The notes below the pieces were generated by a model. It made no database searches. It was given only the letters and a program-made list of their open reading frames with translations, and was not told where the DNA came from. From positions 4,855-68,854 of the forward strand of contig JBBQWG010000017.1 in the NCBI GenBank assembly GCA_038210825.1: a stretch of 64,000 bases of DNA, given 5' to 3'. Numbering within the stretch: position 1 is the stretch's first letter; every line of letters begins with the position of its first letter. Of this stretch, positions 1 through 64,000 are shown in pieces. Origin of the DNA: Verrucomicrobiales bacterium. Its GTDB lineage: Bacteria > Verrucomicrobiota > Verrucomicrobiia > Verrucomicrobiales > V1-33. The position numbers and the translations under genes were made by a program.

Positions 1-167
1 CCGCCGAAATCCGCTTTTTCAAGGTCCGCCCAGCTCCGTGTTTCATCGAATGCCGGGTCCGCCTGCGGATTTCTCGAAAAGGCCACCACCCGGTGTCCAT
101 TCGCCCGGGCGGCGGCAGCCACATAACGTCCGATGAAGCCGGTTGCCCCGGTGATGCCAATAACCAT
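1..167 (-). CDS. NAD-dependent epimerase/dehydratase family (TIGR01777-like); only the N-terminus is in the window
   Basis: Reverse strand reads MVIGITGATGFIGRYVAAAARANGHRVVAFSR, a Rossmann GxxGxxG motif. Runs off the left edge. Confidence 0.75.
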   Translation of the reverse strand, partial: MVIGITGATGFIGRYVAAAARANGHRVVAFSRNPQADPAFDETRSWADLEKADFG

Positions 168-280
168 GCTTACAGTTACGCCTGCCGGAGCCGGGAGCAA
201 GCCGGCAAGATCGACGCAATTTTCACGTAATAGCTGGCCAACCCCGATGACTTCTGCCTAAAACCCTACCCATCTGCCCC

Positions 281-1513
281 ATGAACCACTCCGCGCTCCT
301 GTTATCCCTGACCTCCCTTCTCCATTTTCTGCCTGGACAGGCGGCGGCCGCGCCCGCCGGGTCCGCCCTGCAATGGCAAACCCGGCAACTGACGGACGAA
401 TTCCATGCCGAAGGGGCCGCCGTGGGCGACTTCAACAAGGATGGCATCAAGGATGTCGTCTACGGTCCATGGTGGTTTGCCGGTCCAAGCTTCGCTGACC
501 ACCACCAGGTTTACCCCGCCGCCAAATTCGAGCCCCGGGGATACTCCAAAAACTTCCTGACCTATGCTCCCGATCTCAATGGGGACGGATGGGACGATGT
601 CCTTGTCCTCGGTTTCCCCGGTGATGAAAGTTACTGGTTTGAAAACCCCAAGGGAGCCCCCGGCGACTGGAAAAAACATTCCATCCTGAAGATCACTGAC
701 AACGAGTCCCCCACCTGGACCGATCTCACCGGGGACGGAAAACCTGAGATTGTCTGCAGCCAGGGAGGCTATTTTGGTTATGCCTCGCCCGGCGAGGACC
801 CTACGCAACCGTGGCCCTTTGTCCCCGTTTCCGGCAAGGCGGCCGGCGACCGGTTCACCCACGGCCTTGGCGTGGGCGATGTGAATGGCGACGGCAAAAT
901 GGACCTGCTGGAAAAAAACGGCTGGTGGGAACATCCGGCAGATCCCCGCACCCAGCCGGTCTGGACATTTCATGCGGTGCCATTTGCTCCTAACGAAGGC
1001 GGGGCCCAGATGTTTGCCTATGATTTCGACGGCGACGGAGACCATGATGTCTTCACCAGTCTTGCCGCCCATGCCTACGGCCTCGCATGGTATGAACAGA
1101 AAAAGTCCGCCGAGGGCAAAATAGAATTCATCAAACACGAATTGATGCCCAAGGATCCCAAGGCCCCCAGCAAGACCCCGGTCTACAGCATGCTGCACGC
1201 CCTCGACCTTGCGGATATCAATGGAGATGGCATCAAGGATATCGTGACCGGCAAGCGCCACTGGGCTCATGCTCCCAAAGCCGATGGCACCGGCGGGGAC
1301 CCGGGGGTCAATGATCCGGCGGTGCTTTACTGGTATGAAGTCAAAAGGGGCGGCACCAGCGGAGCAGCGGAGTTCATCCCGCACCTCATTCACAGTGATT
1401 CCGGTGTCGGCACCCAGGTCATGGTCGCCGACCTCGATGGCAAAGGCCCGGCAGAGATTATCGTCGGCAATAAAAAGGGCGCGTTTGTCCACCGCGCTGC
1501 CGTCAAGCCCTGA
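281..1513 (+). CDS. Secreted FG-GAP/VCBS repeat beta-propeller protein
   Basis: Signal peptide and repeated DxNxDGxxD motifs (DFNKDGIKD, DLNGDGWDD, DVNGDGKMD, DFDGDGDHD, DINGDGIKD). Confidence 0.85.
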   Translation: MNHSALLLSLTSLLHFLPGQAAAAPAGSALQWQTRQLTDEFHAEGAAVGDFNKDGIKDVVYGPWWFAGPSFADHHQVYPAAKFEPRGYSKNFLTYAPDLNGDGWDDVLVLGFPGDESYWFENPKGAPGDWKKHSILKITDNESPTWTDLTGDGKPEIVCSQGGYFGYASPGEDPTQPWPFVPVSGKAAGDRFTHGLGVGDVNGDGKMDLLEKNGWWEHPADPRTQPVWTFHAVPFAPNEGGAQMFAYDFDGDGDHDVFTSLAAHAYGLAWYEQKKSAEGKIEFIKHELMPKDPKAPSKTPVYSMLHALDLADINGDGIKDIVTGKRHWAHAPKADGTGGDPGVNDPAVLYWYEVKRGGTSGAAEFIPHLIHSDSGVGTQVMVADLDGKGPAEIIVGNKKGAFVHRAAVKP

Positions 1514-1543
1514 CAAAGGAAGCAGACGCACGGGAAGGAGCCC

Positions 1544-2644
1544 ATGCTCCCTTGCCACGCCGGACCCGCTGCCGCACCATGCCGGGTGAATCCGGAACAA
1601 CAGTTTGACGACGCAGTGCACGGCCCTGAGCCGCCCTTGGCACTCGCGCCCATGCAGGACGTCACTCACCTGCCCTTCTGGCGCATCATGGCACGGTATG
1701 GCGGGATCGACCTGTATTATACAGAATACATGCGGGTGCACTCCGTCTCGAAACCGGAGCGTTGGATTGTCGAGTCCATTCTCAAAAACCCCACGGGGCG
1801 TCCGGTTATTGCGCAAATCATCGGCAATGATATCCCCTCGATTCTCCGCACCCTGCCGCTGCTCCAGGCCCTGCCCATTGCCGCCATCGATCTTAACCTC
1901 GGCTGCCCGGCTCCGGTCGTATACAAAAAGTGCGCCGGTGGCGGTCTGCTGCGCCAATTGCCTTTGGTGGACCAACTTCTCGGAGCCATGCGGGATGCGA
2001 TTCCGGGCCGCTTCACCGTCAAGACCCGCATCGGTTTTGACGGGCCGGTGACCGATGCCCTCATTCCCCTGCTGCAAAAACACCGGCCCGACCTCGTGAC
2101 GGTTCACGGACGCACCGTGCTGGAGATGTATCGCGGCGGGATCCACTACGACCAGATCCGTTCCATCGCCCGGGCCCTGCCCTGCCCGGTGCTTGCCAAT
2201 GGCAATGTTTCCACGCCGGAAATGGCGCAGGAAACCCTCAGCCGCACCGGGGCCCGGGGCCTGATGATTGGCCGGGGAGCCATCCGCAATCCGTGGCTCT
2301 TCCAACAAATCCGCCAGCACCGCGCGGGGGCACCGGTCACCTTGCCCACCGGGCGGCAGGTCCTCGCTTACGTCCACGAACTCTGGGAGGAAACCTGGCA
2401 TCCTACCTCCACTGGAGCCACCCATGTGCATTCCATGAAGCGCTACCTCAACTTCATCGGAGCCGGAATCACGGGCGACGGACAATTCCTTGACCGCATC
2501 CGCCGCGCCCGTAGCGAAGACGAATTTTTCATCATCTGCCGGGACTATCTTGATCATTCCGAACCCATGCTGCTTGATCCCCCGCCCGGCCTGGTGCAGA
2601 CAGGGGCCTGCGGGACCAACGCCCCCCTGGTTGCGGCAGGTTAG
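1544..2644 (+). CDS. tRNA-dihydrouridine synthase family protein (start uncertain)
   Basis: LAPMQD, NLGCP, VKTRIG, HGRT, NGNV and MIGRGAIRNPW motifs. Confidence 0.9.
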   Translation: MLPCHAGPAAAPCRVNPEQQFDDAVHGPEPPLALAPMQDVTHLPFWRIMARYGGIDLYYTEYMRVHSVSKPERWIVESILKNPTGRPVIAQIIGNDIPSILRTLPLLQALPIAAIDLNLGCPAPVVYKKCAGGGLLRQLPLVDQLLGAMRDAIPGRFTVKTRIGFDGPVTDALIPLLQKHRPDLVTVHGRTVLEMYRGGIHYDQIRSIARALPCPVLANGNVSTPEMAQETLSRTGARGLMIGRGAIRNPWLFQQIRQHRAGAPVTLPTGRQVLAYVHELWEETWHPTSTGATHVHSMKRYLNFIGAGITGDGQFLDRIRRARSEDEFFIICRDYLDHSEPMLLDPPPGLVQTGACGTNAPLVAAG

Positions 2645-2753
2645 ACTTGATGGCTGCGGCGGCCCGTCTGTCCCTGACGCGTCCGTTCGAAAAAAGCCGG
2701 AGGCAAAATCCCCTCTGCTCTGGGTTTTTCCCCCGTTGGCATCTCTCCCTCAA

Positions 2754-2782
2754 TTGACACCCCGGCCCGCCTGGCCTACCTC
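2754..2782 (+). promoter_or_regulatory. Candidate sigma70 promoter for the MBL hydrolase gene
   Basis: TTGACA-N17-TACCTC, ending 16 nt before the ATG at 2799. Confidence 0.4.
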
Positions 2783-2798
2783 CGTCCGGTAGTATGGT

Positions 2799-3728
2799 AT
2801 GTTGAAATTGATTGTTCTTGGCAGTGGCAGTGCGGGCAATTGTGCGGTGGTTTGCACCGGCACGTCGCGGCTGCTGATCGATGCCGGACTGAGCGCCGCC
2901 CGGATCCTGGAACGTCTCGCAGCCGTAAACGTGGCTCCCGATACCCTTTCGGGCATCCTGATCACCCACGAGCACGGCGATCACTGCAGGGGGCTTGATG
3001 TCCTGACGCGGCGGCATCCCCTTCCCATCCTTTGCAATGCGCGCACCCGGGAGGTGCTCAAGGATTCCCTCAAACCGGACAAACACTGGCAACTCATCCC
3101 GTCCGGCGGGGCCTTTGCCTATGCCGGCATGGAACTGGAAACGTTCTCCGTGCCCCATGATGCGGCGGATCCCGTAGGCTTGGTGCTGCGTCATGGCGGG
3201 GCGGCTCTCGGCCTTCTCAGCGACGTCGGCCACGCCACGGCGCTCATGCGTCAAAAACTCCGCGATATCGATACTCTCTTCATCGAAGCCAATTACGACA
3301 CCACGCTGCTGGCTCAGGATCAAAAGCGCCCGTGGTCCACCAAACAACGCATTCAGGGCCGCCATGGCCACCTCTCCAATGACCAGACTGCCACCCTCGT
3401 GGCCGAAATCCTAACTCCACGACTGGAGCGGGTTTTGCTGGGCCATTTAAGTCAGGACTGCAACTCCCCGGATCTTGCGACGACCGCCGTCCGCAAGGTA
3501 TTGAGTGTCCTCCAACGCCCTGACGTCGAAGTGACCTGTGCTCCGGCCCATCAACCCACCCCGTGGTTTCCGGTGAGGCTGCGGCATCCTGCGGCACCCA
3601 TCCCTCCCGCCGTCACCTCTCCGGTTTTTCCCGGTCCGGTGGCGGTGGCGGTGGCAGTGGACGCCAAAACCCGACGGCCCCCGGAAAGCCCGGGCATGGC
3701 CGGGTGGCATCAGTTGGAACTGCTTTGA
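2799..3728 (+). CDS. MBL-fold metallo-hydrolase, YycJ/WalJ-like, with a Pro-rich C-terminal extension
   Basis: LGSGSAGN, LIDAG, THEHGDH, SVPHDA, IEANYD, GHLSN and LGHLSQDCN motifs. Confidence 0.9.
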   Translation: MLKLIVLGSGSAGNCAVVCTGTSRLLIDAGLSAARILERLAAVNVAPDTLSGILITHEHGDHCRGLDVLTRRHPLPILCNARTREVLKDSLKPDKHWQLIPSGGAFAYAGMELETFSVPHDAADPVGLVLRHGGAALGLLSDVGHATALMRQKLRDIDTLFIEANYDTTLLAQDQKRPWSTKQRIQGRHGHLSNDQTATLVAEILTPRLERVLLGHLSQDCNSPDLATTAVRKVLSVLQRPDVEVTCAPAHQPTPWFPVRLRHPAAPIPPAVTSPVFPGPVAVAVAVDAKTRRPPESPGMAGWHQLELL

Positions 3729-3786
3729 TAGCCGGACCGCCTGCCCGCACCCCGGAAGGGGCCTTGTTATAGGTATCGTTATTGGA

Positions 3787-4488
3787 TCAAGCCCGGCGGC
3801 GGCGGGAGAGCAGGCCCATCCCCAACAAAGCCAACAGACTGGCGCTTCCCGGTTCGGGAATCAACTGGCCTCCCCCGAGGATGCCGGCATTTTCCAATGG
3901 ACCAGCGGCCGTCTGCAGGCGGGCTTCCCCGATCTGCATGCTGTTCACCGTGCCGTCAGCGGACCCCTTTACCGTCGGAAATACGAGGAGATACGTCGAA
4001 TAGGCGGTTGGATTGGCAAAAGTAGTATTGAACGTGGAGCGGGTGGTTCCCCGGGTTGCCGCATCGTCCGGCAGCAGCACGGTTCCTGACGAAATGGCCG
4101 TAAAAGCAGTGTCCACGTTGAAACTGGTTCCAGCCACCGTGCTGGCGGTCGCCGTGTTGCTGCCGTAAAGGATATAGGTGGCGGGATCACGCAGGGGAGC
4201 GTCATTGCCAGAGACAAAATTGATGCCAGTCACCACTGCGGCGGTGCTGCCCGTGGTGGTGTAGATGTAGCCCGTGTTGTTTTTGGCGAAATTCAGATAC
4301 TTGTTGGTCAGATTCCCATCAATGGCATTCCCGGGATTCTCCCCCCCGCTGGCAGGCCACACATTGGGCAGATTGGGCAAGGCAGGATTGGCGACAGCCT
4401 GGGAACCGATCACGAAGGTCAGGGCGGCACTGGCCGGGACAGCACCGGCAACGCTCAGGATGGCAAAGATCAACAGAGGGGATTTCAT
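3787..4488 (-). CDS. PEP-CTERM surface protein with a discoidin/CBM32-like beta-sandwich
   Basis: Signal peptide; ENPGNAIDG..TNKYLNF..NDAPLRDP..LYGSN..MQIGE pattern; C-terminal IPEPGSASLLALLGMGLLSRRRRA. Confidence 0.85.
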   Translation of the reverse strand: MKSPLLIFAILSVAGAVPASAALTFVIGSQAVANPALPNLPNVWPASGGENPGNAIDGNLTNKYLNFAKNNTGYIYTTTGSTAAVVTGINFVSGNDAPLRDPATYILYGSNTATASTVAGTSFNVDTAFTAISSGTVLLPDDAATRGTTRSTFNTTFANPTAYSTYLLVFPTVKGSADGTVNSMQIGEARLQTAAGPLENAGILGGGQLIPEPGSASLLALLGMGLLSRRRRA

Positions 4489-4787
4489 TTTTGTGGTTTG
4501 CTTGATGACTTCCGTGACGGCCTTCCGGGATACGAAATCGTCACAATGTGCTGCCTATTCATTCATGGCAATCATTCTGTGGTCAACTGATTTAGAGGAA
4601 AATTAATACTAATTTGCCGGGAATTCACGCCATTTGGCAGGCCGGTGATCTCCGCCGGGCACACGGCGGCACCTCATTCGGCCGGCTTCGGAAGGGGGGC
4701 CGGATAGGACGATAGGACAGCCGCATCGCGCCCTTTCCAACCCGGCAGGACCACCCCACCTTATGCCTTCAAAACTGCGCTTTGACC

Positions 4788-5579
4788 ATGCCAGCCGACT
4801 ATCACCTGCATACCCCGCTTTGCCATCATGCCACCGGTTGGCCGGTGGAGTATGCCCGCAGGGCGGTGGAACTGGGTTTGCCCGAAATCGGATTTTCCGA
4901 CCACAGCCCCATGCCGGATTATTTCGATGATTGGCGCATGGCGGACAGCGACCTGCCCCGCTATCTGGAGGCGGTCGAAGCTGCGCGCTTGCAGTTCCCG
5001 GCCCTGCCGATCCGGCTCGGCCTGGAAGTCGACTGGCTGCAGGGCGGCGAAGCATGGATCGATGCCCTCGCCCAACGGGCCCAGTGGGACTACCTGATCG
5101 GCAGCGTCCACTACCTTGGGGATTGGAACTTCGACAACCCCGCAGAAACCGCCCGCTTCAGCCACTTTGGAGTCGAAGCTGCCTGGGACCGCTATTGGCT
5201 CCTCTTTGGTCAGGCCGCCCGCTCCCGGCGGTTTGAAATCATGGGCCACCCGGATCTGGTAAAAAAATTCAAACACCGTCCCGACGGGGATCTGCGCCGC
5301 TACTATGAACCGGCAGTGCAGGCCTGTCTCGAGGCCGGTGTCGCTATCGAAATCAACACTGCCGGCCTCTTCAAACCCGTGGCCGAGATGTATCCAGCCC
5401 CCGAATTCCTCACTCTCGCCGCCACTGCCGGCATCCCCCTCACCATCAATTCCGATGCCCACTCCCCGGAGGAAGTCGGCCGCGCTTTTCCGGAAGCCGT
5501 CCAACTGGCCAAAGCCTGCGGATTCAAACAACTGGCCCGGTTCACCGGCCGCCAACGCCGCCTGGTCCCGCTGGACTGA
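4788..5579 (+). CDS. Histidinol-phosphatase, HisJ/PHP family
   Basis: DYHLHTPLCHHA, SDH, GLEVD, SVH, GHPDL and NSDAH motifs. Confidence 0.85.
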   Translation: MPADYHLHTPLCHHATGWPVEYARRAVELGLPEIGFSDHSPMPDYFDDWRMADSDLPRYLEAVEAARLQFPALPIRLGLEVDWLQGGEAWIDALAQRAQWDYLIGSVHYLGDWNFDNPAETARFSHFGVEAAWDRYWLLFGQAARSRRFEIMGHPDLVKKFKHRPDGDLRRYYEPAVQACLEAGVAIEINTAGLFKPVAEMYPAPEFLTLAATAGIPLTINSDAHSPEEVGRAFPEAVQLAKACGFKQLARFTGRQRRLVPLD

Positions 5580-5726
5580 GGCGGACGTCCTGAAAAGCGT
5601 GTTGCGCGACGGAACGCACGATCACCCGGCTTGCCGGAATGAGGCGCGGACGTCCCAGAAAAGTGTTTCCTCCCGCCGCCGCGTCGCTTAAGACAAAGTC
5701 CTCCACCACTCTGTTTCCTGTCCCTT

Positions 5727-6818
5727 ATGAAACCTTCACGCAAATTCTCCCGCCGGCATTTTCTCGCTACGACGACCGCCGCGTTCGCTGCACCACAGGT
5801 GCTCACGGCCCAGAAGTCGGATAAACAACTTGTTATCGGTGAGGGGGCACATCGCTACGAAGTGCTGCACAACTGGGCGCAGTTGCCGGACAAATACCAG
5901 TGGCAGACCACGCACAACGTCGCCGTGGACGCCGAAGGACTGCTTTACGTCATCCACGAGGGCCGCGAAAATCTGAAGGACCATCCGTCCATTTTCGTCT
6001 TTGACGACAAAGGGAAATTCGTGCGTGCCTTCGGCAATCAGTTTCAGGGCGGCGGTCACGGCTTGGAGGTCCGCACCGAGGGCACCGCGCAATTTCTTTA
6101 TGTCACCGGCTATCAGCAATTGAAAAATTTTGCCAAGCTTACGCTGCAAGGCGAGCCCGTGTGGGAAAAGCGGGCCCCGATGGAGTCGATGCTGTATCCG
6201 GAGAACGAAGACACGAAACCGTCCAAGCGCTGGGGCCGCGATGCCTTCATGCCGACGAATTTTGCCTTCCTGCCCGATGGCGGATTCTTCGTCGCCGACG
6301 GTTATGGCTCGTTCCGCATCCATCGTTACGACAAGGAGGGAAAGTGGGTCTCCATGTTCGGCGGGCCCGGCAAGGGAGACGGCCAGTTCGACACGCCGCA
6401 TGGGGTGTGGATCGACTCCCGTTCAGGGCGCACCCCATCAGTCGTGGTCGCGGACCGCGCGAACAAACGGCTGCAATGGTTCACGCTGGAAGGCAATCAC
6501 CTCAAGACACTCGACGGATTCATCCTGCCGGCAAACATCGATTCGCACCAGGACGTCCTGCTCGTCCCTGACCTGAGCGCGCGGATCACACTGCTGGACA
6601 AGGACGATAAAGTGATCACTCATCTGGGTGAAGATCCTGCCTGGCGCGAACAAGTATTAAAGGACGGCATGAAACTCCGCCGCGACGAAAAGAGCGAAGG
6701 TTGGGTCGCGGGAAAATTCCTCCATCCGCACGATGCGTGTTTTGATGCCGCCGGAAATATCTTTGTGGCCGAGTGGGTCCATACGGGACGTATCACAAAA
6801 CTGCGGAAAGTGGGATGA
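5727..6818 (+). CDS. Tat-exported NHL-repeat beta-propeller (peptidyl-alpha-hydroxyglycine amidating lyase-like)
   Basis: SRRHFL twin-arginine signal; NHL repeats (FFVADGYG, FDTPHGVWID, VVVADRAN, HPHDACFD). Confidence 0.8.
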   Translation: MKPSRKFSRRHFLATTTAAFAAPQVLTAQKSDKQLVIGEGAHRYEVLHNWAQLPDKYQWQTTHNVAVDAEGLLYVIHEGRENLKDHPSIFVFDDKGKFVRAFGNQFQGGGHGLEVRTEGTAQFLYVTGYQQLKNFAKLTLQGEPVWEKRAPMESMLYPENEDTKPSKRWGRDAFMPTNFAFLPDGGFFVADGYGSFRIHRYDKEGKWVSMFGGPGKGDGQFDTPHGVWIDSRSGRTPSVVVADRANKRLQWFTLEGNHLKTLDGFILPANIDSHQDVLLVPDLSARITLLDKDDKVITHLGEDPAWREQVLKDGMKLRRDEKSEGWVAGKFLHPHDACFDAAGNIFVAEWVHTGRITKLRKVG

Positions 6819-6970
6819 ACCCGCCACGCCTGCCGGTGCCTCATGGAGCGCCATGTCCGAAAATGACACCCTGGCTCCAAGGGATGTCCAGACCGCTGGA
6901 CTTCCAGAATAACAAAGCGGAGTTAATCGGACTGTTCTGTTCTGATTGACATCAAAACATGCCCCAACCA

Positions 6971-7000
6971 TTGACATCAGGTTTTTTGTTTCCCTACCTT
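6971..7000 (+). promoter_or_regulatory. Candidate sigma70 promoter for the CxxCH dehydrogenase gene
   Basis: TTGACA-N18-TACCTT, ending 28 nt before the ATG at 7029. The -35 lies inside the second of two ATTGACATCA repeats. Confidence 0.45.
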
Positions 7001-7028
7001 CCGTTTCAGAATTCCAGCCGTGCCCTCC

Positions 7029-9965
7029 ATGATCCGCCGTCTCATTCCTCTGCTCGCTGCGATGCCTGCGGCGGCCCGGCCGCCGGTGGCGGAGGATTTT
7101 GTGCTGGATCCCGTCTGCAGGATGGAGCTCTGGGCGGGGGAGCCTGACATCGTGGATCCCGTGGGACTCACGTTCGATGCGGCGGGACGGGCTTATGTGC
7201 TGGAAATGCGTGATTACCCGCTTGGCACGGATGGCAAAGGCGCGCCCGGGGGCACCATCCGGTGCCTTGAGGACACCAACGGCGATGGCAAGCCAGACAG
7301 GAGTGTGCTCTTTGCGGAAGGCCTGCGCTTTCCCACCTCCATCTGCGCGGTGAAGGACGGCGTCGTCGTCAGCGCGCCGCCGGAGATCGTTTTTCTCGCC
7401 GACCGCGACGGCGACGGCCGGGCGGAGGTGCGCGAAGTGTGGTTCACCGGCTTTTTGGCGGGCGTGACCGACAGCAATTTCAACGGGCTGCGCTGGCACA
7501 TGGACGGGCGCATCCACGGCGTAAATGGCGGCAACGGCGGACTCGTCTTCAATCCGGAAAAGCCTCACAAATTCACGCGTCTCGCGGAACTTGATTTCGC
7601 GTTTGATCCGCAGTCGAAGGAACTCGCCACCACCTATCCAACGGGCGGCGGGTTTGGCCTGGTGTTCGATGACGTGGGCCGGAGTTTCGTGACGCACAAC
7701 ATCAACCACATGCAGATGCGCATCCTGCCACAGTCGGTGCTGGATGAAGTTCCCGGCGGTTCGCCGCTCCGCGGCACGCAGAACATCTCCGTCCATGGGG
7801 AGAACTGCCGCATCTATCCCGTCCACGACGCGCAGACACGGCCCAACCACCCTGAGCAGGCAGGCTACTTTTCCAGCGCCGGGGGCATGGGTTATCTGAA
7901 TCACAGCGGTTGGCCGGCGGAGTTCGCGCACTCGCTGTTCGTCTGTGACGCGGCCTCCGGCGTCGTGCATCTCGAGGTGCTTTCGCCTGACGGTCCTATC
8001 GTAAAATCGCAGCGCCCCCCCGGCGGGGAAACGCGCGAATTCCTCGCCGGCCGGGATCCTGCGTTCCGCCCCGCCGGCGTGGAGCTGGGTCCGGATGGCG
8101 CCCTTTATATTCTCGACATGCAGCGCGAAGTCATCGAGCACCCTGACTACATCCCGCCGCGCATGAAGGCCAAGGTGGACCTCCGCGCCGGGAGCGGCCG
8201 TGGCCGAATTTGGCGGATAGTTCCCCAAGCCGGCTTGCCGGAACCTGACAAACTGCCGGCACGGGCGGGCGTGGAGGAACGGGTGAGAATGCTCGGATCG
8301 GCGAACCAGTGGACGCGGCTCGCGGCACAGCGGCTGCTGGTGGAGCAGCCTGACGGAAAGGCGGTGCCGCTGCTGCAGGCCGCGCTCCGTCAGGAAAAGC
8401 ACGGGCAGGATCTGCCGCCTGACTCGCCTCCTTCCCATTCCGCGCACCAGTCGCTCCATGCCCTGTGGACGCTCGCCGTCCTCGACAAACTCACTGCGGC
8501 CGACCTCACCGCCGCCGCCAGCCATCACTCTCCGGCGGTCCGCGCCGCCGCCTTCACGGTTGCCAGCCCTTCCTTGCCCGACGCCCCCGCCCGTCAAGCC
8601 ATGGCCCGTCTGGCGGACGACCCGGACCTGCGCGTCCGCTGGCAGTTTCTCCTCCACGCACGCGCCCTTGCCCTGGCAACAGATCAAAGCCTTTCCCATG
8701 CCTCGCTCGAAGCGCTCCGCCGGGATGGAGCCAATGTCTGGGTGCGCACGGCCGCTCTCCGGCTCCTCGGCGACCATGTCAGCGATGCCATGGCACTCAT
8801 CCTGTCCGGAAAACGGGATGAGCCGGATTTCCTGCGCGACTTCGCCCGGGCGCAAAGCAACCCGGCAGTGCTTTCCCGTCTTCTTGTGGCAGGTTTTGAC
8901 CTTGGCAGACCACAGCTTTGGGCGGTGGTTGAAGGCGCTCTCCCTGCCATGAAAGCCCACAAACTGAGTCCTGAAATTCCTGACAACTGGCTCCGGAGTG
9001 ACGATCCTACCGTCCTCAACGCCGCGCTCACGCTGGAATCCGCGGGTGGCATCGTCTCCGGAACAATCGACCGCGATGCCCTGGCCGCCCGCATCCTGCG
9101 GTCCCTGGCATCCACCCCGTCCACGGAGTCCAAAGCCCCATGGATCCGTCTTCTCCGCCACTTTCCCCTCACAAAAACCGCCGACACCCTCTTTCCCTCC
9201 CTGCACGCCGGGGAGGCTCCGGAAATTCAACAGGCTGCGCTGGAAAGCCTGCGCGCGCGTCCCGAGCTTGAGGTGGCGGACACCCTCGTAAAAGACTGGG
9301 CGCTCCTCTCACCCTCTCTCCGTCCCTCCCTCGCCGCCCTGATGGTGGAGCGGCGTGAATACCGTCCTGCCCTTGCCGACGCCCTCGTTTCCGGTGCCAT
9401 CAAGCCCGGCGAGATCAGCCTCGACCTCGAGCAACGGCGTCAACTGCTGCGCCACAGCGGGGCGGAGATCCGCGATAAAGTCTCCCAATTCCTGACTGAC
9501 GACGAATACAGCAACCGCGCCGCCGTCGTGGATGCCTGGCTCGCGAAATTGCCTGCCACGGGCGATGCCAAACGCGGGCGCACGGTCTTCACCAACCAGT
9601 GCGCCCAGTGCCACCGGGCCGGCGGTTTGGGCCATGAAGTCGGACCGGACCTCGCGGCCCAAAGCCATCGCAGCGTGGAGGATTTGTTGACCCACATCCT
9701 CGATCCCGACGCCGCCATCAATCCCAACTACGCGGCATTTATCGCGGAGACCAACGACGGCCGGAAGCAGGCCGGAATTCTTGTCAGCAGCAGCGGCGCA
9801 AATATCGTGCTCCGTCAGGCGATGGGCCTCCAGGTCGAAATTCCCCGCGCCGAAGTGAAGTCGCTGCAATCCACCGGCCACAGCCTCATGCCCGCCGGTC
9901 AGGAGGCCCTGTTTACTCCGCAGGAGATGCGCGACCTTATCGCTTTTCTTCAGGAGAAGGAATGA
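7029..9965 (+). CDS. PVC-type membrane-bound dehydrogenase domain / heme-binding CxxCH protein
   Basis: N-terminal propeller (EPDIVDPVGLTFD, GRIWRI), HEAT-like middle region, C-terminal CAQCH, GPDL, HILDP and SLMP motifs. Confidence 0.9.
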   Translation: MIRRLIPLLAAMPAAARPPVAEDFVLDPVCRMELWAGEPDIVDPVGLTFDAAGRAYVLEMRDYPLGTDGKGAPGGTIRCLEDTNGDGKPDRSVLFAEGLRFPTSICAVKDGVVVSAPPEIVFLADRDGDGRAEVREVWFTGFLAGVTDSNFNGLRWHMDGRIHGVNGGNGGLVFNPEKPHKFTRLAELDFAFDPQSKELATTYPTGGGFGLVFDDVGRSFVTHNINHMQMRILPQSVLDEVPGGSPLRGTQNISVHGENCRIYPVHDAQTRPNHPEQAGYFSSAGGMGYLNHSGWPAEFAHSLFVCDAASGVVHLEVLSPDGPIVKSQRPPGGETREFLAGRDPAFRPAGVELGPDGALYILDMQREVIEHPDYIPPRMKAKVDLRAGSGRGRIWRIVPQAGLPEPDKLPARAGVEERVRMLGSANQWTRLAAQRLLVEQPDGKAVPLLQAALRQEKHGQDLPPDSPPSHSAHQSLHALWTLAVLDKLTAADLTAAASHHSPAVRAAAFTVASPSLPDAPARQAMARLADDPDLRVRWQFLLHARALALATDQSLSHASLEALRRDGANVWVRTAALRLLGDHVSDAMALILSGKRDEPDFLRDFARAQSNPAVLSRLLVAGFDLGRPQLWAVVEGALPAMKAHKLSPEIPDNWLRSDDPTVLNAALTLESAGGIVSGTIDRDALAARILRSLASTPSTESKAPWIRLLRHFPLTKTADTLFPSLHAGEAPEIQQAALESLRARPELEVADTLVKDWALLSPSLRPSLAALMVERREYRPALADALVSGAIKPGEISLDLEQRRQLLRHSGAEIRDKVSQFLTDDEYSNRAAVVDAWLAKLPATGDAKRGRTVFTNQCAQCHRAGGLGHEVGPDLAAQSHRSVEDLLTHILDPDAAINPNYAAFIAETNDGRKQAGILVSSSGANIVLRQAMGLQVEIPRAEVKSLQSTGHSLMPAGQEALFTPQEMRDLIAFLQEKE

Positions 9966-10068
9966 CCATGCTTTCCATTTGCACAGGTTGTGAGCGCCCT
10001 TTCCTTCACGGTGACGGCGGCCCCTCAAAGCCGGAGGCTGCCCTGCCTGATCCGCTGTCAAACCTCCC

Positions 10069-10992
10069 ATGATCCTGCAAGCCCGCCACCGCACGGTGAC
10101 CTTCCCCCGCCGTCCCCTGGTCATGGGGATTGTGAACATCAATGACGATTCCTTTTGCGGAGATGGGACGCTGGATCCTGCCGTGGCCCTGGCGCAGGCA
10201 AAACGCATGGCAGCGGAAGGGGCGGACATCATTGATGCGGGAGCCGAAAGCGCGCGGACCAACCGGCCGGCCATCACGGTGGACGAAGAAGTAAAACGCC
10301 TGACTTCCTTCATCGGGGCCTATCAAGAGTGGGCCCGGGAAGCGGTGGCGGCTGATCCCCCCATGGATGCGGAACAATTGTGGCCGCCCCTGTTGTCACT
10401 GAATACATGGCGGCCGGAAGTGGTGGAGGCCGTGCTGCCGCTGGGCGGGGATTTGCTGAATGACATCGGGGCCCTGCCCGAAGACCGGAATGCCCGGCTT
10501 TGTGCCCGCCATGGGGTGGCTCTGCTGATCATGCACAGCATGGGCCTGCCCAAGGAAAAACACACGCATGTCGGGTATCCTTCGATCATGGCCGAGCTGG
10601 ACCGGTTTTTCGCGGAAAAACTGGCGATATGTCAGGCCGCCGGACTGCCGGTGGAGTCCATCGTACTCGATCCCGGGATCGATTTTGCCAAACAACTGGA
10701 GGATAACCTGACTATTTTCCGCGAACTGGAACGGCTGGGGCGATTCGCCCGGCCGGTTCTGCTGCCGGTTTCTAGGAAGACCGTGATTGGGGAGGTGCTG
10801 GGGCTGCCGGATCCGCTGGACCGCGATGCCGGCACCCTTGCCTGTATAGCCCGGGGTATGTCCGCAGGAATGCACCTATTCCGGGTGCACAACGTCAAAG
10901 CCGCCGCTGAAGCGGTGAAAGTGTTATGGGCTGTGGAAGGCGGAAGCGATCTGTTGGCGTCCCGCCTTCAGGCGGCTTCCGGCTCCGCCTGA
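10069..10992 (+). CDS. folP: Dihydropteroate synthase (divergent loops)
   Basis: VMGIVN..DSF, DIIDAGAES, LLNDI, LDPGI, VSRK and FRVHNV motifs. Confidence 0.85.
   Translation: MILQARHRTVTFPRRPLVMGIVNINDDSFCGDGTLDPAVALAQAKRMAAEGADIIDAGAESARTNRPAITVDEEVKRLTSFIGAYQEWAREAVAADPPMDAEQLWPPLLSLNTWRPEVVEAVLPLGGDLLNDIGALPEDRNARLCARHGVALLIMHSMGLPKEKHTHVGYPSIMAELDRFFAEKLAICQAAGLPVESIVLDPGIDFAKQLEDNLTIFRELERLGRFARPVLLPVSRKTVIGEVLGLPDPLDRDAGTLACIARGMSAGMHLFRVHNVKAAAEAVKVLWAVEGGSDLLASRLQAASGSA
10953..10975 (+). repeat. REP-like palindrome, copy 1 (overlaps the folP 3' end)
   Basis: GTTGGCGTCCCGCCTTCAGGCGG; near-identical to the reverse complement of 12435-12458. Confidence 0.65.
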
Positions 10993-11028
10993 CGCCCCGC
11001 CGTTTATGCCTCGGAGGCACCAAAGTGA

Positions 11029-12309
11029 CTATACCTTCACTTCCCATCCCTTGCGGTAGGACTCCCGGCCCCACCACTTCATGGCGCCGGGATTTTCCAT
11101 CATTTTCCCGGATTGGGGATCACACCGGATCACCGTGTTGGTGCGGTAAGCCAGGTTGCCGAGGTGGCACATCATGGTGCTTTTCTGGCCTTCGTTAATC
11201 GGGCTGTTGAGTTTGGTGTCCCCGCGGATTGCTTCAATGAAGTTGGCAATATGGGAAACATCACCCGTGCCGGCGGTGCTGGCCTTGCCGGTGCTGATTT
11301 CCATCCCTTTCGGATCGTAAATCTTCCATGAATCCCGGTCGATGCCCATGCTGCCGTGTTCGCCATAAAACACGCATTCGGCGGCTGGTTTTTCCGCGGC
11401 GCGGGGATGACAACTGCTCTGCACCCATTCGCAGCCGGCGTGACCGAAATCATACACGGCAGTGCCGGTGTCCGGAGTCTCCTGGGGATCCTCATGACCG
11501 TAGCGGCCCCCTTGGTAGGTCACGCTCAAGGGATAATCCGCCTTCAGCCCCCAGCGCAGGATGTCGAGGGTGTGGACGCCATTATTGCCTAGTTCCCCAT
11601 TGCCCCAATGCCACAGCCAATGCCAATCGTAGTGGGTGAAACGTTTCAGGTCGTGGGCCGCGTCATCCGGAACTGGTCCCTGCCACAGATTGAAATCAAG
11701 ATCAGCAGAGGCTGGATGCTCCCCCAACCCGATGGCCTTCCGGTTGTTATAATAAAACGCCCGGCCAAACCGGACGGTCCCGATGGCCCCGGCGTGCAGG
11801 GCTTCGACGGCATCTTTCATCCAAGTGCGGCGCTGGTTGCCCATCTGCACGAGGCGGTCAGACTTGATCGAAGCCTCGACGATCATTTCCGCCTCCCGCG
11901 CGTTCTGGCTGCCGGGCTTCTCGACATATACGTGTTTTCCTGCCTGCAGGCAAAGAAGCGCGGCGGGAGTATGCCAAAAATTGGGAGTGGCGATGAATAC
12001 CGCATCCAGAGTCGGGTCATCCAGAAAGCTGCGGAAGTCCTTCACGCCACGGCAGACGGCAGACTGTGATTTGCTCACCAGTTTCAGACCGGTGTCGAGG
12101 CGTTTTGGATCCACCTCTGCCAGCCAGTCGATTTCCACCCCGGGGATTTTAAGAAGCGCCTGGACATGCCCCAGCCCCCGTCCCAGCGCCACCACGGCCA
12201 CTTTGACTTTGTTGGCCGCAGCATTCGCGCCACGCAGGCGGCTGCCGGGAAGAACGGCGGCAGTGGTGCCGAGGGCAGCGGACTGAAAAAGGAAGGAACG
12301 GCGTCTCAT
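11029..12309 (-). CDS. Tat-exported Gfo/Idh/MocA oxidoreductase
   Basis: RRRSFL signal; DAVFIATPNFWH, GKHVYVEKP and QMGNQRR motifs. Confidence 0.9.
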   Translation of the reverse strand: MRRRSFLFQSAALGTTAAVLPGSRLRGANAAANKVKVAVVALGRGLGHVQALLKIPGVEIDWLAEVDPKRLDTGLKLVSKSQSAVCRGVKDFRSFLDDPTLDAVFIATPNFWHTPAALLCLQAGKHVYVEKPGSQNAREAEMIVEASIKSDRLVQMGNQRRTWMKDAVEALHAGAIGTVRFGRAFYYNNRKAIGLGEHPASADLDFNLWQGPVPDDAAHDLKRFTHYDWHWLWHWGNGELGNNGVHTLDILRWGLKADYPLSVTYQGGRYGHEDPQETPDTGTAVYDFGHAGCEWVQSSCHPRAAEKPAAECVFYGEHGSMGIDRDSWKIYDPKGMEISTGKASTAGTGDVSHIANFIEAIRGDTKLNSPINEGQKSTMMCHLGNLAYRTNTVIRCDPQSGKMMENPGAMKWWGRESYRKGWEVKV

Positions 12310-12434
12310 GGAAATCAGGAACGTGGTGCCCAGGATGCGTCTTGCAATTCAAGCTACCGCAATTTTTTCAGAAAATTTGGTTCATCGTTTATATTGGATT
12401 CACCGCATCGGCTGCACGATCAAGTCAGCCGATT

Positions 12435-12458
12435 CCGCCTGAAAGGCGGGACTCCAAC
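12435..12458 (-). repeat. REP-like palindrome, copy 2
   Basis: Reverse complement GTTGGAGTCCCGCCTTTCAGGCGG: a GGAG foot plus a CCGCC/GGCGG hairpin. Confidence 0.65.
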
Positions 12459-12542
12459 CTGGGGTGCAGCACAAGGTTGGCGTTATTGAATCAGGCGCTT
12501 CTCCAACCGAAGCGCGGGACGACACAAAATATTACCCCCCAC

Positions 12543-14783
12543 TCAGGGCAGCGGAAAGCGGCGGTTCAATTCGGCGGCCCAGGTCTGGGTGGCGGCGAGG
12601 ACGGCATGGTCGCCGATGTTGCTGAGCACCTTGTGGATGGCGTCGGAGATTTGTTCCATCTCGGCTTCCTTCATGCCGCGGGTGGTGACGGCCGGGGTGC
12701 CGATGCGGATTCCGCTGGGCCGGAAAGGGCTGGCGGTGTCGAACGGGATGCTGTTTTTGTTTACAGTGATCCCTGCTTCGTCAAGCGTTTCCTGGGCGGT
12801 CTTGCCGTCGAGTCCCTGGGGCCTGAGGTCAATCAGCATGAGGTGGTTATCCGTGCCCCCGGAAGCCACGGTATAGCCATTTTTCACCATGCGGGCGGCG
12901 AGGGCCTGGGCGTTTTTGACAATCTGTGCCTGGTATTCCCTGAAGCCGGGCTGGAGGGCTTCGTGGAAACAGACGGCCTTGGCGGCAATGACATGCATGA
13001 GGGGGCCACCCTGCACCCCGGGGAAGACCTGGGCGTCGATCTTTTTGGCGTGTTCGGCTTTACAAAGGATAATGCCGCCTCGGGGGCCGCGCAGGCTCTT
13101 GTGGGTGGTGCTGGTGACAAAGTCCGCATGAGGCACTGGGCTGGGATGCACGCCGGCAGCGACCAGACCGGCGATGTGGGCCATGTCCACAAAAAGCAGG
13201 GCCCCCACACTTTTCGCGATTTCGGCCATGCGGGCAAAGTCGATGGTGCGCGGGTAGGCACTGGCTCCGGCGGTGATCATTTTCGGTCTCACCGCCAGCG
13301 CGGTTTGGGCGAGTTCATCGTAATCAATGCGGCCGTCTTTTTCACTGACACCGTAGTGGGTGACCGCGTAGAACTTGCCGGAAAAGTTGGCCGGGTGGCC
13401 GTGGGTCAGATGGCCGCCGTGGGCCAGATTCATGGTCAGGATTTTGTCGCCGGGGTCGAGGAAGGCAAAATACACGGCGGCATTGGCCTGGCTGCCCGAG
13501 TGGGGCTGGACATTGGCGTGGTCGGCTCCGAAAATCTGCTTCACGCGGTCGATGGCCAACTGCTCGGCCACATCGACATTTTCACAGCCGCCATACCAGC
13601 GTTTTCCGGGATATCCTTCGGCGTATTTGTTGGTGAGGCAACTGCCCTGGGCTTCCATCACCGCACGGCTGGCAAAGTTTTCGCTGGCGATGAGTTCGAT
13701 GAAGTTCTGCTGGCGGACCGCTTCCTTGTTGATGCAGGAGGCAATTTCGGGGTCCACCGAGGTCAGCCCCGGGTTCATTTTAACCACGCGGGTTTCATGG
13801 CGGCCGGCTTCGAATTCCGTGGCCAAAAAGGCTTCCGCCATTTCCGCAGCGGCGGCGGGCGCGGTATGGCCGGCGAAGACCATGACGTTGGCATTGTTAT
13901 GCCTGCGGGTCATCACGGCGGCGTTGGTGTCATTAAGCAGGGCGGCCATAATTCCTTTATTCCGGTTGGCGGCGATGCTCATTCCAATGCCGGTGGTGCA
14001 GACAAGGAGGCCCGTATCGAAGTCACCGGCCAGGACGCGCTGGGAGACTGTTTTGGCGTAGTCCGGATAGTCCACCCGGTCGCCGCTGTGCGTGCCGATG
14101 TCCTCTACGATATGGCCTTTGGCCCGCAGCGCCTGGACGAGGGCATCCTTGAGCTGGAGCCCCCCATGATCTGCTCCGGCGATGATGGTTTTGAGTCCCT
14201 TGTCTGCAGCGGGGGAAACTGAGGCGGCAGCAGGGGCATCGGCTAGGGCGGAAGGCGTCATGGTAGGGTGGGATAGAGTGGAGGAGAGGGCGGCGGGACC
14301 TGGCGGAGAACCGCCGGCAGGTTTCCAGGTGGTTTCGATAAAGGCGTGAACTGATGGCAGGGCCCGCTTCAGGGTGTCGAGCGTTTCTTCATAGGCCCCG
14401 CGGCCATAACCGATAGGGTCCGGAACATCCTGTCCCATCAGGTCATCGTCCGGGCAGAATTCGCATACCAGATACGTCTTGGCGGCGGCCTTGGGGTAAA
14501 GGGATTCGACGTAGGCGCGGTGGCCGGTGGTCATCGTAAAAATATGGGTGGCCTCCTGGACCATCTCCCGGGTGAGCGGCTGGCTGCGGAACCGGCTGAG
14601 GTCCACCTTTTCCGTTTTAAGGACTTCCACCGTGTGCTGGCTGGCCCGCTGGCCGGTGGCGGCACTGATGCCTGCGCTCTCGATGTGGTAATCATCCGCC
14701 CCCTTCACCAGGGCACGGAACAGGCCTTCCGCCATAGGGCTGCGGCAAACATTTCCAGTGCAGACGAAGATGATGTGTTTCAA
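12543..14783 (-). CDS. glyA: Triple fusion: LMW protein Tyr/Arg phosphatase + ribose-5-phosphate isomerase B + serine hydroxymethyltransferase
   Basis: One frame carrying [13 protein letters not shown], then GADHGG..DYPD..CTTGIG..RRHNNAN, then [30 protein letters not shown] start with GGAGG 8 nt upstream. Confidence 0.92.
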
Positions 14784-14978
14784 GAGAGGGACCTCCGTGG
14801 TCGGGTTGACCCGGGCCACCTGGCGACCAGGCATCCGCGGAAGCAACAAAGGACGCGGAAAGGAGGCAGTGTCAAGCCGGGGGGAACCTCCCCCGCTTCA
14901 CCCGCCCCTGCGGCCCGGGTGCCCTGACCGGGAAATCCAACGCGTGACATCCGGTCCAAATCCGCTATGGGTCCCAGC

Positions 14979-15500
14979 ATGAAAATCCCTGTCTTGCTGC
15001 TGATTGCCCTTTGTCCCGGATTGGCCATGGCCCAGGCTCCAGCCCCGGCCCCGGCGGCTCCGGGCGTGACCGACACCGAGGCCCCCAACCAGTTCTGGGA
15101 CTGCACCCTGCCCGGAGGCAGCTATACCGTGGCCCTGAATAAAATCAGCGTCGTCAGCCTGCACGAATTTAACCTGACCGGCGGCCGGGTCACGGAATTC
15201 AATATCATCACGGAAGGTGCCGGTATGGCGCGGTTTTATTTCATGGAAGCCGCCCTGCCCGGCAGTGGGTCGGCGGCCGCCGAGGCCGCCAAAACCCGCC
15301 TGACCGAACTGGCCAATACTGCTGCCGACCGCACCGGCACGGAAAAAGTCTGGCAAAAGGTCATGAAGGATTATCCCCTGGCCACGCATGCCCACACCAT
15401 CGAATTCCGCCTCCAGTCCAAAGCCGACCTGGTCGCCCTGCATGCCAGCGCCAAACGCGCGTGGATGACCGGGCGGGGCCGCACCGTAACCGCTTCCTGA
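14979..15500 (+). CDS. Secreted hypothetical protein
   Basis: Signal peptide, AP-rich linker and a globular domain (FWDCTLPGG..HAHTIEFRL). Family not recognised. Confidence 0.7.
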   Translation: MKIPVLLLIALCPGLAMAQAPAPAPAAPGVTDTEAPNQFWDCTLPGGSYTVALNKISVVSLHEFNLTGGRVTEFNIITEGAGMARFYFMEAALPGSGSAAAEAAKTRLTELANTAADRTGTEKVWQKVMKDYPLATHAHTIEFRLQSKADLVALHASAKRAWMTGRGRTVTAS

Positions 15501-15533
15501 AGTGAACAGACCTTGATCTGAAAACTCCTCCTC

Positions 15534-16910
15534 ATGAAATCCACCCCTCTCGTCCTCCTGCTCACCCTGACCTGCGGCGGCCTTGCGGCCGGTTATTGGT
15601 TGGGGCATGCCCGTGCCAGCGCCACGGGGGCGGATACCGAACGCCGGATGGATGAGGCTATCGCCCTTGCCACCGCGAAGGCCAAAGCCGAGGCCGCCCG
15701 TGACTTTGCCATGAACAGCCGCATTCCCATGCCTGCGGGAATGTCGGCGGATGGCCTCAACGGCATCATGTCCGCTCCCGGTCCCCTCGACCGCTTTCAG
15801 GGTATCTTCTCCCATATCCAAGGGCTTCCGGCGGATCAAATTGAAAGCGAAATCCTCAATGTCCGCGAACAGATGCAGGCCGGGAATTTTGATCCGGAAC
15901 GCATGTTTGCCATGCACCTGCTGATGACGCGCTTTGGTCTGGAACAACCCGAGCGGGCCGTCACCTGGCTGGATGGTCAGGACATGATGACGCGCGGATT
16001 CGGCACGGTGACGGTGCTGGCCAGTCTTGCCAGCAAGGATCCACAGCTCGCGGCCAAATTTTTCAACGATCCTGACAATCCCATCCTGAGGATGCCGCGG
16101 GTTGGCTCCTTCGCCGCCTTGGGGGTAGCCCGGGAATGGGCCCGCACGGATCCCTCCGGAGCCATGACCTGGGCCAAGTCCCTGCCGGAAGACAGCCGGG
16201 CCGGAGCCTTCACCGGGCTGATCGGCGGCCAGATGGCGGAGGATCCGATGGCGGCCACCCGCACCGCCGCAGAACTCCCGCCCGGGGAAGACCGCGAACG
16301 CCTGCTGGGAAATATCGCGGAAAACTGGGGCACCAAGGATCCCCAGGCTGCGCTTGGCTGGGCCAATACCCTGGAAGGAAACGAAAAAGCGGAAGCCACC
16401 AAAAAGGCTTTGAATGGCTGGGCCAACAAGGATCCCAAAGCTGCCGCCGATCACCTCGCCACCCTGCCCGCTGCCGAACGCGACCAATACACCGGCAGCG
16501 TGGCCGCCCGCTGGGCCAACCGCAATCCCGCCGAGGCAGCCACCTGGGTCGGCACCCAGCCGGAAGGCGAAGGCCGCAAGGAAGCCATGGGATCGGTGAT
16601 GGGCACATGGGCCGAGACCGAACCGGAAAAGGCCAGTGCATGGCTTGTCACCCAGCCGGCCGGCCCCAGCAAGGACGCGGGCATCGTCACTCTTGCCAAC
16701 AGCCAGATGAAATCCGATCCGGAAGCCGCCCTCACATGGGCGGCCACCATTGAGGACCCCACCGCCCGGTCCCTGCAGATGAAAACCAATATCCGTCAAT
16801 GGGCCCGCCGTGACGCCGGCAGTGCCACCCAGTGGGTCAACACGGCTCCGGGGCTCACTCCGGAGGACCGCACCGAGCTGCTGCCCGCCCCCAAACCGCC
16901 GGCCCCCTAA
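15534..16910 (+). CDS. Membrane-anchored alpha-solenoid repeat protein
   Basis: N-terminal hydrophobic segment and about nine repeats of roughly 30 aa of the form W-x3-DP-x-AA-x2-W. Confidence 0.8.
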   Translation: MKSTPLVLLLTLTCGGLAAGYWLGHARASATGADTERRMDEAIALATAKAKAEAARDFAMNSRIPMPAGMSADGLNGIMSAPGPLDRFQGIFSHIQGLPADQIESEILNVREQMQAGNFDPERMFAMHLLMTRFGLEQPERAVTWLDGQDMMTRGFGTVTVLASLASKDPQLAAKFFNDPDNPILRMPRVGSFAALGVAREWARTDPSGAMTWAKSLPEDSRAGAFTGLIGGQMAEDPMAATRTAAELPPGEDRERLLGNIAENWGTKDPQAALGWANTLEGNEKAEATKKALNGWANKDPKAAADHLATLPAAERDQYTGSVAARWANRNPAEAATWVGTQPEGEGRKEAMGSVMGTWAETEPEKASAWLVTQPAGPSKDAGIVTLANSQMKSDPEAALTWAATIEDPTARSLQMKTNIRQWARRDAGSATQWVNTAPGLTPEDRTELLPAPKPPAP

Positions 16911-16956
16911 AACTTCTCATCCCTAACATTTCGGCTCCCCCTGACGCTTTGTATCC

Positions 16957-18627
16957 CTAACGTTTGAAAACGGTGCTGGCCTTCTGATTATTCGCGGGCT
17001 GCACATCCAGCAGGCCGTTGGGATTGATCAGTTGGGAGCGGTAGTTCAGGCCGGTCGCGGAGCGGGTCAATTCCAATTGATTCACCGGCAAAGTCACGGT
17101 GGTGGTAGCCCCGGGGCTGAGGGGTGGGATTTGCCAGCCGGTCTGGCCCATGCTGTCGGTAATGTTCAACTGCAACCCGCTGACCGCCGAACCACTGCGG
17201 TTCTGCACGACAATTTCCATCTGGCCGCTGTCGTTGTTGAAATAGTGGCTGGAAACCGCAGTATCCACCCGGACAGGATCCGCCCAGTTCATCGCCCAGC
17301 CAAGATTCAGAATGCCCGAGCCGTAGGCAGGATCGGCTCCCGGGGCTCCGCCGTCACTGCTGAATTGCTCCAGCACCGACCATGCCTGGTTGGCGGACAT
17401 GCCAGGGTTCTGGCTCATCATCGCGGCCACCGCACCAGCCACAATGGGCGAGCTGCCGGAGGTGCCATCGAAGACCACCCGTTCCCCATTCAGCCATGCG
17501 GTATTGATGCCATAGCCGGGCGCGGTTATTTTCAGGCCTTCTCCGGAATTGGAAAAGGAGGCCTGTTGTTCCACCGCATCCACCGCCCCCACCGAAATCA
17601 CGCGCGGGTCCGCCGCCGGCCAGGTCATGGTGGCCGCCTGGTCGTTGCCGGAGGGTGCCACGATCACCACCCCGCGCTTGTCCGCATAATCAATCGCCTG
17701 CGTCAGGATGGAGGCATTTTGATAGGCTCCAAGGCTGATATTGACCACCTGCGCTCCCGCATCCACTGCGGCCTGGATCGCTTTGGCCAGGGTAAAGAGG
17801 TCACTGGTGCCATCAGCTCCGGTCACCTTGATGCTTAGCGCCGTGGCACCCGGAGCGACCCCCATGGCATCCGGAGATTGGCCGAGGGCAAGGGCCGCCA
17901 CTGCCGTGCCATGGCCGTCCCCCTCGCTGGAACCAAGGAGGCCCATCCCCACATCGAGATACCGCACCCGGCCGGTGCCAAAAGTGGCATCCGCTGCCAC
18001 ACCGCTATCCAAAATCGCGATGGTGATGCCTTTGCCCCAGGTGCTGTGGTCGCCGTTCACTCCGAGAAAGGCCAGCATGTTGTCGCCAAAGGGCACCTCA
18101 TTCTGCGCGGCCCGGTCTTCCTTCACCGGGGTATCCGGGATGTAGGCAATGTAGTTCGCAGAGACCTCGTCATAATCCGAGGCGTTGGCAAGGAGGTCTT
18201 TTTGCAGAGCGGTCAGGTCCTCATAGCCTACCCGGACCATGCGGAAGCCATCGAGTTGATCAAGTACCTTCAGCCCGGCGGCGGCCGCTCTCGCCAGAAA
18301 GGCCCGGTAGGCTTCCTCATTCTTGAACGAAATCAGCGCCTCTTTTTCCCGGGCACCCTCCACTTCCAATTTCCGCTTCAACAAGGCCATGATGCGTTCT
18401 GCCGCATCCGCCCATTGCCGGGCGAGACTGAAGTCCAGACGTGGTTCCTCCTGAACTTTTTCCCGCTCCTGCGAAGGTTTCGGGGGCTCGCCCGGAGGTT
18501 GCGCAGGCCCGCGGCCTGACCACCAATCCCACGACCCCGACCAGTCCCGCGGCAGAATCAGCAGGAGCAGCCCGGCCAGCATCCCCCCCAGAATGAGAGG
18601 AAGCAGCATGGGCAGTCGGGATTTCAT
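16957..18627 (-). CDS. Membrane-anchored S8 (subtilisin) serine peptidase with an Ig-like C-terminus
   Basis: ILDSG, HGTAVA, SGN and GTSGSSP catalytic motifs; N-terminal TM segment. Confidence 0.9.
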   Translation of the reverse strand: MKSRLPMLLPLILGGMLAGLLLLILPRDWSGSWDWWSGRGPAQPPGEPPKPSQEREKVQEEPRLDFSLARQWADAAERIMALLKRKLEVEGAREKEALISFKNEEAYRAFLARAAAAGLKVLDQLDGFRMVRVGYEDLTALQKDLLANASDYDEVSANYIAYIPDTPVKEDRAAQNEVPFGDNMLAFLGVNGDHSTWGKGITIAILDSGVAADATFGTGRVRYLDVGMGLLGSSEGDGHGTAVAALALGQSPDAMGVAPGATALSIKVTGADGTSDLFTLAKAIQAAVDAGAQVVNISLGAYQNASILTQAIDYADKRGVVIVAPSGNDQAATMTWPAADPRVISVGAVDAVEQQASFSNSGEGLKITAPGYGINTAWLNGERVVFDGTSGSSPIVAGAVAAMMSQNPGMSANQAWSVLEQFSSDGGAPGADPAYGSGILNLGWAMNWADPVRVDTAVSSHYFNNDSGQMEIVVQNRSGSAVSGLQLNITDSMGQTGWQIPPLSPGATTTVTLPVNQLELTRSATGLNYRSQLINPNGLLDVQPANNQKASTVFKR

Positions 18628-18725
18628 GGAAAAATATTAGCCTCGGGCTGATTGAGTTTCAATCGGTGGAATCGGTTCAATATCCGTCCCGGATTCCTGA
18701 AGAATCAGGTTGATTAAACTAGCCG

Positions 18726-19868
18726 ATGAGCCATGACAGGCCATTCCCCATGTCCGACCGTCCCCGCCATGACATTGCCCGCCTTGCGGCTGAATTCCGC
18801 ATGCCTGGCGATTACGTCAGCCACGCCCCCTGCGGACATGGCCACATCAATGATACCTTCGAAGTGCGCGTCAACCAGGCAGGGACGCCGGTGCGCTACA
18901 TTCTCCAGCGGATCAATCACAGCATTTTCACCCGGCCGGAGCTGGTGATGGAAAACATCCACCGCGTCACCTCCCACATCGCGGCCAAACTGCAGGCGGC
19001 CAAGACGCCGGATGTCTACCGGCGTGTCCTGACACTTGTCCCCTGTCATGATGGACGGCTCTGGCATCAGGACTGCACGGGCAACCACTGGCGGGCCTAC
19101 CTGTATGTTGAGGGTGCGGAGGCCCACAGCCATGTGAACAGCACCGCCCTCGCCGAAGAAGCGGCCAAATCCTTCGGCCAGTTTCAATATTATCTGGCGG
19201 ATTTGCCCGCCCCGCGCCTCGCCGACACGATCCCGGACTTTCATCACACCCGCAGCCGCTACGATACGCTGATGAAGGCCGCCTCGCAGGACAAGGCCAG
19301 CCGCCGGGATTCGGTGGCTGCGGACCTCGATTGGTGCCGCGCCCGCGAATCCATGGTGGATGTCCTGCTGGAAGGCCAGTCCAGAGGAGAACTGCCCGAG
19401 CGCATCACCCACAACGACACCAAAATCAACAACGTGATGATCGATCATCACAGCGGGGAAGGCATTTGTGTCATGGACCTCGACACCGTCATGCCCGGTC
19501 TGGTGCTGTATGATTTCGGCGACCTCGTGCGCACCACCACCATCTCCACCGCAGAGGACGAGCAGGACACCAGCCTTGTGCAAATGCGCCTGCCCATGTT
19601 CGAAGCCCTCGTCCGGGGCTACCTCTCCAGCGCCCGCCGCTTTCTCACCCAGGGAGAAATCAATCATCTCGCTTTTGCCGGCAAGCTCATCACCTTCGAA
19701 ACGGGCCTGCGCTTCCTCACCGATTATTTGAATGGGGATGTCTACTTCAAGACGCGCCATCCCAGTCACAATCTGGAACGTTTCCGGGTCCAGGCCCGCC
19801 TGGTGGAATCCATCGGCCGGCAACAGAGCGCCATGGAAGACATCGTGGCCCGCCTGGCCAGGGGGTAG
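18726..19868 (+). CDS. Aminoglycoside-phosphotransferase-fold kinase (N-acetylhexosamine 1-kinase-like)
   Basis: GHGHINDTF, YILQRIN, THNDTKINN, MDLDT, YDFGD and RFLTDYL motifs. Confidence 0.85.
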   Translation: MSHDRPFPMSDRPRHDIARLAAEFRMPGDYVSHAPCGHGHINDTFEVRVNQAGTPVRYILQRINHSIFTRPELVMENIHRVTSHIAAKLQAAKTPDVYRRVLTLVPCHDGRLWHQDCTGNHWRAYLYVEGAEAHSHVNSTALAEEAAKSFGQFQYYLADLPAPRLADTIPDFHHTRSRYDTLMKAASQDKASRRDSVAADLDWCRARESMVDVLLEGQSRGELPERITHNDTKINNVMIDHHSGEGICVMDLDTVMPGLVLYDFGDLVRTTTISTAEDEQDTSLVQMRLPMFEALVRGYLSSARRFLTQGEINHLAFAGKLITFETGLRFLTDYLNGDVYFKTRHPSHNLERFRVQARLVESIGRQQSAMEDIVARLARG

Positions 19869-19964
19869 GCCCGGCGGCGGGCCCGGACCGCTGCGGCCAG
19901 TGCCGGATAAAGAACCGGCGGTGCATTGCTAATCGGACAAGGTGTGTTAAATTCCGCACTTTGC

Positions 19965-21662
19965 ATGATTCAAGCTTCCTTTGAAAAAACCGGGGCGGGC
20001 AAGCTCCCGGTGTATGTGATAGGACATCAAAATCCTGACACCGACGCCATCTGTTCCGCCATCGGCTGTGCCGAACTGCTCCGCCTGACCCGTTATCCGG
20101 ATGCCGTAGCTGCCTGCTGCGGAGGCCTCAATCCACGCACCCGCTGGGTCCTCGAACGCGCCGGCCTCGAAGCTCCCCATCTCATCATGGACCTCCGGCC
20201 CACTGCGGAAACGATCTGCCGCGCCGATGTGGTCAAGGCCGCCGAACATGAAACCTTCCTTGATGTGTATCAGCGCATGGAACGCGCCGAGGTCCGGACC
20301 ATCCCGATTGTCGATGCCGCCGGCCATGTCACCGGTCTGGCCAGCATCCAGGATCTGCTGAAACTGCTGCTCCACAACATTGAAGACAAATCGGAAGCCC
20401 GCCGCGTCCGCACCACCCTCGCGAACATGGCCCGCACCCTTGAAGGGCACATCGCCTGCGGCCGCGAGCTGGATATCGAAACGGACTTTATCCTGACGGT
20501 CAGTGCTTCCAGTGAGGACACCGTAGAGGACCGGCTCCATGAATACCCAAGGGAACGCCTTGTGGTGGTGGTCGGCGACCGCCCGGAGGTGCACCGTATG
20601 GCCCTGGAAGTCAAAGTGAGGGCCATCGTCCTCACCGGGGGAGCGCAGATGGCCCAGGACCTGTTGGAACGCGCAAGGCTGGAAGGATGTGCCGTGCTCT
20701 CCTGCCATCACGATACCGCCAGCACCACCCAGTTGATCCGCTGCTCCCGCCGCATCGCCGATGCCGTGGACCGCAGCTTCAAGTCCTTCGGAGCCAAGAC
20801 CCACATTGCCAATCTCCGCACCGAAATCCAACACATCCCGCAGTCCCTCTTTCCGGTGGTCCGGGAAGACAGCGGCCAACTGGTCGGAGTCTTTTCCAAA
20901 TCCGATCTTCTTGAACCGCCACGCCAGCGCCTCGTCCTCGTGGATCACAACGAACTTTCCCAGGCCGTGCCCGGGGCGGCAGAGGCTAACATCCTCGAAG
21001 TTCTGGACCACCACCGGCTCAGCGGCAATCTGGTCTCCCGCGAACCGATCCGGTTTATCAATGAACCGGTGGGCTCCACCTGCACCATTGTCGCGAGGCT
21101 TTTCCAGCTTTCCTCCCTGCGTCCTTCCCCGCCGGTGGCCCTCTGCCTTTGTGCCGGTCTGATCAGTGACACCCTCAACCTGACATCCCCCACCACCACC
21201 GGAACGGACCGCGAGGTCCTGACATGGCTGGCCGGACAGGCCGGGATTGTAGTGGACGAATTCTCCCGCGACTTCTTTGCCGCCGGCTCCCTGCTCCGCT
21301 CCAGTCCGGCCGAGATCATCCTCAACACGGACCGCAAGGAATTTGTCGAGAATGGATGGAGCATCAGTATCAGCCAGATCGAAGAACTCAGTCTGGAGCA
21401 CTTCGAAGCCCGGGCGGACGACCTGCGCAAGGCTCTGGCCGACCTCGCCGAACGCCGGGAAAGCGACTTTGCCTGCCTGATCATCACCGATATTTCAAAA
21501 CATTACAGCCTGCTTCTGACCAGTGGCAGCCAGTCCGTGGTGGATGAGATCGATTTCCCCCACCTTGCTCCGGACCTCTTTGAGATGGATGGCGTGGTCA
21601 GCCGCAAGAAACAGTTTTTTCCCTTCATCAGCCGGGTCCTCGCCCGTGCCGCCAAGGCCTAG
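19965..21662 (+). CDS. ppaC: Family II Mn-dependent inorganic pyrophosphatase with a CBS-DRTGG-CBS insert
   Basis: [24 protein letters not shown] and SRKKQ motifs; CBS and DRTGG-like insert. Confidence 0.88.
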
Positions 21663-22549
21663 GCTGCTCCCTGACCTGCCAACGCACGGGCGGCCTTGAT
21701 CGTATTGGAAATCAGCATGGCAATGGTCATGGGCCCCACCCCGCCCGGCACCGGCGTGATGGCCCGGCACAGCGGGGCCACCGTGTCAAAATCCACATCC
21801 CCCACCAGCCGGTAACCGGATTTGGTGGCCGCATCCGCGATCCGGTTGATCCCGACATCCACCACCACCGCGCCTTCCCTGACAAAGTCTGCAGTGACAA
21901 ACCGGGGCTTGCCGATGGCGGCAATCAGGATGTCCGCGTTGCGGCAGAGGGCAGGCAGGTCCCGGCTGCGGCTGTGGGCCACCGTGACGGTGGCGTTGCC
22001 TCCCGGTCCCTTGGCCATCATCAGCAGAGCCAGCGGTTTGCCCACGATCATGCTGCGTCCCAGCACCACCACGTTGGCGCCTTCCGTGGGGATTTGATAG
22101 TCCATCAGCAGGCGCTGGCAGCCCAATGGCGTGCAGGGCACAAATCCCGAGTCATCCTCAAGGGCCAGTTTGGCGACGTTTTCCGGATGGAAACCGTCCA
22201 CGTCCTTGCGGGGATCGATGGCCCGGATGATGGCGGCCTCATCAATCTGGGGCGGCGGCGGGCTCTGCACCAGAATCCCATGGATGGCCGGATCGTCATT
22301 GAGCTGCCGGACCACCGCCAGCAGCTCCTCCTGGGTAGTAGTGGCAGGCAGTTCCAGTTTGACGGAATGCATCCCCAAATCCCGGCAGGTGCGGTCCTTG
22401 GAGCCGACATAGGCTTTGGAGGCCGGATCATCCCCCACCAGCACCACGGCGAGGCCGGGCTGGATGCCGGCAGCGGCCAGGGTCGTCAAGGCAGCGCGGC
22501 ATTCTTCGAGCACGCGGGCCGCAGTGGATTTGCCATCAATCAGAATCAT
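21659..22549 (-). CDS. folD: Methylenetetrahydrofolate dehydrogenase/cyclohydrolase
   Basis: [33 protein letters not shown] and [10 protein letters not shown] motifs. Confidence 0.97.
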
Positions 22550-22612
22550 TGCAGGAGGGGAGGAACGGGGTTGGTAGGGAAGGGTGGACCGCACGAAGCA
22601 AAAGGCAGGATC

Positions 22613-23266
22613 TCAGTCCTGCTCCGGGCGGAGCAGGTTTGTCAGCCGCCCGCGCGCGGTCTCGGGATCTTCGTCAGCCGCGACATGGGTGAAAGGGAGA
22701 AAACGGACTTTCACCACGGAAAATGGATGCGGAATAAAAAACCGGTCCCACGACTTGAGCCGCCATGCCTTTTCGTATTCGACCGTGACCGGGACGATGG
22801 GCACCCCGCACAAGCGCGCCAACTGCACCACCCCCGGCTGCATTTGATAGAGCGGCCCCCGCGGCCCGTCCGGCGTGATGCCGATGTAGTAGTTCTGCTT
22901 CAGCAGCCGGCGGCACTCGATCAGGGCCTGGGCTCCACGCCGGGAGGAGGAGCCCCGCACCGCCTGCAGCCCGAAGCGCCGCATTACTGCCGCCAGCATC
23001 GCCCCATCCCGGCTGGCACTGGTGAGCACCGCAGCCTGACGGAATTTTCGCGTATAGCGCGAGTACAGGCTGGGCACGATCAACATGCGGTTGTGCCAGA
23101 ACATCCAGATTAACCCATGCTCCGGAGGATCAGAGAGCAATCCGGAATCGTCCGTGATCCTCACCCTCAGCGTTTTGGTGAGGAGCCGGATGAAACTGCC
23201 GATCACAAATCCCAGCACCCGCGGTTTTAATGCGGTGTCGGACTGGGCAGTGACGGGTTTCAGCAT
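22613..23266 (-). CDS. DUF374 / lysophospholipid acyltransferase family protein
   Basis: FWHNR, SASRDG, RGSSSRRG, ITPDGPRGP and SWDRF motifs. Confidence 0.88.
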   Translation of the reverse strand: MLKPVTAQSDTALKPRVLGFVIGSFIRLLTKTLRVRITDDSGLLSDPPEHGLIWMFWHNRMLIVPSLYSRYTRKFRQAAVLTSASRDGAMLAAVMRRFGLQAVRGSSSRRGAQALIECRRLLKQNYYIGITPDGPRGPLYQMQPGVVQLARLCGVPIVPVTVEYEKAWRLKSWDRFFIPHPFSVVKVRFLPFTHVAADEDPETARGRLTNLLRPEQD

Positions 23267-23355
23267 GAGGGGACCAAAGGGTTATATCGCGGCCCGGCCT
23301 GAGGAGAGTCGACCTTCGGTTGACCCGGACCTGGCGGACAGAATGTCCGCCCTCC

Positions 23356-24855
23356 TCACAGCCATCCATTGGCTTTGAGGGACCCGGTGAGTTTCATTTG
23401 CCGGTCCAACTGGGCGGAATAAAGATCCTTCAAGCCCGGATTGGGCAGGGCCCGGGTGGATTCATCAAGGGAAACCAGACGGTCCGTCAGGCCTGACAAG
23501 GTGACTGCGGGGTCGGCTGCCTGCTGCACCACATAGGCCGCCTGCAGTGCGGCTCCCAGGCCGGCTCCTTCCGCCGTGGCCAGGCTGACCACCGGCACCC
23601 CGAAGACATCCGCCACCACCTGACGCCAGCCCGCACTGCGGCTGCCGCCCCCGGTGAGGCGGATTTCGGCCGGGGTCACGCCAAGGGATTCAAACCGCTT
23701 CATGCCATAGGCAAGGCCGATGGTCACGCCTTCCACCGCCGCCCGGACCAGGTGCGCCGGCGTAAAGTTGTCCGGGCGCAGACCGTGCAGCACTCCGCTG
23801 CCATTGGGAAGATTGGGCGTGCGTTCGCCATTCAGATAGGGCAGGAAGGTTAGCCCCTCTGCCCCCGCAGGTGCCGCCTTCAATTGGCTTTCCAGTTGGT
23901 TATGGTCAAATCCAAACAAGCCTCGCACCGCTTCGGTTAGCACCGTGACATTCATCGTGCAAACCAGTGGCATCCACTGATCCGAGCTGTCGCAGAAAGC
24001 GGCTACTTCCCCCTCCGGATCGATCACCGGTTTCCCCGCGCAGGCAAAGAGGGTGCCGGAAGTGCCCAGCGACGCGGTCACCACCCCCGGGCGGACATTG
24101 CCCGTGCCGATGGCCCCCATCATGTTGTCGCCCCCGCCCGCACTGACCACCACGCCTTCCGGCAGATTCCACCGGCGGCGCAGTTCCTCCTTCAATGGGC
24201 CATGCGCCGCAAGGGACGACCCCAGCGGCGGGAGGAGATCGTGCACCCTTGGGTCAATGGCATCAATCAGGCCCCGGTGCCACTCCCGGGTCCGCACATT
24301 GAGCAGGCCGGTACCGGAGGCATCGCCGTATTCCATCCGCATTACCCCGGTGAGGTGGAAATTCAGATAGTCATGTGGCAGCAGAATGGCGGCGGTGCGG
24401 GCAAAGTTTTCCGGTTCGTGCCGTTTCAGCCAAAGAATCTTGGAGGCCGTGAATCCGGGCGGGATGGCGTTGCCGGCCTCGGCTATCAGGCCGGACGGTC
24501 CGCCAAAGACTTCCGCCAGCAGGGCACATTCCTCCGTTGTGGAAGTGTCACACCACAATTTGGCCGGGCGCACCACCTTGTCATTCCGGGCCAGCACCAC
24601 CAGCCCGTGCTGTTGGCCGCTCACCCCTATACCCCGGATCTCCTGCCGCCGGTCTCCCAACTGGCTGAGACAGGACTCAATCGTCAAATCCACCGCCCTC
24701 GTCCAATCCTGCGGATGCTGCTCCAAATGACCCGGCGGCAGCCCGTCGATCATCCCGTATTTCTCAGAAGCGTGGGCCACGATGGCCCCGGTTTCAAAGT
24801 CGAGCACCACGGCCTTGGTGCTTTGGGTGCCGCTGTCGAGTCCGATGAAGAGCAT
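23356..24855 (-). CDS. xylB: Xylulokinase (FGGY kinase)
   Basis: GLDSGTQSTK, GVSGQQHG, LWCDT, GGGDN, SLGTSGT, GERTP and GGGSRS motifs. Confidence 0.9.
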   Translation of the reverse strand: MLFIGLDSGTQSTKAVVLDFETGAIVAHASEKYGMIDGLPPGHLEQHPQDWTRAVDLTIESCLSQLGDRRQEIRGIGVSGQQHGLVVLARNDKVVRPAKLWCDTSTTEECALLAEVFGGPSGLIAEAGNAIPPGFTASKILWLKRHEPENFARTAAILLPHDYLNFHLTGVMRMEYGDASGTGLLNVRTREWHRGLIDAIDPRVHDLLPPLGSSLAAHGPLKEELRRRWNLPEGVVVSAGGGDNMMGAIGTGNVRPGVVTASLGTSGTLFACAGKPVIDPEGEVAAFCDSSDQWMPLVCTMNVTVLTEAVRGLFGFDHNQLESQLKAAPAGAEGLTFLPYLNGERTPNLPNGSGVLHGLRPDNFTPAHLVRAAVEGVTIGLAYGMKRFESLGVTPAEIRLTGGGSRSAGWRQVVADVFGVPVVSLATAEGAGLGAALQAAYVVQQAADPAVTLSGLTDRLVSLDESTRALPNPGLKDLYSAQLDRQMKLTGSLKANGWL

Positions 24856-25358
24856 GGGAATTAGAAGGAAATGGTGAGTTGCGCGTTTCCCGATCAAAGC
24901 GGGTCAGGACGGGAGCGTCAATCGTTCATGGCTTTTATCCAAATCGTGCCGCACATTGCCCATGTGGTTGGTCGGTGGCGCGGGGTGCCGGGACCGCTAA
25001 CGCGGCCAGGCACTGCTCCCAATGTCCAGGACGCGCCGCTTCCCATGGTGCCGTAATCAATTATTATGGTGAAAAGGGTATGATTTCCACAAATGCATCC
25101 CGCATGATGCATTCCTTATTGCCGTTAGGCCTGCGCCGAAATGCGGGAGCATGGATGAAGATGAACAAGGCACTTATTCAATAGCATGGGCGGTAAAATG
25201 TATTGGCCCGATGACTGATCCAATCGAGGTCCTTGTACACAAATTCTGCACTTCCATAATGAAGGGCACGGACCAGATAACACCGAAAATCGAATTCCGA
25301 TTGTATAATCTCCATGCCCCCACGATCTGTGGTATTAGGGGCGGGCTAAAGAAGGAAG

Positions 25359-25400
25359 TCAGCCATCAGCCATCAGCCATCAGCCATCAGCGGTCAGCCA
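25359..25400. repeat. Heptamer tandem array (TCAGCCA)x6
   Basis: TCAGCCA four times, one TCAGCGG variant, then TCAGCCA. Confidence 0.9.
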
Positions 25401-25632
25401 GCGCCAATGGCGCATTTCATGATAGCCTGGAGTTTCAACCCCAGGAAACCCAACCCCGCCCTATCCAGAGCGCCAACGGCGCGATCTACGGGGGCGATTA
25501 TGGATGGAGACCACCGGGTGGGAACAGCTGGCACCGGGAAATCATGTGACGCGCTTTCAGCGCTGGGGAATGGGGCGCAATGATAACCTGGGGTTGAAAC
25601 CCCAGGCTGTCATGGCATGCGCCTTTGGCGCT
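25400..25632. mobile_element. Symmetric REP/REPIN- or MITE-like non-autonomous element
   Basis: 46-bp imperfect terminal inverted repeats (25400-25445 and 25587-25632). Each contains an AGCGCCAAnGGCGC palindrome and a CCTGGGGTTGAAACCCCAGG-type hairpin. Two further palindromes lie inside. Confidence 0.7.
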
Positions 25633-25745
25633 AAAGGTGGGCTTTGGCGCTAAAGGTGGGCTTTGGCGCTGATGAGGTGCTTTGGCGCTAAAGGGGTGCT
25701 TTGACGCTAATGGGGTGCTTTGGCGCTAATGGGGGGCTTTGGCGT
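25622..25745. repeat. 19-bp period tandem array (CTTTGGCGCT + 9 nt) x7
   Basis: Seven CTTTG(G/A)CG(C/T) cores at exact 19-nt spacing; two more units at about 25835-25870. Confidence 0.9.
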
Positions 25746-25949
25746 ACTTGAATGGACATTGCGTAAGTCATTGAAATTTAACCGATATATTCGTGATGTC
25801 CACTCCCATCCCACATCGGAGCGCCGGTTTGTTTCTAAAGGGGTGCTTTGGCGCTAAAGGGGAGCTTTGACGTTGGAGCCGCCAACGGCGCGTTCCATGA
25901 GGGAGCAGGGGTTTTGGTTTGGGGGATGAGATAGGATAGGAAGGACTGG

Positions 25950-25994
25950 CCCATCCTTCGGATCATAATGCCGGTAGCCGGAGTAATGCAGGCC
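25950..25994 (-). pseudogene. Rhs repeat-associated core remnant
   Basis: Translates GLHYSGYRHYDPKDG, resembling the Rhs core consensus GLYYYGxRYYDPxxG. No flanking YD repeats and no SxDP motif. Confidence 0.5.
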
Positions 25995-26261
25995 GGCGAC
26001 AAGGGAGTCCAAGGAATTCCCAAGAATTGCGCTGATCCCAGGCCGGGTGAGGGCTCGTAACCCCCGCCCAGCGGACAGTAGCAATTTGCTTTTTCCGGGG
26101 AATTTGGTTATATCGAAGGCCAATTCCGGGTAGGCCGGGGTCATGGGGCCGCCGGGACGGCGGCGCTTCCAGCGGGCTCCGGGGGCGACGAGACCGGGCA
26201 GTTTAGCCTGCCCGGCGTCTGGTGGCATGAATTTCCACAAGCCATTTCTGCGTGGAAAAAT

Positions 26262-27176
26262 TTAACGGTTGAGCTTCCTCCGGGCCGCCATCATGCCTCC
26301 GAGCGCCACGCCCAGCATGCCAAGGGTCGCGCCGCTGTCAGGCACAGACGCCGGCTGCGCAATGGCGAGGCCGTAGGGGCGGACGGCTCCCTGACCGATG
26401 GTTCCAAGGCTGGTGGCGGCACCGGTCGTCAGGTTGATCGAATGGAAGGAGGCCTGACCTGCGGGATTGGTCAGGAGGGCATAGGCCTGGTTTCCCCCGG
26501 AACTATCGGACAGGATATCAAAGCCGGTGCGGACGCCGGTGTCGAAGCCGAGGGATCCCACAGTGTTCAACACTCCGTTGTTCGGCAGGGCCGTGGTCAC
26601 CAGGGTGTCCGTCCCGTAGTCGATGTAATAAAGCTGGGTGCCCGTGGCGGGGTTGGTATCATTGTTGGTGTAGGCAGCATCAATGATCGAAGGATTGACA
26701 CCGGCATTGACGTCACCCGGTGCGTAGGCCAGTGGGCCGTCCGTCAGAGCGGCTCCGGTGTCGACGTTGATGCGCAGATTTTGTTCCCCATCATTCACCA
26801 GCCGCAGACGGTCGGCGGCCGGGTTGAAGTCGATGCCCAAATTTCCCGTGGTGGAATTGGCCGACGAGATGGACACCAGGCTGGTGGCGGCCGTATTCGG
26901 ATTGATGGTGACGATTTCGCCTCCGGTGCCGAATCCATACAGCCGTCCGTCTGCGGGACGGAAATCGATCCCCTTGAGAATTGTTAAGGCCCCTGAAACC
27001 GTGCCCACCACAGTGGTCACTCCCGGATTGGTGATGTCGAAACTCACAAGGGTATCGCCGTTATTGCCAATGGTGTAAGCCAAAATGGCGGCGTTCCCGG
27101 CAGCAGCCGTCAAAAGCAGGGCGGCCGCCGTGGCCAGGCAGTGGGTGGATTTGGTTTTCATAAAGGTCAGGGGCAA
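26262..27176 (-). CDS. DUF4394-domain surface protein with a VPDSG-CTERM sorting signal
   Basis: GIDFRPADGRLYG, IDFNPAADRLR, AAYTN and LYYID motifs; C-terminal VPDSGATLGMLGVALGGMMAARRK. Confidence 0.88.
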   Translation of the reverse strand: MPLTFMKTKSTHCLATAAALLLTAAAGNAAILAYTIGNNGDTLVSFDITNPGVTTVVGTVSGALTILKGIDFRPADGRLYGFGTGGEIVTINPNTAATSLVSISSANSTTGNLGIDFNPAADRLRLVNDGEQNLRINVDTGAALTDGPLAYAPGDVNAGVNPSIIDAAYTNNDTNPATGTQLYYIDYGTDTLVTTALPNNGVLNTVGSLGFDTGVRTGFDILSDSSGGNQAYALLTNPAGQASFHSINLTTGAATSLGTIGQGAVRPYGLAIAQPASVPDSGATLGMLGVALGGMMAARRKLNR

Positions 27177-27400
27177 TGATGAAGCGGTGGATCGTTGGAT
27201 AGACCCGGAGGATGGCCGGAGATTTTCTGCGGCATAGCTTCATCGTATTTGCCCGGGACCTGGATGCATCGAAATTGCCCTTTTCATTCGATGGAAATGG
27301 AGACTCCGCCCCACCGTCAAGAGGAGACCCATTTCCTGCCCTGGAACGGCCGGCAGCCCTCTTGAATGGGGTGGCAGACCTGACGCTTCCTGGGATTCCC

Positions 27401-27658
27401 TCACAAACCGATGCGGCCGAGGGCATCGGCCACGCTCTTGAGGAGCTGGGTGGCATCGGGATGTTTGGCTTCCAATTCGAGCATGGCATCCTCCAATTGC
27501 TGCATGGGAGGCAGGTGACTGTCGTCCTGAGCGGCCGCACTTTGCTCCAATTCCTCGAGTGTCTGGGTGAGGCGGAGCCGCTGCTCCCCGGGCAGACCTT
27601 CGATTTGTTGAATGGCCTGGCGCAGGGCGTTGATCTTGTCAGTGAGGTCGGGGTCCAT
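27401..27658 (-). CDS. Small helical protein, DUF4404-like
   Basis: 85 aa ending LELEAKHPDATQLLKSVADALGRIGL. Confidence 0.75.
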   Translation of the reverse strand: MDPDLTDKINALRQAIQQIEGLPGEQRLRLTQTLEELEQSAAAQDDSHLPPMQQLEDAMLELEAKHPDATQLLKSVADALGRIGL

Positions 27659-27793
27659 AAATTTTGGGTGCAGACTACCAGACAAAGCGGCGCGGTGCCT
27701 TCTTTTCCAGCGGAAAACTGCTGTGGCTGCGGCACCGGGCCCCGCAGGAATACCGGCGATTGCCATGATGCCGGTCCCCTGGTATCGAAGCAG

Positions 27794-28363
27794 ATGTGGT
27801 CCGCCGTGGAGTATTGCCATGTCTTGCTGCGGGAGCGCCTGCTCCCGGGGGACTGGGCGGTGGATGCCACGGCCGGGAATGGACACGATACTTATCTCCT
27901 CACTCAACTGACCGGTCCCGACGGGAGGGTTTTTGCCTTCGATGTGCAGGCGCAGGCCATCGCGGCCACGCGGCAGTTGCTGGAGCGCGGGGGGGTGCCG
28001 GAAGCGTGCTATCAACTGATCCAGTCCAGTCATGTAGACATGGCCTCCCACCTTCCGCCGGAGCCGGCCGGGCGGTATGCCGCCGTCATTTTCAATTTGG
28101 GATACCTGCCAGGCGGGGTAAAAAGGCTCACTACGCGCGCGGAAACTACCTTGCCCGCGGTGCGCCTCGCTTTGGAGCTGCTGCGGCCGGGCGGATTGCT
28201 GCTGCTGGTGCTTTATCCCGGGCATGACGCCGGGGCGGATGAAGCCAGGGTTTTGCGGGAATTTGCCTCCGGCCTGTCTCCGCGCCAGTGGCAGGTGACA
28301 GAATACCGTCCCCTCAACACCCGGCAGCCTCCGCCCTCCGTGCTGGCAGTCGGGAAAGTCTGA
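27794..28363 (+). CDS. Class I SAM methyltransferase, YtqB/MnmM-like
   Basis: DATAGNGHDT, FAFDVQ, SSH, IFNLGYLPGG and YPGH motifs. Confidence 0.88.
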   Translation: MWSAVEYCHVLLRERLLPGDWAVDATAGNGHDTYLLTQLTGPDGRVFAFDVQAQAIAATRQLLERGGVPEACYQLIQSSHVDMASHLPPEPAGRYAAVIFNLGYLPGGVKRLTTRAETTLPAVRLALELLRPGGLLLLVLYPGHDAGADEARVLREFASGLSPRQWQVTEYRPLNTRQPPPSVLAVGKV

Positions 28364-28409
28364 AGGGCCGCGCGTTAGGGACCCGGAGATTCCGGGGTCC
28401 ACCGGCAAG

Positions 28410-28916
28410 CTATTTCTGGAAGATGAAAAACTTCCGGCAGATGAAGTTGATCAGGACATTGGGCAGGATAAATCCGGCAAGGGCAGCCCACCTCGGCCAA
28501 TGGAAAAAATAAACCAAACCGGCCTGGGCCAAGGTGCCACAAAGGGCTCCGGGAAGATTGACTGCCGTGAAAAACAGGAACTCCCTGACCGGGGAATGGC
28601 GCCCGGGGGTGAAGACCCATTTCATATTCAGCCAGTAGACAAAGGCATTGGAAAACAGGAATGCAATGGCGGTGGGGGTGAAGGTGGATTTGGCGCGCAG
28701 CCACGGGTCCATGGTGCGGTCATTCAACTCCGGCCAGACCCAGTAAATCAGCCCCAGATAAATAGCCGTGTGCACCATGAGCGCGCCGACTCCGCTGACC
28801 CCATACTTCAGAAACTGGATCGCGGGCGGAGCCTGCCGGCTGTGAAACAGGCGAAGCAGGGTGGGCAGGTCGTTTTCGCGCCAGAGCTTCAACAGATCAG
28901 TCAGGGCAGTCAGCAT
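28410..28916 (-). CDS. GtrA family membrane protein
   Basis: QFLKYGVSG, NAFVYWLNMKWVF and NFICRKFFIF; about four TM segments. Confidence 0.85.
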   Translation of the reverse strand: MLTALTDLLKLWRENDLPTLLRLFHSRQAPPAIQFLKYGVSGVGALMVHTAIYLGLIYWVWPELNDRTMDPWLRAKSTFTPTAIAFLFSNAFVYWLNMKWVFTPGRHSPVREFLFFTAVNLPGALCGTLAQAGLVYFFHWPRWAALAGFILPNVLINFICRKFFIFQK

Positions 28917-28929
28917 GGGGTTCTGGCAG

Positions 28930-29847
28930 TTAGCACCACTCCGGGTATTTGGCCCGCCAGAGTGGCAGGGCGAGGAGGATGTCTTCTTTTTTGCGGCGGT
29001 GGCTGAGTTCCCAGACGATGGGCTTGTCCAGCGGCACCAGGGGAAGCAGGCGGTTGAAATCCACACTCCCCTGAAAGGGAACCCGGTGGTCCCGTTCCGG
29101 CCAGATCACATCATGCAGGTGGCAGCCGATCAGCCATGGCACCATTTTGGAAAGCCATTGGTAGTGGTCCAGCAGGCTGAGATTGGCCTTGAGCTGGACG
29201 TGGCCGAAATCGTGCCAATAACCGATCCATGGCCCGGCGACTTCCGCCATCAGCTCCACCATTTCCTGCTCAGTGGGCACCTGTTCGTAATGGCTGCGGC
29301 TTTCGATGGCGACCGCCACGCCATGCTTTTCCGCGTGCTCCGCGATAATGGCGAGGGCTTCCCGGGCGCGGCCGAAATACAGGCGGCTCAGGGACTCCCG
29401 GGTCCGGATCATCTTCAGTTTTTCCCGGACATATTTCCGGCTGTTGAGCTGGCCGGCAATCACCATGTCGGTGAGTTGGGAGGACGGTTTGCCCATGGGC
29501 ACGGTGCCGAGATGGAGAACCACGTATTTAGCCTGGTAATGGGCCGCTGTCTCGATGGTTTTCAGGGTCAGGGAAAGCGCCCGCTCCCGGTGATGCGGGC
29601 GGTGACTGGTGAACTCATACGCGTCCGGGGCATCAATCATCAGTTCCACCGGCGAAGGACAGAAATTGTGGACCCCTGACACTTTCACGCGCCCGGCTTC
29701 GAAAGCCTTGCGGATGCCCGGCAACAGCGAAACCTTCAAGCCATGGCTGATCTCGATGGTATCAACTCCCAAACCAAGAATCTCGTCCACCATGGCCTCC
29801 CCGTCGGTATGACGGCTGCTGTTCCAGCAGGTGGAAAAGGAAAGCAT
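28930..29847 (-). CDS. Sugar phosphate isomerase/epimerase (TIM barrel, AP-endonuclease-2-like)
   Basis: SGVHN, VVLHLG, IESR, WHDFGH, HLHD and WEL metal-binding pattern. Confidence 0.85.
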   Translation of the reverse strand: MLSFSTCWNSSRHTDGEAMVDEILGLGVDTIEISHGLKVSLLPGIRKAFEAGRVKVSGVHNFCPSPVELMIDAPDAYEFTSHRPHHRERALSLTLKTIETAAHYQAKYVVLHLGTVPMGKPSSQLTDMVIAGQLNSRKYVREKLKMIRTRESLSRLYFGRAREALAIIAEHAEKHGVAVAIESRSHYEQVPTEQEMVELMAEVAGPWIGYWHDFGHVQLKANLSLLDHYQWLSKMVPWLIGCHLHDVIWPERDHRVPFQGSVDFNRLLPLVPLDKPIVWELSHRRKKEDILLALPLWRAKYPEWC

Positions 29848-29854
29848 CGGGGAA

Positions 29855-29949
29855 GGTGAAAGGGTTCAGGGTTCAGGGTTCAGCTTGGGCGGCAGCAAAC
29901 AAGAGTCCCTGTTCCGAAGCCTGAACCCTGAAACCTGAACCCTTTCACC
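29855..29949. repeat. 29-bp inverted repeat built from heptamers (AGGGTTC/CTGAACC) with a 37-nt loop
   Basis: GGTGAAAGGGTTCAGGGTTCAGGGTTCAG versus CTGAACCCTGAAACCTGAACCCTTTCACC, one mismatch. Confidence 0.9.
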
Positions 29950-29952
29950 CTG

Positions 29953-31029
29953 CTATAACTTCGATAGGGAATCGTCGAGGGCGGCGGTCAGTCCGGCGAT
30001 GGTGGCATCGGTCTCATCCCCCATGTTGCTGAGGCGGAAGGTGGTGCCTTTGATCTTGCCGTAGCCTCCATCAATGGCCATGAGGTGGTTTTTCTTCATC
30101 AGACCCACCAGTTTGGCAGTGTCGATTTCCTTGTTATTGCGGACACAGGTCAGGGACTTCGACCGGTAGCCTTCCGGGGCGAAAAATTCGAAGCCGTGTT
30201 TCCGGACCCAGTCGTGGACCAGACCGTTGAGCCGGGCGTGGCGGGCATAACGGTTCTCCATCCCTTCGAGGAAAATGTCCTCCAGCTTGCTTTCGAGGGC
30301 GAAGATCAGCGGGATCACCGGAGTGCTGGGAGTCATGAAATTGTCCGCATTTTTGCGGAATTCCACGAAGTCGAAGTAGTAGCCCCGGTCCTTGACGGTG
30401 GCGGCCTTGGCGAGGGCAGCTTCACTGATGGCAAAGAGGGCCATGCCCGGAGGCAGGGCGAGGGCTTTCTGGGTGCCCAGCAGCATCACGTCCAGCCCGA
30501 GTTCATCAAATCCGATGGGCACGGTGCTGAAACTGCTGACAGTATCGGTAATCAGACTGACCCCGGGATACTTTTTGACCACGGCGGCGATTTCCGCCAA
30601 GGGATTGAGAACCCCGGTGGAAGTTTCGTTATGAACGACCGTGATGGCATCAAATCCGCCGGTGGCCAGCCTTTCGTCCACCAGTTCCGGGGTGATGGGC
30701 TGCCCCCATGCCACTTTGAGGGCTTCGGCTTGTTTGCCGCAATTCAGGGAAACATCATACCATTTGTCAGAAAAGGCTCCGCAGCAGCAGTTGAGGACCT
30801 TTTGGGTGACCAGGTTGCGGATGGATCCTTCCATCACCCCCCATGCGGAAGACGTGGAAAGAAAGACCGGCTGGCTGGTGCCAAAGAGGGTCTTCAGGTT
30901 GGGCATGATGCGCTCATAAAGTGCCTGGAAATCCTTGCTGCGGTGTCCCATCAGCGGCTGGATCATCGCCTGCTGGGTTTTGGCACTGACTTCGACGGGA
31001 CCGGGAATGAATAACTTGACGTGTGACAT
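29953..31029 (-). CDS. Class V PLP aminotransferase (alanine-glyoxylate/serine-pyruvate family)
   Basis: LFIPGP, GHRS, VHNETSTG, DTVSS, GTQKAL and FRLSNMG motifs. Confidence 0.92.
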   Translation of the reverse strand: MSHVKLFIPGPVEVSAKTQQAMIQPLMGHRSKDFQALYERIMPNLKTLFGTSQPVFLSTSSAWGVMEGSIRNLVTQKVLNCCCGAFSDKWYDVSLNCGKQAEALKVAWGQPITPELVDERLATGGFDAITVVHNETSTGVLNPLAEIAAVVKKYPGVSLITDTVSSFSTVPIGFDELGLDVMLLGTQKALALPPGMALFAISEAALAKAATVKDRGYYFDFVEFRKNADNFMTPSTPVIPLIFALESKLEDIFLEGMENRYARHARLNGLVHDWVRKHGFEFFAPEGYRSKSLTCVRNNKEIDTAKLVGLMKKNHLMAIDGGYGKIKGTTFRLSNMGDETDATIAGLTAALDDSLSKL

Positions 31030-31057
31030 GGGATATTAAACAACGCACCAGAACATG

Positions 31058-33601
31058 CTAGGGGCTGGTGGTCCAGATCTCGTATTTCAGGGCAAGCTCG
31101 TCCACCAGTTCCGCTGCGGCATGGCCTCGCGGGCCGGGAGCTTTGGCCATCTTTTTGGCAATCTCAATCGCTTCCTCGATTTTTCGCGCCTTTTCCAGAA
31201 GATTGAGGGCCTTGCCGCCGGCGCGGTGGAACCAGTAGTCATCCGGAGGCTCTCCCCCGGCTGCCGGCGGGGCCGTGGGGGGATCGCTCAGGACATCGTA
31301 GTAGGCCTCCAGAGCCTCGTCCGGGCGCTCCATTGCTTCGAGGCACACGCCCTTGCGGACGAGGGACTGGCGGCGCCATGCGGCGGGCAGGCCTTCGGCG
31401 GCAATCACCTCGTCGAAGGCCTGCAGACCCAGTGCCTGTTCTTCGGGTTTCATGCCCGGGGCCGCGAGGATCTCACCGCGCAGACTGAGGGCCTGCCAGC
31501 GGGTGGCCGCGTCCGGCGGCGGGGCTGCGGTTTCCGTCAGGATTTCATCGAGAAGCTGCAGGGCCGCAGCCGGTTTGCGCTGCCGTTGGTTGAGACGGGC
31601 CTCCTGGAGACGGGCCTGCCATTTGAGGGGACCGCTGCGTTCGACCACTTTTTCCCACAAGACCACCGCTTGCTGGTCGGCGGTGGGCTCCATGGTCAGG
31701 AGCGCCGCCCGGCCCGCCCAGAACAGCGCGGCTTCGGCGAGGGGGTGCAGCGGATCATCCGCTTCCAGCGCTTCAAACATGCGGCGGGCACCGCTGAAGT
31801 TTTCCCGCCGGTAGAGCATCTGGGCCGCCTTCATGCGGAGATCACTGCGGGCTGCGGACTGGGGAAATTCGGTTAGAAATTTCTCCACTTTTGCAGTGAA
31901 GGCATCGGCAGCCAGAGCCACCGGTCCCGGGGCCGCTTCGGCGATATAACAATCCAGCAGGGCGACCCGTTCCTTTTGCCATGGTTCCGCTGCCGCTGTG
32001 GCGGCGGCGGTCAGAAGCCGGGCGGCCTCCGGTGCCCGGGGGGGCGTGGACCGCAGGGCGATCTCGGCAAGGGCAATCAGGGCCTCAAAACGGCGGGGAT
32101 GATCCGGCAGGCTCTCGGCAAAGGCTTCGAGCCCCTGGATGGCCTCCGGTTTTCCGAGGGACGCCATGCGCAGGGCCCGTTCCAAATGAAACTCGGCCCC
32201 GGCCATGCGGTATTCCGCGAGGGAAGAACCGTCGAGCAGAGCCAGACTGCGTGCGGGGTTGGTGTTGCCGCCCTGGAGTTCTGCGAGGGCCGCGTTGTAG
32301 GCGGCGGCGGCGCGCACCGCCGGGTCTGCAGCGGTGGTGGCCGCCTCGGTAAAACCGGCCACGGCCTTGCGGTAGACGGCCGCATCATAGGCCCCCTGCC
32401 CTGAAACCCACGCGGTCCATGCGGCAAGGGCGGGGCTGGGAGCGAGCCGGCGCAAGGCATCGAGGAGGGGCAACGCTTCCTCGCGAAGTCCCTGATAGGT
32501 CAAAAACTGGGCCTGCCGCAGCAGGGCGAGAGCGCTCAGGGGATGGTCCGGAAAGTCCTTGGAGATGGCGGCCCATGCGGCAAGGGCCTGGGCGGGCTCA
32601 GCCACACTTTCAGTTGCCGCCGCAAGGGAAATGCGGGCCCGGATCTTGTAGGCGGGTTCGGCACTGGCGGCCAAGGTGTTAAGCAGCGCTTCGATTTCCG
32701 CCCCGGGAGGATGATTCAGGGCCTCCAATTCGAGAAAGGTGGCATCGAGAATTTCCGGCGGAGGCAGGGGCGAGACCGGCAGCATTGCGCGCAGCAGGGA
32801 CAGCGCTTCCTCCTGTTTACCCTGCATGCGCAGAGCCCGCGTGCGGCCCAATCTCGCTGCCTGCTGCAGGCCCGGCGTGGCTGCCCGCGCTTTGGTCAGG
32901 CCGGCAAAGAGAGCGTCAGCGGTGACAGGATCTCCCATGGCCAGAGCGATCCGGCCCAGCAGATAATCGCGTTCCGGAGGGGAGGGTGCCGCGGTCCCGG
33001 CCTTTGCCTCCAGCAGCGCGGCAGATTCGGCCGGCTCTCCAGCCGAGAGCCGCAATTCCGCCAGCCAAAGCCTTGCCTTGTCGGCCGTGGCCTGCTGGGG
33101 AGCCTGGAGGAGGGGTTGCAGCACCTTGCCGGCGCGCTCCGCATCCCCCAGTGCCGCCAGCAGCCCTGCCCGGGAAAAGGCCGTTTCCACGGCATAACGG
33201 AAATCAGGCAATCTGCCCAACGGCTCCAGCAAAGCTTCCGCTTCGCGCCAGCGGTTCAACCGCGCCAGCGCCTGCGCCTGCCAGAATTTGCCTTCCGGAA
33301 GGGCCTGCAACCCGGGCTCGTCGCATACGGGCAAGGCTTCGGCGGGCCGTCCCGCGCGCACGAGGGCTTCGGCGAGGAGCAGCCGCACGGGAGTCTGCTG
33401 ATCCGGCTTGAGTTTCCCACCGTCCAAAGCCCGCTTCAGTTTGACCACCGCCACCTCGGGCAGCTTGTCCCGCAGGGCCGCCGACGCCTGCTGGTAGGCC
33501 TGCAGCCTCGCCACCGGGGACGGGACGTTTTGTGCCACCGCAGAGACGGCCGCCCCGCAACAGGACAGCAGCAGCACAGCGCGGAATAGGCCGGATTTCA
33601 T
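31058..33601 (-). CDS. Secreted tetratricopeptide-repeat protein
   Basis: Signal peptide followed by tandem Ala/Leu-rich TPR-like helix pairs along the whole length. Confidence 0.8.
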   Translation of the reverse strand: MKSGLFRAVLLLSCCGAAVSAVAQNVPSPVARLQAYQQASAALRDKLPEVAVVKLKRALDGGKLKPDQQTPVRLLLAEALVRAGRPAEALPVCDEPGLQALPEGKFWQAQALARLNRWREAEALLEPLGRLPDFRYAVETAFSRAGLLAALGDAERAGKVLQPLLQAPQQATADKARLWLAELRLSAGEPAESAALLEAKAGTAAPSPPERDYLLGRIALAMGDPVTADALFAGLTKARAATPGLQQAARLGRTRALRMQGKQEEALSLLRAMLPVSPLPPPEILDATFLELEALNHPPGAEIEALLNTLAASAEPAYKIRARISLAAATESVAEPAQALAAWAAISKDFPDHPLSALALLRQAQFLTYQGLREEALPLLDALRRLAPSPALAAWTAWVSGQGAYDAAVYRKAVAGFTEAATTAADPAVRAAAAYNAALAELQGGNTNPARSLALLDGSSLAEYRMAGAEFHLERALRMASLGKPEAIQGLEAFAESLPDHPRRFEALIALAEIALRSTPPRAPEAARLLTAAATAAAEPWQKERVALLDCYIAEAAPGPVALAADAFTAKVEKFLTEFPQSAARSDLRMKAAQMLYRRENFSGARRMFEALEADDPLHPLAEAALFWAGRAALLTMEPTADQQAVVLWEKVVERSGPLKWQARLQEARLNQRQRKPAAALQLLDEILTETAAPPPDAATRWQALSLRGEILAAPGMKPEEQALGLQAFDEVIAAEGLPAAWRRQSLVRKGVCLEAMERPDEALEAYYDVLSDPPTAPPAAGGEPPDDYWFHRAGGKALNLLEKARKIEEAIEIAKKMAKAPGPRGHAAAELVDELALKYEIWTTSP

Positions 33602-33741
33602 AAAAGGCAGTGGGGACAGCAGCGGACCGGTGACCGGTAGCACGGATCAGGCGGTTGGCACGGGAATTTACGCTTTCCCCCTGCCCGGTCCCGCCACCCT
33701 CCCGGCAGGCCTGACAGAGGTCGATGCCAGTTAGGGAAACC

Positions 33742-35037
33742 TCAAATGTGCTGCCCCGTCCGGATCGTGGCGGACCTGCCGTGGGCGGCCAGCCCCTCAA
33801 TTCCCGCCAACAACTCCACGGCGGGAGCGGAAGCCGCGAGCGCCTTGGCGCTCAATTTGACGATGCTGGTGCGGCGCTGGAATTGATCCACCGTCAGACC
33901 CGGGAACGACTTGCCGGCTCCGCCGGTGGGCAGGGTGTGGCTCGGTCCGGCGAGAAAATCCCCCACCGCCACCGGACTGTAGTGACCAAGGAAAATCGCC
34001 CCGGAATTCCGGATCTGCGGCAGCACCGCTTTTTCATTTTTCACCACCAGACTCAAGTGCTCCGGTGCCCACGCGTTGGCCAGGGCAATGCCCTGGGCCA
34101 TGTCTTTGACCAGGACCAGGGTGCCGCCGGTTTTCAGGGACTCCCGGGCAATTTCTGCGCGCGGCAGCATGGAAAGCTGATTCCCGAGTTCCTGTTCCAC
34201 CGCCTCGAGCAGGGACGCCGAATCCGTCGCTAACAACACTTGACTGTCCTTGCCGTGTTCGGCCTGGGCCAGCAGGTCGGCGGCGACGAAGGCCGGGTTC
34301 GCCGTTTCATCGGCCAGCACCATGATCTCGCTGGGCCCGGGCAGCAGGTCGATGGCCACGGCACCGAAAAGCTGGCGTTTTGCTTCGACGACAAATTTGT
34401 TGCCAGGACCCATGATCTTGTCCACGGGCCGGATGGTCTTTGTCCCAAAAGCCATTGCCGCAATGGCGTGGGCCCCGCCCACTTTGTAAACCTCCGTCGC
34501 TCCGGCCAGCTTCAGGGCGTGCAGCATGGCGTCGTTTATCTTGCCGGATTTGTCGCAGGGGGTGCAGACCACGATTTCCGGCACGCCCGCCGCCTTGGCC
34601 AGGGTCACCGTCATGATCACCGTGGAGATGAGGGGCGCACTGCCGCCCGGCACATAAATGCCAACCCGTTGGAACGGTTGATAAACCTCCCCGACATCCG
34701 CGCCCTGGGCATTTTTCATGGACCAGTTCCGGCGCAGGCCCTGGCGGGCAAAGGCGAGGACATTCCTGTGCGCCATGGCGAGAGCCCGCTTCACTTTGGC
34801 AGGCACCGCCGCCGGAGCCTGATCCCATTCCTTTCCGCCCACCGCGAGGGTTTTCGCCGTCAGGACCGCCCCGTCAAATTTCTCCGCAAATTCGAGCAGG
34901 GCCTTGTCGCCGTCCCTTACAATCTCCGAAATGATGCCCGCGACATACGTGGACAGCTCCGCGCCCGGCACATGCCGCCGGTCAAGGCGGCGGAGCTGGG
35001 CAGCAAAGGATGGCGACGTATAAGATAGGCGTTTCAT
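33742..35037 (-). CDS. hisD: Histidinol dehydrogenase
   Basis: GIYVPGG, GGAHAIAA, GPGN, GPSE, LLAQAEH, APEHL, GDFLAGPSHTLPT and EGLAAH motifs. Confidence 0.97.
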   Translation of the reverse strand: MKRLSYTSPSFAAQLRRLDRRHVPGAELSTYVAGIISEIVRDGDKALLEFAEKFDGAVLTAKTLAVGGKEWDQAPAAVPAKVKRALAMAHRNVLAFARQGLRRNWSMKNAQGADVGEVYQPFQRVGIYVPGGSAPLISTVIMTVTLAKAAGVPEIVVCTPCDKSGKINDAMLHALKLAGATEVYKVGGAHAIAAMAFGTKTIRPVDKIMGPGNKFVVEAKRQLFGAVAIDLLPGPSEIMVLADETANPAFVAADLLAQAEHGKDSQVLLATDSASLLEAVEQELGNQLSMLPRAEIARESLKTGGTLVLVKDMAQGIALANAWAPEHLSLVVKNEKAVLPQIRNSGAIFLGHYSPVAVGDFLAGPSHTLPTGGAGKSFPGLTVDQFQRRTSIVKLSAKALAASAPAVELLAGIEGLAAHGRSATIRTGQHI

Positions 35038-35151
35038 GGTGGAACAAGTCAGGCGGCGTCCGGGATCAACGCCGGGCCCCGGACAAAAGAAACCCGGGCT
35101 GCCCGGTGTCGAGAGCAAAATCGGGCGAACCGGCTGGTGCCAAAAAAAAGG

Positions 35152-35289
<138 letters not shown>

Positions 35290-35319
35290 CCCGCCCCCCA
35301 TTGACGCCCGGGTCCGCCG

Positions 35320-37383
35320 GTGTTCCCTTCCCGGGTGGAAAGCCGGTTACCCGAGGACCTGATGGAAGATCTGCCGCCGGGCAGGTCGCCCCTCGGCACG
35401 CCCCCGGCCGAAGCCTTGAGCGGACTGGCCCTCGAAATGCACCGGGCCTTCTCGCCGGATGGCCTGCTGGCCCAGTCGCCGGACTTTGAATACCGGGCCG
35501 AGCAGCAGCGCATGGCAGTGGAAGTCGGGCAGGCCCTGGAAAAAAAACGCCCGGTGATCATCGAGGCCGGCACCGGCGTCGGCAAATCGCTCGCCTATCT
35601 GCTGCCGGCCGTGCTCACCGCCATCCGGCAACAACGCAAGGCGGTGATCTCCACCCACACCATCAACCTTCAGGAGCAGCTCATCAGCAAGGATATTCCC
35701 ATTGTTCAAAAACTTGTTCCGACGCCTTTCTCCGCCGTCCTCCTCAAAGGCCGGGGCAACTACCTCTGCCCGCAGCGGCTATCCCGCGCGATGCGCAGCA
35801 CCGGCGACCTCTTCAGCACCGCAGAGCATGATGAACTCCGTGCGCTATGGAAGTGGAAACAGGAGACGAGGGATGGCACCCTGAGTGATCTCAACTTTTC
35901 CCCCTCGCCCAATGTGTGGTCCCAGGTCTGCAGCGAAGCCCATGTCTGCACCCCGCGCAGCTGCGGTCCGGACAGCGGTTGTTATTACCAGGAGGCACGC
36001 CGGGCCGCCGCCGAGGCCCAGGTCCTGGTGCTCAACCATACCCTGTTTTTTACCCTGCTCTCAGCCCAGGACGAAATGGGGGCGGAAGGCGAGGGTTTTC
36101 TCTTCGCCAATGACTTTGTGGTGATGGATGAAGCCCATACCCTGGAGAATACCGCCGCCCGCCAGCTGGGTTTGAATCTTTCCCAGTCCAGCCTGCGCTT
36201 TGACCTGAACCGGCTCTACAATCCGCGCACCCAGAAAGGTTTGTTTGCCGTGGCCAAAAGCCCGGAGGGCGTGGTCAGCACCGCCCGGGTGCTGGAGCAG
36301 GTGGAGGGCTTTTTCCAGTCCGTCAAGGATGCCGCCAAATTCTCCCCAGCCGGCCGGGAATACCGCGTGCGCACCGCCGGTCTCGTGGAAAACACCCTCG
36401 GCGGCGCGCTCCTCGAAGTGGTGCAGTGCGTGCGCAGGCTGACCGATGACAAGGAAGCCCCTGACAACTCCCTGACCGAAATCGCCGAGATGGGCCGCCG
36501 CCTTGCCGAGACCCGCGCCGGCCTTGAGGAATTCCTCACCATGGCCCGCGACGGCCATGTCTACTGGGTGGAGCGCAGCGGCATCGACCAGCGGAATGTC
36601 AGCCTGCATGCCGCTCCGGTGGATGTCAGCGGGCTGCTGCGCCAGATCTTTTTCAGCGGCAGCAAAACCTGCATCCTAACCAGCGCTACCTTCGGAGCCG
36701 GCGAGCCCCAACTCCGCTACTTCCGCCGCCGCTGCGGCGCGGAAAAGGTCAGGGCCGTCCAGATTGGCAGCCCCTTTGACTGGCAGGAGCAGATGAAACT
36801 GCACCTTGTGCGCCAGATGCCGGATCCCAATGCCCCGGGCTACGACGCCGCCCTTGAGGAATGGGTGAAGCACTATCTGGAGATGTCGCAGGGCCGGGCC
36901 TTTGTGCTCTTCACCAGCTACAAGCTGATGGAAAACCTCGCCTCACGCATGGAGCGCTGGTTCCAGCAGAAGGGCTGGGAACTGCTCGTCCAGGGCAAGG
37001 GCCGGCCGCGGCACCAGTTGCTCCACGATTTCAAGGAAGATGTCAGCAGTGTGCTCTTCGGCACCGAGAGCTTCTGGACCGGGGTGGACGTGCCGGGCGA
37101 GGCCCTCTCCAATGTCATCATTACCCGCCTGCCCTTTGCCGTGCCGGACCATCCCCTCACCGCCGCCCGCATCGAACACATCGAGGACCGCGGAGGCAAT
37201 CCCTTTTCGGAATACTCCGTGCCGGAAGCCGTGCTCAAACTGCGCCAGGGCATCGGCCGCCTCATCCGCACCCGCAGGGACCATGGCATCGCGGTCATCC
37301 TCGACCCCCGCGTCCTGACCAAAAGCTACGGCAAGATCTTCCTCGACGCCCTCCCCCCCGCCCCCCGCATCATCGCCGGTTAG
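35320..37383 (+). CDS. DinG/YoaA-family Fe-S ATP-dependent DNA helicase
   Basis: EAGTGVGKS, KGRGNYLC, Cys cluster, DEAH, LTSAT, LFTSY, FWTGVDVPG and QGIGRLIR motifs. Confidence 0.93.
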   Translation: MFPSRVESRLPEDLMEDLPPGRSPLGTPPAEALSGLALEMHRAFSPDGLLAQSPDFEYRAEQQRMAVEVGQALEKKRPVIIEAGTGVGKSLAYLLPAVLTAIRQQRKAVISTHTINLQEQLISKDIPIVQKLVPTPFSAVLLKGRGNYLCPQRLSRAMRSTGDLFSTAEHDELRALWKWKQETRDGTLSDLNFSPSPNVWSQVCSEAHVCTPRSCGPDSGCYYQEARRAAAEAQVLVLNHTLFFTLLSAQDEMGAEGEGFLFANDFVVMDEAHTLENTAARQLGLNLSQSSLRFDLNRLYNPRTQKGLFAVAKSPEGVVSTARVLEQVEGFFQSVKDAAKFSPAGREYRVRTAGLVENTLGGALLEVVQCVRRLTDDKEAPDNSLTEIAEMGRRLAETRAGLEEFLTMARDGHVYWVERSGIDQRNVSLHAAPVDVSGLLRQIFFSGSKTCILTSATFGAGEPQLRYFRRRCGAEKVRAVQIGSPFDWQEQMKLHLVRQMPDPNAPGYDAALEEWVKHYLEMSQGRAFVLFTSYKLMENLASRMERWFQQKGWELLVQGKGRPRHQLLHDFKEDVSSVLFGTESFWTGVDVPGEALSNVIITRLPFAVPDHPLTAARIEHIEDRGGNPFSEYSVPEAVLKLRQGIGRLIRTRRDHGIAVILDPRVLTKSYGKIFLDALPPAPRIIAG

Positions 37384-37395
37384 GACAAAGACGGG

Positions 37396-37506
37396 CCACG
37401 GATTTCGAGGATAGGACTGATGGCACAGATTTATTAGGGATAAGGACTAATCTTTTGAGGGCACTCATTGTTTTCTGTATATCCGTGATCATCCGTCTTA
37501 TCCGTG
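37396..37506. repeat. Degenerate CACGGAT/ATCCGTG inverted multi-unit element between convergent genes
   Basis: CCACGGAT..GAGGAT..CACAGAT on the left; ATCCGTG, ATCCGTC and ATCCGTG at 37481, 37491 and 37500. Confidence 0.55.
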
Positions 37507-37583
37507 AAATTTGCCTGCGGCTGTCTCCGCTGCGCTCCGGCTGTGGCCCGTCAGCACTCCTGTCCCCCGTCCCCTGCCCCGGT

Positions 37584-38642
37584 TCACTCCTCCTTGTTAT
37601 AGAAGACCTTCACAAACTTCATTTGCTTTTCCTCGTCAAATCCGCGCTCCAGCACCCCGGCATGGCGGTCGCTGAAAGTGGGCCGCAGGTGCAGTTCCAC
37701 CCCGGTGTCGAACTTCAGCACCGTGCCGATTTTTTTCTTCGCCTTGTTCACGTCCTTTTTGGAAATACCAAACGTCTTTTCAAGGGGCACCCCCTGCTCT
37801 TCCTCCACCCGGGTGCGGTGTTTGGTGAACTGGGCCACCGCTTCCGGGGTCTTGAGCACCTCCGATTCAAACTCCGCCAGATCAAACATCTCCTTCTCCT
37901 CGAAGTAGGCGATGGCATCCCGGGCCGCCGCCTGCCGCGCTTCCGGCGGGGTGCTATCCTCGGGTTTCACCTGTTCCAGAAATGACACCGCGAGGTTGGT
38001 GTAGGCATTGGTCATGAAGGCCTCATCGGGCACCGCATGCACGCCGAGGAAATCCCGGATCCAGAAGCGCGATTCCGCCCCGCTGCGGTCAAATGTGAGC
38101 ACATAATACCCCATGTCGGCGAAGGTATTCAGAATCAGGCAGCCCTTGTCGATCTTGTCAGGATTGATCCCTTCCTCGGTGGAAAGCTGCAGGTCCCCAT
38201 TGCGCGCCGAGATGCTCAGGAAGGGCACCACGCTTTCCGCTTTCAGGATGCAGAGCCCGGCCGTAGCCACTCCGTCCACCTCGATGTCCCGGACATGGGC
38301 AATGCAGAGGTCCCCTGCTTTGATGTTGGGATGGTTGGACTTGGAGTAAAGCCGTTTGGCGATCCGGATGCCATGCTCCAGCAGCACCCCGGGATCCGCA
38401 AAGATGCCGGTGGCCAGAGTATTCATCTCATGCTGCTCGAGGGAGGAATGGTGGCTGAACCGATGCGCAATCAAATTACGGAATGGCTTCAAAAACAGGC
38501 CCGTCAGCGTCTCCCCGTCCGCCTCGGCCACCTTGAAGACTTCCTTGGAGGTCTGGAGGGGTTCATCGCGCTGCGGATTGCCCACCTTCGCAAGCACGGT
38601 GCCGGTAAGGTAAGCGGAATTGAAACGGATTTTCAGGGACAT
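37584..38642 (-). CDS. Nucleoid-associated protein, NdpA/YejK (37-kD) family
   Basis: FLKPF..FSH, LYSKSNHPNIKAGDL, LKAES..FL and DKIDKGCLI pattern. Confidence 0.8.
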   Translation of the reverse strand: MSLKIRFNSAYLTGTVLAKVGNPQRDEPLQTSKEVFKVAEADGETLTGLFLKPFRNLIAHRFSHHSSLEQHEMNTLATGIFADPGVLLEHGIRIAKRLYSKSNHPNIKAGDLCIAHVRDIEVDGVATAGLCILKAESVVPFLSISARNGDLQLSTEEGINPDKIDKGCLILNTFADMGYYVLTFDRSGAESRFWIRDFLGVHAVPDEAFMTNAYTNLAVSFLEQVKPEDSTPPEARQAAARDAIAYFEEKEMFDLAEFESEVLKTPEAVAQFTKHRTRVEEEQGVPLEKTFGISKKDVNKAKKKIGTVLKFDTGVELHLRPTFSDRHAGVLERGFDEEKQMKFVKVFYNKEE

Positions 38643-38988
38643 GGGGGCGACACCCTGGAAGCTTTCCGCCGCTTGGAAACCCGAAAGTGGTCATTTCCGC
38701 AGCGGCCTTCCCTTGGGCGTGATGGATGACACAGGTTCATCAGACCGTCGGTGGTGCCCCGGTCCTCCCAAATGCCGGTGAAACTGGCGAGAGTGCTGCG
38801 CATTTGTTCGCTGGCGGCAGGATCCACTGGTTCGTTCACCGCATCCCTGGAGATTTCCGCCAGCCGCACCAACTGCTCTGCTGCCCAGTCAGCGTCATTC
38901 GTCAGGCGGCCTTTCGGAGCAGGGCTTACGCAGTGCTGGCAGGGTAGTCGATTGCGCTCCGGTCAATCAGAGTCAGGTTGCGGATATT

Positions 38989-39708
38989 ATGGTTGTCCCC
39001 GACCCGGAACAAGGTTCCCTCCCTCTCTTTACCTTCAAAGGCATCAAGGTTTCGTTGCACTGGTCGTGGCTGCTGGTGGCGGTGTGGCAAATTGCCGAGC
39101 GCAAGGACGCCTACGACCACCCGGGATGGGCCGCAGCCGAATATCTGGCTCTGTTTGGCATCGTGCTGCTTCATGAATTCGGCCATGCTTTTGCCACCCG
39201 GCAGGTGGGCGGACGCTCGGATAACATTCTCCTCTGGCCGTTTGGCGGGATTGCCTATGTGAATGCCCCGAGGCGGCCGGGAGCCCATCTGTGGAGTATT
39301 GCCGCCGGCCCGCTGGTCAACGTGGTGCTGGTGCCGGTCTTTTGGCTCCTTTTCCGATATGTCATGCCTGGGGACGCCAGCCCGGATGCCCACAGGTTTG
39401 CGATGATCATTCAGATCATCAATCTCATTCTGCTCATCTTCAATATGCTGCCCGTCTATCCCATGGACGGCGGGCAAATTCTCCAGGCCCTGCTCTGGTT
39501 TAAGCTGGGTTATGTCAAAGCCCTCCTGATCGCCTCCGTGGCGGGCCTGGTCGGCGGGGGCATTCTGATGGCCGTTTTGCTCTACTGGAATCCGAGTTTC
39601 CTGACCGCCCTGATGGGGCTGTTTCTGTTAAGCGGGGCATGGAGGTCCTACCAGGCCGCCCGGCAAATGCAGGCGGCCCTGCAGGCCCATCCATCTGCCC
39701 AGCCCTGA
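38989..39708 (+). CDS. Site-2 protease family (M50) metallopeptidase
   Basis: HEFGH, AGPLVN and FNMLPVYPMDGG motifs; multiple TM segments. Confidence 0.93.
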   Translation: MVVPDPEQGSLPLFTFKGIKVSLHWSWLLVAVWQIAERKDAYDHPGWAAAEYLALFGIVLLHEFGHAFATRQVGGRSDNILLWPFGGIAYVNAPRRPGAHLWSIAAGPLVNVVLVPVFWLLFRYVMPGDASPDAHRFAMIIQIINLILLIFNMLPVYPMDGGQILQALLWFKLGYVKALLIASVAGLVGGGILMAVLLYWNPSFLTALMGLFLLSGAWRSYQAARQMQAALQAHPSAQP

Positions 39709-39858
39709 GGGGGCCCGGGCGGCCCGGGGGGAATCAACTTGAATGGGAAAAAGGGGAGCCCACGGATAGCAGGCCTGGAACTGATAATCACGGATTCGCA
39801 GATACCTGATTATCAGGCCCATTGGCGTAATCCGGCGCCCGTCAGCCACTTTGCAGGA

Positions 39859-40830
39859 TCAATGCTCGGCATCCCCGGCGGTCGGGCTGATTTCGCCTGC
39901 AGGCAGGTGGCCGCTGGGCGAGAGGACCATGAGGCTCCGCCGGTTTTTCAACCATGCCTCGTATCCGTCCGCAATGCCGAGCACCAGTTTCCGGCGGTAG
40001 CCCACTTCCTGAATCCGGCGGCTTTCCGCAGGATTGGACAGGAACCCGCATTCGATCAAAACGGCAGGACACAGGGTGCGGCTGGTCATGGCCAGATCAT
40101 CGCGGTTTTTGATGCCGCGGTCCCGGGCCCCGGTGCGGGTGGTCAGAGCCGATTGGATGGCAAGGGCGAGTTGCTGGCCGTCATCGGCAAGAGTGCCCTC
40201 CACGGGCAAGCCCTCTGCCGTGTGCAGGCGGGCCATCACTTCGGGTTTTTTCGGCCATGAATACCAAGTCTCGACCCCGCTGGCATCGGCAGCTCCGGCA
40301 TTAAAATGAATTGAAATCAGGGCCAGCCGCGGTGCCGCATTCACAAAGGCCGGCCGTTCTGCCAGTGGCATCGTGGTGTCGGTTTCCCGGGTGAGCACAA
40401 CTTCATGACCACGCCTCCGCAATTCCTCCGCCAAACCGAGGCCGATTTTCAGGGTCCAGTCCTTCTCCAGTAGGTTATTCCCCACCGTGCCCCCATCCGC
40501 TCCCCCGTGACCGGGATCGATGACCACTACCCGGTTCCGGTTGTTTTCCGGCTCCGTGGGGGAACCGGCAGGAGGAGCGGTTTCGTGGCCCACCGGGGTG
40601 ATGGATCCCGGAAACCGGCCAAAGTTTTCACCTAAACCCCCCGGTAACCCTGGGGCCAATTGCGCGATTCCGCCATGCCATGAGGGGGACTCTACCTTGG
40701 CAATACACCACCAAAAGCCCGCCAAACTGAGCAGAGCCACGCCAGCGCGCAGCAGAAAAAAGGGTCGTGCGAAGGGGGAAACGACAGCCACCGGACAAGG
40801 GAGAAAAGAATTTTTTAGAATCTTCAGCAA
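39859..40830 (-). CDS. N-acetylmuramoyl-L-alanine amidase (Amidase_3), membrane-anchored; start uncertain
   Basis: IDPGHGG, EKDWTL, LTRE, SIHFNA and LIECGFLSN motifs. Confidence 0.92.
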   Translation of the reverse strand: MLKILKNSFLPCPVAVVSPFARPFFLLRAGVALLSLAGFWWCIAKVESPSWHGGIAQLAPGLPGGLGENFGRFPGSITPVGHETAPPAGSPTEPENNRNRVVVIDPGHGGADGGTVGNNLLEKDWTLKIGLGLAEELRRRGHEVVLTRETDTTMPLAERPAFVNAAPRLALISIHFNAGAADASGVETWYSWPKKPEVMARLHTAEGLPVEGTLADDGQQLALAIQSALTTRTGARDRGIKNRDDLAMTSRTLCPAVLIECGFLSNPAESRRIQEVGYRRKLVLGIADGYEAWLKNRRSLMVLSPSGHLPAGEISPTAGDAEH

Positions 40831-40874
40831 ACTTATTGAAATTTGCGTCTAAGTATTTTAAAATATACATCTGT

Positions 40875-42062
40875 ATGAACTATCCGCAACTCTGGAGATC
40901 ATCAGGCCTCGCGCTTCCCGTGCTGCTGGCCGTCCTCGCCGCTCCTGCCCATGCTTCCGGTCATACGGTTCGCAGTGGTGAGACTTTGACTTCGATTGCG
41001 CGGAAACATCAGGTATCCCTGACTGCCATCCAAAAGGCCAATCCGGGGATCAATCCTGGCAAGATTGTGCAAGGCCAAGTCCTCAGACTGCCTGGCCAAG
41101 GCAAAACTCCTGTTGCCGCCGCCCCGGTCAAACCGGCTTCCAAAAAAGCCGTGGTGGCCAAAACGGCCAGACCCGGCGGAACTCCTGCCGGCATAAAACC
41201 GGTTTCCCCTCCCGCCCAGGCCGGGCGCCGTCCGGTGGCGGAAGCGGACCGGCTGACGGCCGCTCCGGCCCCCCAACGCCGATCCACCAAGGGGATCACC
41301 ACCCATCGTGTCCGCCAAGGCGAGACTCTGGTGGGCTTGGCCCGGCGTCACGGCGTTTCCGTTGCCGATCTGGTGGAAATGAATGGCTTGGACAGCACTG
41401 ATTTGATGGAAAACCAGAAGCTGATTCTCCCCGCCCTCTCGTCGGCACCCGTTCCTGCCCCGTCCCGGTCCGCCGTGATGGATCAGGAAAACACGGTGGA
41501 TCTCACCCCGCCCGTAGGGCGGGTACAGGAGGAAGCCAAGCCGCCCCGGCGGTCCGCGCCGCCGGTGAACCCCCCGGCCCCCCAGGGAACTTATTACCAT
41601 GTCGTCAAAAATGGAGAAACCCTCTCCTCGATTGCCCGGGACCGCGGAGTCACGGTTGCTGCCCTGAGCGAGGCCAACCGCTCGGTGGATCCGAAGCGGC
41701 TGGCAGTCAACCAACGTCTCAACATTCCCGGCGTCCAAATGGCCTCCCGGGAATCCGGCACGGAAGTGATTGATGAAGCCGCGCCGGCCCCGGTGACGTC
41801 CTACCGTTTCGGCACTGGGGAGGAAGCCGGAACCCCGGAATCCCCGGAAACCAATACCTTTGGCGACCCCTTGGCCGAAGGAGCGGAATTCAGCCGGCTT
41901 TCCTACCGGGTGAGCGAGCGGGACAGCATGGACAGTATTGCCCGGGAATTCGGCACCACCCCAAGGGCTCTCCGCCAATTGAATCAGATGGGCCCGTTTG
42001 ACCGCCTCACGGCCGGAAGTTTCATCAGCGTCCCCTGGCAGCTTGTGGCCTGCGCTGAATAG
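40875..42062 (+). CDS. Secreted LysM-only protein (four LysM domains)
   Basis: HTVRSGETL, HRVRQGETL, HVVKNGETL and YRVSERDSM repeats separated by P/A-rich linkers; no catalytic domain seen. Confidence 0.9.
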   Translation: MNYPQLWRSSGLALPVLLAVLAAPAHASGHTVRSGETLTSIARKHQVSLTAIQKANPGINPGKIVQGQVLRLPGQGKTPVAAAPVKPASKKAVVAKTARPGGTPAGIKPVSPPAQAGRRPVAEADRLTAAPAPQRRSTKGITTHRVRQGETLVGLARRHGVSVADLVEMNGLDSTDLMENQKLILPALSSAPVPAPSRSAVMDQENTVDLTPPVGRVQEEAKPPRRSAPPVNPPAPQGTYYHVVKNGETLSSIARDRGVTVAALSEANRSVDPKRLAVNQRLNIPGVQMASRESGTEVIDEAAPAPVTSYRFGTGEEAGTPESPETNTFGDPLAEGAEFSRLSYRVSERDSMDSIAREFGTTPRALRQLNQMGPFDRLTAGSFISVPWQLVACAE

Positions 42063-42114
42063 CCATTTGTCATGACAAACGGTGCCGTATGGCTTGCGGC
42101 ACCGCCATGGTTGG

Positions 42115-42154
42115 CTGCCCGGCAGGGGATTCCCCTGCCGGGCAGTTTGGTTTT
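42115..42154 (+). terminator. Intrinsic terminator downstream of the LysM gene
   Basis: CTGCCCGGCAGGGGA-T-TCCCCTGCCGGGCAG (perfect 15-bp arms) followed by TTTGGTTTT. Confidence 0.7.
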
Positions 42155-42292
42155 CGGGGGCACTGGCCGTCGTGACCCGGCGGTCCGGAATGGCCTGAGG
42201 CAGGCAGCACGGGATTCCACGGGCCCCGCGCCTAACCAAAAGAATTCAACTGGAATTTTTTTAAAAAGTTCGGCTCTCTTTCTAAAAAAACC

Positions 42293-42320
42293 TTGTCCCG
42301 GGCGCGGGTCTGGCTACCCT
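42293..42320 (+). promoter_or_regulatory. Candidate dnaA promoter
   Basis: TTGTCC-N16-TACCCT preceded by an A/T-rich tract. Confidence 0.4.
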
Positions 42321-42588
42321 GAACCCGGGCCCTGTTCTCCGTTAGGACGGCAGGGGCCCGCCCCGTCCCACTTCCCCGATGTCTCTTTCCTCTGCCGTCA
42401 GCTTCCGTGCCCTGCGACCTGATTTGAAGTCAATCTCCGATCCGGTTCCCGCACCCAGCCCGGCCCTGTCATCCCCCATCGAGCGGACCCCCGGCCGCGT
42501 TGTTGTCACCATCCCAGGGTTTTCCCTCTGAACCCGGATGATCCATTCTGACCCGACTGCTGCCACCCTATCGCCTGCCTTGTCCCCG

Positions 42589-44133
42589 ATGTCCGATGTG
42601 AATGCCCTGGCCACCCTGTGGAATCACGTGGTGGATAATCTCCGGACCCGGATTTCTCCGGATGCCTATGACCGCTGGTTTTCATCGCTTTGCCTGACCG
42701 AAGCCAGTGATGAGCGGGTGCGGCTGGTAGTGCCTGATTCGATTCACCAGTTGTGGATTGAAATGAACTATCTCAATCCTCTCAAGGAATCCTTCCGCGC
42801 CATCACGGGAATCATGCCGGCCCTGGAATTCCTTTCCGGCGAAACCGGACATCCTGCCATGGCCATGGCGGCGTCCGTCAAAGCGCGCCGTCTGGCTTCG
42901 CGGCCGGCCAGAAACGGGGAGCGTCCGCGCCCTTCCATCAATAATGGAATGGAGGAATCATTGCCGCTTGCCGCCGCCAGTCCGATTGTTTCTGCCGGGC
43001 GGGAGCCGCAGTTGGATGCGGCCGCGCCTGAAGAGGCGGGCGAATCTAACGGGGACGGAGCAGAAGAAGGGGTTGGTGCTTCCAGCGCAGAGGCCGGTCA
43101 GGAACCCGGGGAACAGGTCAGCCCCCGCCATACCTTTGGGACTTATGTGGTCGGAGCCAATAACCAATTTGCCCATGCCGCTGCCATGGCGGTGGCCCAG
43201 CGCCCGGCCCGCGCCTACAACCCCCTTTTCTTTTACGGGGGGACCGGTCTTGGCAAAACCCATCTGATGCATGCCATCGGAGCCCACATCCGGCACGCCC
43301 GTCCCAAGGCCCGGGTGCTTTACATCACCAGCGAGGAATTCACCAACCAGTTCATCGCGGCCCTCCAGGAACACTCCCTGCCCCGCTTCCGGAAACGCTT
43401 CCGTCAGGCCGACGTTCTCCTGATCGACGATGTCCAGTTCCTCGCCGGCAAGGAACGTTCCCAGGAAGAGTTTTTCCACACTTTCAATGCCCTCTTCGAC
43501 GGCAACAAACAGGTCGTCCTATCCAGCGATTGCCCGCCTTCCGAAATGCGGAACCTTGAGTCCCGGCTCGCCAGCCGGTTCGAATGGGGCATGATGGCTG
43601 AAATCACGCCCCCGGATGAAGAAACCCGCGTCGCCATCCTGCGCAACCGCGCCACTTCCCTGCGGGTGGATGTGCCTCCCAATGTAATCGACTATCTGGC
43701 CTCGCGCATCCGCAGCAACGTGCGCCGGCTGCACGGTGCCCTTTTCCGCGTGGCATCGTGGATTTCCCTGCACGGTCCCATCTCCATGGCCCAGACCGAG
43801 GATCTGCTGCGCGACCTCCTCCAGGAGGAATCCCGGCAGTCCATCACCATCGACAAGATCCAGCGGACCATCGCGGAAAGTTACGACATCCGCCTTGCCG
43901 ACATGACCAGCCGCAAGCGCCCGGCCAATATCGCCTTTGCAAGGCAGGTGGCCATGTATCTTGCCCGCGAACTGACAGGATCGTCCTATCAGGAAATTGG
44001 CGACGCCTTCGGTGGCCGCGACCATGGCACCATCATGCATGCCTGCCGCAGCATCGATGCCAAAATCAAGGAAGAGGAAAGCATCCGTCTCAAGATTGAT
44101 GGCCTTGCCACCGCGATGCGACGGTCGATGTGA
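42589..44133 (+). CDS. dnaA: Chromosomal replication initiator DnaA (alternative start 42538)
   Basis: YNPLFFYGGTGLGKTHL, DDVQFL, QEEFFHTFN, SRFEWG, SNVRRLHG, RQVAMYL and GGRDHGT motifs. Confidence 0.97.
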   Translation: MSDVNALATLWNHVVDNLRTRISPDAYDRWFSSLCLTEASDERVRLVVPDSIHQLWIEMNYLNPLKESFRAITGIMPALEFLSGETGHPAMAMAASVKARRLASRPARNGERPRPSINNGMEESLPLAAASPIVSAGREPQLDAAAPEEAGESNGDGAEEGVGASSAEAGQEPGEQVSPRHTFGTYVVGANNQFAHAAAMAVAQRPARAYNPLFFYGGTGLGKTHLMHAIGAHIRHARPKARVLYITSEEFTNQFIAALQEHSLPRFRKRFRQADVLLIDDVQFLAGKERSQEEFFHTFNALFDGNKQVVLSSDCPPSEMRNLESRLASRFEWGMMAEITPPDEETRVAILRNRATSLRVDVPPNVIDYLASRIRSNVRRLHGALFRVASWISLHGPISMAQTEDLLRDLLQEESRQSITIDKIQRTIAESYDIRLADMTSRKRPANIAFARQVAMYLARELTGSSYQEIGDAFGGRDHGTIMHACRSIDAKIKEEESIRLKIDGLATAMRRSM

Positions 44134-44203
44134 ATCCCGTGCCCGCTGCGATACCGGGAGCGTGCGGTTGCTGCAGGCCGGGCCGGGCCCGGGGAAAATT
44201 TTG

Positions 44204-44752
44204 TCAGGACCCGGACCGCCCCGGCGCTTCCGCATACCGGGCGGCGGAGTGAATGGCATTGCCGGGTCCGTCTCGCCAGACCGAGATCAGCCAGGTTTCC
44301 CCCGCACGGGGCCGGCTGCCCCGGAAGACAAACTTGCGGCGTCCGATCCGGACCTGTCCCCCGCGGTCGTGGGCTCCGGCAGTGCCCGCGATCAAATGGG
44401 CTCCGGTGAGGACTACGATGCTGCCGTCCTGCGGTTCACTGCTGGACGGGGCGGCGACGGTGCCCAGCCAGAGGGCCTGGGGCACTTGGCCCTCGGCCGC
44501 CTTCGCGGGATCCTTGAGGGCTCCGGTGCGCCGGGCGTGTTCGATCTGATCCTTGAGTTTTGCCGCCATGGGGCCAAGGCGGGAGTCCTCCTCCAGCCGG
44601 CGTTCCAACTGATAGGAGCGGTTCAGCTTTTCCAGCCACATCATGCCTGTCATGAGGAAGAGGCCACCGATGGCCATGACACCCCAGCGGAATGCCGGCA
44701 GTTGCCAGAACGGCGACGGCGGCGGAGCAGGCAGGGAGGAAGCACGGGCCAT
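44204..44752 (-). CDS. Hypothetical single-pass membrane protein
   Basis: TM segment WGVMAIGGLFLMTGMMWL; co-directional downstream of pfkB. Family not recognised. Confidence 0.55.
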   Translation of the reverse strand: MARASSLPAPPPSPFWQLPAFRWGVMAIGGLFLMTGMMWLEKLNRSYQLERRLEEDSRLGPMAAKLKDQIEHARRTGALKDPAKAAEGQVPQALWLGTVAAPSSSEPQDGSIVVLTGAHLIAGTAGAHDRGGQVRIGRRKFVFRGSRPRAGETWLISVWRDGPGNAIHSAARYAEAPGRSGS

Positions 44753-44819
44753 GGGAAAGGCGGAACCGCATTTAAGGCGGAATGCCCGGCCGGGAAACCG
44801 GGAATTCCGCGGTCCGGGG

Positions 44820-45731
44820 TCAGGCGATGGTGGTGCAGGCGCGGAATTCCGCGAGGCGGGTGGTGGCCTCCGCATGGGTCAGGGCGGCAAGGCGCTTCAC
44901 CCCGAACTCCTCGCAGGTGAAGGAAGCGAGCACACTGCCATAGACCACTGCCGAGGAAAGGTCACCGAAGCTGAAGGCGGATTTGCCAAGGGAAGCAAGA
45001 TATCCGGCTATGCCGCCGGCAAAGGTGTCGCCGGCCCCGGTGGGGTCCTCCACATGGTGCAGCGGATAGGCACAGGTCATGAATAACCGGTCCGGTCCAA
45101 AGAGGAGGGCTCCATGTTCGCCCTTTTTCACCACCACATACTTCGGTCCCAGTTCCAGTAGTTTGCGGCCGGCTTTGACCAGATTGGAAGTATCCACAAA
45201 CAGCTTGGCTTCGTCCTCATTGATAACAAACAGGTCCACTCTTGGCATCAGCTCCAGCAGGCGGGGCCGGGCGATATTGATCCAGAGATCCATGCTGTCG
45301 GCAATGACAAAGGGATTGGCAAGGCACTGTTTCAGCACATCGAACTGGTTATCCGGACTCATGTTGGCCAGCAGCAGCACTTTCACCGCCGCTGCTGCCG
45401 GATTGAGCCGGGGATTGAACTGCTCCAGCACGTCAATCGACACATTCAGCGTCTCCCGGTGGTTCATGTCGTCATGATAGCGCCCGGTCCAACGGAAGGT
45501 TTTTCCGCCTTCCACCACTTCCACGTTGTCGAGGTCAATCCCATGGCCGTCGAGCAGCGCCCGGTGTTCTGCCGGAAAGTCGGAGCCCACAATGGCACAG
45601 AGCTGCACCGGGCAATTCAGGCCTGCGGCAAGGGCGGCATAGGAAGCGCTGCCCCCCAACAATTCATGATGAATCGCCGAGGAGGTGTGAATGGAATCAA
45701 GCGCGACGGAACCGGCAATAAGAACAGACAT
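44820..45731 (-). CDS. PfkB/ribokinase family kinase
   Basis: GSVALD, LGGSASY, NEDEA, VVKKGEHG and DPTGAGDTFAGG motifs. Confidence 0.92.
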   Translation of the reverse strand: MSVLIAGSVALDSIHTSSAIHHELLGGSASYAALAAGLNCPVQLCAIVGSDFPAEHRALLDGHGIDLDNVEVVEGGKTFRWTGRYHDDMNHRETLNVSIDVLEQFNPRLNPAAAAVKVLLLANMSPDNQFDVLKQCLANPFVIADSMDLWINIARPRLLELMPRVDLFVINEDEAKLFVDTSNLVKAGRKLLELGPKYVVVKKGEHGALLFGPDRLFMTCAYPLHHVEDPTGAGDTFAGGIAGYLASLGKSAFSFGDLSSAVVYGSVLASFTCEEFGVKRLAALTHAEATTRLAEFRACTTIA

Positions 45732-45807
45732 GGTGAAGAAAAAAGAGGAGGATCAAAGTCCGGAGGAAGAACGGAACGCCTGCCCTTAGCGTGCCCGCCC
45801 CGGGGCT

Positions 45808-46443
45808 TCAACCTGAAATGCCCGCCAGCTGCCCCGCACAGCTGCGGGCATAGGCCGCCGGGTCTGCCGCCAGCAGGATCCCACTAACCACCACCACCCG
45901 TTGGGCACCTGAGGCGATCACCTGCGGCAGGTTCTCCAGTTTGATGCCGCCGATGCAAAAAACCGGGACGCCGATCTGCGCATAAACCGCCCGGATGCCG
46001 CGGGTGCCGATGGGCAAGTAACCGGGTTTGGTAGGGGTGGCAAACAGGGGGCCAAATCCGAGGTAATCGGCCCCCTGCTCCATGCCCTCCTGCGCCTGGA
46101 CCAGACTGTGCGAACTTTTGCCCACCCAGCACCCCTGCCCCGCAAGACGTTTCGCCTCCGCCACCGTCATGTCGTCCACGCCGACGTGCACTCCTTCCAC
46201 CCCGGTCCCGGCCGCCAGCGCCGGATGGTCATTGATGATGAAGGGCACGCCTGCGGCTTTTGATAGGGGGTGGAGTTCCCGCGCCAGTTCCCCGATCCGG
46301 TCGGGCAGGAGTTCCTTGGCCCGCAATTGCACGATGTCGACCCCACCCGCGATCATCTGCTCCAGCATGACACCCATGTCCGCCGGGTCGCAGTAACCGG
46401 TATCAAGAATCCCATACAGGCGGCATTGGTGAAGAGATCGCAT
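45808..46443 (-). CDS. thiE: Thiamine-phosphate synthase
   Basis: VQLRAK, FIINDH, GVHVG, GKSSH, DYLGFGPLFATPTK, IGGI and VVSGI motifs. Confidence 0.95.
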   Translation of the reverse strand: MRSLHQCRLYGILDTGYCDPADMGVMLEQMIAGGVDIVQLRAKELLPDRIGELARELHPLSKAAGVPFIINDHPALAAGTGVEGVHVGVDDMTVAEAKRLAGQGCWVGKSSHSLVQAQEGMEQGADYLGFGPLFATPTKPGYLPIGTRGIRAVYAQIGVPVFCIGGIKLENLPQVIASGAQRVVVVSGILLAADPAAYARSCAGQLAGISG

Positions 46444-46620
46444 ATGGCTCCTTCCTATCCGGCGGATCCGGAAGCTGCAAGACCAAGGGCGGAAGGGCGG
46501 CCTGTTTTGCCGGCTGGGATCAGCCGGCGGAAAATCCCCCGACTTCCCACCTGGTAAACTTTGCAGCAAACCCAAGCCGTGATATACCTGCGGACTAGCT
46601 TTTTTCCGCATCTTCCCGTC

Positions 46621-48225
46621 ATGTCTCCTTTCCCCTCCATTCTCATGGCTTTTGCGGCGTCAGCCGTCTGCCTCTTCCCGCCACCTGCCGCTGCGCAGGA
46701 GGCAAACCCCCAGCCGGTTCCCCCGGCAATTCCGCGCCTGAAATCCCTGGATTTTGCCCCCTTCTCTCCATCCATGGAAGGCCTTGGCGGAGAGCGCGCG
46801 GCTGAATTGCACAACCTCGTGAAAAATGCCACGCTTCAGGAAGTGCAGGCCGCCCTGACGTCCGGTATATACACCTCGGAGGAACTTACCGTCTATTTTC
46901 TGAAGCGCATCCGGCGCTACGATGACGACCTGCGCTGCTACCTTGAATTGAATCCCCTCTGCCTGGAGGAGGCCCGGGAATCCGACCGCCGCCGGGCGGC
47001 AGGCAGATCCCGTGGCCCCCTCGAGGGCATTCCGCTCAATCTGAAGGACAACATCGGCACCGTGGCGCCACTCCACACCACGGCCGGTGCGGAGATTCTC
47101 CTGACACATTCTCCGGCCAAAGATGCCACGGTGACCCGCCGCCTCCGGGAAGCCGGCACCGTGATCCTCGGCAAAGCCAGCCTGTCCGAACTCGCCGGTT
47201 CGCTGACCACCGATCCCCCCGGCTTCAATGCCATCAGCGGCATGGGAGTGAACGCCTACCGGAAAGGCCTGCCCGTCTCCGGCTCCAGCAGCGGCTCCGG
47301 CATTTCCACCAGCGCCGGCCTGACCCTTCTGAGCGTGGGATCCGAAACGTCAGGATCGCTCATCGCCCCCGGAGCCGCCAATGGCGTGGTGGCCATGAAA
47401 CCCGGCCTTGGGGTGGTCAGCGGGGAGGGCATCGTGCCCCTGATCCGCTTTCAGGATTCTGCCGGCCCCATCGCCCGCCATGTGGCTGATGCCGCGCTTC
47501 TGCTGGGGGCCATGGATGAATTGGACACCGACTACACCGCAGCCTTGAAACCGGATGCTCTCGAAGGGGTCGCCGTCGGCGTGCTGCGGGCCAGCCTGGC
47601 CGGCAAATCCCCGGCCGGCAAAAATACCGAATGGCTGCGGCGCATTGATGAAGGCCTGGGCAAAAGCAAAGCGGCGGTCCGCGATATTCCTGACACTTTT
47701 CCGGATAAACCGGACATCCTGCCGATCATCTTCATGGGACTGGAACTGGACACGCTTGGCTATATGACCGCCGCCGGAATCCCCGTCAAAACCATCGCGG
47801 ACTTGAAAGCCTACAACTCCGCCCAGCCGGAAACGCGCATCCCCCGCGGCCAACACCTGATCGACCTCGCCGCCCGGAGCATGCCCGGAATTCTAACCGA
47901 ACTGAACGCAGCCAAGGAACCTCTGGCCAAGGCATACGAAAAGCAGGCTCTGGAGTTGCGCCGGAAAATGGCCGCGCTGCTGGATCAGGCCTTCCATCAG
48001 TCCCAGGTGGAAGTGCTGGTCAGTCTCGCCAACGCCCATTCGGATCTTTATGCCACGGCCGGTTATCCCGCCATCACCGTGCCGCTGGGCCTGGACACCA
48101 ACGGCACTCCGAACGGCATCACTTTCATCGGAAAACCCGGCCAGGACGCCAGGCTGCTCGCCTGCGCCTACGCTTTCGAGCAGGCGACGCGGCTCCGCGT
48201 TCTGCCGGCTTCCACGGCGGATTGA
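46621..48225 (+). CDS. Secreted amidase-signature family hydrolase
   Basis: LKDNI, GKASLSE, SGSSSGSG, GSETSGS and YPAITVP motifs; signal peptide. Confidence 0.92.
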   Translation: MSPFPSILMAFAASAVCLFPPPAAAQEANPQPVPPAIPRLKSLDFAPFSPSMEGLGGERAAELHNLVKNATLQEVQAALTSGIYTSEELTVYFLKRIRRYDDDLRCYLELNPLCLEEARESDRRRAAGRSRGPLEGIPLNLKDNIGTVAPLHTTAGAEILLTHSPAKDATVTRRLREAGTVILGKASLSELAGSLTTDPPGFNAISGMGVNAYRKGLPVSGSSSGSGISTSAGLTLLSVGSETSGSLIAPGAANGVVAMKPGLGVVSGEGIVPLIRFQDSAGPIARHVADAALLLGAMDELDTDYTAALKPDALEGVAVGVLRASLAGKSPAGKNTEWLRRIDEGLGKSKAAVRDIPDTFPDKPDILPIIFMGLELDTLGYMTAAGIPVKTIADLKAYNSAQPETRIPRGQHLIDLAARSMPGILTELNAAKEPLAKAYEKQALELRRKMAALLDQAFHQSQVEVLVSLANAHSDLYATAGYPAITVPLGLDTNGTPNGITFIGKPGQDARLLACAYAFEQATRLRVLPASTAD

Positions 48226-48568
48226 ACTTTTCCTCATGGATAAATCCTGATGGATACGAGAGCTGCCGGGACTAGTTGCTCATCTCCAATCCTTAATAAA
48301 AAACTGAGCCGCCCAAGACGATCTCATTTTGGACGCGATGCAGCGTGTAGCCGGCTTGTCCGCGGACGAGCGCGCCCAAGTGAAGAGCCCTCTCGCCTCC
48401 GTCCGTCTGGACCGCCAGCGGAACTCCCTCCGCACCGGCCCCACCCCGGCTGAACGGATTGCGGCCCTAGCCGCATTGAACCGTGCCAGTGACGGCTGGC
48501 TAGCAGAATTTTTGGGCGCGGAACGATTTGGGAATGCCGCGCAGCTTCGTTCGGCGGGATCGGTTATG

Positions 48569-48718
48569 TGGAGTGCGGTGGCCCTCCGCCGCTTTTGCTT
48601 CGGGCTAACGGGATCGACGCACGAACGCCCGGTTCACGGGGGAGGGGGCTTCTGAAGGCTCCGCGCCCCATGCCTCCGGCATCATACGAAAGCGGCGGAG
48701 GGCCGCGCGCACTCCATA
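48569..48718. repeat. REP doublet (inverted GGAG-foot palindromes)
   Basis: TGGAGTGCGGTGGCCCTCCGCCGCTTT and AAAGCGGCGGAGGGCCGCGCGCACTCCA in inverted orientation, about 92 nt apart. Confidence 0.75.
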
Positions 48719-48721
48719 ACA

Positions 48722-48755
48722 AAACACCCCGCAGACGAAAGTCTGCGGGGTGTTT
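48722..48755 (-). terminator. rpsA intrinsic terminator (likely bidirectional)
   Basis: AAACACCCCGCAGAC-GAAA-GTCTGCGGGGTGTTT perfect stem with T tracts on both sides. Confidence 0.85.
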
Positions 48756-48803
48756 GCGATGGTTGCCAGGAAGCGTGGGGCGTCCTGATCCGGAAGCAGA
48801 AGC

Positions 48804-50477
48804 TTACTTCTGGCCGGGGCGCCATTCTTCGGCGGCGAACTTGAAGGCTTCTTCGAGACCCACCATGTCGGTGGACGGACGGAGCGCTTCGAAGGCGGCG
48901 GTTTCCTTGCGGAGGTCCTCTTCGCTGTAGTTGGCGGCCTTGACGGAGAGGCCGATGCGGCGCTCGACCTTGTCCACCTTGATGACGCGGGCTTCGACTT
49001 CCTGACCGACTTTGAGCACGTCCTTGACGCGGTTGACGTGGTCTTCGGAGATCTGGCTGATGTGGACCAGACCGTCGATGTCGTCCTGGAGCTGGATGAA
49101 GGCGCCGAAGCTGGCGATCTTGGCCACGGTTCCCTTGACGAGGTCGCCGACGTGGAACTTCTCGTCGATGCCGGACCATGGGTCGTTTTCGAGCTGCTTC
49201 ATGCCAAGGCTGATGCGCTGGTTGGCCTTGTCGATTTCGAGCACGGTGGCTTCGACTTCGTCGCCCTTCTTCAGCATTTCGCTCGGGTGGTTGACCTTGC
49301 GGGTCCATGAGAGGTCGGAGACGTGCACCATGCCGTCGATGCCTTCCTCCATTTCCACAAACGCACCGTAGGCGGTGAGGTTGCGGACCTTGCCCTTGAT
49401 CTTCATGCCGATAGGGAAACGGGCATCGATCTCGTCCCATGGGTTGCCGTCGAGCTGACGGACGCCGAGGGAGATCTTCTGCTCTTCCTTGTTAATGCCG
49501 AGCACCACTGCATCCAGTTCCTGACCGATGACGAGGACGTCGGACGGGCGGGCGATGCGTTTGACCCAGGAGAGTTCGGAGACGTGCACAAGGCCTTCGA
49601 CCCCTTCGGCGAGTTCCACAAAGGCACCGTAGGCGACCAGTTTGGAGACCTTGCCCTTGACGCGCTGGCCAATCGGGAAACGGGCTTCGATGGCTTCCCA
49701 TGGGTTGCTGAGAAGCTGCTTCATGCCGAGGGAGACGCGCTCCTTCTCGCGGTTCACATCGAGGATGATGACATTGACCTTCTGGCCGATGGCGACCACT
49801 TCGGTCGGATGGTTCACGCGGCCCCAGCTCATGTCGGTGATGTGGAGCAGACCATCCATGCCATTGAGGTCCACAAAGACTCCAAAGTCGGTGATGTTCT
49901 TGACGGCCCCTTCGACGCGGTCGCCGATCTTGACGGTTTCGAGGAAACGCTGACGCTGTTCGGCGCGCTCGGCTTCGATGACTTCGCGGCGGCTGAGAAC
50001 GACGTTCTTGCGCTCGTCGTTGACCTTGACGATCTTGAATTCGTAGACATTGCCGACGTATTCGTTGAGATCCTTCGGCGGGATGATGTCGATCTGGCTG
50101 CCGGGGAGGAAGGCTTCGACGCCGACGTTGACGGTCAGGCCGCCTTTGACCACTCCCTTGACCTTGCCCTTAACAAGACCGCCGTCATGGAAGACTTTGA
50201 CAATTTTGTCCCAGTTCTGTTTGTGGGCGGCCTTCTCCTTGGAGAGGACCACCATGCCTTCATCGTTTTCGAGGCGCTGGAGGAGGACTTCGATTTCGTC
50301 GCCGACCTGGATGTCTTCGTCCTCAAATTCGCTGACAGGGATGGCACCTTCGGACTTGTAGCCGATGTCGACGAGGACGACCTGGGGCTTGATGTCGAGG
50401 ATGATGCCTTTGACGATGGAGTGTTCGCGGAGTTCCTTGAAGGAATTCTCCATCATAGTCAGAAGTTCTTGATTCAT
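48804..50477 (-). CDS. rpsA: 30S ribosomal protein S1
   Basis: Six S1 repeats (VDIGYKSEG, EAFLPGSQ, DGLLHITDMSW, EGLVHVSELSW, DGMVHVSDLSW, DGLVHISQ); strongly biased codon usage. Confidence 0.98.
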   Translation of the reverse strand: MNQELLTMMENSFKELREHSIVKGIILDIKPQVVLVDIGYKSEGAIPVSEFEDEDIQVGDEIEVLLQRLENDEGMVVLSKEKAAHKQNWDKIVKVFHDGGLVKGKVKGVVKGGLTVNVGVEAFLPGSQIDIIPPKDLNEYVGNVYEFKIVKVNDERKNVVLSRREVIEAERAEQRQRFLETVKIGDRVEGAVKNITDFGVFVDLNGMDGLLHITDMSWGRVNHPTEVVAIGQKVNVIILDVNREKERVSLGMKQLLSNPWEAIEARFPIGQRVKGKVSKLVAYGAFVELAEGVEGLVHVSELSWVKRIARPSDVLVIGQELDAVVLGINKEEQKISLGVRQLDGNPWDEIDARFPIGMKIKGKVRNLTAYGAFVEMEEGIDGMVHVSDLSWTRKVNHPSEMLKKGDEVEATVLEIDKANQRISLGMKQLENDPWSGIDEKFHVGDLVKGTVAKIASFGAFIQLQDDIDGLVHISQISEDHVNRVKDVLKVGQEVEARVIKVDKVERRIGLSVKAANYSEEDLRKETAAFEALRPSTDMVGLEEAFKFAAEEWRPGQK

Positions 50478-50611
50478 ATAATACGGGTTAGTGGTTGGGT
50501 TGTGACGTTGACCAATTTAGCAGTCGCTGCCTCTTTCAGGGGAAAGAAAAGGGGTGGCAAACAGGCCACCCCGGAAGCGCCGGCGGGATCGGAAATTTCG
50601 ACAAGGGGCGG

Positions 50612-50639
50612 ACTTTAAGGGGGCTTTCCCAAAAGGCAA
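50612..50639 (-). promoter_or_regulatory. Candidate rpsA promoter
   Basis: Minus strand TTGCCT-N16-TAAAGT, about 135 nt upstream of the start. Confidence 0.55.
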
Positions 50640-50812
50640 GGGGCGGATGCTTCGGAAAAACGAAGGATTTTCCGGGATTTTTTACCGGAGGGACTTGAAC
50701 AGAAGGGCACGAAGGCCGGCAAGCGAATTGGAATATCTGGTGTCGACACTCTTCCAGCCACTATCCTGCATTTCACCGTGACCTTCGCGCCCTTCTGTTC
50801 AAATTCCTACTC

Positions 50813-51841
50813 ATGATCCTCACACACAGCGCACCGGACCAGTTGGCGGGCTTGTTTGCCGGGTTGAAAGCCTTGTCGGTAGTGGACCGGGAATTGCACA
50901 GCGCCATTCTGCGGCAGGCGCTGGAAGCCAATCCCCGGTATCTGGGGGTCTGGGCAGTGTGGGAACCCGATGCCCTCGACGGACGGGATGCCGAGTTTGT
51001 CCATCACCCCGGACACGATGCCACGGGCCGTTTCCTGCCGGTATGGCACCGGCGTTTTGGGGAAATTCAGGTCGAAGCCAATGTGGCCAGCAATGATCCC
51101 AAACGGGGGGCGTATTACATGCTGCCCACCCGGATGCGGCGCAGCGTGATGGTAGGTCCTTATGAATATCCGATGGGAGGGCAGTCGGTCCTGATCGTGT
51201 CCCTGGCGTCACCCATTTTGGTCCAAGGGCAATGCCTGGGGGCGGCGGGAGTTGATTTTTCTCTCGAGGACCTCGCCGCTCAGATCAGGGAGCACCCTAC
51301 CCCCGCAACCCGTCAACTGGTCGGGAGCATGGAGCGGGAAATGCGCCACAGCCTGATTTTTACCGATCCTCAAGGCGTCGTGGCCTGGTGTTCTACCACG
51401 GCCCGGCAGCGGTTGCGGCCATTTTTTGGCCGCGACGCTCTGGCCGGCAATGCCTTGCCCCCCGCTTTGGCGGCCCTGTTCGAAGACAAAAGCAAACCAT
51501 CGCCGCGGCGCCCCCATCCGGAGGTCCTGCTCCAGCAGGCAGACCGTTCGGTGAGGGTGCGACTCGTCCGCTCCCGCCGGATCGGTGCGGCGGTCCTCCT
51601 GGTGGAAGACGAGGACGCCCCCAGTCCGTCCCAACTGCTGTCGCGCCGCGAGCGTGAAGTGATGGATTGGCTGAGCGAGGGAAAATCCAATGACGAAATC
51701 GGCATCATCCTCGGCATCAGTCCCCATACGGTAAAAAACCACCTCGACCGCATTTTCAAAAAACTCTGCGTGGATCACCGGCATGCGGCCTCGACCCAGT
51801 GGCGGCGGGAGCGGGAGTCTGCACCGGGGGCCCAGCCTTGA
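50813..51841 (+). CDS. LuxR-family regulator with an N-terminal Cache-type sensor and a PAS-like middle domain
   Basis: WEPDALDGRD..HDATGRFLPVW..GPYEY..LGAAGVD; C-terminal LSRREREVMDWLSEGKSNDEIGIILGISPHTVKNH. Confidence 0.88.
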   Translation: MILTHSAPDQLAGLFAGLKALSVVDRELHSAILRQALEANPRYLGVWAVWEPDALDGRDAEFVHHPGHDATGRFLPVWHRRFGEIQVEANVASNDPKRGAYYMLPTRMRRSVMVGPYEYPMGGQSVLIVSLASPILVQGQCLGAAGVDFSLEDLAAQIREHPTPATRQLVGSMEREMRHSLIFTDPQGVVAWCSTTARQRLRPFFGRDALAGNALPPALAALFEDKSKPSPRRPHPEVLLQQADRSVRVRLVRSRRIGAAVLLVEDEDAPSPSQLLSRREREVMDWLSEGKSNDEIGIILGISPHTVKNHLDRIFKKLCVDHRHAASTQWRRERESAPGAQP

Positions 51842-51879
51842 GGGTTTTCCGCCCTGCGGCGACCTTTCTGCCGTTCCGG

Positions 51880-52563
51880 TTAAAGGTGATATGCGACGCC
51901 ACCTTTTGCATCCTCTTTTACGTGACCCTTCTGCTGGAGGACTGCGGCGAGAGCCTGGGCCCCGGACTCCGTTGAGTTTTTGCCTCCAAGGTTCCTCAGA
52001 AAACTGATCAAGGTCTTCTTACTTGAGGGCCGGTTTTTGGGATTTTTCCTCAACACGGACAACGCGCGCTCCAATGAATCTTCCTGCTGGGTTCCGGAAT
52101 CCTTAAGCGGTGCGCCGGAAGGCTCGGGCGGCCCCGAAAAAGTCAGGGTATCAAATCCATCATGACGGTGCGCCTTGATGTTCCGGCTGCAAAGATGTCC
52201 GACCAGGGGATCGAAACCCTTGTCGCCGGACACGATGTGAAAAAAAGCCGTCGGGTCCATGACCGCTTTCCGTCCCACATAATAGGCCAGCGCGAAATCC
52301 AACGCATTCCTGCCGGAGGACTCCAGCCGAACCAACTCCACCGATCCCGCATGCGGAAGCAACTGCTCCACCAATTGGAAATCCATCCGCTGTTTGGCAC
52401 CTATCAGAATGGTGACGGTCGCCGGTTTCCCCCTCGGAACCGCAGGTCCGATGGAACGGACATTCTCATAATCCACGAAGACATGGTTGACCGGAAGCGG
52501 TTTTCCAACCGGATCGGGAGCCGGGTCGGCAGGGTTGCTGGATTGATCGATCAGTGATTCCAT
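51880..52563 (-). CDS. PIN-like (NYN/PIN7-type) nuclease domain protein with a small helical C-terminus
   Basis: VFVDYENV, GRNALDFAL and VSGDKGFD acidic PIN motifs. Confidence 0.8.
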   Translation of the reverse strand: MESLIDQSSNPADPAPDPVGKPLPVNHVFVDYENVRSIGPAVPRGKPATVTILIGAKQRMDFQLVEQLLPHAGSVELVRLESSGRNALDFALAYYVGRKAVMDPTAFFHIVSGDKGFDPLVGHLCSRNIKAHRHDGFDTLTFSGPPEPSGAPLKDSGTQQEDSLERALSVLRKNPKNRPSSKKTLISFLRNLGGKNSTESGAQALAAVLQQKGHVKEDAKGGVAYHL

Positions 52564-52903
52564 GTCGGCATGGGGCAGTCTGGGATTTTGATAGGAGATT
52601 CCCCGTAATCATTCCGCTTCCGCCATGGATTACTTTGCCGCAAAGTCTCAGGAATCAAGGTGGGCAGCCCAAGAAGCTAGCAGACCACCCTATAATTTCA
52701 ATAATATTTTGGTGGCTTCCCCCGATTTTCATACCCTCCGGCAAATCTTCTCCGCGCTGTGGCACCTTGGCTCCTGGTCCGGCGTTGATTTTTTGACGTG
52801 AGCCGGGAAAAGCGGGGGGAGGACTTCTGCGGCGGCAGGCAGCCCCGGGCGCAATGCATCGGCATTTGTCTTTTAGGGGGCATGTGCTTTGCTGCGGGTT
52901 CCT

Positions 52904-54262
52904 ATGAAAAAAATTGTTGTCGCGTATTCCGGCGGGTTGGACACTTCGGTGCTGTTGTCCTGGCTGAAGCAGAAGTATCAGTGTGAGATCATCGCCTACT
53001 GTGCGGATGTAGGCCAGGAGGAGGAGCTGGACGGGCTGGAAAAAAAGGCCACCACCACCGGGGCCTCCAAATGTTATATTGGTGACCTGCGCGAGGAATT
53101 TGCCCGCGATTACATCTTCCCCATGTTCCAGGCGGGGGCAATTTATGAAGGCCAGTATTTTCTGGGCACCAGCATTGCGCGGCCCTGTATTGCCAAAGGA
53201 ATGCTGGACATCGTGGCCAGGGAAAAGGCCGATGCGGTGGCGCATGGGGCGACCGGCAAGGGCAATGACCAGGTTAGGTTCGAACTGAGCGCAGCCACGC
53301 TGGCACCCCATGTCAAGGTGCTGGCCCCATGGCGGATGGATGACTTCCGCGCCGAGTTCCCCGGCCGGGCCGAGATGATTGCTTTTGCGGAGAAACACAA
53401 AATTCCCGTTCAGGCCTCGGCCAAAAAGCCATACAGCATGGACCGCAATCTCCTGCATATTTCCTTCGAAGCAGGGATGCTGGAGGACACCTGGTTTGAT
53501 GGCACCACGCCGGAAGTGCGCGGCATGTATGTCCTGAGCGTGGCTCCGGAGGATGCGCCTGACAAACCCGAGTATGTGGAATTGCTCTTCGAACAGGGCA
53601 ACTGTATTGGCCTCAAGGCGGATGGACTCGACAAGCTGCTGGGCAAACTGAAAGTGAAATCCACCGGCAGCCGCGATGGTTTTATCCTGCTGACGCCCTA
53701 TGGTGTGATGAAGGCCCTCAATGCACTCGGGGGAAGGAACGGCTGCGGCCGGGTGGACATGGTGGAAAACCGCTTTGTCGGCATGAAGAGCCGCGGGATT
53801 TATGAAACCCCGGGCGGCTCGATCCTTTACGCCGCCCACCGCCAGATGGAATCCATCACCATGGACCGCGAGGTGATGCACCTGCGGGACAGCCTGATTC
53901 CCAAATATGCCCAGCTCGTGTATAACGGATTCTGGTTTGCCCCGGAACGGGAAGCCCTTCAGGCCATGGTGACCGAGTCCCAGAAAAATGTCAGCGGCGA
54001 GGTGCGCCTCAAGCTTTATAAAGGCAATGTCATGGCCGCAGGCCGGCGCAGTCCGCTCAGCCTGTATGATGAAGCCATCGCCACCATGGAGGCTGACCCT
54101 ACCCAAAGTTACAACCAAAACGACGCCACCGGCTTCATCGCCCTCAACGCCCTGCGACTCAAAGCCACCGCCCGCCGCGATCTCGCCGGCGGGGGAAAGC
54201 CCAAAGGCAAATCCAAGGACAGGAAAAAGGCCGAAAAGAAGAGCAAAAAGAGCAGGAAATAA
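52904..54262 (+). CDS. argG: Argininosuccinate synthase
   Basis: [50 protein letters not shown] and LYKGN motifs. Confidence 0.97.
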
Positions 54263-54288
54263 TTCTGAGGGAAAGTGCTTTTCCTGAC

Positions 54289-54321
54289 AAACCCCGTCCG
54301 CTGCGACGGACGGGGTTTTTT
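54289..54321 (+). terminator. argG intrinsic terminator
   Basis: AAACCCCGTCCG-CTGCGA-CGGACGGGGTTT followed by TTT. Confidence 0.85.
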
Positions 54322-54389
54322 GTGGGGAGGAATGCGGATGGGAAATCCGCCCGGCGGTCATGGCTTCGGAGAGGATTGTCCTGCCGCCC

Positions 54390-55064
54390 TCAAGTCACCG
54401 GGTTTTCAAGAGCTGCCGGATGGGAACCCAATCCGCGCTCCACCACTGAGTTCAGGACCCGCAAAACGAGGGGAGCGAGATCATGGAGGGGGAAGAAAAA
54501 GCGTGCATCCCCGGAACCCTGCTGCATTTCCGGAGAGGCAGGCAGGTGAACAAACACCGCCCGCTGGTGGGCCGGATGGGAAGGCCGGCGTGTCAGGTGG
54601 AGCAGGCGATAATAAAGATGATTGCAGACGAATCGTCCGGGGTCGGTGCTGTGCCGGACCGGCAACGATGATCCGGCGAAGGTTTCCGGATTCAATTGGG
54701 TGGCCAAAGGGCTCCGGACGGATCCGGGACTGCGCCGCAGGATGGGGGACTTCATTGGTTGGAGGCCGGCATTGTCCGGAATCCGGAAATCATCCTCATT
54801 CCATGCCATGGTCTCGAGCGAGAGTTCGTTCCGCCCGGAGACTCCGCTGGCGACGATCCAGTGCGGATGTAGGCGGCGGATGGAGCGGCTCAATTTTTGC
54901 CATGCGGCAGGCCCGCTCACGGGCAGCAGCAGGCCGTGGATCCGGACTCCGTGCGTCAGGGGAGTGCCATGGAACCGGCGGACGAGCGCGGCGGAAGGAT
55001 TGAAGACATCCCCTCCGAAAGGTTCGAATCCCGTAAAAAGTAGTGTGGAAACCGCCATGGCCAT
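54390..55064 (-). CDS. pcp: Pyroglutamyl-peptidase I
   Basis: LFTGFEPFGG..NPS, LET, DPGRFVCN and FVHLP (E/C/H triad). Confidence 0.9.
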   Translation of the reverse strand: MAMAVSTLLFTGFEPFGGDVFNPSAALVRRFHGTPLTHGVRIHGLLLPVSGPAAWQKLSRSIRRLHPHWIVASGVSGRNELSLETMAWNEDDFRIPDNAGLQPMKSPILRRSPGSVRSPLATQLNPETFAGSSLPVRHSTDPGRFVCNHLYYRLLHLTRRPSHPAHQRAVFVHLPASPEMQQGSGDARFFFPLHDLAPLVLRVLNSVVERGLGSHPAALENPVT

Positions 55065-55200
55065 TCATCAGCCATCGCGGAAGGCTGCACTAAAGCAAAC
55101 GGGACCCCGGTGCGGCCACTCCCTCCAGCCTGATGGGGCATCCGGATCGGCCAGACTCTCCAGCCATCTCCAGCCCCGGGCCCGCCGGGCTGATTTTCCA

Positions 55201-56292
55201 TCAGTTCAGATTGATGTTTTGCTGGGCGATCAGCTTTTCTGAAGCCTCACTGACCCCGCCCTCTCCGTTGCCCGTAAAGGTGGCGTTGGCCACGACGTTG
55301 GCGATGCAACTGATGTCGTTGATGCGCAGTCCGGCCCCGCCGCTGCCGGTGACGGTCAGGTCACTGAAAATATTGCCGGTGCAGGGGGTATTGTGCTGGT
55401 CATCGGCTTGTGCAATGAAGATACCCTGAGCACCATTCCCCGTGACTGAGAGATGGTTGAAGTTATTAAAATTGCTGTCCCGCATGAAGATGCCTTGGCT
55501 GCCATTGTTCTCCAGCCGGGCGTGTGAGATGATGTTGCGGTCAAAGCGCAGGTCGATGCTGATGCCGGCGGCATCGTTACTGTGGAGGTAGAGCCGGGTG
55601 AAAAAGCTTTCTTCCGTTTCGTAGGCCGCGAAGCCGTCGAAGTGGTTGTGATACGAGGTGAAATCGCTGACATGGATTCGGCGGCTGTGTTTTTCCAGCA
55701 CCAAACCTCCGCTGCGGGCACCCCGCGCGGTGACCCGTTCCACCCGGATATCCTCCGCACTGCGGATGGTCAGGGCATTGTTCCGGATAAACGACAGCCC
55801 ACCATTGTCGCACGGCCCGCCGTTGCATTCATTCAACTGGTTGTAGCGGTTTCCATCCAGAATCAGCTTGCGCAGGGAGACACCCGTAACCTTGCGGGTG
55901 GGCGGCGTTTCCATCGGGCCAATCACCACCAGTGGACAATCGGCATGATCTGCCAGCATCAGGATCGTGGATTCCTGGTCACCTGACAATTCCACATCGT
56001 TGCGGTCCAGGACCAAGGGCTCGCGTAGGACGTAGGTGCCGGAATCGAGGAGAATGCGCCCGCCATCGGGAGGAAGGGCCGCGATGGCCTTGGCAATATC
56101 CGCTCCTGGGCCGAGCGGAACGCGGATTTCAGCGCGTTTGAATTCCGGCGAACGGGTGATTTCCAGTCCGTTTTGGAGAACCGGACGGGCGGCGTTGGTT
56201 CCCATAACGTTAAAAATGCCAAAGGCCGCCAAGGGGAAGCCGAGAACAAGAGCAGAAAGGGTCGTGACGCGGCGGATGGTTTTGTTGTTCAT
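55201..56292 (-). CDS. Secreted right-handed parallel beta-helix protein
   Basis: Signal/TM segment, ILDGNR motif and repeated N-x-x-x-G-I/F coils. Confidence 0.8.
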   Translation of the reverse strand: MNNKTIRRVTTLSALVLGFPLAAFGIFNVMGTNAARPVLQNGLEITRSPEFKRAEIRVPLGPGADIAKAIAALPPDGGRILLDSGTYVLREPLVLDRNDVELSGDQESTILMLADHADCPLVVIGPMETPPTRKVTGVSLRKLILDGNRYNQLNECNGGPCDNGGLSFIRNNALTIRSAEDIRVERVTARGARSGGLVLEKHSRRIHVSDFTSYHNHFDGFAAYETEESFFTRLYLHSNDAAGISIDLRFDRNIISHARLENNGSQGIFMRDSNFNNFNHLSVTGNGAQGIFIAQADDQHNTPCTGNIFSDLTVTGSGGAGLRINDISCIANVVANATFTGNGEGGVSEASEKLIAQQNINLN

Positions 56293-56420
56293 GGAACGCC
56301 TCCTTGGTTCAGGGGTTTGAGGAAGAGAGTCTGACAAAAGTAACGTTGTACTAAGTCAATGAATTATCAGGAATTTAACCGTTTTGAGATTAGGAGCAAG
56401 CATTAAAGTTTAATTGGATG

Positions 56421-56777
56421 TCAGCTTGCACCGATTGCCAAGGCAACGGGGATGGCATGACAAACCTGTCGCCAGCCTGGAAAATTCCACTTATTGGGAA
56501 AATCGCGGCATTGCTGCGGTTTGACCGGATGGATGAGGCAGTGGTTGCCATTGAGGAAGATACACGAATGATCCTCTTGTTCGGTGAGGGACAAGCCTTG
56601 CCGGTTGGTGCGGAGACGGGTGAAGCGGGCGATCACTTCCGATTCCTCCAAACCCAAGAAACCGGCGATGGCGGCGACTTCCTCAGGGTCCACTTTGACG
56701 TCCCCAGGCCAGCGGCAGCACGCCGTACAGCGCTGACATTTCCAATAGCTATGGGGGGGAGGGACTTCGTAAACCAT
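56421..56777 (-). CDS. YkgJ-family cysteine-cluster (putative Fe-S) protein
   Basis: CQRCTACC..CIFL..CLIH..KP..C pattern. Confidence 0.9.
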   Translation of the reverse strand: MVYEVPPPHSYWKCQRCTACCRWPGDVKVDPEEVAAIAGFLGLEESEVIARFTRLRTNRQGLSLTEQEDHSCIFLNGNHCLIHPVKPQQCRDFPNKWNFPGWRQVCHAIPVALAIGAS

Positions 56778-56934
56778 TTATCAAACCCGGAATTATTTTT
56801 GTGAAGAAACCGTTTCCTGGTCAGTTTGTCCACCATTTAAATCCCGCCATGCCTTCCCTGCTCATCTCAAGGCGAAGCCGGGGCATCTGCGCCTGAAGTG
56901 ACTAGCAGAACCCCGGCCCGGATGGCGGGCCGGA

Positions 56935-58236
56935 TTACTGGGGTGCCGGCGTCAGGGTGAAATCATACTCCTTGTGCCGGGTTGCCCCGGGAGCCTTGAT
57001 GGCGGCCACTCCGCCCTTGCCATCGCGCTCAAGAATAAAGCCACACCATTTGGCCTTCAGGAGCGGGCCTTTGCGGCTGAAGATCAGGTAGGATGGCGGA
57101 GGGGCAGCGGCAATGATTTGGGCGGTCGTTTTGGCATCAAACCCGAGGAATCCGAGGGTTTCCGGATCGACGCTGGAGCGCTCGACTTTCCAGCCTTCCC
57201 CATCGCCGGCCGATTGGATGGGGACGGTGCGGCGCAGTTCCAGTCCGGAAGCACTGCGCTCGATAAACTCGCACTGCTGGAACCCGGGGTGGATCACCAG
57301 ACGAAACCGGTTTTTGGCATCCGTGCTGGTCCATGTTCCTTCGGGATCGACCCAATGTACCGCCGGAACAAAATTGGCTTGGCGGATCGGTTCCCAATCC
57401 TGACGCATCGTGCCATCGGGCGGGAGAGCAGGGCCACATTCCCCGCCTTGGTCGATAATGAAAGTTTGGACGCGTTGGACAAATCCCTTCCAGAAAGCCT
57501 CCTCGTGGGCGGCGATGGTGTCCCATTGGTCAGGAGGGGTGCCAGCCGGGAGGCGCCACGCTCCGCGCGTGATAATTTGATAGGGCTGGTGGCCGGCGGG
57601 CCGGGCGGCCGCACGCGGGGCGGGTTTGCCTTTCCGGCCTGTGAGGGACGTCTCCGGATCCGGGTCCGCCGGGCTGCCAAGGGCAGTCCAACCGAACCAG
57701 CGGTTGCCACTGACGGGCCAATTCCGGCGGGCGGTGTCGGCGGCATGGACAGTGGAGAGGACCCAGGAAGCCGGCGTTTGCTCGGTAAGAGCAAGGCAGG
57801 CCGTGCCAGGCGGGGTGGCTTTGGCTAGGGTGACGTGGATCACCGCCCCGGCCCCAGCCGAGGAGGACTGCCATTTCCACTGGTCTTCAAAGCCTTCTAC
57901 CCGGCTGCTGGCCAGGGCGGGATCTAGAAAATCGGTAAATTGCGTGCGGATCCAGTGCAGGACTTCGTCCGGTTTCAGTTCACGTCCGGCGGCCTTGGGG
58001 GGCTTGATCACCGTGAGACCATAGGCGTCGAGGCCCAGCGGACCATTGCCAGCTTCCAGCTTTTGGAAGTGCCAAAGTCCGGCCGGAGCAGCAGCCGGCC
58101 GGGTCATCAGCGCGGTCTGGTGCGGCAGGGCCGGACGGAAGTTGATCATCGGCAGCCAATCCGCCACGCTCTGCGCCATGAGAATGCTCTGGCCAGCGCA
58201 CCACAAGGCAAAAGAAACCAGGGAAATCCTCATCAT
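56935..58236 (-). CDS. Secreted hypothetical two-domain protein
   Basis: Signal peptide; long ORF with GC-rich coding bias; LD.Y..IR..F.D..W...GAVIH..PVSGNR.FG..TRG pattern. Confidence 0.7.
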   Translation of the reverse strand: MMRISLVSFALWCAGQSILMAQSVADWLPMINFRPALPHQTALMTRPAAAPAGLWHFQKLEAGNGPLGLDAYGLTVIKPPKAAGRELKPDEVLHWIRTQFTDFLDPALASSRVEGFEDQWKWQSSSAGAGAVIHVTLAKATPPGTACLALTEQTPASWVLSTVHAADTARRNWPVSGNRWFGWTALGSPADPDPETSLTGRKGKPAPRAAARPAGHQPYQIITRGAWRLPAGTPPDQWDTIAAHEEAFWKGFVQRVQTFIIDQGGECGPALPPDGTMRQDWEPIRQANFVPAVHWVDPEGTWTSTDAKNRFRLVIHPGFQQCEFIERSASGLELRRTVPIQSAGDGEGWKVERSSVDPETLGFLGFDAKTTAQIIAAAPPPSYLIFSRKGPLLKAKWCGFILERDGKGGVAAIKAPGATRHKEYDFTLTPAPQ

Positions 58237-58432
58237 GGCAAACGATATCTAAACCCGGGCGGCCATGGGCTTTCAAGAGAGGATTGATCATGGCCTTTGC
58301 CGGGACTGGTTAATTTCCGGAGCAGCATTAATTTCCAATGTGATCACAAAGATCATAAGCAATTTTGCGCGGGCTTCGTCTTGCATCCTTTCCACTAACG
58401 GATAAGGACAGGCAGCATTTCTCTGCCCGCTT

Positions 58433-59551
58433 TTGGACTCCTCACCGCTTTCCCCTTCCGGATTCCCGCCCCGTGCGCGCAGCCATGTCTGGATGCCCGT
58501 GACCTTGGCGCTGCTGCTGCTGCCTTTGGGCGTGTGGAGGTTGAGTGCCCGCCAAAGCCATGGCTTGGCTGATTCGGGTCTGGCGAAGTGCCGGGCCATT
58601 TTGAAGCCATGGCAGTATTCGGAATCCGTAAAAGCCGGCCATCCGGCACCGGCCGCATCGTTGCATTGGCTGCATGCGTCGGTGACCGGCGTGGTGCCCA
58701 GCCTTGCCGTGCGGAACAGCATTCATCAGGCCATCGACCAACTGGAAGGGATCCAGTGCGATCCTGAAGGAATTGCCCAACTGCGGGTGATGCCCCACCT
58801 CGAAGCCAAACGCGATGGCAACCGGATCCTGCTGAGCGGCGAGGTTTCCCTTCGTGAAACCGTGGCCGAGGCGGTCCGGCTGATCGTCCATGCAGAGCCC
58901 GCAGTGGTGGTGGATGCCTCTGCAGTGACGGTGCATCCGGCGGTGCTGCCCGTGAGTCTGCCCCAACGGGTCCAGGATGCCGGGGACCATGCTTTCCTTG
59001 CCAAAACCTGGCCGGCGGTTAATTTTGCCTGGCCGGTGGTTTCGATTGATTTTGAAGGGCGCACTCCCCGCCTTCTGGGCCAATTTCCGCTGCAAAAGGT
59101 GCGGGACCAAGTGGTGGAGGCACTGCGGGCCGCCCGGCCGGATTTGGTGCTGCATGAAGAGGCCGCCGTCCTCGACAGCAGCCTGCCGCCGGTGGATTTC
59201 GCTGGCCCGGACGGAGCGGAATGGGTTCCGCCGGGCTGGCTAAAAGACACCTGGGACAAGTGGATGGTGTATCCCGCTTTGCGGTTGAGGCTGGAACGCC
59301 ACGAATACCGCCTTGATGGACTGGTTCCCAGCACGCCGATCCTGAACACCGTGCTCACCGTGCTGCATCGTCTGCGCCCCGATTTGAAGTTTGCCAAAGG
59401 CGATCTGGAAATCCGCCAGGGTTCGTTGGACAGACCGGTTCTGCTGCCTGCTTCCCTCAAGGGCTGGACCCCGTCAACATGGCTGCAGCCCCTCGTTGAG
59501 CAGGTCTCCACCCTGCCCGTTCCTCCCACCTCACCCACGTCCTCATTCTAA
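58433..59551 (+). CDS. Membrane-anchored protein with four BON-like repeats (start uncertain)
   Basis: TM segment, then VTGVVPS, LSGEVSL, LLGQFPL and LDGLVPS beta-G-x-V-P-helix units. Confidence 0.65.
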   Translation: MDSSPLSPSGFPPRARSHVWMPVTLALLLLPLGVWRLSARQSHGLADSGLAKCRAILKPWQYSESVKAGHPAPAASLHWLHASVTGVVPSLAVRNSIHQAIDQLEGIQCDPEGIAQLRVMPHLEAKRDGNRILLSGEVSLRETVAEAVRLIVHAEPAVVVDASAVTVHPAVLPVSLPQRVQDAGDHAFLAKTWPAVNFAWPVVSIDFEGRTPRLLGQFPLQKVRDQVVEALRAARPDLVLHEEAAVLDSSLPPVDFAGPDGAEWVPPGWLKDTWDKWMVYPALRLRLERHEYRLDGLVPSTPILNTVLTVLHRLRPDLKFAKGDLEIRQGSLDRPVLLPASLKGWTPSTWLQPLVEQVSTLPVPPTSPTSSF

Positions 59552-59552
59552 C

Positions 59553-60191
59553 ATGGAACCTTTTTGGTATTCTATCACCCGTGCCGCCAGCACCCTGATT
59601 CCTCTGCTGCTCCTGGCCTATGGAGCCGGACTCTGGACCGGGTGGATCAAATGGCACACCTGGAAGCGGGAGTATCAGGCTGTGGAAACCGACTACCACA
59701 AACTCCATGACATTCATGACGTGGCCCGGGCCACCATCCCGGAACTGGAACAACGCCGCGAGGCCCTCACCGGAGAAATCCAGGGGCTGGAGGATTTGCT
59801 GGGGCAATACAAGGATGCCAATGAGAAATTTGAAGCCGAGTCCCTCCGGCTGAACCAAAACCTGCGCGCCACCAAGCGGAACTACGAAGCCCTCGAAGAC
59901 ATCTGGCGGGTCAAACTGGCGACGGCCGAACTGCGCATTCAGGAACTGGAATCCCTTCTGCCCCGGGAGTCCACCGCCGCAGGCATGGCGGCCAAATCTC
60001 ATGCCGATCTCATCCCGCCGGGGACTCCAGAGGGACAAGCCAGTGAGGAGGGGCACCGCTTGATCCCCTTCCCGGCCAGCGTGGTGGAGACCGCAGCAGC
60101 GGCTGGCGAAACGGCACCTCCCGCCACGGCTCCAGCGGCGGCGGCCTCCGGCAAAACGTCGCGGAGAATCAAAGGACGCCGCGCGGTGTGA
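59553..60191 (+). CDS. Single-pass membrane protein with a long coiled coil
   Basis: TM segment LIPLLLLAYGAGLWTGW, then a heptad-rich E/K/L region; starts 1 nt after the upstream stop. Confidence 0.75.
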   Translation: MEPFWYSITRAASTLIPLLLLAYGAGLWTGWIKWHTWKREYQAVETDYHKLHDIHDVARATIPELEQRREALTGEIQGLEDLLGQYKDANEKFEAESLRLNQNLRATKRNYEALEDIWRVKLATAELRIQELESLLPRESTAAGMAAKSHADLIPPGTPEGQASEEGHRLIPFPASVVETAAAAGETAPPATAPAAAASGKTSRRIKGRRAV

Positions 60192-60301
60192 GGCCGGAAG
60201 GACCATACCCGGCCGCCATGGGCTTCTGCCCTTGGCCTCTTTCCCATGGTCGATGCTATTAATCGTCCGCCGAACCGCGCTATCCGGGAGAACCGGCTCT
60301 A

Positions 60302-61048
60302 TCAATTACCCTTCCGGTTCCACGCGCCGTGGGCTTCCGCTTTGCTGCGGGCCTCTTCTTCCATCAACAGGTCACGAAACTGGGGGGCGCTCAGGCCGTC
60401 CGGCTGGGCGCGGTCGCATTCCACAATCCGCGCCAGGCCATAACGGACGAGCCATTGCGCCAGATTGATGAGGCCCTGTTCGGGATCCTTCAAATAAATG
60501 AAGGCATAAAAGGCATCATCAGCCGGATTTTTTTCCCATCGCGTCACCACGCGGAATTCATTGGCACGGAGCAGGCCAAGGCTGAACTCGCGGGCCTCCA
60601 GACCGAGGGCGCGGAGCGGTTCCTCACTGTCGAACCCAAAATATCCCGCCATGTCCCGCGCCGCTTCCGGCTGGCCGCCGTCGGTTTCCACCGTGTCCAC
60701 AAAATACAGACAAAACCGGTGCTGGCCCTCGGGGGTCTTGAGCAGGAAAGTGTCTCCCTCGTTAGCCGGATCATCAAGGAGGCTGATTTCGGTAATGACT
60801 TGATACTCGGCCATGGGCTGCCCGTCCGCATTGAGGGGCAAGGAGGGGGCCGGCACCGCCGCTCCGGTCAGGGGCGGCACCGTCACGGAGGGCCCTGCGG
60901 CTTCCACTCCTGCGGTTGGCTGTGCCGCCGCGGCCGCGCTGCGCCGCGCACTGGCGGTCCGGCTGAGCAACCAGCCAATCAACAGCAAGGCCAGCAGCAG
61001 AATGCCGGTGGCAACAAGGGTGAACCGCGTGCTTTTATCCTGAATCAT
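60302..61048 (-). CDS. Membrane-anchored thermonuclease (SNase)-fold protein
   Basis: EGDT, LYFVDTVE, LAQWLVRYGLA and EEARSKAEAHGAW patterns; N-terminal TM segment. Confidence 0.75.
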   Translation of the reverse strand: MIQDKSTRFTLVATGILLLALLLIGWLLSRTASARRSAAAAAQPTAGVEAAGPSVTVPPLTGAAVPAPSLPLNADGQPMAEYQVITEISLLDDPANEGDTFLLKTPEGQHRFCLYFVDTVETDGGQPEAARDMAGYFGFDSEEPLRALGLEAREFSLGLLRANEFRVVTRWEKNPADDAFYAFIYLKDPEQGLINLAQWLVRYGLARIVECDRAQPDGLSAPQFRDLLMEEEARSKAEAHGAWNRKGN

Positions 61049-61155
61049 GGGCCGGAAAAGGGGGTGGGCAAAGTCCCACAGTGCGGACTCCCGGATCCGG
61101 TGCAACGCCCTTTTATCCCTCGACGGCCTGCTGCTTCCGGTCTTTTTTGAAAACC

Positions 61156-61755
61156 ATGACCGACTGGCAACATCAATATGAATCCGGCCAGACCCCATGG
61201 GACCGGGGCGCACCTGCTCCGGCTCTGGTGGACTATCTGAAATCCAATCCAGTGGCGGGCCGGGTGCTGGTGCCGGGCTGCGGCACCGGGCAGGACGTCA
61301 AAGTGCTGGCCCTGGCCGGAGCCACGGAAGTGGCCGGTCTGGACGTGGCCCCGCTGGCGGTGGAGCGGGCCCGCCGTTTCCTCGCCGGTATCCCACGGGC
61401 CATCGTGGAACGGGGGGACCTGTTTGTGGATTGCCACCAGCCCCCCCTCGCCGGAAGCTTTGATCTGGTGTGGGAGCACACTTGTTTTTGCGCCATCCCC
61501 CCGGGGCGGCGCGCCGACTATGTGGAGGCGGTGGCCGCCGCCCTGCGTCCCGGCGGACACCTGTTAGGAGTCTTTTACCTGAACCCATGGGATGAGGATG
61601 AGGACCAGACCCAGGGGCCCCCTTTCGGCACCGGACTGGACGAACTGCGGACCCTGATGGAAACGCGCTTTGATTTGGCAAAAGGCTGGCGTCCGGAGGT
61701 CGCCTATCAAGGCCGGGAGGGCCGGGAATGGTGCGGACTGTTTGTCAGGCGATGA
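61156..61755 (+). CDS. Thiopurine S-methyltransferase-like SAM methyltransferase
   Basis: WQHQY..TPWD, VLVPGCGTGQD, WEHTCFCAI and GPPF motifs. Confidence 0.9.
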   Translation: MTDWQHQYESGQTPWDRGAPAPALVDYLKSNPVAGRVLVPGCGTGQDVKVLALAGATEVAGLDVAPLAVERARRFLAGIPRAIVERGDLFVDCHQPPLAGSFDLVWEHTCFCAIPPGRRADYVEAVAAALRPGGHLLGVFYLNPWDEDEDQTQGPPFGTGLDELRTLMETRFDLAKGWRPEVAYQGREGREWCGLFVRR

Positions 61756-61768
61756 TTGAGGTCAAACC

Positions 61769-63856
61769 TCAACCGAAGGGTGGTGGATCCACCTGCAACA
61801 ACGCCACAAAAGCCTCCGCCACCGCGGCATCATTGAGCACCAGGGTGCCCCTCACCATGCGCGGGCCGGATGCGGTTTCCGCCATCACCGGGGGATCCGT
61901 GGCTTGCAGGTGTTGCGCATAGGCCTTGAGGGATGAATGCCCCTGCGCCAGCAAAGCCCGGCGGTGCAGGATGCGGAACCGGAGGGTTTTGGCAGGGTCG
62001 GTGAGCCGCCGCAGATCCAGCGTGACTCGGCCCATGGTGGTGCGCGGATTGATTTCCACCAGAGGCCGCAGCCGGATCCGGCCAACGGGATCGCGGTATA
62101 AAAAGGCGTCCACGCCAAGATTGCCGTAGAGCCGGTCCATGCCGGGAAGACTGCGCAACAAGGAGGGCAGCGCTTCCTCATACAAAGATTCTGCGCCGGC
62201 CTCCTGCAGGGCGCGGGCGGCCCCGGCGGGAAGAAGGCGGGTGAAGGCCGGTGCCGACTCACAGGCCAAAAACCGTCCCCCGGCATCATTGAGCAAATGG
62301 ACTTGCCCCTTCAGCCGGGGCAGGCTGCCGGGTGTCAGTTCATACTGGCAGGAGAAGTCGGCCACCCGTTCCAGCCAGGCTTCCACCACGACGGCACCCT
62401 GGTGGTGCAGGACCGGACGCAGCCATGTCCGGTCGCGTTCCGTCAGGCCGGAGGTCTGCACCTGAATCAAGCCCCGGCCGGCAATGCCCCATGGCGCTTT
62501 GAGGCAGGCGCGGCTCCATCCTCGCGATGCGAGCCGTTGCAGTTCGTTGGTCACTCCGGTTTCAGTGCTGGCCGGCAGTCCCCAGGTTTCTTCCGGAAAA
62601 TGATGGGCAGCGGCCAAGCGTCGGGCCAGCGCGGCGGCGTTAGTCTTCGCATACAGGCTGCGCTGCGCCTCGTCCCATGGCAGATGCGCGACCACCGCTT
62701 CTCCGGTGTTGCCCACGAGATCCCCCATGACTGCGGCGGAGTCGGCAGACCACGCCCATGGGCGCAGTCGTCCCAGTTTCCGTTGCCTCAAGGGCGAGTC
62801 CAGCTTGATCCGGCCTGCGCCGTTGAGGAGTTCCCACTGGGGAAACACAATGCCCATGTCCCGCAGGGAACGCAAATGATCTGCGGAAGGGAGCCGCCGA
62901 ACGAGGACAACATCCTCTGCATGCAGACTGAAGCACGGCAATAGATCCAAGTCACGCGCAAGGGCCGCAGTCGTCGGGTCCGCGTCTGCCGTCGCGGGGT
63001 CACGGGTCAGGGCGCAGGCTTCCGCCGCCGGGTTGAACCATCCGACCCATGGGGTGCGTCCTTTGCTGTGCGAAAACAGATCAAGGGCCGCAATAAATTC
63101 CTCACTGAATCCGGCCTTGAGCCGGCCCTCGCGGTTAAATGGCACATTGCCTTTGGCCCGGGCCGGTGACAGTGGAAAAGCCATGGTGTCCTGCCACGCC
63201 TCCCAGTCCGGCCGGGCAGGATCCTTCCAGCGCCGGAACCAGGTCAGACCATACCCGACATGCGCGATTTCATCGTGATAGATCCGGTCGAGCAGACGGC
63301 CGGTGCCGCAGTCGCCGATGCGGTGGAACAACTGGCTGTAATGCCGTGCATAGTCAAGGTTTGCCTGTTCAAATGTCAGGCTCAGATGACTGACATAATC
63401 CAGCGGGGTGGCCATGGCCGAGATGCTTTTCCAGAAGAAGCCGTTCACTGGAAGGTCTCCCAGTTTCAAGCCGCCGGCAGCCATGCGCTCCATGTAGAGC
63501 CGGGTGTGTTCCTGTTCCTCGCAAAGCGTGTGCAGCAGTCCGCGCCGGAAGGCAGGAGGAGCCCCCGGAAATTTCAGCAGGGCGAGGGCCATCAGCTCCA
63601 CGGCCAGCAGTTCATGATTGGCAAAGGCATGCAGCAGGACAGCGCGGGCCTCGGACTGGTGCAATTCATCCGCCCGGGGCAACCTGGCCCGCTCGCCCCG
63701 AGCCGAAAATTGCAAGCCCGGCGGACGGCCCGGGAGGTCCGGCAGGTCCACCGCCCCGGCCGGAACAAAGTCCGTCAGCCGGCCCTCGGGCGTCTGCAGT
63801 TTCTCCGCCATGGTATTAGCCAACAACACCCGCTGGGCAAATTCCCGGATTTCCAT
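61769..63856 (-). CDS. DUF455 ferritin-like domain fused to an ATP-grasp domain
   Basis: HAFANHELLAVE, EEQEH, FEQANLD and DEIAH in the N-terminal third; LKAPWGIAGRG, VVEAW, GVDAF and EINPR in the C-terminal part. Confidence 0.85.
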   Translation of the reverse strand: MEIREFAQRVLLANTMAEKLQTPEGRLTDFVPAGAVDLPDLPGRPPGLQFSARGERARLPRADELHQSEARAVLLHAFANHELLAVELMALALLKFPGAPPAFRRGLLHTLCEEQEHTRLYMERMAAGGLKLGDLPVNGFFWKSISAMATPLDYVSHLSLTFEQANLDYARHYSQLFHRIGDCGTGRLLDRIYHDEIAHVGYGLTWFRRWKDPARPDWEAWQDTMAFPLSPARAKGNVPFNREGRLKAGFSEEFIAALDLFSHSKGRTPWVGWFNPAAEACALTRDPATADADPTTAALARDLDLLPCFSLHAEDVVLVRRLPSADHLRSLRDMGIVFPQWELLNGAGRIKLDSPLRQRKLGRLRPWAWSADSAAVMGDLVGNTGEAVVAHLPWDEAQRSLYAKTNAAALARRLAAAHHFPEETWGLPASTETGVTNELQRLASRGWSRACLKAPWGIAGRGLIQVQTSGLTERDRTWLRPVLHHQGAVVVEAWLERVADFSCQYELTPGSLPRLKGQVHLLNDAGGRFLACESAPAFTRLLPAGAARALQEAGAESLYEEALPSLLRSLPGMDRLYGNLGVDAFLYRDPVGRIRLRPLVEINPRTTMGRVTLDLRRLTDPAKTLRFRILHRRALLAQGHSSLKAYAQHLQATDPPVMAETASGPRMVRGTLVLNDAAVAEAFVALLQVDPPPFG

Positions 63857-63951
63857 AGCAGACCACTCTCTGCCGTTATGGCTGGAATTTCAATGGACTC
63901 CGGACAATTTGGCATTATTGACCCCCTGTCGAATTCCCCCCTTCGCCTGCC

Positions 63952-64000
63952 ATGTTTTTGTCCCGCTTTTTCCCTGCCGCTGCCTTCGCCTTTGCTGCCC
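63952..64000 (+). CDS. Start of a probable secreted protein, truncated by the window edge
   Basis: MFLSRFFPAAAFAFAA looks like a signal peptide. Confidence 0.35.
   Translation, partial: MFLSRFFPAAAFAFAA

Follow-up and report, generated by a model that had tools for sequence, protein, structure and literature searches.

A protein that joins a low-molecular-weight (LMW) phosphatase, a domain homologous to ribose-5-phosphate isomerase B (RpiB) and serine hydroxymethyltransferase (SHMT) in one chain was described in 2008 from the genome of Methylacidiphilum infernorum V4. In the passage of that paper devoted to it, the protein, Minf_1669, is called unusual and is read as connecting the serine pathway with the pentose-phosphate pathway (Hou et al. 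2008, Biol Direct 3:26, PMC2474590). Our literature search found no functional study of the fusion beyond this genome paper, in line with a preliminary description of the present locus, which had known of none. The phosphatase has described relatives of its own in YwlE, from Bacillus subtilis and Geobacillus, and in PtpB from Staphylococcus aureus, where ptpB lies directly upstream of glyA. In both YwlE and PtpB a Thr in the P-loop sets the preference for phosphoarginine, and its exchange for Ile raises general and phosphotyrosine activity and lowers phosphoarginine activity (PMC8001253).

Here we analysed a 64,000-nucleotide stretch from a Verrucomicrobiales bacterium (the window), which carries a gene of this kind on its minus strand (Table 1). 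We confirmed that it is a single real gene encoding a three-module fusion protein. The architecture is genuine but not new, being common in Verrucomicrobiota besides having been in print since 2008. In the ORF reading of the window one frame stays open from 14849 to 12543, and a GGAGG sequence is found eight bases upstream of a TTG. Of 13 close relatives, 12 have this TTG, seven to eight codons ahead of the P-loop Cys, whereas what precedes it varies, and we therefore take the protein to be 746 residues long. The single uninterrupted frame of about 746 residues put forward in the preliminary description is thus borne out, now with a TTG as its start.

Table 1. Features of the fusion gene, in window coordinates
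Feature	Position	Strand	Details
Ribosome-binding site GGAGG (14796-14792) and TTG start (14783-14781)	14781..14796	-	sequence read
Whole gene, phosphatase-linker-RpiB-SHMT	12543..14783	-	746 codons and stop; open frame, three domains in order
YwlE-like low-molecular-weight phosphatase domain	14358..14774	-	PF01451 (LMWPc) 8.7e-29; P-loop CTGNVCRS 14739-14762; acid-loop Asp 14418-14420
Linker 1, phosphatase-RpiB, Pro/Ala/Ser/Thr-rich	14193..14339	-	49 aa by domain projection
In-frame ATG (Met175) within linker 1, candidate internal start	14259..14261	-	sequence read
RpiB domain	13779..14186	-	PF02502 (LacAB_rpiB) 6.5e-45; Asp-His in GADHGG, Cys 13998-14000, His-Asn in HNNAN
SHMT domain	12546..13763	-	PF00464 (SHMT) 2.7e-169; PLP lysine (TTHK) 13098-13100
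Terminator-like hairpin and T-run, overlapping the stop codon	12534..12559	-	consensus match only

The same description had listed a CX5R phosphatase loop, a DP acid loop, a full RpiB with DH, C-x-x-G-I-G and HN motifs and an SHMT with the THK of the PLP lysine, and all of these are present in the translation. With PF01451 the phosphatase module scores 101 bits (cut-off 23.2). Its P-loop occupies residues 8-15 and its acid loop reads DVPDPIGYG, in which D122 and P123 are invariant in a 41-sequence alignment; the C-x5-R-S P-loop and D-P acid loop are shared with YwlE and PtpB. All loci examined carry the P-loop Cys in their phosphatase module. We rejected an ArsC-type arsenate reductase as an identity for the module, the TIGR02691 score of 44.8 bits falling short of the cut-off, 174.3. 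A CxxC motif (VCEFCP) precedes the acid loop of the window's module, and sets it apart from YwlE and PtpB.

The RpiB module reaches the NCBIfam equivalog model TIGR01120 with 145.7 bits (cut-off 138.65) and contains the motifs GADHGG, CTTGIG, HNNAN and GRHETR; residues D227, H228, C284, T286, H317, N318, R350, H351 and R354 (768 numbering) are all present. The SHMT module scores 638 bits against NF000586 (cut-off 335) and 563 bits against PF00464, covering profile positions 1-403 of 404, with T559, T560, H561 and K562 invariant in the 41-sequence alignment. Both modules are therefore, like their stand-alone counterparts, above the curated cut-offs and in possession of their catalytic residues, but they are set head-to-tail with about 2 residues between them and in this genome replace RpiA and a separate glyA. 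As judged by its published description, Minf_1669 has the same three-domain composition. In a protein from its genus, WP_206826184.1 of Methylacidiphilum caldifontis, the RpiB-like middle module reads D-P-S-E and lacks the catalytic His, Cys and His, whereas the window's module is intact. M. caldifontis represents one of at least four lineages in which the RpiB catalytic residues were lost; 106 of the 108 fused modules, the window's among them, still have the D-H-C-H signature. We consider the fusion protein of the window to be probably trifunctional.

An AlphaFold2 monomer model built on the 41-sequence alignment contains three confident domains, with pLDDT above 90 in the phosphatase. The overall pTM is 0.55, so no fixed packing between the domains is predicted. 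Residues 157-194, in the phosphatase-RpiB linker, have pLDDT below 50 and appear disordered, and the earlier estimate of a P/A/S-rich linker of about 45 residues agrees well with the length in Table 1. Across 66 fusions this linker measures 10-64 residues (median 20), consists to 57% of Thr, Pro, Ala and Ser, and is essentially unalignable. The RpiB-SHMT junction is 2-11 residues across the fusions.

To place the gene among its relatives we collected 125 related loci, 80 from species-level genomes and 45 from a sample with a single genome for each family of the phylum, and derived their architectures from stop-to-stop ORFs and BLAST with the three domains. The preliminary description had proposed a survey of domain architecture across PVC genomes; ours, within Verrucomicrobiota, found the triple fusion in 75 of the loci. 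A split arrangement, with the phosphatase separate from RpiB-SHMT, occurs in 33; a phosphatase-SHMT protein without RpiB and separate phosphatase and SHMT genes occur in five each, three separate tight genes in four, a triple fusion with a middle module so degenerate that it gave no match in two, and RpiB-SHMT only in one. The phosphatase, RpiB and SHMT genes of two genomes (G246 and G183) are three tight separate genes. In the five families with phosphatase-SHMT the gene order is that of the window, and RpiB is encoded elsewhere in those genomes. More than 120 cluster representatives, 59-96% identical, came out of a database search; each has the three Pfam domains, and those named by organism were all from Verrucomicrobiota. 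The architecture is in this sense ordinary, already present in public databases under plain enzyme names: the representatives that bear a product name are called either 'ribose 5-phosphate isomerase B' or 'glycine hydroxymethyltransferase', and hundreds of public records are annotated in this way. Each of these automatic names masks two of the three functions, which matters for annotation and for metabolic models.

In the per-family sample of Verrucomicrobiota the match to RpiB-SHMT ran unbroken in 62 of the 83 genomes. On a tree of the SHMT domain (124 loci) the state of the phosphatase, fused or not fused, changed 12-13 times by parsimony, and at least eight of these changes are forced by well-supported branches. 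By sequence comparison, then, RpiB-SHMT is a stable core whose fusion is old and widespread in Verrucomicrobiota, and the phosphatase junction is labile. The proposal that an ancient cluster had been frozen into one polypeptide does not survive this result, since the junction has repeatedly changed state. The other part of that proposal, fusion of neighbouring genes in the order phosphatase, rpiB, glyA, fared better: the relatives show every intermediate, from three tight genes through phosphatase with RpiB-SHMT and phosphatase-SHMT to the triple fusion. The order in B. subtilis we take to be ywlE-ywlF-glyA. Haloferula sargassicola and H. luteola have the same genes in the same order, often in the same frame, but with one stop codon separating the phosphatase from RpiB-SHMT. 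A single in-frame stop of this kind was found in 14 of the 33 split loci, so one base change converts the split form into the fused one or back; fusion and fission have occurred many times within one phylum through changes of a single stop codon. We also considered these single-stop splits as a sign of read-through but make no such claim, since chance alone would give one-third and 14 of 33 does not clearly exceed that share.

The same single stops mean that one base error could mimic a fusion, and a lost stop or a frameshift introduced during sequencing or assembly might have falsely joined separate genes in the window. We regard such an artefact as extremely improbable. The open frame is the same in the six closest relatives (81-95% SHMT identity) and in 74 other genomes, and the linker keeps the features of its own clade; conservation of the frame across the relatives led us to dismiss both artefact and frameshift.

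We think it likely that the protein is a single polypeptide with three catalytically competent modules, born by gene fusion within a cluster, in which the phosphatase is tethered to an RpiB-SHMT core. Neighbouring genes of a conserved housekeeping cluster would have fused, RpiB and SHMT becoming joined almost rigidly by their very short junction and the phosphatase being attached through its disordered Thr/Pro/Ala/Ser-rich tether. Attachment by loss of a stop codon would have been an easy step, repeatedly taken and reversed. RpiB and SHMT are obligate dimers in characterised homologues, and by analogy the two modules would most likely form a homo-oligomeric core with a fixed 1:1 output of ribose-5-phosphate on the one hand and glycine plus one-carbon units on the other. 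Swinging on its tether, the phosphatase would most likely serve as the eraser for a McsA/McsB protein-arginine kinase whose genes lie elsewhere in the genome.

The last suggestion draws on the rest of the genome, the assembly of which is 97% complete. No second SHMT and no RpiA were found in the assembly, and in the one RpiB-family paralog Asp stands where the conserved His would be. A second LMWPc protein (at C14) is of the ArsC type, with CTGNSCRS and VCGNADEAC. SHMT, canonical ribose-5-phosphate isomerase and YwlE-type phosphatase are each represented in this genome by the fusion protein alone. An mcsB gene (PF00217, 227 bits; G000:C45) is preceded by an mcsA-like gene with a UVR motif, in an mcsA-mcsB operon, and among 401 genomes of Verrucomicrobiota 386 have McsB-like genes. 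The arginine kinase is almost universal in this Gram-negative phylum. Cultured carriers of the fusion such as Chthoniobacter flavus exist, so the role of a protein-phosphatase module on a central metabolic enzyme is directly testable. Among solved structures the module is closest to the YwlE arginine phosphatases 4pic, 1zgg and 4kk3 (~1e-21), and it shares with YwlE and PtpB the neighbourhood beside glyA and a McsA/McsB kinase in the genome. It differs from them in being covalently tethered to two metabolic enzymes and in having Val at position 5 of the P-loop, where they have the Thr that confers phosphoarginine selectivity. This Val makes an arginine-phosphatase role uncertain.

The module could alternatively have changed jobs on fusion and ceased to be a phosphoarginine phosphatase; its target would then be phosphotyrosine, a small phosphorylated metabolite or, in cis, the RpiB/SHMT core. 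Position 5 in the triple fusions is Ile in 39, Val in 21, Thr in 10 and Ser in 5. Taking all fused modules, 65 of 81 have Ile or Val and 16 Thr or Ser, compared with 17 and 25 of the 42 free-standing modules (Fisher p = 1.6e-5), and the effect of the Thr-to-Ile exchange in YwlE and PtpB, described above, is in the direction that such a change would predict. The direct phosphatase-SHMT fusions without RpiB in five families also fit this explanation. The association nevertheless vanishes in phylogenetically independent pairs, of which 2.6 went in the same direction, 0.7 in the opposite one and 3.6 showed no difference (not significant), and we therefore do not accept that fusion is linked to the Thr-to-Ile/Val change, strong as the raw association is. 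A new job is also hard to square with a genome that has McsA/McsB and no other YwlE-type phosphatase, with an overall similarity that is highest to YwlE, and with the absence from the fusion protein's translation of the ArsC-type Cys pair (the equivalents of Cys82 and Cys89). We consider the change of job possible, though doubtful, and continue to favour the tethered eraser of arginine phosphorylation.

The linker between the phosphatase and RpiB raised a second question, that of whether the full-length protein is the only product of the gene. The preliminary description had pointed to an in-frame ATG at 14261, which is indeed present as residue 175, and had proposed that it could yield an RpiB-SHMT isoform. 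Comparison of the linkers lends this some weight. Although they cannot be aligned, Met is present in all 50 linkers of at least 19 residues and in none of the 25 shorter ones (75 fusions), that is in 50 of 75 linkers against 37.7 expected, at a median position 18 residues ahead of RpiB. Exactly one Met is found in 45 of the 75 linkers, compared with 19-27 for each of four residues that occur about as often (Val, Asn, Leu and Arg). In two split relatives (L041 and L046) RpiB-SHMT starts at such a Met, followed by a low-complexity tail of 19-21 residues rich in Thr, Ser, Ala and Pro. The conserved linker Met is thus suggestive of an internal start, and the gene may have another product besides the full-length form, which need not be the main one.

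It is conceivable, though we hold it only tentatively, that the gene gives two nested products, the full-length protein from the TTG and a phosphatase-free RpiB-SHMT from the ATG at 14261, the shorter being possibly the major form. The upstream start is a weak TTG that is conserved in the clade, and a start other than ATG is found in 35 of 82 fused genes compared with 9 of 42 free genes, figures that are uncorrected for phylogeny. Against this, the window sequence contains no Shine-Dalgarno motif ahead of the ATG. A scan of the coding strand for sigma-70-like promoters gave no site either, the sigma-70 consensus being uninformative for Verrucomicrobiota, and a third of the fusions (25 of 75), all with short linkers, are without any Met. 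The split relatives, in which RpiB-SHMT starts at such a Met, identify the linker Met as the ancestral start of RpiB-SHMT, and it could now be a relic. Nested products would add to the three-module fusion protein that we favour, and would not exclude it.

A more elaborate and improbable version combines these elements. The weak conserved TTG would give a little of the phosphatase-bearing long form and the linker ATG the bulk of RpiB-SHMT, and both forms would enter one assembly. Tethered in it, the YwlE-like module would erase arginine phosphate for the McsA/McsB system and might shield an essential enzyme in cis from phosphoarginine-directed degradation, and repeated gain and loss of the stop codon would tune the amount of tethered phosphatase.

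Finally, we considered what the joining of RpiB to SHMT might achieve. The preliminary description had proposed a physical link between protein dephosphorylation, pentose-phosphate flux and one-carbon supply, and a plausible higher-order assembly; in this reading the fusion could channel or co-regulate the supply of ribose-5-phosphate and of glycine and one-carbon units for purine synthesis. The two modules are linked by so few residues, across most of the phylum, that a shared function is an attractive idea, and several neighbouring genes belong to related pathways. Of 80 related loci, 49 have the glucose-6-phosphate dehydrogenase gene zwf directly downstream on the same strand, and this connects the fusion gene with the pentose-phosphate pathway; purD precedes the cluster in one relative. 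In the window, folP (Pterin_bind; 10069-10992, plus strand) and folD (21659-22594, minus strand) had been placed within about 10 kb of the fusion gene, and both in fact lie within about 7 kb. However, no intermediate is common to the RpiB and SHMT reactions, which leaves nothing to be channelled. The fusion has also persisted in the lineages that lost the RpiB catalytic residues, a sign that the role is structural or just inherited, and several families do without it. A metabolic machine of this kind seems unlikely to us. For the tethered three-module protein the supported benefit is co-expression and fixed stoichiometry. The fusion gene in the window has no pathway neighbours in an operon with it; its upstream neighbour is a divergent gene of unknown function, and a Gfo/Idh/MocA oxidoreductase gene follows 233 bases downstream.

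The catalytic His/Cys/His of the RpiB-like middle module is gone in L088 (genome G153), L089 (G132, Methylacidiphilum caldifontis), L112 (G039) and L107 (G158), all loci from other Verrucomicrobiota. Because the fusion is retained in these loci despite the loss of the three residues, the catalytically dead module would appear to have a structural role. In five families the phosphatase is joined directly to SHMT with no intervening RpiB module (L085, genome G048; L086, genome G090, which is 0.9 Mb in size; L124, L125 and L126), and the RpiB gene of these genomes is located elsewhere. A further variant, L087 (G016:C6), has an open frame of 877 codons, of which 314 lie 5' of RpiB-SHMT. No phosphatase was recognisable in these 314 codons, and this AT-rich region may be non-coding.

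Within the phosphatase module a CxxC pair sits immediately ahead of the acid loop. This is the majority state in our alignment of 41 homologues, and YwlE from B. subtilis lacks the pair. It is possible that the two cysteines function as a redox switch. Besides the fused gene, the only LMWPc family member in the genome is an ArsC-type arsenate reductase. Sampling of 401 genomes across the Verrucomicrobiota, a Gram-negative phylum, gave McsB-like genes in 386, whereas B. subtilis was the only one of 14 control genomes to have such a gene. The gene immediately 3' of the fusion, on the same strand, is zwf (glucose-6-phosphate dehydrogenase) in 49 of the 80 related genomes; in the window zwf does not occupy this position.

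Positions of the features discussed (G000, genome containing the window)
Feature	Position	Strand	Remarks
CxxC pair (VCEF-C)	window 14454-14465		
ArsC-type (thioredoxin-coupled) arsenate reductase	G000:C14:108762-109334 = locus L128 1262-1834		
mcsA-like gene (UVR motif), then mcsB-like ATP:guanido phosphotransferase	G000:C45:51031-52854 = locus L129 2031-3854		
zwf, example	L027:4871-6403	same as fused gene	48 other loci alike
Rejected ORF	window 12342-14222	+	626 aa
Rejected ORF	window 14898-16799	-	633 aa

The two long antisense or shadow ORFs, whose translations are rich in Gly, Arg and Ala, were rejected as genes; ORFs of this kind are a typical artefact of high GC content. Nine MAG records (L009, L017, L020, L023, L063, L069, L073, L079 and L080) are titled Akkermansia muciniphila, Bifidobacterium, Enterobacteriaceae or Proteobacteria, but their fusion genes group as Chthoniobacteraceae- or Pedosphaerales-type in the SHMT-domain tree, and these taxonomic labels are probably wrong.

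Follow-up and report, generated by a model that had tools for sequence, protein, structure and literature searches.

A widespread DUF455/ATP-grasp fusion protein of Verrucomicrobiota and Planctomycetota, a candidate two-step enzyme that oxidizes and ligates one substrate

Introduction

What does a bacterium do with a protein in which a ferritin-like DUF455 domain and an apparently complete ATP-grasp ligase are joined in a single polypeptide? The question is raised by a gene in the 64,000-nucleotide stretch of DNA of a Verrucomicrobiales bacterium that was analysed here (the window). A reading of the letters and open reading frames of this stretch (below, the sequence-only reading) had proposed that the two domains are a di-metal oxidase and an amide-forming ligase with a substrate that may be a housekeeping molecule. 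We conclude from gene families, predicted structures and genomic neighbourhoods that the fusion is a real, widespread enzyme. The sequence-only reading knew of no characterization of this architecture, and our literature search likewise found none, nor any function assigned to DUF455 itself.

Results

The fusion gene and its distribution

The open reading frame is intact from its ATG to its TGA (positions 61769-61771), and its start codon is right, because the N-terminal sequence MEIREFAQRVL agrees with the family consensus MExRxFAERVL. The 695-amino-acid sequence contains neither a signal peptide nor a membrane segment, and on this sequence the best reading is that the protein is soluble and cytosolic. 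AlphaFold2 modelling of the full 695-residue chain gave a mean pLDDT of 93.1 and a pTM of 0.86, and the N-terminal domain modelled alone gave a pLDDT of 92.5 and a pTM of 0.91; these pTM values point to a fixed, defined arrangement of both domains in the predicted structure. The features of the gene are collected in Table 1.

Table 1. Features of the fusion gene and its product, with nucleotide positions in the window
Feature	Positions	Strand	Basis
Whole gene, 695-aa DUF455/ATP-grasp fusion protein	61769..63856	-	ORF list, translation, homologues, AlphaFold2
DUF455 ferritin-like domain, residues 14-255	63092..63817	-	Pfam PF04305, N-domain model
Predicted four-helix-bundle core, residues 68-210	63227..63655	-	DSSP on model; invariant residues
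Domain junction, residues 256-273 (AALDLFSHSKGRTPWVGW)	63038..63091	-	pLDDT 82-94; alignment ends of stand-alone relatives
Predicted pre-ATP-grasp (N-terminal) ligase subdomain, residues 274-400	62657..63037	-	Invariant columns; weak PF18604 matches
Predicted ATP-binding and catalytic core of ATP-grasp fold, residues 401-620	61997..62656	-	Foldseek vs PDB
Putative ATP-phosphate lysine and glycine-rich loop, K453-APWGIAGRG462	62471..62500	-	K453, G460 invariant; A459 at least 90% conserved
Putative adenine-binding hinge, V489-VVEAWL495	62372..62392	-	E492, W494 at least 90% conserved; L495 invariant
Putative Mg2+ ligands and catalytic arginine, G581-V-D583 ... E601-I-N603-P-R605-T-T-M-G-R610	62027..62116	-	Invariant columns
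Predicted C-terminal beta-rich ligase extension, residues 621-695	61772..61996	-	Strands in model, conserved residues

Is the in-frame junction between the two halves genuine? More than 100 full-length homologues of 650-740 amino acids are listed, relatives are encoded in at least 581 species genomes, and all 80 of the 80 loci kept from the species-genome scan gave a near-full-length match. Hundreds of Verrucomicrobiota and Planctomycetota species share the fusion, and it occurs in cultured Verrucomicrobiota, for example Pelagicoccus. A further 75 evaluable metagenome loci were fetched with a stand-alone ATP-grasp profile, and at 70 of these (about 92%) both halves lie in one open reading frame. 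These counts bear out the claim that the fusion is genuine and dispose of the concern, raised along with it, that the junction might be a sequencing artefact. At 50% identity, the clade to which the ligase half belongs comprises about 2,500 sequence clusters, and in most of these the domain is fused to DUF455.

Stand-alone relatives of each half delimit the junction as follows: the alignment of a stand-alone ATP-grasp protein (P0127) begins at residue 262, and that of a stand-alone DUF455 protein reaches residue 258. The latter comes from one divergent lineage (locus L005), in which DUF455 and ATP-grasp are adjacent genes 6 nt apart, and this looks like the only genuine two-gene form among the split cases. 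Three short DUF455 proteins on long contigs were considered as natural split forms, and all three look like frameshift splits (4-nt overlaps in low-coverage, error-prone long-read assemblies). Of two further candidates, L175 has its DUF455 interrupted by an in-frame stop, and L161 is in fact one open reading frame. Some stand-alone ATP-grasp relatives have no DUF455 gene within 4 kb, and stand-alone proteobacterial DUF455 genes have no ATP-grasp neighbour in their annotated contexts, which are heterogeneous, so each half can work without the other.

The DUF455 half

Pfam recognizes the N-terminal domain as DUF455 with E 9.8e-48. The score of 163.3 bits exceeds the gathering threshold of 34.3, the alignment spans positions 13-246 of the 247-position model, and all 45 of the 45 relatives match DUF455 too. 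DSSP analysis of the AlphaFold2 model places the bundle helices at residues 68-95, 101-127, 151-179 and 183-210. The candidate di-metal ligands are H76, H81, E82, E87, E114, H117, E163, E196 and H199, and the pattern expected of such bundles, a single Glu on helices 1 and 3 and E-x-x-H on helices 2 and 4, suggests as ligands E82 or E87, E114xxH117, E163 and E196xxH199. Invariant in 45 homologues, with identity down to 42%, are H76, N80-H81-E82, E87, E114-x-x-H117, E163 and D195-E196-x-x-H199. The sequence-only reading had described a ferritin-like bundle with a full ligand set, and every ligand that it named is present and invariant. Further invariant residues, beyond the metal ligands, are N80, Q115, T161, F162, N166, D168, D195 and R245.

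In phmmer and hmmsearch alignments E114, H117, E163, E196 and H199 fall on E56, H59, E99, E132 and H135 of bacterioferritin (1nf4), which are ligands of its ferroxidase centre, whereas the invariant H76, N80, H81, N166, D168 and D195 of DUF455 lie outside the ligand columns so aligned. Bacterioferritin is also among the best fold matches of the N-terminal domain, together with an R2-like ligand-binding oxidase (7qbp), a class Ic ribonucleotide reductase R2 (2ani) and aldehyde-deformylating oxygenase (4rc7, 4kvq). Such ferritin-like di-metal carboxylate proteins resemble DUF455 in carrying E / ExxH / E / ExxH ligands on a four-helix bundle, but DUF455 has about 65 more N-terminal and about 50 more C-terminal residues. 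None of these matches is better than marginal (E at best 0.018 by sequence and 0.056 by Foldseek), and since DUF455 has neither a close fold relative nor any solved structure that we could find, it is the ligand pattern that suggests an oxygenase role. Sites of the ferritin-like kind also play ferroxidase, peroxidase or purely structural parts.

MiaE (the tRNA ms2io6A hydroxylase) and the N-oxygenases AurF and CmlI are members, with this domain, of the broad ferritin-like di-iron superfamily. The suggestion that MiaE and AurF are relatives of this domain did not hold up: there was no Pfam match to them, neither appeared in the PDB profile search at E<=10, and neither is among the 50 fold matches listed. 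MiaE and AurF/CmlI illustrate possible chemistry only. Stand-alone DUF455 proteins of about 270-285 amino acids, with about 28-33% identity, are encoded by Ralstonia, Sinorhizobium, Sphingomonas, Azospirillum and Thioclava, and the domain is also found in plants and fungi. NCBI and JGI records label DUF455 proteins 'DUF455 family protein' or 'ferritin-like domain-containing protein'.

The ATP-grasp half

Residues ~274-695 gave no Pfam match even at E<=10 and no NCBIfam match. A single one of the 45 relatives touches a curated ATP-grasp Pfam model (ATP-grasp_3, E 0.28), and the PreAtp-grasp model PF18604 gave sub-threshold, weak matches in 21 of the 45 family members (best E 5e-5) and none in the window protein itself. 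The ATP-grasp domain of the window protein is thus recognizable only by its predicted fold. Enzymes of this superfamily have an alpha/beta fold of three to four subdomains, two of which hold the ATP between them. More than 50 ATP-grasp structures in the PDB were matched by Foldseek at probability 1.00; ranks 1 to 21 of the fold matches, and rank 23 (BesA), are amide ligases built from four subdomains in the same arrangement. Below the ligases, with E values between 1e-8 and 1e-7, stand biotin carboxylase, PurK and PurT, and because of this the fold matches cannot tell ligases from carboxylases. The sequence-only reading had called for confirmation of both domains by HMM and AlphaFold. For DUF455 both methods agree; for ATP-grasp the model and Foldseek support the assignment, and Pfam and NCBIfam do not.

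The ATP-grasp hallmarks named in that reading (a lysine with a GIAGRG loop, a VVExW hinge, GVD and ExNxR) are all in the places given for them. In the model K453 stands at the end of the strand of residues 449-453 and is followed by the loop G457-IAGRG462, and in the catalytic stretch D583, E601, N603, P604, R605, T607, G609 and R610 show no variation among 45 sequences. The subdomain in front of the core has its own invariant residues (F274, N275, E279, D302, D315, P366, W367 and W369). The C-terminal extension is modelled with strands at residues 625-631, 657-661, 664-673 and 683-689 (pLDDT about 93-97); G670 within it is invariant, and conservation reaches at least 90% at L674, N675 and D676.

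The genomic neighbourhood

The 284 proteins encoded immediately beside the fusion genes fall into 196 clusters. A conserved gene cluster can be rejected, as even the best neighbour clusters are present at no more than 16 of the 86 loci, and no partner gene conserved beside the fusion was found. A hidden precursor peptide or operon partner was rejected as well, since no conserved open reading frame of 25-120 amino acids lies within 1.5 kb at the 86 loci; the small-ORF clusters that were found are shadow frames of lineage-specific neighbours. The gene therefore has, as had been noted for the window, neither a precursor peptide nor a gene cluster around it. The methyltransferase gene of the TPMT-like type that adjoins it in the window had been put forward, as a weak link, as a possible third step; this link fails, as such a gene adjoins the fusion in only 1 of the 84 other loci (L007, a relative 70% identical), and at another (L008) the TPMT-like gene is absent and the gene beyond it is kept.

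Other candidate partners fared no better. Among metal transporters and redox partners, VIT1, ZIP, a Na/Ca exchanger, SCO1, H+-PPase and peroxiredoxin were each seen in just one genome or in near-identical genomes. Neighbours of the miaA, CvfB and pseudouridine-synthase kinds recur barely or not at all, and an apparent recurrence of radical-SAM genes (68 'hits') is a shadow frame antisense to the 5' part of the ATP-grasp sequence, in an over-extended ORF call.

Discussion

Comparison with known enzymes

In structure, the C-terminal ~420 residues are matched best by PGM1, the pheganomycin peptide ligase (3wvq, 3wvr), and a Streptomyces 'ATP-grasp peptide ligase' (8ynd, 8ynq), with Foldseek E values of 1e-11 to 3e-11 (8ynd 1.2e-11, 3wvq 3e-11), probability 1.00 and a TM of about 0.6 on the target. 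Like the fusion protein, these have a pre-ATP-grasp subdomain and then an ATP-grasp core, but identity in the structural alignment is 15-18%, and neither PGM1 nor 8ynd was matched by phmmer or hmmsearch among PDB sequences. The Pfam model PGM1_C likewise matched neither the window protein at E<=10 nor its relatives. PGM1 also differs in having no fused metal domain, and the fusion gene in having no precursor-peptide gene or biosynthetic cluster nearby.

LdmS, the L-aspartate-L-methionine ligase of S. aureus (SAOUHSC_02373; 7r8p, 7r8q), has the ATP-grasp fold too (E 1.6e-9, probability 1.00 with 7r8q) and is the only ATP-grasp protein touched by the family profile at the sequence level (E 0.89). 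It has a glycine-rich P-loop and the pattern Asp288 ... Asp301-x-Asn303-x-Arg305 (PMC9486568). The D583...E601-x-N603-x-R605 of the fusion protein corresponds to this D288...D301-x-N303-x-R305 and the glycine-rich P-loop is common to both, but the two are 12% identical and LdmS is a single-function dipeptide ligase without a DUF455 domain. BesA, a gamma-glutamyl ligase of the beta-ethynylserine pathway (8yi6), is matched at E 1.1e-8 and probability 1.00. In that pathway one amino-acid skeleton undergoes both an ATP-grasp ligation and, coupled to it, iron-dependent oxidations, which is the logic that we propose for the fusion. The Bes enzymes, however, are separate proteins encoded in a gene cluster, whereas the fusion gene stands alone, and oxidation in the Bes pathway falls to a heme-oxygenase-like di-iron enzyme and to Fe/2-oxoglutarate enzymes rather than to DUF455 proteins.

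A proposed two-step reaction

What, then, might the fusion protein catalyse? We put the chances at about even that it is a cytosolic two-step enzyme, which forms an amide on an amino-acid-like substrate and oxidizes the same molecule. We favour this reading because the top fold matches of the ligase half (8ynd, PGM1, LdmS and BesA) are amino-acid or peptide amide ligases, because the two halves are coupled in so many genomes and are still adjacent genes in the lineage that separates them, and because the E / ExxH / E / ExxH set is complete, invariant and aligned with the bacterioferritin ligands. A single polypeptide that oxidizes and ligates one substrate would fit the complete invariant ligand set, the complete ATP-grasp set and the predicted domain arrangement. 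Since the gene travels without partners, the most likely substrate is a common metabolite that resembles an amino acid or a small peptide.

In such a reaction the C-terminal ~420 residues would act as an ATP-grasp ligase of the L-amino-acid or peptide-ligase type. Mg-ATP would be bound between K453 with the glycine loop and D583/E601/N603, the carboxylate of the substrate would be phosphorylated to an acyl-phosphate stabilized by R605 and R610, and an amine would attack this intermediate to give an amide, ADP and phosphate. The DUF455 four-helix bundle would hold a two-metal centre (Fe-Fe or Mn-Fe) bridged by carboxylates and histidines and, with O2 and an external reductant, might oxidize the same molecule by hydroxylation, desaturation or N-oxygenation. 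Oxidation could come before ligation or after it, as in 'tag, then oxidise' pathways, and if the predicted packing of the domains is rigid an intermediate may pass between the two sites.

Alternative explanations

An alternative that we regard as unlikely is that the fusion modifies a macromolecule of translation (a ribosomal protein, a translation factor or a tRNA base), the ligase attaching an amino acid and DUF455 hydroxylating the same site; the amino acid could be attached at a carboxylate or amine of a protein, or at the side chain of a nucleoside. Uup-type ABC-F ATPases and DeaD/DbpA RNA helicases, the two commonest immediate neighbours (13 and 10 loci, respectively), argue for such a target, as does the presence of DeaD within 5 kb, upstream or downstream of the fusion, in 18 of 95 evaluable loci. 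These adjacencies, however, are confined to one sub-clade to which the window gene does not belong, and are patchy even there (10 state changes on the tree for DeaD and 4 for ABC-F, with many evaluable members lacking them), so that they look like decaying inherited synteny. Stand-alone relatives give similar hints: miaA lies 3 nt after one ATP-grasp gene (L176), another (L124) overlaps with a radical-SAM gene and has an S1/CvfB gene upstream, a third, in Flammeovirga, has a Uup-type ABC-F gene 1.2 kb away and infC-rpmI-rplT near, and in Sinorhizobium a DEAD-box helicase gene lies 1.6 kb from the stand-alone DUF455 gene. Against these stand the frequency of miaA, CvfB and the L124 radical-SAM gene (1 of 177 loci each) and the diversity of the neighbours overall. 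PGM1, one of the top fold matches, reportedly takes a ribosomal peptide as its amine substrate, which would suit a translation target, but protein-modifying ATP-grasp enzymes of the RimK and tubulin-tyrosine-ligase types are absent among the 50 fold matches listed. A related reading, which we hold to be rather improbable, is a housekeeping enzyme that makes a two-part modification of the translation apparatus, in which the ligase would add an aminoacyl or amide group and the di-metal half would hydroxylate it or oxidize it in another way; its targets could be a ribosomal protein, a translation factor or tRNA chemistry of the position-37 type. It would explain the DeaD and Uup ABC-F neighbours, the miaA operon of a stand-alone ATP-grasp gene and the absent biosynthetic cluster.

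The ligase might also make the product by itself, with DUF455 as a metal- or redox-sensing regulatory, peroxide-handling or ferroxidase-type module that controls or protects it, and we think this, too, unlikely. The only similarities of DUF455, all marginal, are to bacterioferritin, Dps, R2lox and RNR-R2, and some ATP-grasp relatives stand alone, without DUF455; the many invariant non-ligand residues around the predicted metal site, however, fit a substrate pocket better than a sensor, and aldehyde-deformylating oxygenase is among the best fold matches. A peroxiredoxin gene directly precedes the stand-alone DUF455 gene in two alphaproteobacteria (with a 4-nt overlap in Sphingomonas), but in only 2 of the 5 annotated contexts. 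It is highly improbable that the ATP-grasp half instead works in the manner of biotin carboxylase or PurK, as a carboxylase or kinase whose carboxyphosphate or phosphorylated intermediate the di-metal domain would use. Biotin carboxylase and PurK have the E-x-N-x-R motif and the glycine-rich loop and appear in the Foldseek list, but they rank behind amide ligases there, the weak PreAtp-grasp matches are of the PGM1 type, and no Pfam biotin-carboxylase, PurK or CPSase match was obtained even at E<=10. The idea that the fusion stems from faulty assembly or annotation, or that the gene is decaying, is refuted for practical purposes: some short 'DUF455-only' database proteins and the three genes split by 4-nt overlaps might suggest it, but those splits are themselves artefacts, the window frame is intact, hundreds of independent assemblies carry a continuous frame, and conserved residues across the junction together with the confident model indicate a functional protein.

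Biological significance

DUF455 is an old Pfam family with no function, structure or substrate on record, and the ATP-grasp half joined to it is catalytically complete by its residues, yet is missed by standard annotation. As a 'Rosetta-stone' fusion the protein narrows the search, in that the target of DUF455 oxidation should be, or become, a partner in an ATP-dependent amide bond. A single, soluble gene product of moderate size, found in cultured Verrucomicrobiota, offers a practical entry point. Should the substrate turn out to be a common metabolite, or else a component of the ribosome or a tRNA, the fusion would reveal a widespread piece of the physiology of the PVC group and a new reaction class for ferritin-like enzymes; and if the translation-apparatus reading were true, it would also give the DUF455 proteins of proteobacteria and eukaryotes their first functional assignment.

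An ATP-grasp ligase half joined to a DUF455 half

The fusion gene is one unbroken ORF from ATG to TGA, with a GC content (~62-65%) like that of its flanks. Its start codon is right, since the N-terminus, MEIREFAQRVL, fits the consensus sequence that 45 homologues share. The AlphaFold2 model from these homologues is highly confident, with a mean pLDDT of 93.1, a pTM of 0.86 and no segment below 50. The whole protein has no match in NCBIfam, and the two domains proposed in the sequence-only reading were recovered separately, DUF455 by Pfam and ATP-grasp by AlphaFold2 and Foldseek.

By its Pfam score (E 9.8e-48, 163 bits vs a cut-off of 34) the protein is a clear member of DUF455 (PF04305). Modelled alone, this half (pLDDT 92.5, pTM 0.91) folds into a four-helix bundle that has additional helices at each end. 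Foldseek found no close solved relative in the PDB (best E 0.056), and its matches are generic (Dps, bacterioferritin, aldehyde-deformylating oxygenase). Among PDB sequences, bacterioferritin is the sole match to the whole fusion protein (E 0.19), and the DUF455 profile finds bacterioferritin (0.018), R2lox (0.11) and class Ic RNR-R2 (0.17). MiaE, AurF and CmlI are absent from the profile search, and the protein has no specific tie to MiaE or AurF, the examples named earlier. In the bacterioferritin alignment E114, H117, E163, E196 and H199 fall on E56, H59, E99, E132 and H135 of 1nf4, which we take to be five of the six ferroxidase-centre ligands; the counterpart of the sixth would be E82 or E87 in helix 1. 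All seven residues are invariant in the 45 sequences (down to 42% identity), as are H76, N80, H81, Q115, N166, D168 and D195. Because the ligand residues both align on bacterioferritin and are invariant, the DUF455 half is predicted to hold a complete, strongly conserved two-metal site, as the full ligand set first read from the sequence had implied.

The remaining ~430 residues have no Pfam match even at E<=10, and at the sequence level only a sub-threshold PreAtp-grasp match in 21 of the 45 members (best E 5e-5) recalls a named ATP-grasp family; the ligase half is invisible to current family models. By its modelled fold, the protein nonetheless belongs to the ATP-grasp superfamily: Foldseek matches listed from the PDB for this half are solely ATP-grasp enzymes, led by a Streptomyces peptide ligase (8ynd, E 1.2e-11), PGM1 (3wvq/3wvr, 3e-11), LdmS (7r8q, 1.6e-9) and BesA (8yi6, 1.1e-8). 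The expected hallmarks (a lysine plus GIAGRG, a VVExW hinge, GVD and ExNxR) are in place, and most of their residues are invariant. In LdmS, Asp288 and Asp301 are Mg ligands, Asn303 lies at the cation site, Arg305 holds the carboxylate/gamma-phosphate position and the P-loop is glycine-rich (PMC9486568), and the same pattern is found in the ligase half. Neither its sequence, its C-terminal domain nor its genomic setting makes the fusion a PGM1 family member.

Features of the fusion gene, its product, its neighbours and related loci
Sequence	Feature	Position	Strand	Remarks
Window	Fusion gene	61769-63856	-	695 codons
Fusion protein	DUF455	residues 14-255
Fusion protein	Lysine and glycine-rich loop	K453, G457-IAGRG462
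Fusion protein	Hinge	V489-VVEAWL495
Fusion protein	GVD	G581-V-D583
Fusion protein	ExNxR	E601-I-N603-P-R605, then R610
Window	TPMT-like SAM methyltransferase	61081-61755	+	224 aa; Pfam TPMT E 5.8e-28
Window	303-aa protein	60302-61213	-	no Pfam match; hydrophobic N-terminal segment
Window	Run of poorly annotated genes	55201-60191
Window	NosD-like beta-helix protein	55201-56337
Window	CxxCxxCC zinc/iron-chelating domain protein	56421-56777
Window	433-aa protein	56935-58236		no Pfam family
Window	372-aa protein	58433-59551		no Pfam family
Window	266-aa coiled-coil-like protein	59391-60191		no Pfam family
L005	Two-gene locus	4448-9053
L005	DUF455	7185-7994		269 aa
L005	ATP-grasp	8001-9053		350 aa
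L087 (Sinorhizobium)	Peroxiredoxin, then DUF455	4282-5594		18-nt gap
L088 (Sphingomonas)	Peroxiredoxin, then DUF455	4369-5645		4-nt overlap
L176	Stand-alone ATP-grasp, then miaA	823-3284		3-nt gap
L124	Stand-alone ATP-grasp, radical-SAM	314-4328		4-nt overlap

Distribution of fused and separate forms

A word-index search yielded 1,470 relatives, of which the best 120 are nearly all 650-740 aa long and cover at least 97% of the query (the two exceptions are 787 and 913 aa), and their source names, if any, are 'DUF455 family protein', 'ferritin-like domain-containing protein' or 'hypothetical protein'. In a scan of one genome per species, at least 581 genomes encoded a relative, and all 80 loci retained match over almost the whole protein. 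These are mostly from Verrucomicrobiota (Verrucomicrobiales, Limisphaerales/Pedosphaera, Opitutaceae, cultured Pelagicoccus, Coraliomargarita, Terrimicrobiaceae), with some from Planctomycetota. MAG records L006, L023, L039, L043, L054, L057 and L071 carry a typically verrucomicrobial gene under the label Akkermansia muciniphila, Klebsiella, Enterobacteriaceae or Bifidobacterium, very probably through binning or labelling errors at the source.

When the ATP-grasp half was used by itself in an exhaustive HMMER search, 2,490 representative clusters passed E<=1e-3 (795 at 1e-10, 109 at 1e-30). The top 150 are mostly ~650-745 aa long, with the match beginning near residue 265, and include about a dozen complete proteins of ~440-470 aa. 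A stand-alone profile made from 16 of these short proteins was used to fetch 80 metagenome loci: in 70 a single ORF encodes both halves, in one DUF455 is interrupted by an in-frame stop, in four the ATP-grasp gene truly stands alone (no DUF455 lies within ~4 kb), and five could not be judged. The two halves are almost always one chain, which is strong evidence that they work together.

The sole convincing two-gene form is in a divergent lineage (L005), where the DUF455 gene lies 6 nt upstream of the ATP-grasp gene (45% identity to the fusion over residues 4-258, 35% over the ligase core). These two genes end a same-strand string of a 303-aa protein without assignment, SCO1/SenC and a Na/Ca-exchanger family protein whose gene overlaps DUF455 by 7 nt; an RHS-type toxin gene follows. 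A Flammeovirga stand-alone ATP-grasp protein aligns with fusion residues 262 to 617, which puts the boundary between the domains near residue 270. Short 'DUF455-only' proteins from long contigs were rejected as natural forms, as all three (L094, L095, L096) are frameshift splits in error-prone long-read metagenome assemblies that also break other genes (panD in L096); such splits create spurious 'DUF455-only' and 'hypothetical' entries in public protein collections. In annotated proteobacterial replicons, what lies next to a stand-alone DUF455 gene differs (peroxiredoxin in Sinorhizobium and Sphingomonas, cysQ in Azospirillum, an alpha/beta hydrolase in Ralstonia), and none of these DUF455 genes has an ATP-grasp gene beside it. 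The peroxiredoxin-DUF455 arrangement occurs in two alphaproteobacterial orders; the pair may be conserved and may hint at peroxide/redox chemistry for DUF455.

Gene neighbourhoods

Is the fusion gene part of a larger pathway? When all ORFs of at least 90 aa in flanks of up to 10 kb were clustered, no neighbour was widely shared (best cluster at most 16 of 86 loci), and the only candidates for conserved ORFs of 25-120 aa within 1.5 kb were shadow frames, which agrees with the earlier view that there is no precursor peptide or cluster. The suggestion that the TPMT-like enzyme performs a third step is unsupported: its gene converges on the fusion gene across a 13-nt gap, and it is beside the fusion in only one other locus (L007, 70% identity) and is missing from L008, which keeps the gene beyond it. 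With 52 bits vs the NCBIfam thiopurine/Se/Te methyltransferase cut-off of 223, the enzyme, although TPMT-like, probably acts on a different substrate. The 303-aa gene of the window overlaps the start of the methyltransferase ORF and is kept beside the fusion region in both close relatives (73% identity in L007, 58% in L008).

Immediate neighbours on both sides in 160 loci comprise 284 proteins in 196 clusters, headed by a Uup-type ABC-F ATPase (13 loci), a DeaD/DbpA RNA helicase (10), a 130-aa protein without assignment (7) and rhodanese, TauE and a ClpX-like AAA protein (5 each); DnaN and a PepP-type (M24) aminopeptidase are among the smaller clusters. No recurrence was seen for metal transporters, SCO1, H+-PPase or peroxiredoxin, which were rejected as partners of the fusion. 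On a FastTree tree of 150 fusion proteins (95 evaluable loci), DeaD lies within 5 kb in 18 loci with 10 state changes (vs ~17-18 with shuffled labels), and ABC-F in 13 loci with 4 changes. Except for the early-branching L075 and one ABC-F case (L084), the positives fall in one sub-clade that does not contain the window gene; there DeaD is downstream in early branches, upstream in a derived group and missing from many members. In one Limisphaerales-like sub-clade the order is helicase, fusion and convergent ABC-F (L024, L033, L035, L116-L121, L134 and related loci). We read this adjacency as decaying inherited synteny with one gene-order change.

Possible function

What the data show is that the di-metal site and the ATP-grasp catalytic set are both complete and that the fusion is nearly obligate; what follows is inferred. 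The closest structural relatives of the ligase half all form amide bonds between amino acids or peptides, and so it would most economically be an acyl-phosphate-forming amide ligase with an amino-acid-like substrate. O2 activation is usual for ferritin-like sites with such ligands. The invariant non-ligand residues of the DUF455 half (including N80, Q115, T161, F162, N166, D168 and D195) suggest a substrate pocket and not an iron store. The fusion, together with the high pTM, suggests transfer of one product from site to site. In several pathways an amino acid is first added as a handle and the resulting conjugate is oxidised afterwards, as with the gamma-glutamylation step of the beta-ethynylserine, putrescine (Puu) and isopropylamine (Ipu) routes; here ligation then oxidation, or the reverse order, would be equally possible. 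We have moderate confidence in this general mechanism, amide ligation of an amino-acid-like substrate plus oxidation by the DUF455 half.

Other readings appear less probable. The target could be a macromolecule of the translation apparatus, to which we assign a small probability: the DeaD/ABC-F adjacency gives a lead towards a functional link without proving it, and two anecdotes point the same way, namely stand-alone ATP-grasp relatives without DUF455 within 4 kb that adjoin miaA (L176) or, downstream of an S1/CvfB RNA-binding protein gene, a radical-SAM gene (L124), each pairing occurring in a single locus of the 177. Equally improbable is a DUF455 half that is not an oxygenase. Biotin carboxylases, PurK, PurT and PylC appear lower on the Foldseek list of the ligase half, and a carboxylase or kinase mode is quite improbable. 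An artefactual fusion has a negligible probability: the in-frame junction, noted in the sequence-only reading, recurs in single ORFs at 70 of the fetched loci, and relatives occur in hundreds of genomes.

A full-text literature search found no characterisation of this architecture, as had been supposed, and no functional study of DUF455 (PF04305/COG2833/IPR007402) or of an ATP-grasp plus ferritin-like pairing; mentions in context are silent on function. The fusion pairs two known superfamilies, and this pairing, widespread and nearly obligate, is unstudied.
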